The position numbers and the translations under genes were made by a program. The notes under the pieces are model-generated. The model searched no databases. It was not told where the DNA came from and saw only the letters and a list, made by a program, of their open reading frames with translations. A DNA stretch of 33,000 nt, taken from NCBI GenBank assembly GCA_964247055.1, contig OZ176054.1, positions 6,665,001 through 6,698,000 on the forward strand, given 5' to 3'. This document shows, piece by piece, positions 1 to 33,000 of this stretch (its first letter is position 1; each line of letters opens with the position of its first letter). Origin of the DNA: Paragordius varius (Eukaryota > Animalia > Nematomorpha).

Positions 1-68
1 GTATATATTTTAAACTTTCAATACAATATTTTGATGTTTTCATTAATTAAATGTTTTATTTACCATAG

Positions 69-3000
69 TGAGAATTTGATTAAACAAACGATTGATCTTT
101 TGGTCGAGAACGGCTATCAAAAATCTGGATATGAATACGTAATTATTGATGATTGCTGGGCAGAAATAGAAAGAGAACGTGTGTACGATATTAAGACAAG
201 CCAGTATGTGAATCGCTTGGTAGCAGATCGTAAAAGATTTCCCAATGGAATAAAACATCTGACTAATTATGTAATTATCATTAGATAAGTTGATATAGAT
301 TGGAAATAATAATATTTTTTGGCATATGAAGTCATTATAAAATGGATAAATTTTTGACATTTAAACTTAATAATTAAAACTTTACATATTATATTTTCTT
401 TCATTATTGAAATATGAATCATTTCCCGTGGTTTTGATTGGATCAAAAATATCTTTTTTGCCAAGAATATCACAAAAAGATGTGAAAAATATAAACCTAT
501 ATTTTATCCAAAATTTGGTAAACATTTTAAAGACTTAAGTAGAATTATATAGGATTCGTTTTGCAATATTTTAACTTTCAATATTATTGTATTTTTTCAT
601 TTGTTTTTTGAGACCAACATAATTTCCTAAATTTTATATTGTAATGAGATATATTTTAGAATTTGGACATTTTTGCATTTTTATGTTTACCAATGATGTA
701 TATATTTCTTTACAAAAGTGCATTTTTAGTACATTACCTTGTTCTTTAAAATGAACTTAAGTTTTTTAGTTTAGTATTTAAAAATTTTAATAGATATATT
801 GGTATTTTAGGCGCATGCTAAAAATATGAAACTCGGGATTTACATTGATTTTGGTCGCAAAAGTTGCACAGAGTTTAATCCAGGATCCATCAATGATTTA
901 GAAACTGATGCCAGAACATTTGCTGAATGGGAAATTGATTATGTCAAAGTTGATGGTTGTTTTTCCGAACCTATGGACATGGATATAGGTTTTTTTAATT
1001 AAAACATTTTAAATTTCAATTCATTATTCTAATTTAAAAATAATAATTTTTATCTTATCATAATTTGACCTTATCATTAATTGATGATATATTAAGGATA
1101 TCCATTGTTTGGTCATTTTTTGAATAAAACTAACAGGCCTATGGTATTCTCTTGCAGTTGGCCATACTACCAACGATATATTGGGATAGAGGTTTGTTAT
1201 CGCAAAATATAAGGGATTACTTTTATGCTAATTAAAATCCAAAAATATTTTTATTAATAACAATAAATTCTTTGGATATTAAAAATATTTTGAAACTTAT
1301 ACCAAATTCAAAAAGCTTATAATAATAAAAATTATTCCTTTTTTGCATGCAAAATATATCATTGTATATGTTTTATAGGAATATTTAGTAAAATCCAAAC
1401 ATATAAACGTTTAAGAGAATAAATATTAAAACCAATATATAATATTATTATATGGTTTTTAGCTTTTGATAATTATATTCCAATGATAATTATAATTATC
1501 TTTATACATTAAGGATTAATTAATTAATTTCTCTGTATCCCTATTTTATCAGCCAGATTACAGGTACATTGCTAAACATTGCAATTTATGGCGCAATTAT
1601 TGGGACATTCGAGATCAATGGAACTTGATTCGCGAAATCATAACGTATTATGCTTATAAACAAGATGTCCTTATACCTAATGCTAAACCAGGCGCATGGA
1701 ATGATCCTGATCAGGTCAATAAAAAGATAAAATAGTAGCTAGCCATTGGGGGTATTAGATTCTAACTTAACTCTAGTGGCTTTTGAAAAGTTGGTCAAAT
1801 CTTGCAATTCTCTTCTCACATACTTAGCTAGCTACAGACATGTATCCTTTATTTTATCAAAAATTTATATTTTTTCGTTAAATGGGTATAAATATTTGTT
1901 AAAGAATGGAAAAATGAAGAGCTCTATGGTATTAACAATATCATATTCATTAAAAAAGTATAAGAATTACCATAGAGCTCTTGTTTTTTCCATTCTTTAC
2001 CAGATATTTATACCCATTTAACGAAAAAAAGATATTTTTGATAAAAGAGATGCATGACTGTAATAGAGCTGTCTTGAAAAATTTTCAGATGCTATATCTC
2101 AAAAACTATTTATTTAAATTTTTTGATCATGGAGAAAATGCAAAATAAGCGTTATTTGACTAAATTTGGGTGGAATTTTTGGCACAAATTTGTGTTTCCA
2201 AACCCATTTTAGAAACATATAATTAATAACAATGTATGTTTTGGTGAAAAGCAAAAAATACGGTATGAGCTATTAATTTTTAGATGTAGCAATATAGGGT
2301 ATATTATAAATCTAATATTTTAAAACATTTTGGAGATTTGATTTACTTAACTACCCATATAGCATATTTTTAAATTGAACGACAATTGCTATCAGAGTAT
2401 TATTATATCTTGATTTTTAGCCATTTTCATTGGTCATTGTTAACTATTTTATTGATTGATGACTAAGTTTGACCATTATGAACAAGAAATACGATGGCAA
2501 AATCATATTGGTTTTCCTAACAAATATAATGTTTTTTACATTTTCCACATCCTTTATTACCAGTATGATTAACATATAAAAATAATTATAAAACATGTGT
2601 TTATTTAAACAATATTAAAATATTTATCATGCCTGCTGTTATCAGGGTAAAATTCCCACCAACCATCGTTTTCCAATCTAATAGCCTTAAGACAGTTGCT
2701 CTAAAATCGAAAGATGTTGATGGTTGATTTGACACCCCTTTTTTCTTGGTTTTGTATTGTGTTTATTAATAAATAATCAAACTTAATATCCGAATTGCTG
2801 TTTACTTGTTTGGTAAGACAGGGAATTTTATTCCGAACGCCGTCTTCATATATTGTTACAACTTTTTCCTTTTTGCGAGCATTTTGCCGAAAATTCAATA
2901 TGCATTGATTCACAGCTCTCCTTATTTTTATAATCACTTAGACACTTTTTATTGTAATTATAAATAAAATAAATATTCTGCTAGATCAACTAATTTGACT

Positions 3001-5362
3001 TTCGCTACGAGATTTCTTATATCAGAAAAAACGATATCGGAATCAATGAATGAAATAAATGTTAAAATGGCCAATCAATATGGCTAAAAATTAAAATATC
3101 ATAATACCTTTTTACTGTAAAATGCTTCATGGCGGTTGTTAGGAAATTCAGAATTTGTCCAAAAACTTGAAATAAATATTCAATTTTAATCATGCTTAAT
3201 TCTTACAACTTAAAAATTATTAAACTAAAACCGTATTTTGTTTTACGACAGTTCTTTATTAGTTTTACGGTTTATAAAAGAGTATAAAGGGTAGAGAAAA
3301 CACATATTCACACCAAAAATCACGCTCAATTTATCTAAATTTATATATTATCTTTATTTTTACCTCATTTACATAATTCAAAAATTTACCGAGTTTTCGA
3401 GAGATTACTTCAACGTAAATATATGTATGAAAAAAAACAGACTGGCAAACTTTACGCTCCTAATAAACAAATAAAAATCCTACTGTTCAGTTTACAATCA
3501 CACAGCCCATCATGAAGTCTTTTTATAGCATCAGTTTTATTTAATAAGCAGCACAGATAAATTTTGATTATTCTGCATTTTTTTTCGTATATCGTTAAAT
3601 AGGCTAAAATACTAGTTTAGGTTTAATTTGGGGCTACTATTAAATAACTTATATTCTATTTTTTTTATAAAATATATCTCTGTAATTAAAGTCCTGCGTA
3701 TATCAAGCCATATATTTCGCCAATGTGATAAATACAAATATAAAACTTTTTTTGCAACTTGGCCTCTGCCATGCTAAAATGTGCTTCTCATAATCTTTTT
3801 TTTTTGAAAAAATAGCGCCTATTAGCAAATCGCCTGCTGCATGCATTTTTCCGTTGTCAAATAAGCTTTTTTTATATTTGCTCAAAGTTAAAAATACCTT
3901 AGGCAGTATTATGGGATTCTCATAATGAACCACTAAGTATTTTTATCATTTTTTTACAAATGTTCGGTGAATATTTTTTATTACGTATTATAAATAAGGG
4001 GTCATGATGCGTAGAGCCATTTATGTTTTTTCGCAATCGATTATGAGAGGGGCCCACTCTAAACATGTCACTTTTATATTTAATGCAGTTAATGGTCGGA
4101 ACGCCCGGATTAAGTTTTGAAGAAGCAAAGGCACACATGGCTATATGGGCCATTCTAGCAGCTCCCTTAATCATGTCCAATGATATTGTCAAGGTCCCCG
4201 AACGTATAAGAAAGGAAATCCTACAAAATTCTGAGATTATTGCTGTAAATCAAGATGTCTTGGGTATTCAAGGACGTATGTTATATCAAGTAATTTGGAA
4301 ATTGTGTATAATATATTTGTATAATGTAGAGTCATTTCTATTTCAAATAAAACAGCCACTATGCGCATGAACATATGAAAATGATTTTGAATCTGTACAA
4401 TTTTCTATCCCTACCATGATATAGGGTTAATGGGTTTTAATTTATTAAGGGTAAATTGTGTGACTGCGCATTTAATCGTTCTTGGCTACAAACAATTCAT
4501 TTATAACATTTATTAAATTATGTCCTAATACGTATAAAACCGAAGTTAACCTTTTTGCTTTTAATTCAAATACATAATTATCTTTTTTATATTGAGTTGC
4601 TTGATAAAAAAGAATTTGTATATTTATTCATGGTTGATGTTGTTAAATAGGTTTGTGGTAAATTTTCATTAACTACTACAAAACAAATATCTTTTTTAAT
4701 AATTATTAATAAACAATTATATAAAGTTGATAAAATAGGATAAATTCAAAATAATGCTATCAATTAATTAATTATATAAGTATCAGAAATCAACAATCTT
4801 TTTGTCTTTTATGTTTTTATCATTACTTAATTAAAAAGAGGATCATAGATTCAAAATTTATAATTTTACACATACGCGTTATATTGATAATAAAACCCAT
4901 AAATATTTACGATTTGTTAGCAAGATTTAGTGCAAGTATGGTTAAAGCCCATTGCTCCACTGGGAACCAAATATGCCGTAGCATTTTTATACGCATTCCC
5001 TGATGACACTTTTTTCTCGATAAATGGCCATAACATTGGTGGGAATATTGTTAAATCTAATGGGTTGTTAGATTCAGAGAGTACGACTCCAGAAATAAGT
5101 GCTTCTATCAAAAAGCATTCTTTTACATTCCATTTCAGTGCTTTGGGAATTGAAAGCGACCACAAACAACATTTTCTTTTCAAAGATTTATATGGTACAC
5201 ATTTTTTCTACCAATTATTTTTATTTTATTATCTTTTCCGTTCAAATTATTTTTGTTATTAAAATAGATCACAACAATCAATGGGTTATGTTGCCTCATG
5301 AAAATAAAACAATTAAAATAGCCAAACCTGGTGTTAAATTTTATATGGTATTAAAATCTTAA
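69..5362 (+). CDS. NAGA: Glycoside hydrolase family 27 enzyme (alpha-N-acetylgalactosaminidase / alpha-galactosidase A-like), 5'-partial, 7 exons in window
   Basis: Exons 69-270, 811-988, 1097-1191, 1553-1714, 4089-4289, 4921-5194, 5268-5362 (stop TAA), all GT-AG and in phase. The spliced protein has GH27 motifs IIDDCW, RFPNG, KLGIY, YVKVDGC (nucleophile Asp), FSCSWPYY, LWRNYWDI (acid/base Asp), PGAWNDPD, WAILAAPLIMSND and IAVNQD. The first five introns and the upstream acceptor fall at the same positions and phases as in human GLA (S|E, Y|, G|Y, |P, DPDx|L, Q|). The first exon(s) lie upstream of the window. NAGA versus GLA orthology is not resolved. Confidence 0.95.
1852..2046. repeat. Hairpin / MITE-like inverted repeat in GH27 intron
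   Basis: Arms 1852-1931 and 1968-2046 are near-complementary (TTCGTTAAATGGGTATAAATAT...GAAGAGCTCTATGGTA versus TACCATAGAGCTCTTG...ATATTTATACCCATTTAACGAA), with a 36-nt loop. Confidence 0.85.
2090..3410. mobile_element. Old long-inverted-repeat element relic in GH27 intron
   Basis: About 2090-2460 aligns by eye with the reverse complement of ~3045-3410 (e.g. AAAATACGGT, TTTTTAGCCAT..ATTGG.CATT). The copies are strongly diverged and the centre has no recognisable ORF. Confidence 0.5.
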
Positions 5363-5793
5363 ACCTTGAATGATATAAACTATATTTAATTTTGAATCTC
5401 TTCTAAAATTCTCAAATAAAAGGACAATTAATTGAAACCAAATATAAATGTTTATCATACGTATATATTTAATTTTATGCTTATTGTTATAAATTATAAT
5501 CAAATATGGCATTTACTAAGTTTCATACTTCCATTTTTATTACACTAATATTTAATTATATTTTTAGGGAGTTTATATAATAAATTATTGCATATCAAAC
5601 AATTATTAATTTATATATATTCAATAAATTTTATTTTATCCATATTTTCCCCGTTAAATTTTAAACAAAAATTATTTACTTTCGATTTCATGATGTTTTC
5701 TGATTTTAGCAAAAAAGTTTTATGGTGTTAGAGTTAATCCATTGTTGCAGTTTTAAATCCACCTATAATTTAGTCGCATCTATCTAAAATGGT

Positions 5794-5822
5794 ATAATAT
5801 ATATATATATATATATATATAT
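5794..5822. repeat. (TA)n microsatellite
   Basis: Visible TA run. Similar runs occur at ~10435-10453, 25522-25548 and 27531-27550. Confidence 0.85.
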
Positions 5823-5845
5823 TTAATAAAGGTAAAATACCATTA

Positions 5846-6052
5846 CAGTATGCATTTTAATGTATGTTCATTAATTATATTGCCAGTCGAATAACATAAA
5901 TGGTTTATCCAATGCGTCAAATACTGACCCACGAAATTATTTCGAAGTACACATATGAAAGAGGATTGACGTGAGAATTAACATAGGCTTTAATTTGATG
6001 GATATTTTATAATGTTAAATTTTGAGATTATTATAGCAATTTATGTTAACAT
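5846..6052 (+). repeat. ~200-bp dispersed repeat, copy 1
   Basis: Direct similarity to 20738-20937 (CAGTATGCATTTT...ATTGCCAGTC...AACATAAATGGTTTATC...GTACACATATGAAAGAGGAT...CGTGAGAATTAACATAGGCTT). Confidence 0.85.
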
Positions 6053-6254
6053 TTGTAATATTGTTGTTACTTATTTAGATGCGGAATTTTGTGGGTTTTT
6101 ATCTTTGATAAATTAATAAATAGTAAAATACGTATTTTAAGATTTTTATGTTAATTATTCCTAAATTTAATAATAAATATTTTTCAACATGCTAAATACC
6201 TGTATTAATCAATCTTGGTATTATAATTTTATATAGTTGTTATTACTAATTAAA

Positions 6255-6845
6255 AAAACACAGGTAAATATATATTTGTGAAAATTTAAGTAGATTTTAG
6301 ATTTTTGTCTTTTATGTTTTGCATTGTTAATTATTAATAATTTTTAAGTATTTCAGACATTTTCAGGTAAATTTCGGTTTTTAAATTTAGTCAAATTTAA
6401 TTTTTTTCGTTTTTTTTATGTAACATTGTTAATTGTAATCAATTACTACATATTTTGGACATTTTAATAAATGATAAAATTGCGGTTTTTAACAAATTTA
6501 GTAAAAAAAATTTTTTGGTTTTGCATTGTTAATTGTAATTAATTACTACATATTTTGGACATTATAAATACAGGTAAAAATTGCGGTTTTTAACAAATTT
6601 CAAATTTAACATTTTTTGTATTTTGTATCATTGTTATTAATTACTAAATATTTTGGACATATAAAAAACAGGGGAAAATTGCGGTTTTTAGTAAATTAGT
6701 AAAATTTTTAATTTTTTGTTTAACCTTGCTAATTTATTAATTACTTTATATTTTTTATACATTGATATATACAGGTAAATATTACTATGATTTGCGGTTT
6801 TTTAAATTTTTAGGAAAATTTTTTGTTTTGCATTGATAACTAATA
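6255..6845. repeat. Degenerate ~90-bp tandem minisatellite, ~6-7 units
   Basis: Recurring blocks CATTGTTAATT, AATTACTACATATTTTGGACAT, CAGGTAAA and TTGCGGTTTTT at ~90-bp spacing. Confidence 0.8.
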
Positions 6846-7179
6846 TACAAATATAGTTATTTCTGAGCATACAAATAAAAAAGCATGTTACGGTTTTAGG
6901 TTTGACATTTTATTTTCCAAATCCAACGATGTATATTTTAACAAACATCTTATGTCACCCATTTCCTCAGAATTGTGAATATTCGTTCGTTTTCAAATTT
7001 ATGGTAATATTAATTGTTTTTTACAAATTTTTACCCAAATTTAAAAAAGCAAACGTATCTTTAAGCCAAAATTCTGAGGTGAGAGAAATGCATCATCGAA
7101 TAAAAAAGTATTTAAAATCTTAAAGTGTTTATTCCCGTTTTCATAATGCTCCAAAATACCATAAAACTCGCTTCACCAA

Positions 7180-7400
7180 TATTTTGCTGGAAATTAAATT
7201 TTAGGCATATTATCTTTTTGGTAAAAAACTTTTTGTTGTCATAAATTAGCATATGTTTAAGATATTATCGCATAATCTCAGGCTCTTTCGCTTTTGTTTC
7301 AAAAGAATTTGCCCATTTTGGACGGGTCTACGACTTTAAACTTTCGAAGCCCACATGTAAAAAAATATTTAGGTATTGTTTTGCTTTTTAAATGTAGTTT
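7180..7400 (-). repeat. Dispersed repeat related to 14900-15070
   Basis: The reverse complement shares ATGTGGGCT, AATTCTTTT.AAA, GCCTG.ATT..GCGATA and AAA.ATATGCTAA in colinear order with 14900-15070. Confidence 0.5.
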
Positions 7401-8371
7401 ATCATATAATTTAGGGATATTTTTTGGAATGGGCTTTTTTAATAAAATATCTAAGAAAATGCTAGCAGCTACCACAAAAGTGAAAATAATAATAGCATTC
7501 TAAAATCACTCGTAAGGGATAAAACCCAAAGCATCTTCTAATCATGATATTTACTCATATTTCATCAGGAATATTTTTTGTGTTTAGTTTTTTAAATACT
7601 AAAACAATCTAATTTTTCTTGCATTCCCAAGTTTATAATAATATGTAAATTTTAAGGTAATTTGTTTGGAAACATAGAATTTTAAAATTAATTTCTTAAG
7701 ATAAGCTGATTGCTTGAAATCAGGTTCATGAGTTTATTTTACCTGGCAACATTCCAAAAATATAAAAGTTTCACACTAAATTCCACCAAATCTGGCCTTA
7801 TGATTTATTGCAGAATGGTTATTTTACTAATTCCACTTAAAATAAAAACATTTGTTATTGATTATTTATTTATTTTATTTAAAATGGTAATTTTAACGCT
7901 GCAAACACAGTTCGATTAATCAAATGTTTAATCAAACGTGATAGGTAACTTATACTTTCTCTGTTAAACATAATTTAAAGTATAGTTGATTATATTTAAA
8001 AAATTCTTATAAATTCAAATTATTATTTATTTTAAACTATTACATTTTTATAAAAATTGTATGATAGGTGTTATATAAAATCTTTCTCGTAAGGCTAATA
8101 ACATTTACCGGAAATAAGGTGTTTATCAAATTAACTACATATAAAAAATGTTGACTCTAGCATAAAAACAATATTATATCAGACGCTTCTAGTGTTGATA
8201 TATCGAAATTTCAAAAATAAAAAATATTTTAAGGTTAAATAACAATATTGAGAATCATATATCTGATAAATGTTAAATTGATAACATACTCGATAATTTT
8301 ACAAGCTAAAACGATACCCTTTCACGCGTATACATCCAATGTTTTCATTTTTTATTTTTACATCAAATAAT

Positions 8372-11300
8372 ATGTATTGCTATCTAATCCTGATTGCCAT
8401 GTTAACCTTTTACAATAACTTTAAGGGGAGTGAAGCGTTAAAAGTACCACTAGGTTGGTCAATTTATCAAAAGTTTATTACAAAATATGAGGGATTAGCT
8501 AATTTTACATTTCAATTTTCTGGGGGAACATTTGAACATAAAAACGTCAATTACACGACAATTTTGGGACTAAGCCCACCTGCCCAATATGGTCTAGTTG
8601 ATGGAAATTACGCGGTTACACATAATAATGATGAAGCGCTAAAGGGAGAAATCGTTTTGACTCGTAAGTAAATAACATATCAATAACATTTTGTTTAAAT
8701 ATTACACAGTAATAATTTGTAATTTACAAAACGTATATAAATTTTTTAAAAGACAACCATTCCATTTCAATCACTGATATTTCCAACATATACTATTCGA
8801 AAGAATTTTAAATAATGTAATTGGATTTATTACTAATTAACTTATATTCTTTATTTTGCAATTTAAAACGATAAGTAATATAATATTGGAAAAATTATGG
8901 TTTTTTAGAAAAAAAAATATTTGTTTTCATTTTTCTACTTCTCCGTTTAATTTTTTTACGCTAATAAAATTTGAGGAGAACTCATGGTTAATAGCAATTA
9001 TGGACTTTTGATAACAGATATTGTTGCTCATATATTTTTTATTTTTATACCCTTTAAAACCATTATTTTATTAATTATCATATTAGTTATGTTGCCAAAT
9101 AATTTTTTTATTTGACGGCACTGAGAACGACGAAAATTTTATGTTATGATAATTAATTAAACATTTATATATACTATATACCAAGGGTGGCCAAACGGTA
9201 GACCGCGGTCGATACGTGCCCGTGAGACTCCAAAACGTGCCGACTGAAAAAATCTTAAAAAATAAAAAATATTTTTGCATGGAATTTTTCACAAAAGTTA
9301 ATTTATGCAGAAACGAGAGTTATAATTGATTATATATTAAAATTTTAATTGCGTAAATAAACTGTGGTGCCTGTTCGCAAAATATAATGTTAGTTATAAT
9401 TTTAACAAAAATTTAATATCTAACACTTGCAAAAATATAAAATCCTTTAGACAATTAAAAACGAAACGTTTATAATGGTTCTTGTTAAAATGAAAAAAAG
9501 ATATTTAAATTATATCATAGCCATAATATTAATAAAAATGGAATATTACGGTGAGCAGACACAATGCTAGTTTTCATTAAACATTGCCAGATAGCACATG
9601 AAACAAAAAGAATTATCATCGGCTAATAATAGTAAAAAGTGAATAAAATATCTATAAGCCAATAAAAATTCCTTTGAATATATATACATGACAATAATTA
9701 ATGAAGACTAGCATAAAACTCATACTCTAATTAAGCAATAATAGGGCAGCAAGTGTTTTTGTTTGCTTAGAAGCAAAAAATTCAATAGTTTTTGGCAATA
9801 TTTTAAAGGTTTTTGTAAAAAATATCCAAAGACCTTTTAATGTTTTTCGTGGTTAGTGAGATGTTAGTAAAATATATTATAATTTGTATTTCTGTTATCA
9901 TCTAGCTAATCATTATAACTACAAGATATCAGAAAATTCAGAAATAACAATGGAAATAGATGTTAACCAATATTTTAGGACCGGTGACCTGGAACATAAC
10001 ATTACATTGATTGAAGTTTTGTCACGGAAGGTAGTGAAATTGAATCCACAAAAGGGTGTTTGCTTATTGGAAAAAAGAGGGTTTATAGACGAATTGGGAA
10101 GCTACCATATTATTGCTAATGATAAGATCATCAGAACGTTTGATGTCATATATGCTGCACCAACTATTAAAATTTACAAAACATATAATAGAAGATTCCT
10201 GCATAAACAAAATTGTCAGAAGCTGTTTTTAAATCAAAATTTAACTCAAAAATGTCTTTTTGAACTAGAGGATAAAAATGGAGTCGTTTTAAAAACTGGT
10301 CGGGGATTAATAAATATTAATATATCAGTAACTCACAACGATATATATACACTAAAAGTAAATAACGTCCATATCCGAAAATGGAATATAACTGTACAAA
10401 GTATGTATTTACTCTTTTATCTAAAGTCTTTATTATATATATATATATATATACCATTTACAATTCAATTTCACCCTTAAACAATTCAAATTCACCCTCG
10501 AACAATTCAAATTCACCCTCAAATAAAATATATGTTTTTTAAGATTAAAAATTACCTATATTTTATATATTTTTCAAAAATAAAAATTTTGTTTTAAATT
10601 AAAATAATACTGAAAAAATAATAAACTATACCATAAACATATATTTCATATTAATAATGAGTTATATTAGTTCGAAAACAATTTATTTTTAGGGTGAATT
10701 TGAATTGTTCAAAGGTGAATTTGCATTGTTCAAGGGTGAATTTGAACTGTAAATGGTATATATATATATTATATATATTGTAATTTTTAGTGGAATAGGA
10801 ATATTATATATTATCCCAATATAATTTATTAAAAATGAATTATTTATATAATATGTGTAAAGTTTATTAATATTGATGACATAATTTTTATGTTGTTGTA
10901 TTTTTAGGTATGGGCAATCACTTTGAAACAAGTAAACATGAAAACTATTTTTATAATGCAATTTTGATAAATCGTTTGATATACGTTAGTCTGATACATA
11001 ATATGCTACATAGATAGCTCAAGGAAATATTATGACTGTGATAGCTATGTAAAATTTTCTACACTTGGGTGGAATATCCATACTACGATAATCCTAGGCC
11101 CGTCATACGAATCGATTTCTGCAATTCGGTGTCTCAGACAGTCGATCAAAAACAGTTGGTCTTGTCGGGTCTGAAACCTGTTTTTTACAATTATTCGTAT
11201 ATTTATCTGAAAAAATATAAATATCTCCATAAAATAAATTTGGAATGTGTAAAATGCAAAGAAAGTTCCCAAGGTATAATAGTTGAATTACATATATAAT

Positions 11301-13403
11301 AAAAAATTTTGGTACCACTGATTCTGATATCCTTTAAACTTTAATTTTAACTGTTTAACACTTTGATTCAAATTGGGGTATCTAAATACCCCAGACTAAA
11401 TTTAAGTTAGGATTTTTAAAAAACTACTGAAGAAAACGTTACCAATTTAAATATATGTTTCTACCCTAAAAATTAAATAAATAAGCAATTAAATAAAATT
11501 TTTTTTTTAAAATAAGTTCCATGTCAAACTACTTCGACGCCATTTTTATTTAAGAAAATTTTGCAAACATCGTCTTCATTTAATTTTAGGGTAAAATTAA
11601 AGCTAATTTTTTATTTAAATTACATCTAACATTGATAGAAATAGAAAAAACGGTTTATTTTGTATTTTCAATTTTACCATTGCACACATGTCACGTTGAC
11701 TAAATTTTTACATTTCGTAGCTTTTAATAAGTAATATCAAGTATTTTTGAATAAAATTTTTTATATATTTCGGTTTATTAATGTAATATAAGTGCAAAAT
11801 TTTGCCATTGTTTCGATTCCTTCCATATTTTAGAGAATTTTAAGGCCTGGGGTATCCAACTACCCCAATTTGAATCCAAGGACTGACATGAATGTGTTAT
11901 ATGTGCAAGTGTTAAATATGTTAGCATCTACTTTTAATATTAAAATAAGATATAATTAGTGTTTGTCAGCTGTTGGCATTTAGTAAACACATTACCTTTT
12001 GGGATAGTTTTATAAAGTACAATAACTTTCAAAAAGTTTATTTAAAACATTGAGCTCTGGGATAGAGAGATAACCCAAAATGAAACTAGTAGAAAAAGTG
12101 AAAAGGTAATAAAGTGTTAAATATTTGTATTTTATTAAATTTTAATATCGCAAACTTCTAAGATTTCTTGCAACATATTCTTATTTCAAAACTAAATTAG
12201 ACTACAGAAATAGTAATATTTATTCTTAATAGCCTATAGCCTTCGTGCTGGGAGTTTGGAAGGCTATGTTATAATTCCGGAAAAAGTCGTGTTTATTACT
12301 GCTATTATAATTAAATAATAATTTTTTTGTGGTTTAGGTCGAATAAAAGTATGTACAATAGAGGAAAACACATCAACTAAATTCTATTTGATTAATACAT
12401 AAATTCAATCAGGATTGAAATTAAAATTATTAACTTTCGATTAATGACAAGATTAAACCAGATAATTTATCATTTACAAATAAGATTCTACATTAGATTT
12501 AAATTATAAATTTTGAGCACTTTGGCTTCGATTAATTGTAGTTAGGTGAGCGGCAATAGTATTTTTTAATTACTTTATTTAATTATAATATAAAAGCTTG
12601 ATTAATACTCAAGCTCTAAAAGGTTTTCTGCATTATACCATTTTTCTAGATCTAGATCATAAAATAATTTCATCTAAACTTCAATATTTATAATATATTC
12701 ATTACTTCTCAGTTAATAAGAAGCTCTATCAGCCCATTTATAAATAAGGATAAGAATAACAATTTACGAGCACAAAATTTGAGTAAAAAAATTGGGTTAA
12801 TAGATGTTAATTCATCGATTCGTATATTGGCTTTTTAGGGGATAATTGGATGACAAACTTTAATATATAATTAATAAATGAATTAAAAAAATTCACAAGT
12901 TTTTAACTCAAATCTGACGACAAAGTGGGATTTTTTGGTGCCAATCCTCTTATAAAATGTAGAATTCTGATCAATAATAGTTACGTTAATATTTGCAATG
13001 CCTATTAAAAAAATTTTTTATTAATTTTAATAAATTACATTTTTTGTTCGATTAAAACATAAAAAAATATAAGATATATAATTAATTAATACATTGTGCT
13101 TTCTATTATTTAAAACAATTTAGATATCACATGGGACAATAGAATAAGTGTATGGGATCAAGTTAAACCTTATCTTCTGATAGGTCAGCAAACGACTGAG
13201 GTAACCATTTTTTCGCATGCGCGTTCACATACTTTCCGATGCAGTGCTGATCATTGCATGAAATATAATTTGACTGCTGGAAATAGCATAAGATTAACAG
13301 GGGGTCTTACATTAAATGTGGTAAATGTTAAATAAATTATTCATTTCATTCTATGTTTTATCTGAACTAATAGGAAGTCAGTAGAATTAATAATAAAATT
13401 TAA
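8372..13403 (+). CDS. Secreted immunoglobulin-superfamily-like protein, ~439 aa, 6 exons
   Basis: Exons 8372-8663, 9906-10400, 10908-10984, 11045-11273, 13124-13320, 13374-13403 join in phase without stops. It begins with the signal-peptide-like MYCYLILIAMLTFYNNFKGSEA. The last domain has Ig spacing NLECVKCKESSQDITW...TFRCSA...LTLNV, assembled across the 11273/13124 junction. There are several N-x-S/T sites and no transmembrane segment. The small exons 10908-10984 and 13374-13403 are less certain. Confidence 0.75.
9187..9260 (+). mobile_element. hAT-like MITE left end
   Basis: CAAGGGTGGCCAAAC followed by a GC-rich subterminal stretch resembles hAT (Charlie/Buster-type) termini. No matching right end was found. 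Confidence 0.35.
10454..10756. mobile_element. TA-flanked MITE with 20-bp subterminal tandem repeats (Tc1/mariner-like target site)
   Basis: Inverted ends CCATTTACAATTCAA / TTGAACTGTAAATGG, each carrying ~3 copies of AACAATTCAAATTCACCCT, and both embedded in (TA)n. It sits in an intron of the Ig-like gene. Confidence 0.8.
11359..11911 (+). mobile_element. piggyBac-like non-autonomous element, copy 1
   Basis: TTAA at 11355-58 and 11912-15. Ends CACTT...AAGTG, with inner inverted repeat GATTCAAATTGGGGTA / TACCCCAATTTGAATC. Homologous to copies 2 and 3. Confidence 0.85.
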
Positions 13404-13819
13404 TGGGTAGTGGCAAAGTGTTCTCAGAAATATAATTATGATATTAGGGATTAGGGAGTCATATTGCATATGATCTATTATATTAAGAAAAAAAATTACG
13501 CTTTCTAATAAAGCCGAAGCGAGTCTGGATCAATTCTATTCAAAAAGTTCAAATAATAAACTGTGCTTTTTGATAATGTTTTAATTTTAAATATAATTTG
13601 TTATAAGTAATAATTAGGTCACAATGCAATAGGAACTTAAAATTTTTTTAACCAAATATAATTTGTAAGTATAGATTTTCTGAATTAATCAAAATATTTT
13701 TTTCAATTTCTAGATTTCAATAGAATATTTGATATAAAAACCGATAGAATCTTTAAATTGTATTACAATTCATAATAATTTTTGAATAATTTTTGAATAT
13801 CAATATTCATTTACAATCA

Positions 13820-14820
13820 AGGTATTTATTCATAACACTAGCTAACAAATTACTTTTTTTAAACTGCCATTCTTATAAATTTAAATTTTTATTCATTAAA
13901 AAATTGGTCTAACTCTTAAGAATTTTTTTTTATTAGGGTTTATCGAAAATTTTCGGCTCTGATTTAACATTTAACTCGAAATTTAAAATTAACAGTTTTA
14001 GATAGAGAGCCATGTATTATATATCATTCAAAAGAGCGCGAAAAACTGTATCTTTCGAGTGGTAGAAGGCTATTTAAATTTATTTGATTTAAAAGTATAG
14101 TCAAAATTTTTAACTCTTAAATAAATCAAATATTTTCACATACAAACTACTTAGATAATCATATAATCATTTTAATATAATTATTAGGGTTACATTAGTG
14201 TTTAATAAAAAAAATCTTTGTAAATCTTTTGGTTTGCTTATTAAATAAAAAATATTATCATAATTATTTTATCTAGTGGATAAAATGTATAGTTATAACT
14301 GTAAATTTATTACATAATGGCTATGAAAAATCAAAAATACCAACTTCGTTTTAAGCCTTTAAAATTTTGAAATTATAAGCCATGTAAAGAAAATAAATTA
14401 ATATTGATAAGATGGTAGTTTTTTAAAAAACAAAAAACTTAACATGGCTGTTTGAATGGCAGAAAAGCAATAAATAAATGTTTTAATCAAAAAGACTTTC
14501 TTGTGTTATCTACGGACATTCATTGCCATTTGGACAAAGTATAAGCTATTTTTATCCATTTTAAAATATAATAATGAAAAACGCTTTCGCTTCGCGCGTT
14601 TGTCGCTTCCTATGTCCAATATTAACTATCGATGTAAAACATATTAGTATGCATTTTATAGATTTTTTATACTCTTTTGAATGATATATAACAAATGGGC
14701 ATTTGTTCCATTTCAAAGAATAACATTTTTTAGTAAAATTTCGAAAGAGAGTGCATAATCCAAAATAGTTTAAACTTTTATGGTAAGTGCTCCATATCAG
14801 AAAATGACAAAATCTGAGCA
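13820..14820 (+). repeat. ~1-kb dispersed repeat, copy 1 (inverted relative to 23190-24300)
   Basis: Colinear reverse-complement similarity, e.g. CGCTTCGCGCGTTTGTCGCT at ~14588 versus AGCGACAAACGCGCGAAGCG at ~23451, and shared TAGTTATAACTGTAAATTTATTACATAATGGCTAT. Ends are approximate. Confidence 0.8.
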
Positions 14821-15430
14821 CGTTTTTGTAAATTTTTAATGAAAGCTTAAATGCTTCATTCCAAAAATATGGCTAAATATCACAAACCACTTATAAAGAG
14901 CAAACAATATTTTTATGATGCAAAGATGTGGGCTCCAAAAGTCCCAAATTTTTTTTACTTTTCTAAAACGGTATAATTCTTTTAAAATAAACTCGAAAAT
15001 GCCTGGATTGCGCGATATATTAAAAATATGCTAAATTTCATCAAAAAATATATTTTTTAAAAAATGCGTAATTTTTACAAAAATTTAATTTTTTACAAAA
15101 TGTTGTTGAAGCGTCCTCATCATTTTTAGGGAGGAGAAAACTCTGAAATTTTTGAAATTATCTAAAGTGGTTTCCAAAGAGAATTGCCATCAAAGAGGGG
15201 TTATCAAATAGGGGGTAGTACGAATCGTGAGAAACAATCTTAAATTCTTAATTTTTTTTAAATCTAAATAGTTTAAATCAAAAATTGCAATATATCATAT
15301 GCCTTTATGGATTTTAAGAGTGAAAAATATGGAATTCATTTAGTCTCCGACCAATTCGACCTGTAAGTCTATTGTATGAAATAATACATTGCTTATTAAT
15401 TCCATAATTGATCATTTGTATTTTCCTGTA

Positions 15431-15933
15431 GAGGAATTCGCTAAATACTTTCAAGATCCTATAATTTAATGATCAGTTAAATTAACCATAAATCCATTCA
15501 CATTGATGTGACTTCTCTTCCGGTGTAGAAGTACATGAAGTGGCATTGGGTGAAATTTATTTAAACTAATAAAAATCACTTTGCCAATCTTAATATCGAG
15601 AAAATTTGGATAAAAGTTCATAACCTATATCCAAAATTATCTCAAATTGTCTTAGGCATTTTAATAGCTTCTGGATAAACGTATTTATGTAAAATTGGTT
15701 TCTCAGTCTTAATTCGATTAAGAACAAAACTAGCATGAACGTTAATAAGGACAAGCGCAAATTATCAAGGTTAATCGCCGATGAGGAAAAAATTTTAACA
15801 ATCGCAGCTACAAGGAGCTCAATGATTGTGATTTTTATAATATCATAATAACAAATTCATCTTTGATTTTTTGGAAAAGAGACGGAACGGGGTGCGAATT
15901 TCCAATATAATGGGTTAAGTTTGAGAACCACTG
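15431..15933 (+). mobile_element. Decayed hAT (Buster/Charlie-type) transposase C-terminus with right TIR
   Basis: Translates as EEFAKYF...INPF and KIWIKVHNLYPKLSQIVLGILIASG*TYLCKIGFSVLIRLRTK, matching the hAT dimerisation domain (FW..YP.LS..AL...TYLCE.GFS) with stops and a frameshift. It ends in TTTGAGAACCACTG at 15920-15933, the reverse complement of the CAGTGGTTCTCAAA hAT terminus. Confidence 0.85.
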
Positions 15934-16043
15934 CTCAAAAATGAAGTGGTTTTCCTAAAATAAGATAAGGTATAAATTAATTTTCTGCTAATTTTCTAAA
16001 CTTTCCATTTTTCTCAATATGAATTGTTTATTTAAATGTAAAA

Positions 16044-16049
16044 TTTATT
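16044..16049 (-). terminator. Polyadenylation signal of gene Y
   Basis: AATAAA on the minus strand 28 nt after the TAA at 16077. Confidence 0.45.
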
Positions 16050-16076
16050 TGCAAACAGTAATGCAATTACAGAATA

Positions 16077-19000
16077 TTATTGTTGTAATGATTGAATTAA
16101 ATTCAAAAATTCTTCCCAACCTATAACGTTAATAATATAAAGATACTTCCAATTTCATCATTATTCCCTAATTATAACAACAACAAAGATTTTATTAATT
16201 TTTTATTGAGTTTTTAATTTTTTAATAATATTTATGCATAGAAATTAGAGAGGAATGTTAGATCTTACGCATAATTTGATCAAAATCGAAATCTACAAGC
16301 ATAACTGGACATTTATACCATTTAAATGTCCGAACATCCCTAAAATTAATCATAAAGGATTTTTTTAATACTTTCAATGTTTCTTGTCAACTCTAAATAA
16401 TTATCAGAATAAAAATATAAGATAAATACGAGGCATTGAAGCTTGTTCGATTTGATTAAGCATAGTGCGACAATCTAATGGAATAAATAATAATCAATCA
16501 CATTTTATATGGATAGCCCAATTGGATAACACCCGTTTAAAAAAATAAAAAAAATTGTAAATCTAACGGCTTTTCCAGGCAGCCATATAAATAAAAATAA
16601 TGGTATATAATTTTACGAGAATCCGTAGTATAGTTTGCAAAAAATATAATTTGAGACAAGTTTTCATCAAATGTTTGTTGGATAAATTTTAACAATCCCC
16701 CATGCTTTAAAATAAATTAATTTTCAATAGTTATTATAATACCTCTCATGGCTACAAAAGCGTCTTAATTTAAGACAAAATTATACCTTCGATACCCGCT
16801 TTAAAACCTAAATATTATGTGTGCAATATAAAAAAATATAATTTTACCATTTAATCTTCCCAATATATATGGTGCTTGAGGCTAAAATATAAATTTACCA
16901 TTTTCCCACGTAGTTAAACCTGCATAGTTAATCATAGCATACTTTCCATTACTGCTGAAAATCTTTGTGTTATTAAATTCAAAGCTATTTTTATGGATAG
17001 AATATATATAATTAAAATCTAATCAAGAACTAATAAAATTATTTTAAAAAATTATAATTTTAAAACAATCAGATTTCATTATTAATATCTAATTTTATGA
17101 CAAACTAAATGAACAAACATATAGCAATTTTTAAGTAATATAAATAATATTATTAACGATTTTTAGATATGTTTATTACTTAAAACATTTATTTAAGGTA
17201 ACGTATTAGTAATACCAATTTTTTTTCAAATATTGAATGTTAAGTTTAAGTTACATTAGTTTAATTAAAGTGTGGACCGATTTAACTACGATTATAGATT
17301 AAAAGCTTTATTGGGTAGTTAATTATGTCCCATTTCTAACTTTAAATATGTTAAAACTTCATTATTTATGTTATAAAAATTTCCTGTCAAAATACTGATA
17401 AACAGTTTTTTAGCGCATCTTGCTGTACATTTATATCTCTTATATGGCGTTTTATTTTAAAACACATTTGCTGAATTTGATACTCTGATTAAACTTTTCA
17501 AATGGCTCACCTATAAGATTGTACTTAGGCCGTCAAACCAAAAATGTTTTCGTATAAATAAAATAATGTTTTGAAGTTTTTGTACCATATATAATAATTG
17601 GCTTTCACTTAAAAATTGAAATCATATGCACAAAACGTTTTTAAACGTATTGAATAGGGATGTAAATAAATAACAATCAATTATCTATTTATTCTTGTAA
17701 TTTAAAATGTTATATTGTAACTATGTCAAAAAATATGGTTAATTTTATGAAAAAATATTTGTCTTTACGTTTTGTTAGTATAAATTTATATTTTACTGCA
17801 TTGCATCGTCATTTTTTATATAATAAAGGTGGCAAATCTAATATGATCGTTCAAAAAAATTCCATTTTAATTTATAAATATTAGATTTTGTTAGAAGGAA
17901 CAGCATTTAATGATGTTCAACATAGCTTACAGTATTATTTTTTGGAGGAGGGGGGAAGAGTTAATTATATTTAAGGAGCTAAATTTTTTTCACTTTTGTA
18001 AGGTTTAGGAAGTCAGCTTACAAAATTACCAAAATTAAAATAAACAGTTTTAAAATAAAATATTTCTGATAATTAAGGTAGAAATAAATTTGCGTTGGAG
18101 ACTACTCAATCCTATCTTTATTAATCTTTTATAATTGTTAGTAAATTTTATTTGAGATTTGGCAAATTCACAAAAAATATTTAGCGGAAGATATTTGCCA
18201 TTACTGAGGCAAAATAGGAATCGCCCTAGGTTTGAAATAATAAAATGGTAATCTTAAAGAGTAATTATATAGAAGTATATTTTACCGTGATATATCCAAG
18301 ATGCAGCTATATGGCATTTAATTTAAAACGTACCTCTCCGCTCATAATTCAGTGCTATATGTTATATTGTAACAAATCTTATTATTGGTTATAAGTCGAT
18401 TAATTGATGCATTTATAAAAAATATATGTGAGTAAAGAGAAATCTTTTAGCTGTTGTTAAGATTATAAATTTTATGCACAATTTAAGCAGCGACCAATAA
18501 AATAATAAAAAGTTGCTATACGCGCCAATTAAGGACGCCAAAGCCACAACAATATTGATTGTTATTGTAAATTTAACATATAAACCTCGAACATTATAAA
18601 GGCCCCTTGCTACAATATAAGTTATAAACAATTAAATATGTTTCATCAAATGAATAATAACACCATATAAAAAATATTTTTATAGCAGAATAAGCCAATG
18701 AAGGTAAGATTTTATGACTCAATCGGGGTTCGGTTTGACAGGTTTAACACATAAAAACGCTTGATTCCGCTTCCAGGGTGGTCAAAAATTATAAACCACA
18801 CAAAATTATTGTATGCTACTTTTCTGCAAAAATATCTACAAAAAATGTATTTTATGATTTTAGTATAAAAATATTAGTAACAATAAGGTAATTGTGTTTA
18901 AAATTTAATAAAGGACAAAAAATTTAATCATTAACCCGTGTCGCGGTTTCAAAAAAGTTTGGTATTGAGGGTTTTTTTAGTTACAAAACGGATCAAAAGC

Positions 19001-22000
19001 GACTCTGGTTTCGATTTCTGCTTAAAACTAGTAAAATTAAGCCAAATATTATTTTCTGTTTGGTCTTTATTATAAATACCTAAAATAGTTCTGGCTATAT
19101 CTAAATTTAAATTATTACAATGAATTGGTTGTATAATTTTGAAATATCTTTAAATATTTTTGCACCTGCGTATAAAAAAATAATACCTGGGTTGGATAAT
19201 GCTATATCATAATTAATCAATTAAGTTACTTCTTTCAAGGATTGGAAATCCTGTATACCAAAGTATTAAAAAAAATAACCAACTTGAGGGTGTTTGTTGG
19301 GGTGTTTCATCTAAATGTAAAATATGAAAGATTTGTCTTCTTTAATAGTCCAAATCTAATTTTAGTTACATTTTTAACATTATTGTCTTAAATAGCATTA
19401 TCAGTTTTAATTAAACTTATTATGCAAGTCAAATTAGACATTTTCAAAATATATTTTGGATGTTAAGTAATACTAGAAGGTCCTGCAATCGGTTCATCTA
19501 GATATAAAAAGTGAAATAATGAGCCATTTTTGCCCAATGAATACTGATTTTATTAATTAACACAAGTAAAATGATTTAGATCAGAGGTGCCCAACACAAA
19601 AGGCTTAGCGGGCCCCTTTTTAAACTTAAAAATATGGCGGACTATATAAATAATTAAATACATATAATAAATATTTCATTAGATTCCATATACAAGAATG
19701 CAAAAATTATAAACTTCACCAATATATTACTAGATTAGGGAAGACTTTATTGGATTAAAGCTTGATTAAAAATTGCAAATTTTATAATATTTATGTTATA
19801 TTCACATATTTCACGGACTCAAAATATCTCAGAAGGCCGCTTATACATTTCTGGAATTTTTTCGTTTGCACCGCGTTGTAAATGGTGGTTTATTTAATAA
19901 ATGTTTAATTAATAAAAATGGATGTTTAATAAACTGATAAAATACAACCCTGAGCACTGCTTGTAGACGGTTGTGGATTATCGATTTCATCTATGAAATG
20001 TATAAGTAAATTTTTAAGATATTTATAAAATTGGTATGGAATATGAAATAAACAACATCTACACAGCTACATTATAATATTTATTATGTTTAATAAATCA
20101 CCCAAATTAGAGAATATTTCTGGCAAAAAATGGATTTACGACGCCTTTGTTAATTTTTAACACACTTGACGACAACGCTAATTGTATAATGGGATAACTT
20201 TTAGATTATTTTTTGATATTGATTAGTTAACAATATATAAGAAACCACCAGAAACCTAAGAAATGCACTTCTTACTATTAAAATTAGTAAATTTCCCCGA
20301 GATAGAATAATTCTTGGCTCAAAATATTTTGAAGAGTCGATATATAATTGATAAAGCAAAAAGATAAAACTTTGTACCAATCAATGAAATGCGTAATATA
20401 TAAAAAAATGATACCCGGTTTTGCCCTTTTAAGACCTGTAAATATAGTGCAATAAAATACTTTGTGAATCCATGTCTAAATTTTAAAAAATAATTTTTAA
20501 TGCGATTGTTGCATACTCTATACTTATTTTAACTAAAATTTATAAATTGCCGAATTGTATTAAAAAACTTTTAGTTTTGAAATATCAAAAATTAAATATA
20601 TCAACGAATATAGAAAATATTATAAAATGTTTAAAGCGTTAATTATCATGTGAATTTTAAACAGCTCAAAGAATAATAACTGGGATCTTTTATGAATGCA
20701 GCATTGTTTATAATCAATATAATTAAATCCAATTATTCAGTATGCATTTTATTGTCTGTTAAGTAATTTTATTGCCAGTCAAACATAAATGGTTTATCAA
20801 ATGCGAAAATACTGCTCCACAAAATCATTTCATAGTACACATATGAAAGAGGATAACGTGAGAATTAACATAGGCTTAATTTGATGGATATTTTGTAATG
20901 TTAAATTTTAAGAATATTACAGTTTTTGTGTTAACATGTTACTTAAGAACGGGTATCCTCATTTTAATTTCACTGATTTGCAATACTTTTACATTTATAT
21001 TCAAATATTTACTAATTTAAAAGATTAGGTGATAAAAATATGTGTAAGTTTCGACTGATCATATTCAATAAAGCATTCTTTATGGGCAGAAGCAAACCTT
21101 GTTATTCTGTTCTACTGTTTCTTATATTACGCTTTAAATTTTGTTCTCTTTTTTTAAAGCAAAGTATGCGTAATGAAAATATTATTATGCTAAAAAACTA
21201 GCTTATATTTATTTGATTGTGAAAAATCTTGACTATTTCCCATTAATCTTAAAAAATAAATGGAGATAAGGTGGGCTAATTATACAATTTCTCGATTTAG
21301 GTAAAAAAAAGTAGATATAACCATCTTTAAATGGCTTAATCACAGAGCACAAATCGAAAAACATTCTGTTATTAGATATATACATATATGTTCAGAATAT
21401 CTAAGTTTTGTGAACTGTGTATATAGTTTAAAATATTTTTACAGCAAAAATAAGTGAAAATAAACCGTCTGGGTTTAATTTTCTTTTTAAAGACTTTGTC
21501 TCGTCTACAGAGGGTTCTTCTGGCTGTTGATCTATAGTAGGTTCTGGATCATCTAAACAATTTAATTTATTGTATACCAATAACTTCCACTGATGTTGGC
21601 TCCGTCAACTCCGACTCCAAGTTTGATTCAACTATTCTTTGTGCGCCTTAAAATACATTTTTACACACATAATTTATACAAAAAATGGTTCCTCAAATCA
21701 AACATATATGCACCGAAAACCACAGTTTCATAGGCTAAATTATATTAGCTGTATATATTATAAACATTTTGGAATATACAATGGAACGTTATCATGTTTA
21801 TTAGTTTTAGTCAAAATTCTTTGATATTAAATTCTTCCGGAGTTTAAATCACATTCCCTTTTAAAAAAGCAACCCCTAAACATTATCAAAACCTACGTTA
21901 GGGCGCTATTTCCATCATTTTAGAAACTAAAACAAACAGGATTCGTTAAACATAATTATTATTCATACTGTAAAACTAAAATATATAAAGTAAAACAAAA

Positions 22001-22775
22001 ATTTTGTATAAACACCAAAAAAATCAAGGTTCGTCTTTTACTTACAATATAAGAATGTTGTTTAGAGAAAATAATTTTTTAAGCAGTGTTATAACGGGAT
22101 GAAAAATATACTAATTTCAAAATCAAATATAGGTTCGCTCTCAATAAAAATTAAAAAACATTTTAGACAATTATAAATGTATGTATGTTATGTACTTCAA
22201 AGTAAAATACAATTCAAAAAACGCTTAGTGCAAATTTTTTTGATCGGGAGGATGGGTACATTTTCAAACTCAATAATCGTTTTTTAATATATTTTACATG
22301 TGAATTACACACACATACATATAGATTTTTAACTGTTATTGAGTAAGTAACTCCATTTTGTTACAAAACCAGTAAAATTTTTAATCCTGTTATATTAAAT
22401 TTTGCTTTACAACAATTATTTTGTGTATATACAGAGAGCAAATTAATAAAATTATTTATTTATATATTACTTATTATATTTTGGAACTATATATTTAATT
22501 AAATTTTTTCTATAATATTGTTTAAGCTTTTCAATTAAGCAAACGGTATAAAATCGGTAGGGGGCATTACAATTATTTGTAGTGTGTGTTCGAATCCCGA
22601 AACTGCGCAATTTTGCCATCATATATTCTTAAAACTTTCACGGGTTCTTACTAAAATACAATTTAAGTCTTTACCTATCAAATTGATACAGGAAATAAGA
22701 AACTCTAAACCAGAGGTACTCACCAAAAAATAGAAAAGCAGAATATAATATTGTGCTTTTGTCGCAATGCACCAT
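16077..22775 (-). CDS. Gene Y: micro-exon gene encoding a putative secreted ~323-aa protein of unknown family (28 exons)
   Basis: Exons 5' to 3': 22775-22724, 21646-21578, 21552-21466, 19497-19474, 19310-19284, 19250-19230, 19201-19187, 19100-19080, 19055-19029, 18609-18586, 18354-18334, 18306-18286, 18252-18205, 17607-17539, 17510-17484, 17422-17358, 17335-17290, 16984-16943, 16919-16899, 16874-16848, 16807-16787, 16763-16743, 16474-16430, 16392-16372, 16339-16319, 16292-16269, 16167-16147, 16120-16077. All are GT-AG and give one stop-free frame of 972 nt. 24 of 26 internal exons are phase 1-1 and ten are 21 nt. A TATA/Inr lies upstream and AATAAA downstream. Some individual junctions (e.g. 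17335-17290) have weak donors. Confidence 0.75.
19583..19890 (+). mobile_element. hAT-like MITE in a gene Y intron
   Basis: Left end CAGAGGTGCCCAAC with subterminal GCGGGCC. The right end is degenerate. Confidence 0.45.
20738..20937 (+). repeat. ~200-bp dispersed repeat, copy 2 (in a gene Y intron)
   Basis: See copy 1 at 5846-6052. Confidence 0.85.
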
Positions 22776-22786
22776 ATAATACCGAC

Positions 22787-22822
22787 AATATGACGCATAT
22801 GGAGATATTTATATTTTATATA
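22787..22822 (-). promoter_or_regulatory. Putative core promoter of gene Y (TATA box plus initiator-like TCATATT)
   Basis: TATATAAAA at 22822-22814 and TCATATT with its A at 22791, 31 nt downstream of the TATA start and 16 nt upstream of the ATG at 22775. The sequence is AT-rich, so a chance match is possible. Confidence 0.45.
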
Positions 22823-22921
22823 GGTATATATCAAAAAAACAATTAAATAATCCAGGGCTATTAAAAGCATTTTTAGGGCTTTATGCGGCCCATATACCAC
22901 TTCTCTTAACACAGTACATTT

Positions 22922-33000: not shown

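Follow-up and report, generated by a model that had tools for sequence, protein, structure and literature searches.

Does the minus strand of an AT-rich region in the Paragordius varius genome encode a protein in exons so short that reading-frame searches pass over it? The question arises from a first-pass annotation, which had joined 28 exons into one 323-residue frame within the window, the 33,000-nucleotide stretch of contig OZ176054.1 (positions 6,665,001 to 6,698,000 of the forward strand) analyzed here. Our analysis indicates that the minus-strand locus, with a span of ~22790 to ~16030, is probably a real protein-coding micro-exon gene. The model has 23 exons, possibly 25 if both extra candidates are counted (Table 1).

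Table 1. Parts of the proposed gene in the window, all on the minus strand; a slash marks the exon boundary.
Feature	Position	Details
Possible TATA box TATAAAAT	22813..22820	45 nt upstream of ATG; weak, each strand of the window has ~87 TATAAA copies
Exon 1, 52 nt, ATG + 17 codons (MVHCDKSTILYSAFLFF)	22724..22775	Donor G/GTGAGT, phase 1; hydrophobic, signal-peptide-like
Exon 2, 69 nt, acidic	21578..21646	AAG/..G/GTAT, phase 1-1; GC contrast 0.30
Exon 3, 87 nt, acidic, Pro-rich, with KRKL	21466..21552	TAG/ATGA.., phase 1-1; 25-nt intron before; coding log-odds +13 bits; in the objective chain
Extra candidate exon, 21 nt (LKRAKP), absent from the earlier list	20415..20435	CAG/..G/GTAT, phase-1 open, GC contrast 0.33
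Extra candidate exon, 42 nt (EIDNPQPSTSSAQ), absent from the earlier list	19949..19990	TAG/ATGA.. as in exons 3, 4 and 5, phase 1-1; log-odds +6.4, GC contrast 0.30
Exon 4, 24 nt	19474..19497	TAG/ATGA.., phase 1-1
Exon 5, 27 nt	19284..19310	TAG/ATGA.., phase 1-1
Exon 6, 21 nt	19230..19250	33-nt intron before
Exon 7, 15 nt	19187..19201	28-nt intron before
Exon 8, 21 nt	19080..19100	Strict TAG/..G/GTAT
Exon 9, 27 nt, among the weaker exons	19029..19055	24-nt intron before; A/GTTT donor, negative GC contrast
Exon 10, 24 nt	18586..18609	Strict motif
Exon 11, 21 nt	18334..18354	Strict motif, donor G/GTACGT
Exon 12, 21 nt	18286..18306	Strict motif; 27-nt intron before
Exon 13, 48 nt, weaker	18205..18252	33-nt intron before; AAG acceptor, log-odds -3.2
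1285-nt intron between exons 13 and 14, probably without real exon	16920..18204	Junk-like candidates only; repetitive stretch
Exon 14, 21 nt	16899..16919	Strict motif
Exon 15, 27 nt	16848..16874	24-nt intron before
Exon 16, 21 nt	16787..16807	Strict motif; 40-nt intron before
Exon 17, 21 nt	16743..16763	23-nt intron before; GC contrast 0.38
Exon 18, 45 nt	16430..16474	Donor C/GTAT
Exon 19, 21 nt	16372..16392	37-nt intron before
Exon 20, 21 nt	16319..16339	Strict motif; 32-nt intron before
Exon 21, 24 nt	16269..16292	26-nt intron before; donor C/GTAAG
Exon 22, 21 nt	16147..16167	Log-odds +4.0
Exon 23, last coding exon	16077..16120	26-nt intron before; stop TAA 16079-16077
Two AATAAA hexamers, possible poly(A) signals	16027..16049	28 and 45 nt past stop; weak, AATAAA occurs ~109 times per strand

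All 23 peptide pieces listed by the first-pass annotation were located on the minus strand, just where it had placed them. Joined together, the 23 exons form one stop-free coding sequence of 723 nt (240 residues), which ends with the TAA codon. As had been claimed, the internal exons are symmetric and GT-AG-bounded; all 21 are flanked by AG and GT, phase 1 is kept at 22/22 junctions and all 44 splice dinucleotides of the model are intact. The internal exons are 15–87 nt in size, every one being a multiple of three, and 17 of the 21 are no longer than 27 nt. The commonest size is 21 nt, found in 10 exons of the model. Thirteen of the 22 introns are 23–40 nt in length and mostly contain no internal AG; the remainder are 86–1968 nt, only eight reaching 100 nt or more, and some of these longer introns carry repeats. 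The larger figures, 28 exons and 323 residues, could not be confirmed: the five exons without a listed peptide look spurious. They would have to fall between 18205 and 16919, where the only phase-1 candidates are AT-codon junk that scores negatively for coding and lacks GC contrast. Read depth at 17440–17839, inside the 1285-nt intron, is 6–20 times the local level; this stretch is therefore repetitive. ORF finders do miss the locus, as the annotation had stated, since no ORF of at least 70 residues lies over it save chance ones.

Such a model could also be a chance chain, GT-AG-bounded open segments picked from AT-rich DNA with no corresponding transcript. The length of the stop-free phase-1 frame, which the annotation had put forward as evidence, carries no weight here. 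Shuffled and control DNA yield all-phase-1 chains of 392–751 residues (392–622 in any 6.6-kb block of the window on either strand, 460–751 in shuffles of the locus region). Everywhere, phase-1-open candidates number 37–94 per 6.75 kb, and loose short-intron exon pairs occur at ~10 per kb and are uninformative; the failure of RNA runs and homology searches to give a match, described below, also fits a chance chain. What argues against it is a strict (objective) chain requiring a YAG acceptor, an R/GT[AT] donor and an exon/intron GC contrast of at least 0.1, motif and contrast thresholds that were set after the exons had been seen. With these settings, the minus strand gives 22 exons, compared to 4–6 on the plus strand, 1–6 in control DNA of the window away from both micro-exon clusters and at most 13 in 450 local composition-preserving block shuffles. 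The objective chain includes 14 of the 21 internal exons listed earlier. Strict 21-nt units are likewise concentrated, six lying within 3.6 kb and five in the other 62 kb; all six are phase-1 open, and the Monte Carlo P for the clustering of exactly-21-nt units is 0.003–0.017 after look-elsewhere correction. It is on this stricter chain and on the 21-nt cluster that the claim of a hidden symmetric phase-1 micro-exon gene finds its statistical support.

Several further features of the locus could hardly have been selected by a reader. Lysine occupies 1 of 138 micro-exon codons, compared to 9.2% in chance exons matched for GC (P 2e-5) and to 6.1% in the GH27 gene of the same window. The motif tag/ATGA is the start of four exons within 2.3 kb, and these make up 4 of the 7 minus-strand AGATGA[AT] sites. 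The sequence GGTGAGT has two sites in both strands of the window (66 kb), the donor of exon 1 and plus-strand position 23099; the latter is in opposite orientation, 375 nt from the exon 1 donor, and the only strongly GC-rich island of the window separates the two. Given the 22-exon chain, the 21-nt cluster and these features, we regard a chance origin of the whole chain as improbable. Tandem repeats were rejected as the cause of the exon arrays, which they do not explain.

Taken alone, each of codon log-odds, short-intron candidates and GC periodicity is weak. A chain finder based on codon log-odds and trained on 360 GH27 codons lacked the power to pick up exons of seven codons. As in the GH27 gene, codon positions 1 and 2 are GC-enriched and position 3 is not, which was counted in favour of the gene. 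The strict single short-intron scan (31 vs 26 per strand, shuffle mean 23) and simple splice-motif counts per strand were uninformative, and the GC-island bounding test (11 vs 3) was weak.

The gene may be real and the model just partly right, a reading that we consider rather unlikely. In it, exons 1–5 and the extra tag/ATGA exon at the 5′ end would be real, and the micro-exons with 23–40-nt introns would not all be joined; the introns being too short, they would be used alternatively or in a mutually exclusive manner, or some would not be exons. Coding log-odds are highest in the extra exon at 19990–19949 and in exons 3–5, and several 3′ exons have a near-zero score, an AAG acceptor or C/GT donor, or no GC contrast. 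All exons are phase 1-1, so that any subset would remain in frame. Moreover, the animal-type GH27 gene is of ordinary exon/intron structure, with introns of 107–2400 nt and none under 107 nt. Exons 2 and 3 of alpha-tropomyosin, which are mutually exclusive through an intron too short to be removed, offer a parallel, as there too small adjoining exons are spaced under the usual minimal intron length. Different from alpha-tropomyosin, however, the last coding exon of the locus lies 26 nt past exon 22; splicing must be able to remove this tiny intron, which precedes an obligatory exon, if exon 22 is to be used at all. Exons 2 and 3 of the locus, both strong, are just 25 nt apart, which also speaks against a partly right model, as do the 21-nt cluster and lysine depletion, found mainly in the 3′ arrays, and the 27–32-nt introns between good exons at a second micro-exon locus. 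We judge it very improbable that the locus is a copy that died recently or does not code, either the relic of a micro-exon gene or a spliced non-coding RNA with exons still open by chance. Such a copy would be in keeping with the failure to detect expression in the few RNA runs and with the lack of a homologue, or of a paralogue within the window. However, the frame is unbroken over 23 exons with no splice dinucleotide lost, the composition resembles that of a protein, both in its codon-position structure and in a specific bias among amino acids, and no Rfam family matched the locus at E <=1. Rfam gave no match at gathering score in the window either, and the tRNA scan gave none; because these scans found nothing, a snoRNA-host gene is without support.

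Like the locus, the micro-exon genes (MEGs) of Schistosoma mansoni have internal exons that are mostly very short (6–81 bp), symmetric and multiples of three (PMC10526429). Both have many such exons, skippable in frame, and begin with a longer exon that encodes a hydrophobic N-terminus; in both the product has few conserved motifs, and both are hard for gene predictors (PMC10526429). The likeness to schistosome MEGs proposed by the first-pass annotation thus stands for exon size and symmetry. It breaks down in three respects: intron length, the commonest exon size and sequence relationship. MEG exons are mostly 15 bp, separated by introns of 0.1–5 kb, and the products are of at most 189 residues with Lys conserved towards the C-terminus (PMC10526429); in the locus the commonest exon is 21 nt, 13/22 introns are 23–40 nt, and the product is of ~240 residues with a nearly lysine-free C-terminal part of 154 residues. 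No sequence similarity to MEGs was detected by Pfam or a word-based protein search.

Paramecium and Nyctotherus have ultra-short spliceosomal introns of about 25 bp (PMC5014332). With these ciliates, the locus shares a narrow class of GT-AG introns (~23–40 nt in the locus) mostly devoid of internal AG. In Paramecium and Nyctotherus, however, nearly every intron is tiny and genes are densely packed in the genome, whereas in the window tiny introns occur alongside introns of 86–2400 nt and the neighbouring conserved gene has no tiny introns. Introns of 23–28 nt are below what most animal spliceosomes are known to process. Such introns, beside GH27 introns that are all 107–2400 nt, were counted against the main gene reading. 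The human introns called 'ultra-short' are those under 66 nt, far longer than the 23–40 nt here (PMC4463651).

The features above suggest how a real micro-exon gene at this locus would work. Transcription would start at the TATA-like element, which adjoins a divergent promoter, and the ordinary GT-AG spliceosome would remove every intron, the tiny ones included. The predicted product, of ~240–260 residues, would consist of three parts. The N-terminal part would be a hydrophobic segment, probably for targeting to the secretory pathway. It would be followed by an acidic linker of ~70–85 residues, rich in Pro, Ser, Thr and Gln, with a net charge of -12 and built from duplicated exons, all starting with tag/ATGA. 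The third part, of ~150 residues encoded mostly in 7-codon exons, would be nearly lysine-free and amphipathic-helix-like. Hydrophobicity in the spliced sequence recurs with a period of 3.6 residues, that of a plain amphipathic helix (P about 0.01); a heptad-repeat coiled coil was rejected, as a period of 3.5 has no more power than in permuted sequence (P 0.9). In exon 1, a 12-residue uncharged hydrophobic stretch follows MVHCDKS, and judged from this stretch, with its poor -3/-1 cleavage pattern, the product may be secreted. That no good small-residue -3/-1 signal-peptidase site stands directly behind the hydrophobic core was also counted against the main gene reading. Since all internal exons are phase 1-1 and any skip stays in frame, isoform variation by exon skipping is possible as far as the sequence goes.

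Homology searches support the statement of the first-pass annotation that no homologue is recognizable. Pfam gave no family even at E <=10 for either of the two micro-exon clusters searched, and a word-based search with the 154-residue spliced part found no protein of 85–270 residues at E <=1 among 5.8 billion. The ORF of exon 3, the largest exon, had no match in a protein search. These negative results were counted against the main gene reading. Neither a degenerate exon-18 pattern nor an exact exon-2 24-mer matched metagenome contigs, and tblastn found no paralogue within the window.

The second micro-exon cluster (~30328–27414) lies upstream on the same strand and is similar in style. Together, the two loci might belong to an independent micro-exon cassette system, in which 7-codon phase-1 exons with spliceable ~25–40-nt introns would be combined or skipped to yield a varied set of secreted proteins, amphipathic and poor in lysine, from at least two tandem genes, unrelated in sequence to Schistosoma MEGs. 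We consider this broader proposal unlikely. The GC-rich ORF at 22925–23143 was set aside as an alternative first exon of the micro-exon gene. Owing to its TTTCAG acceptors and GGTGAGT donor, it may instead be the first exon of a divergent plus-strand gene.

If transcripts confirm the micro-exon gene, ORF finders and gene predictors overlook entire genes of such a design in the AT-rich genomes of animals. Introns of 23–40 nt around 21-nt exons would then be spliced in an animal whose gene structure is otherwise ordinary, at or below the intron lengths usually held workable except in a few lineages. The design of symmetric-phase micro-exons in schistosome secreted proteins would have a counterpart with other exon and intron dimensions and a nearly lysine-free product, and the locus would be a concrete test case for protein diversity generated by skipping exons in frame.

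In the only RNA-labelled runs of the species, the share of sampled words of the whole locus and of exons 2–3 that was found was 0.00, a negative result counted against the main gene reading. The runs containing locus words are DNA-like, with even depth and colinear contigs. Reads of four runs aligned to 16040–22039 contained no splice joints, and the RNA run gave no reads there. In favour of the gene, variants of known position in another individual lie mostly outside the exons; the sole one within an exon (16794, exon 16) is synonymous, GGT to GGA.

In the minus-strand translation of the window, whose G+C content is 25% throughout, every exon peptide listed in the first-pass annotation was found, and the exon borders were rebuilt after each piece had been placed. 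The 23 listed exons, running from 22775 to 16077 on the minus strand, join into one stop-free frame of 723 nt (240 aa). All 22 introns start with GT, end with AG and are in phase 1; the 21 internal exons are all multiples of three, with ten of 21 nt, three of 24 nt, three of 27 nt and one each of 15, 45, 48, 69 and 87 nt. The introns fall into two classes, thirteen of 23–40 nt and nine of 86–1968 nt, with none at 41–85 nt. Of the 28 exons and 323 aa originally claimed, only these 23 exons stood. The full count requires five extra exons between 18205 and 16919, where the phase-1 candidates are solely of AT-codon junk type, with negative coding scores and no compositional contrast; because of these junk-like candidates, and because part of this intron is repetitive by read depth, the five unlisted exons were taken as spurious.

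The length of the phase-1 chain had been put forward as an argument for the gene. When only GT-AG introns of at least 20 nt and phase-1 symmetric exons were required, the longest chains in control 6.6-kb blocks of the window reached 392–622 aa on either strand, and fifty shuffles of the region, the control that the first-pass annotation itself had named, gave 460–751 aa in about 40 exons. Phase-1-open AG..GT candidates number 37–94 in every 6.75-kb block, and exon/short-intron/exon triplets occur about ten per kb everywhere. Since equal or longer chains arise in controls and shuffles, a 323-aa stop-free phase-1 chain alone is no evidence, and the argument fails. On these figures the exons could be a chance chain, but such a reading fits poorly with the objective chains, which were assembled from exons of 15–90 nt, multiples of three and open in frame, with YAG acceptor, R/GT[AT] donor and G+C at least 0.1 above that of the 20-nt flanks. 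On the region's minus strand, the longest objective chain in phase 1 contains 22 exons, compared with 13 and 9 in the other minus-strand frames, 4–6 on the plus strand and 1–6 in real DNA elsewhere (except one other minus-strand cluster); in 450 shuffles with blocks of 10, 20 or 50 nt, the maximum over the six strand/frame combinations was 2–13 (median 6). It includes 14 of the 21 internal exons; the seven missed fail solely on an AAG acceptor, a C/GT donor or low contrast. The thresholds were set after the exons had been seen and the test is partly circular, but the margin is wide and the opposite strand provides a clean control. The locus exceeds chance by tests independent of which exons had been picked, and we consider a chance chain very unlikely.

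The neighbouring plus-strand glycosidase (GH27) gene has introns of about 107–2400 nt, with weak donors (GTAATT, GTTTTT, GTTTGT, GTCAAT), so tiny introns are not a general rule here. Biologically, this is the chief ground for caution, and it leaves some room for a gene that is real but whose tiny-intron arrays are used otherwise. The caution is countered by exon 22, whose use requires splicing of the 26-nt intron ahead of the obligatory last exon, and by exons 2 and 3, the two strongest, which are separated by 25 nt; other use of the arrays is in our judgement unlikely. On the sequence evidence, the locus is probably a genuine orphan micro-exon gene that is still intact and whose splicing would follow, in rough outline, the 23 listed exons, with perhaps one or two more.

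Several further signals were observed at this putative gene. Strict 21-nt units (YAG acceptor, 21 nt, G/GT[AT] donor) occur six times in 16000–19600 on the minus strand, against five in all the other 62 kb with both strands counted, whereas the same form at other lengths of 12–33 nt occurs 0–2 times in that interval (P 0.003–0.017, Monte Carlo, maximum over strands, positions and lengths); all six are open in phase 1. Of the seven minus-strand AGATGA[AT] sites, four coincide with exon starts, namely those of exons 3, 4 and 5 and that of one unlisted candidate, and the four peptides are all acidic and rich in Pro/Ser/Thr/Gln, as exon duplication would yield. Codon-position G+C is raised at positions 1 and 2, not 3, as in the GH27 exons. 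Among about 27 variants of known position from another individual, one is exonic, and synonymous, against about 3.5 expected, which is suggestive, not significant.

The product of exon 1, which ends in phase 1, is MVHCDKS and then twelve residues, all uncharged and for the most part hydrophobic, and fits a signal peptide; a good -3/-1 site is absent directly after the hydrophobic stretch, and cleavage is plausible six residues on. Residues 18–86 are acidic (net charge -12) and Pro/Ser/Thr/Gln-rich. The C-terminal 154 residues contain one Lys and eleven Arg, and their hydrophobicity is periodic at 3.6 residues (P about 0.01) and not at 3.5; in the 21-nt exons, hydrophobic residues gather at positions 2 and 6. 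Lysine accounts for 1 of 138 codons in the internal micro-exons; chance exons of matched G+C have 9.2% (P 2e-5), and the protein of the neighbouring GH27 gene has 6.1%. No such depletion affects Asn or Ile, likewise residues of AT-rich codons. As the first-pass annotation had reported, no homologue was recognised: Pfam gave no family for either micro-exon cluster, a word-based search of a 5.8-billion-protein collection with the 154-aa spliced part gave no matching protein of 85–270 aa, and exon 3 alone gave no match. Secretion of the product is plausible, and variation by exon skipping possible.

The runs containing the locus, found in two run searches, all behave as DNA, and RNA-labelled runs under the same species label contained none of the sampled locus words. 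Three of the former and the largest RNA run were mapped on 16040–22039. Read depth is even, about 600, across exons and introns alike; contigs from the DNA-like runs are colinear with the genome and have no splice joints there, and the largest RNA run placed no sequence on this interval. The introns contain high-copy repeats. At 20640–21039, where there are many variant copies, the summed contig depth is above 120000 (local level about 600), and lesser peaks (1400–11600) lie at 17440–17839, 19440–19639 and 16040–16239. A 151-nt contig from a run that bears a third organism label matches 16851–16951 (exons 14–15 and flanks) at only 87%, and the run's other pieces match at 97–100%; this contig may be a paralogue or diverged allele.

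Schistosoma micro-exon genes (MEGs) have a typical exon of 15 bp and introns of 0.1–5 kb (PMC10526429). The locus shares with them short symmetric exons, a hydrophobic first exon, lack of recognisable domains and difficulty of prediction, and the proposed MEG-like architecture holds to that extent; it differs in intron length, typical exon size, product length and lysine content (PMC10526429). Given these mismatches, and as no sequence relationship was seen, the locus is classed as a new variant of the micro-exon gene kind, outside the MEG families.

GGTGAGT occurs at only two sites in 66 kb (both strands of the window). The sites face away from each other, and the sole strongly G+C-rich island nearby lies between them, a layout that, as read from the sequence, is that of a divergent promoter. 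The G+C-rich segment probably forms an initial or early exon in a plus-strand gene divergent from exon 1; it is open in one plus and one minus frame with low third-position G+C, so either strand may be the coding one.

Features in and around the probable micro-exon gene (window positions)
Feature	Position	Strand	Remarks
Unlisted 42-nt candidate exon	19990-19949	minus	AGATGA[AT] start
GGTGAGT site 1	22724	minus	donor of exon 1, micro-exon gene
GGTGAGT site 2	23099	plus	donor ATG/GTGAGT, 23099-23105
G+C-rich segment (about 50-60%)	22935-23105	plus	TTTCAG acceptors ~22949, ~22958; perfect donor 23099-23105
GH27 alpha-galactosidase/alpha-N-acetylgalactosaminidase gene, animal-type	1-5300	plus	cut off at window start
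GH27 exons, six, ordinary	about 31-270, 811-987, 1096-1191, 1553-1714, 4092-4286, 4921-5200	plus	
Second cluster, exon 1	30328-30262	minus	encodes MFFYTLLAFLILK.., phase 1, donor G/GTAAAT
Second cluster, phase-1 exons	30231-30193, 29224-29198, 29122-29099, 29071-29015, 28200-28156, 28124-28077, 28044-28006, 27744-27706, 27503-27414	minus	
Long open frames	8339-8671, 9884-10480 (198 aa), 13114-13332	plus	
GTAAGT donors	8664, 13665, 14783, 15363	plus	within 8339-15400
Near-identical ~32-nt stretches	11396-11427, 26283-26314	minus	…CTTCAGTAGTTTTTTAAAAATCCTAACT[TC]AAATTTAGTCTGGGGT; 15 kb apart

In PDB alignments, GH27 exons start at human GLA residues about 124 and 268, which we take to be human GLA exon borders; the gene seems to keep ancestral intron positions. 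A second micro-exon-style gene is possible at 27414–30328 on the minus strand, where the objective chain is 14, compared with the background of 1–6. It is described as 39–57-nt phase-1 exons, with introns of 27–32 nt between adjacent exons; the predicted start of its exon 1 is clearly signal-peptide-like, and its product is not poor in lysine. The plus strand at 8339–15400 is probably another gene; its open frames had no Pfam match, and atlas hits were uninformative. A dispersed repeat is the probable source of the two ~32-nt stretches.
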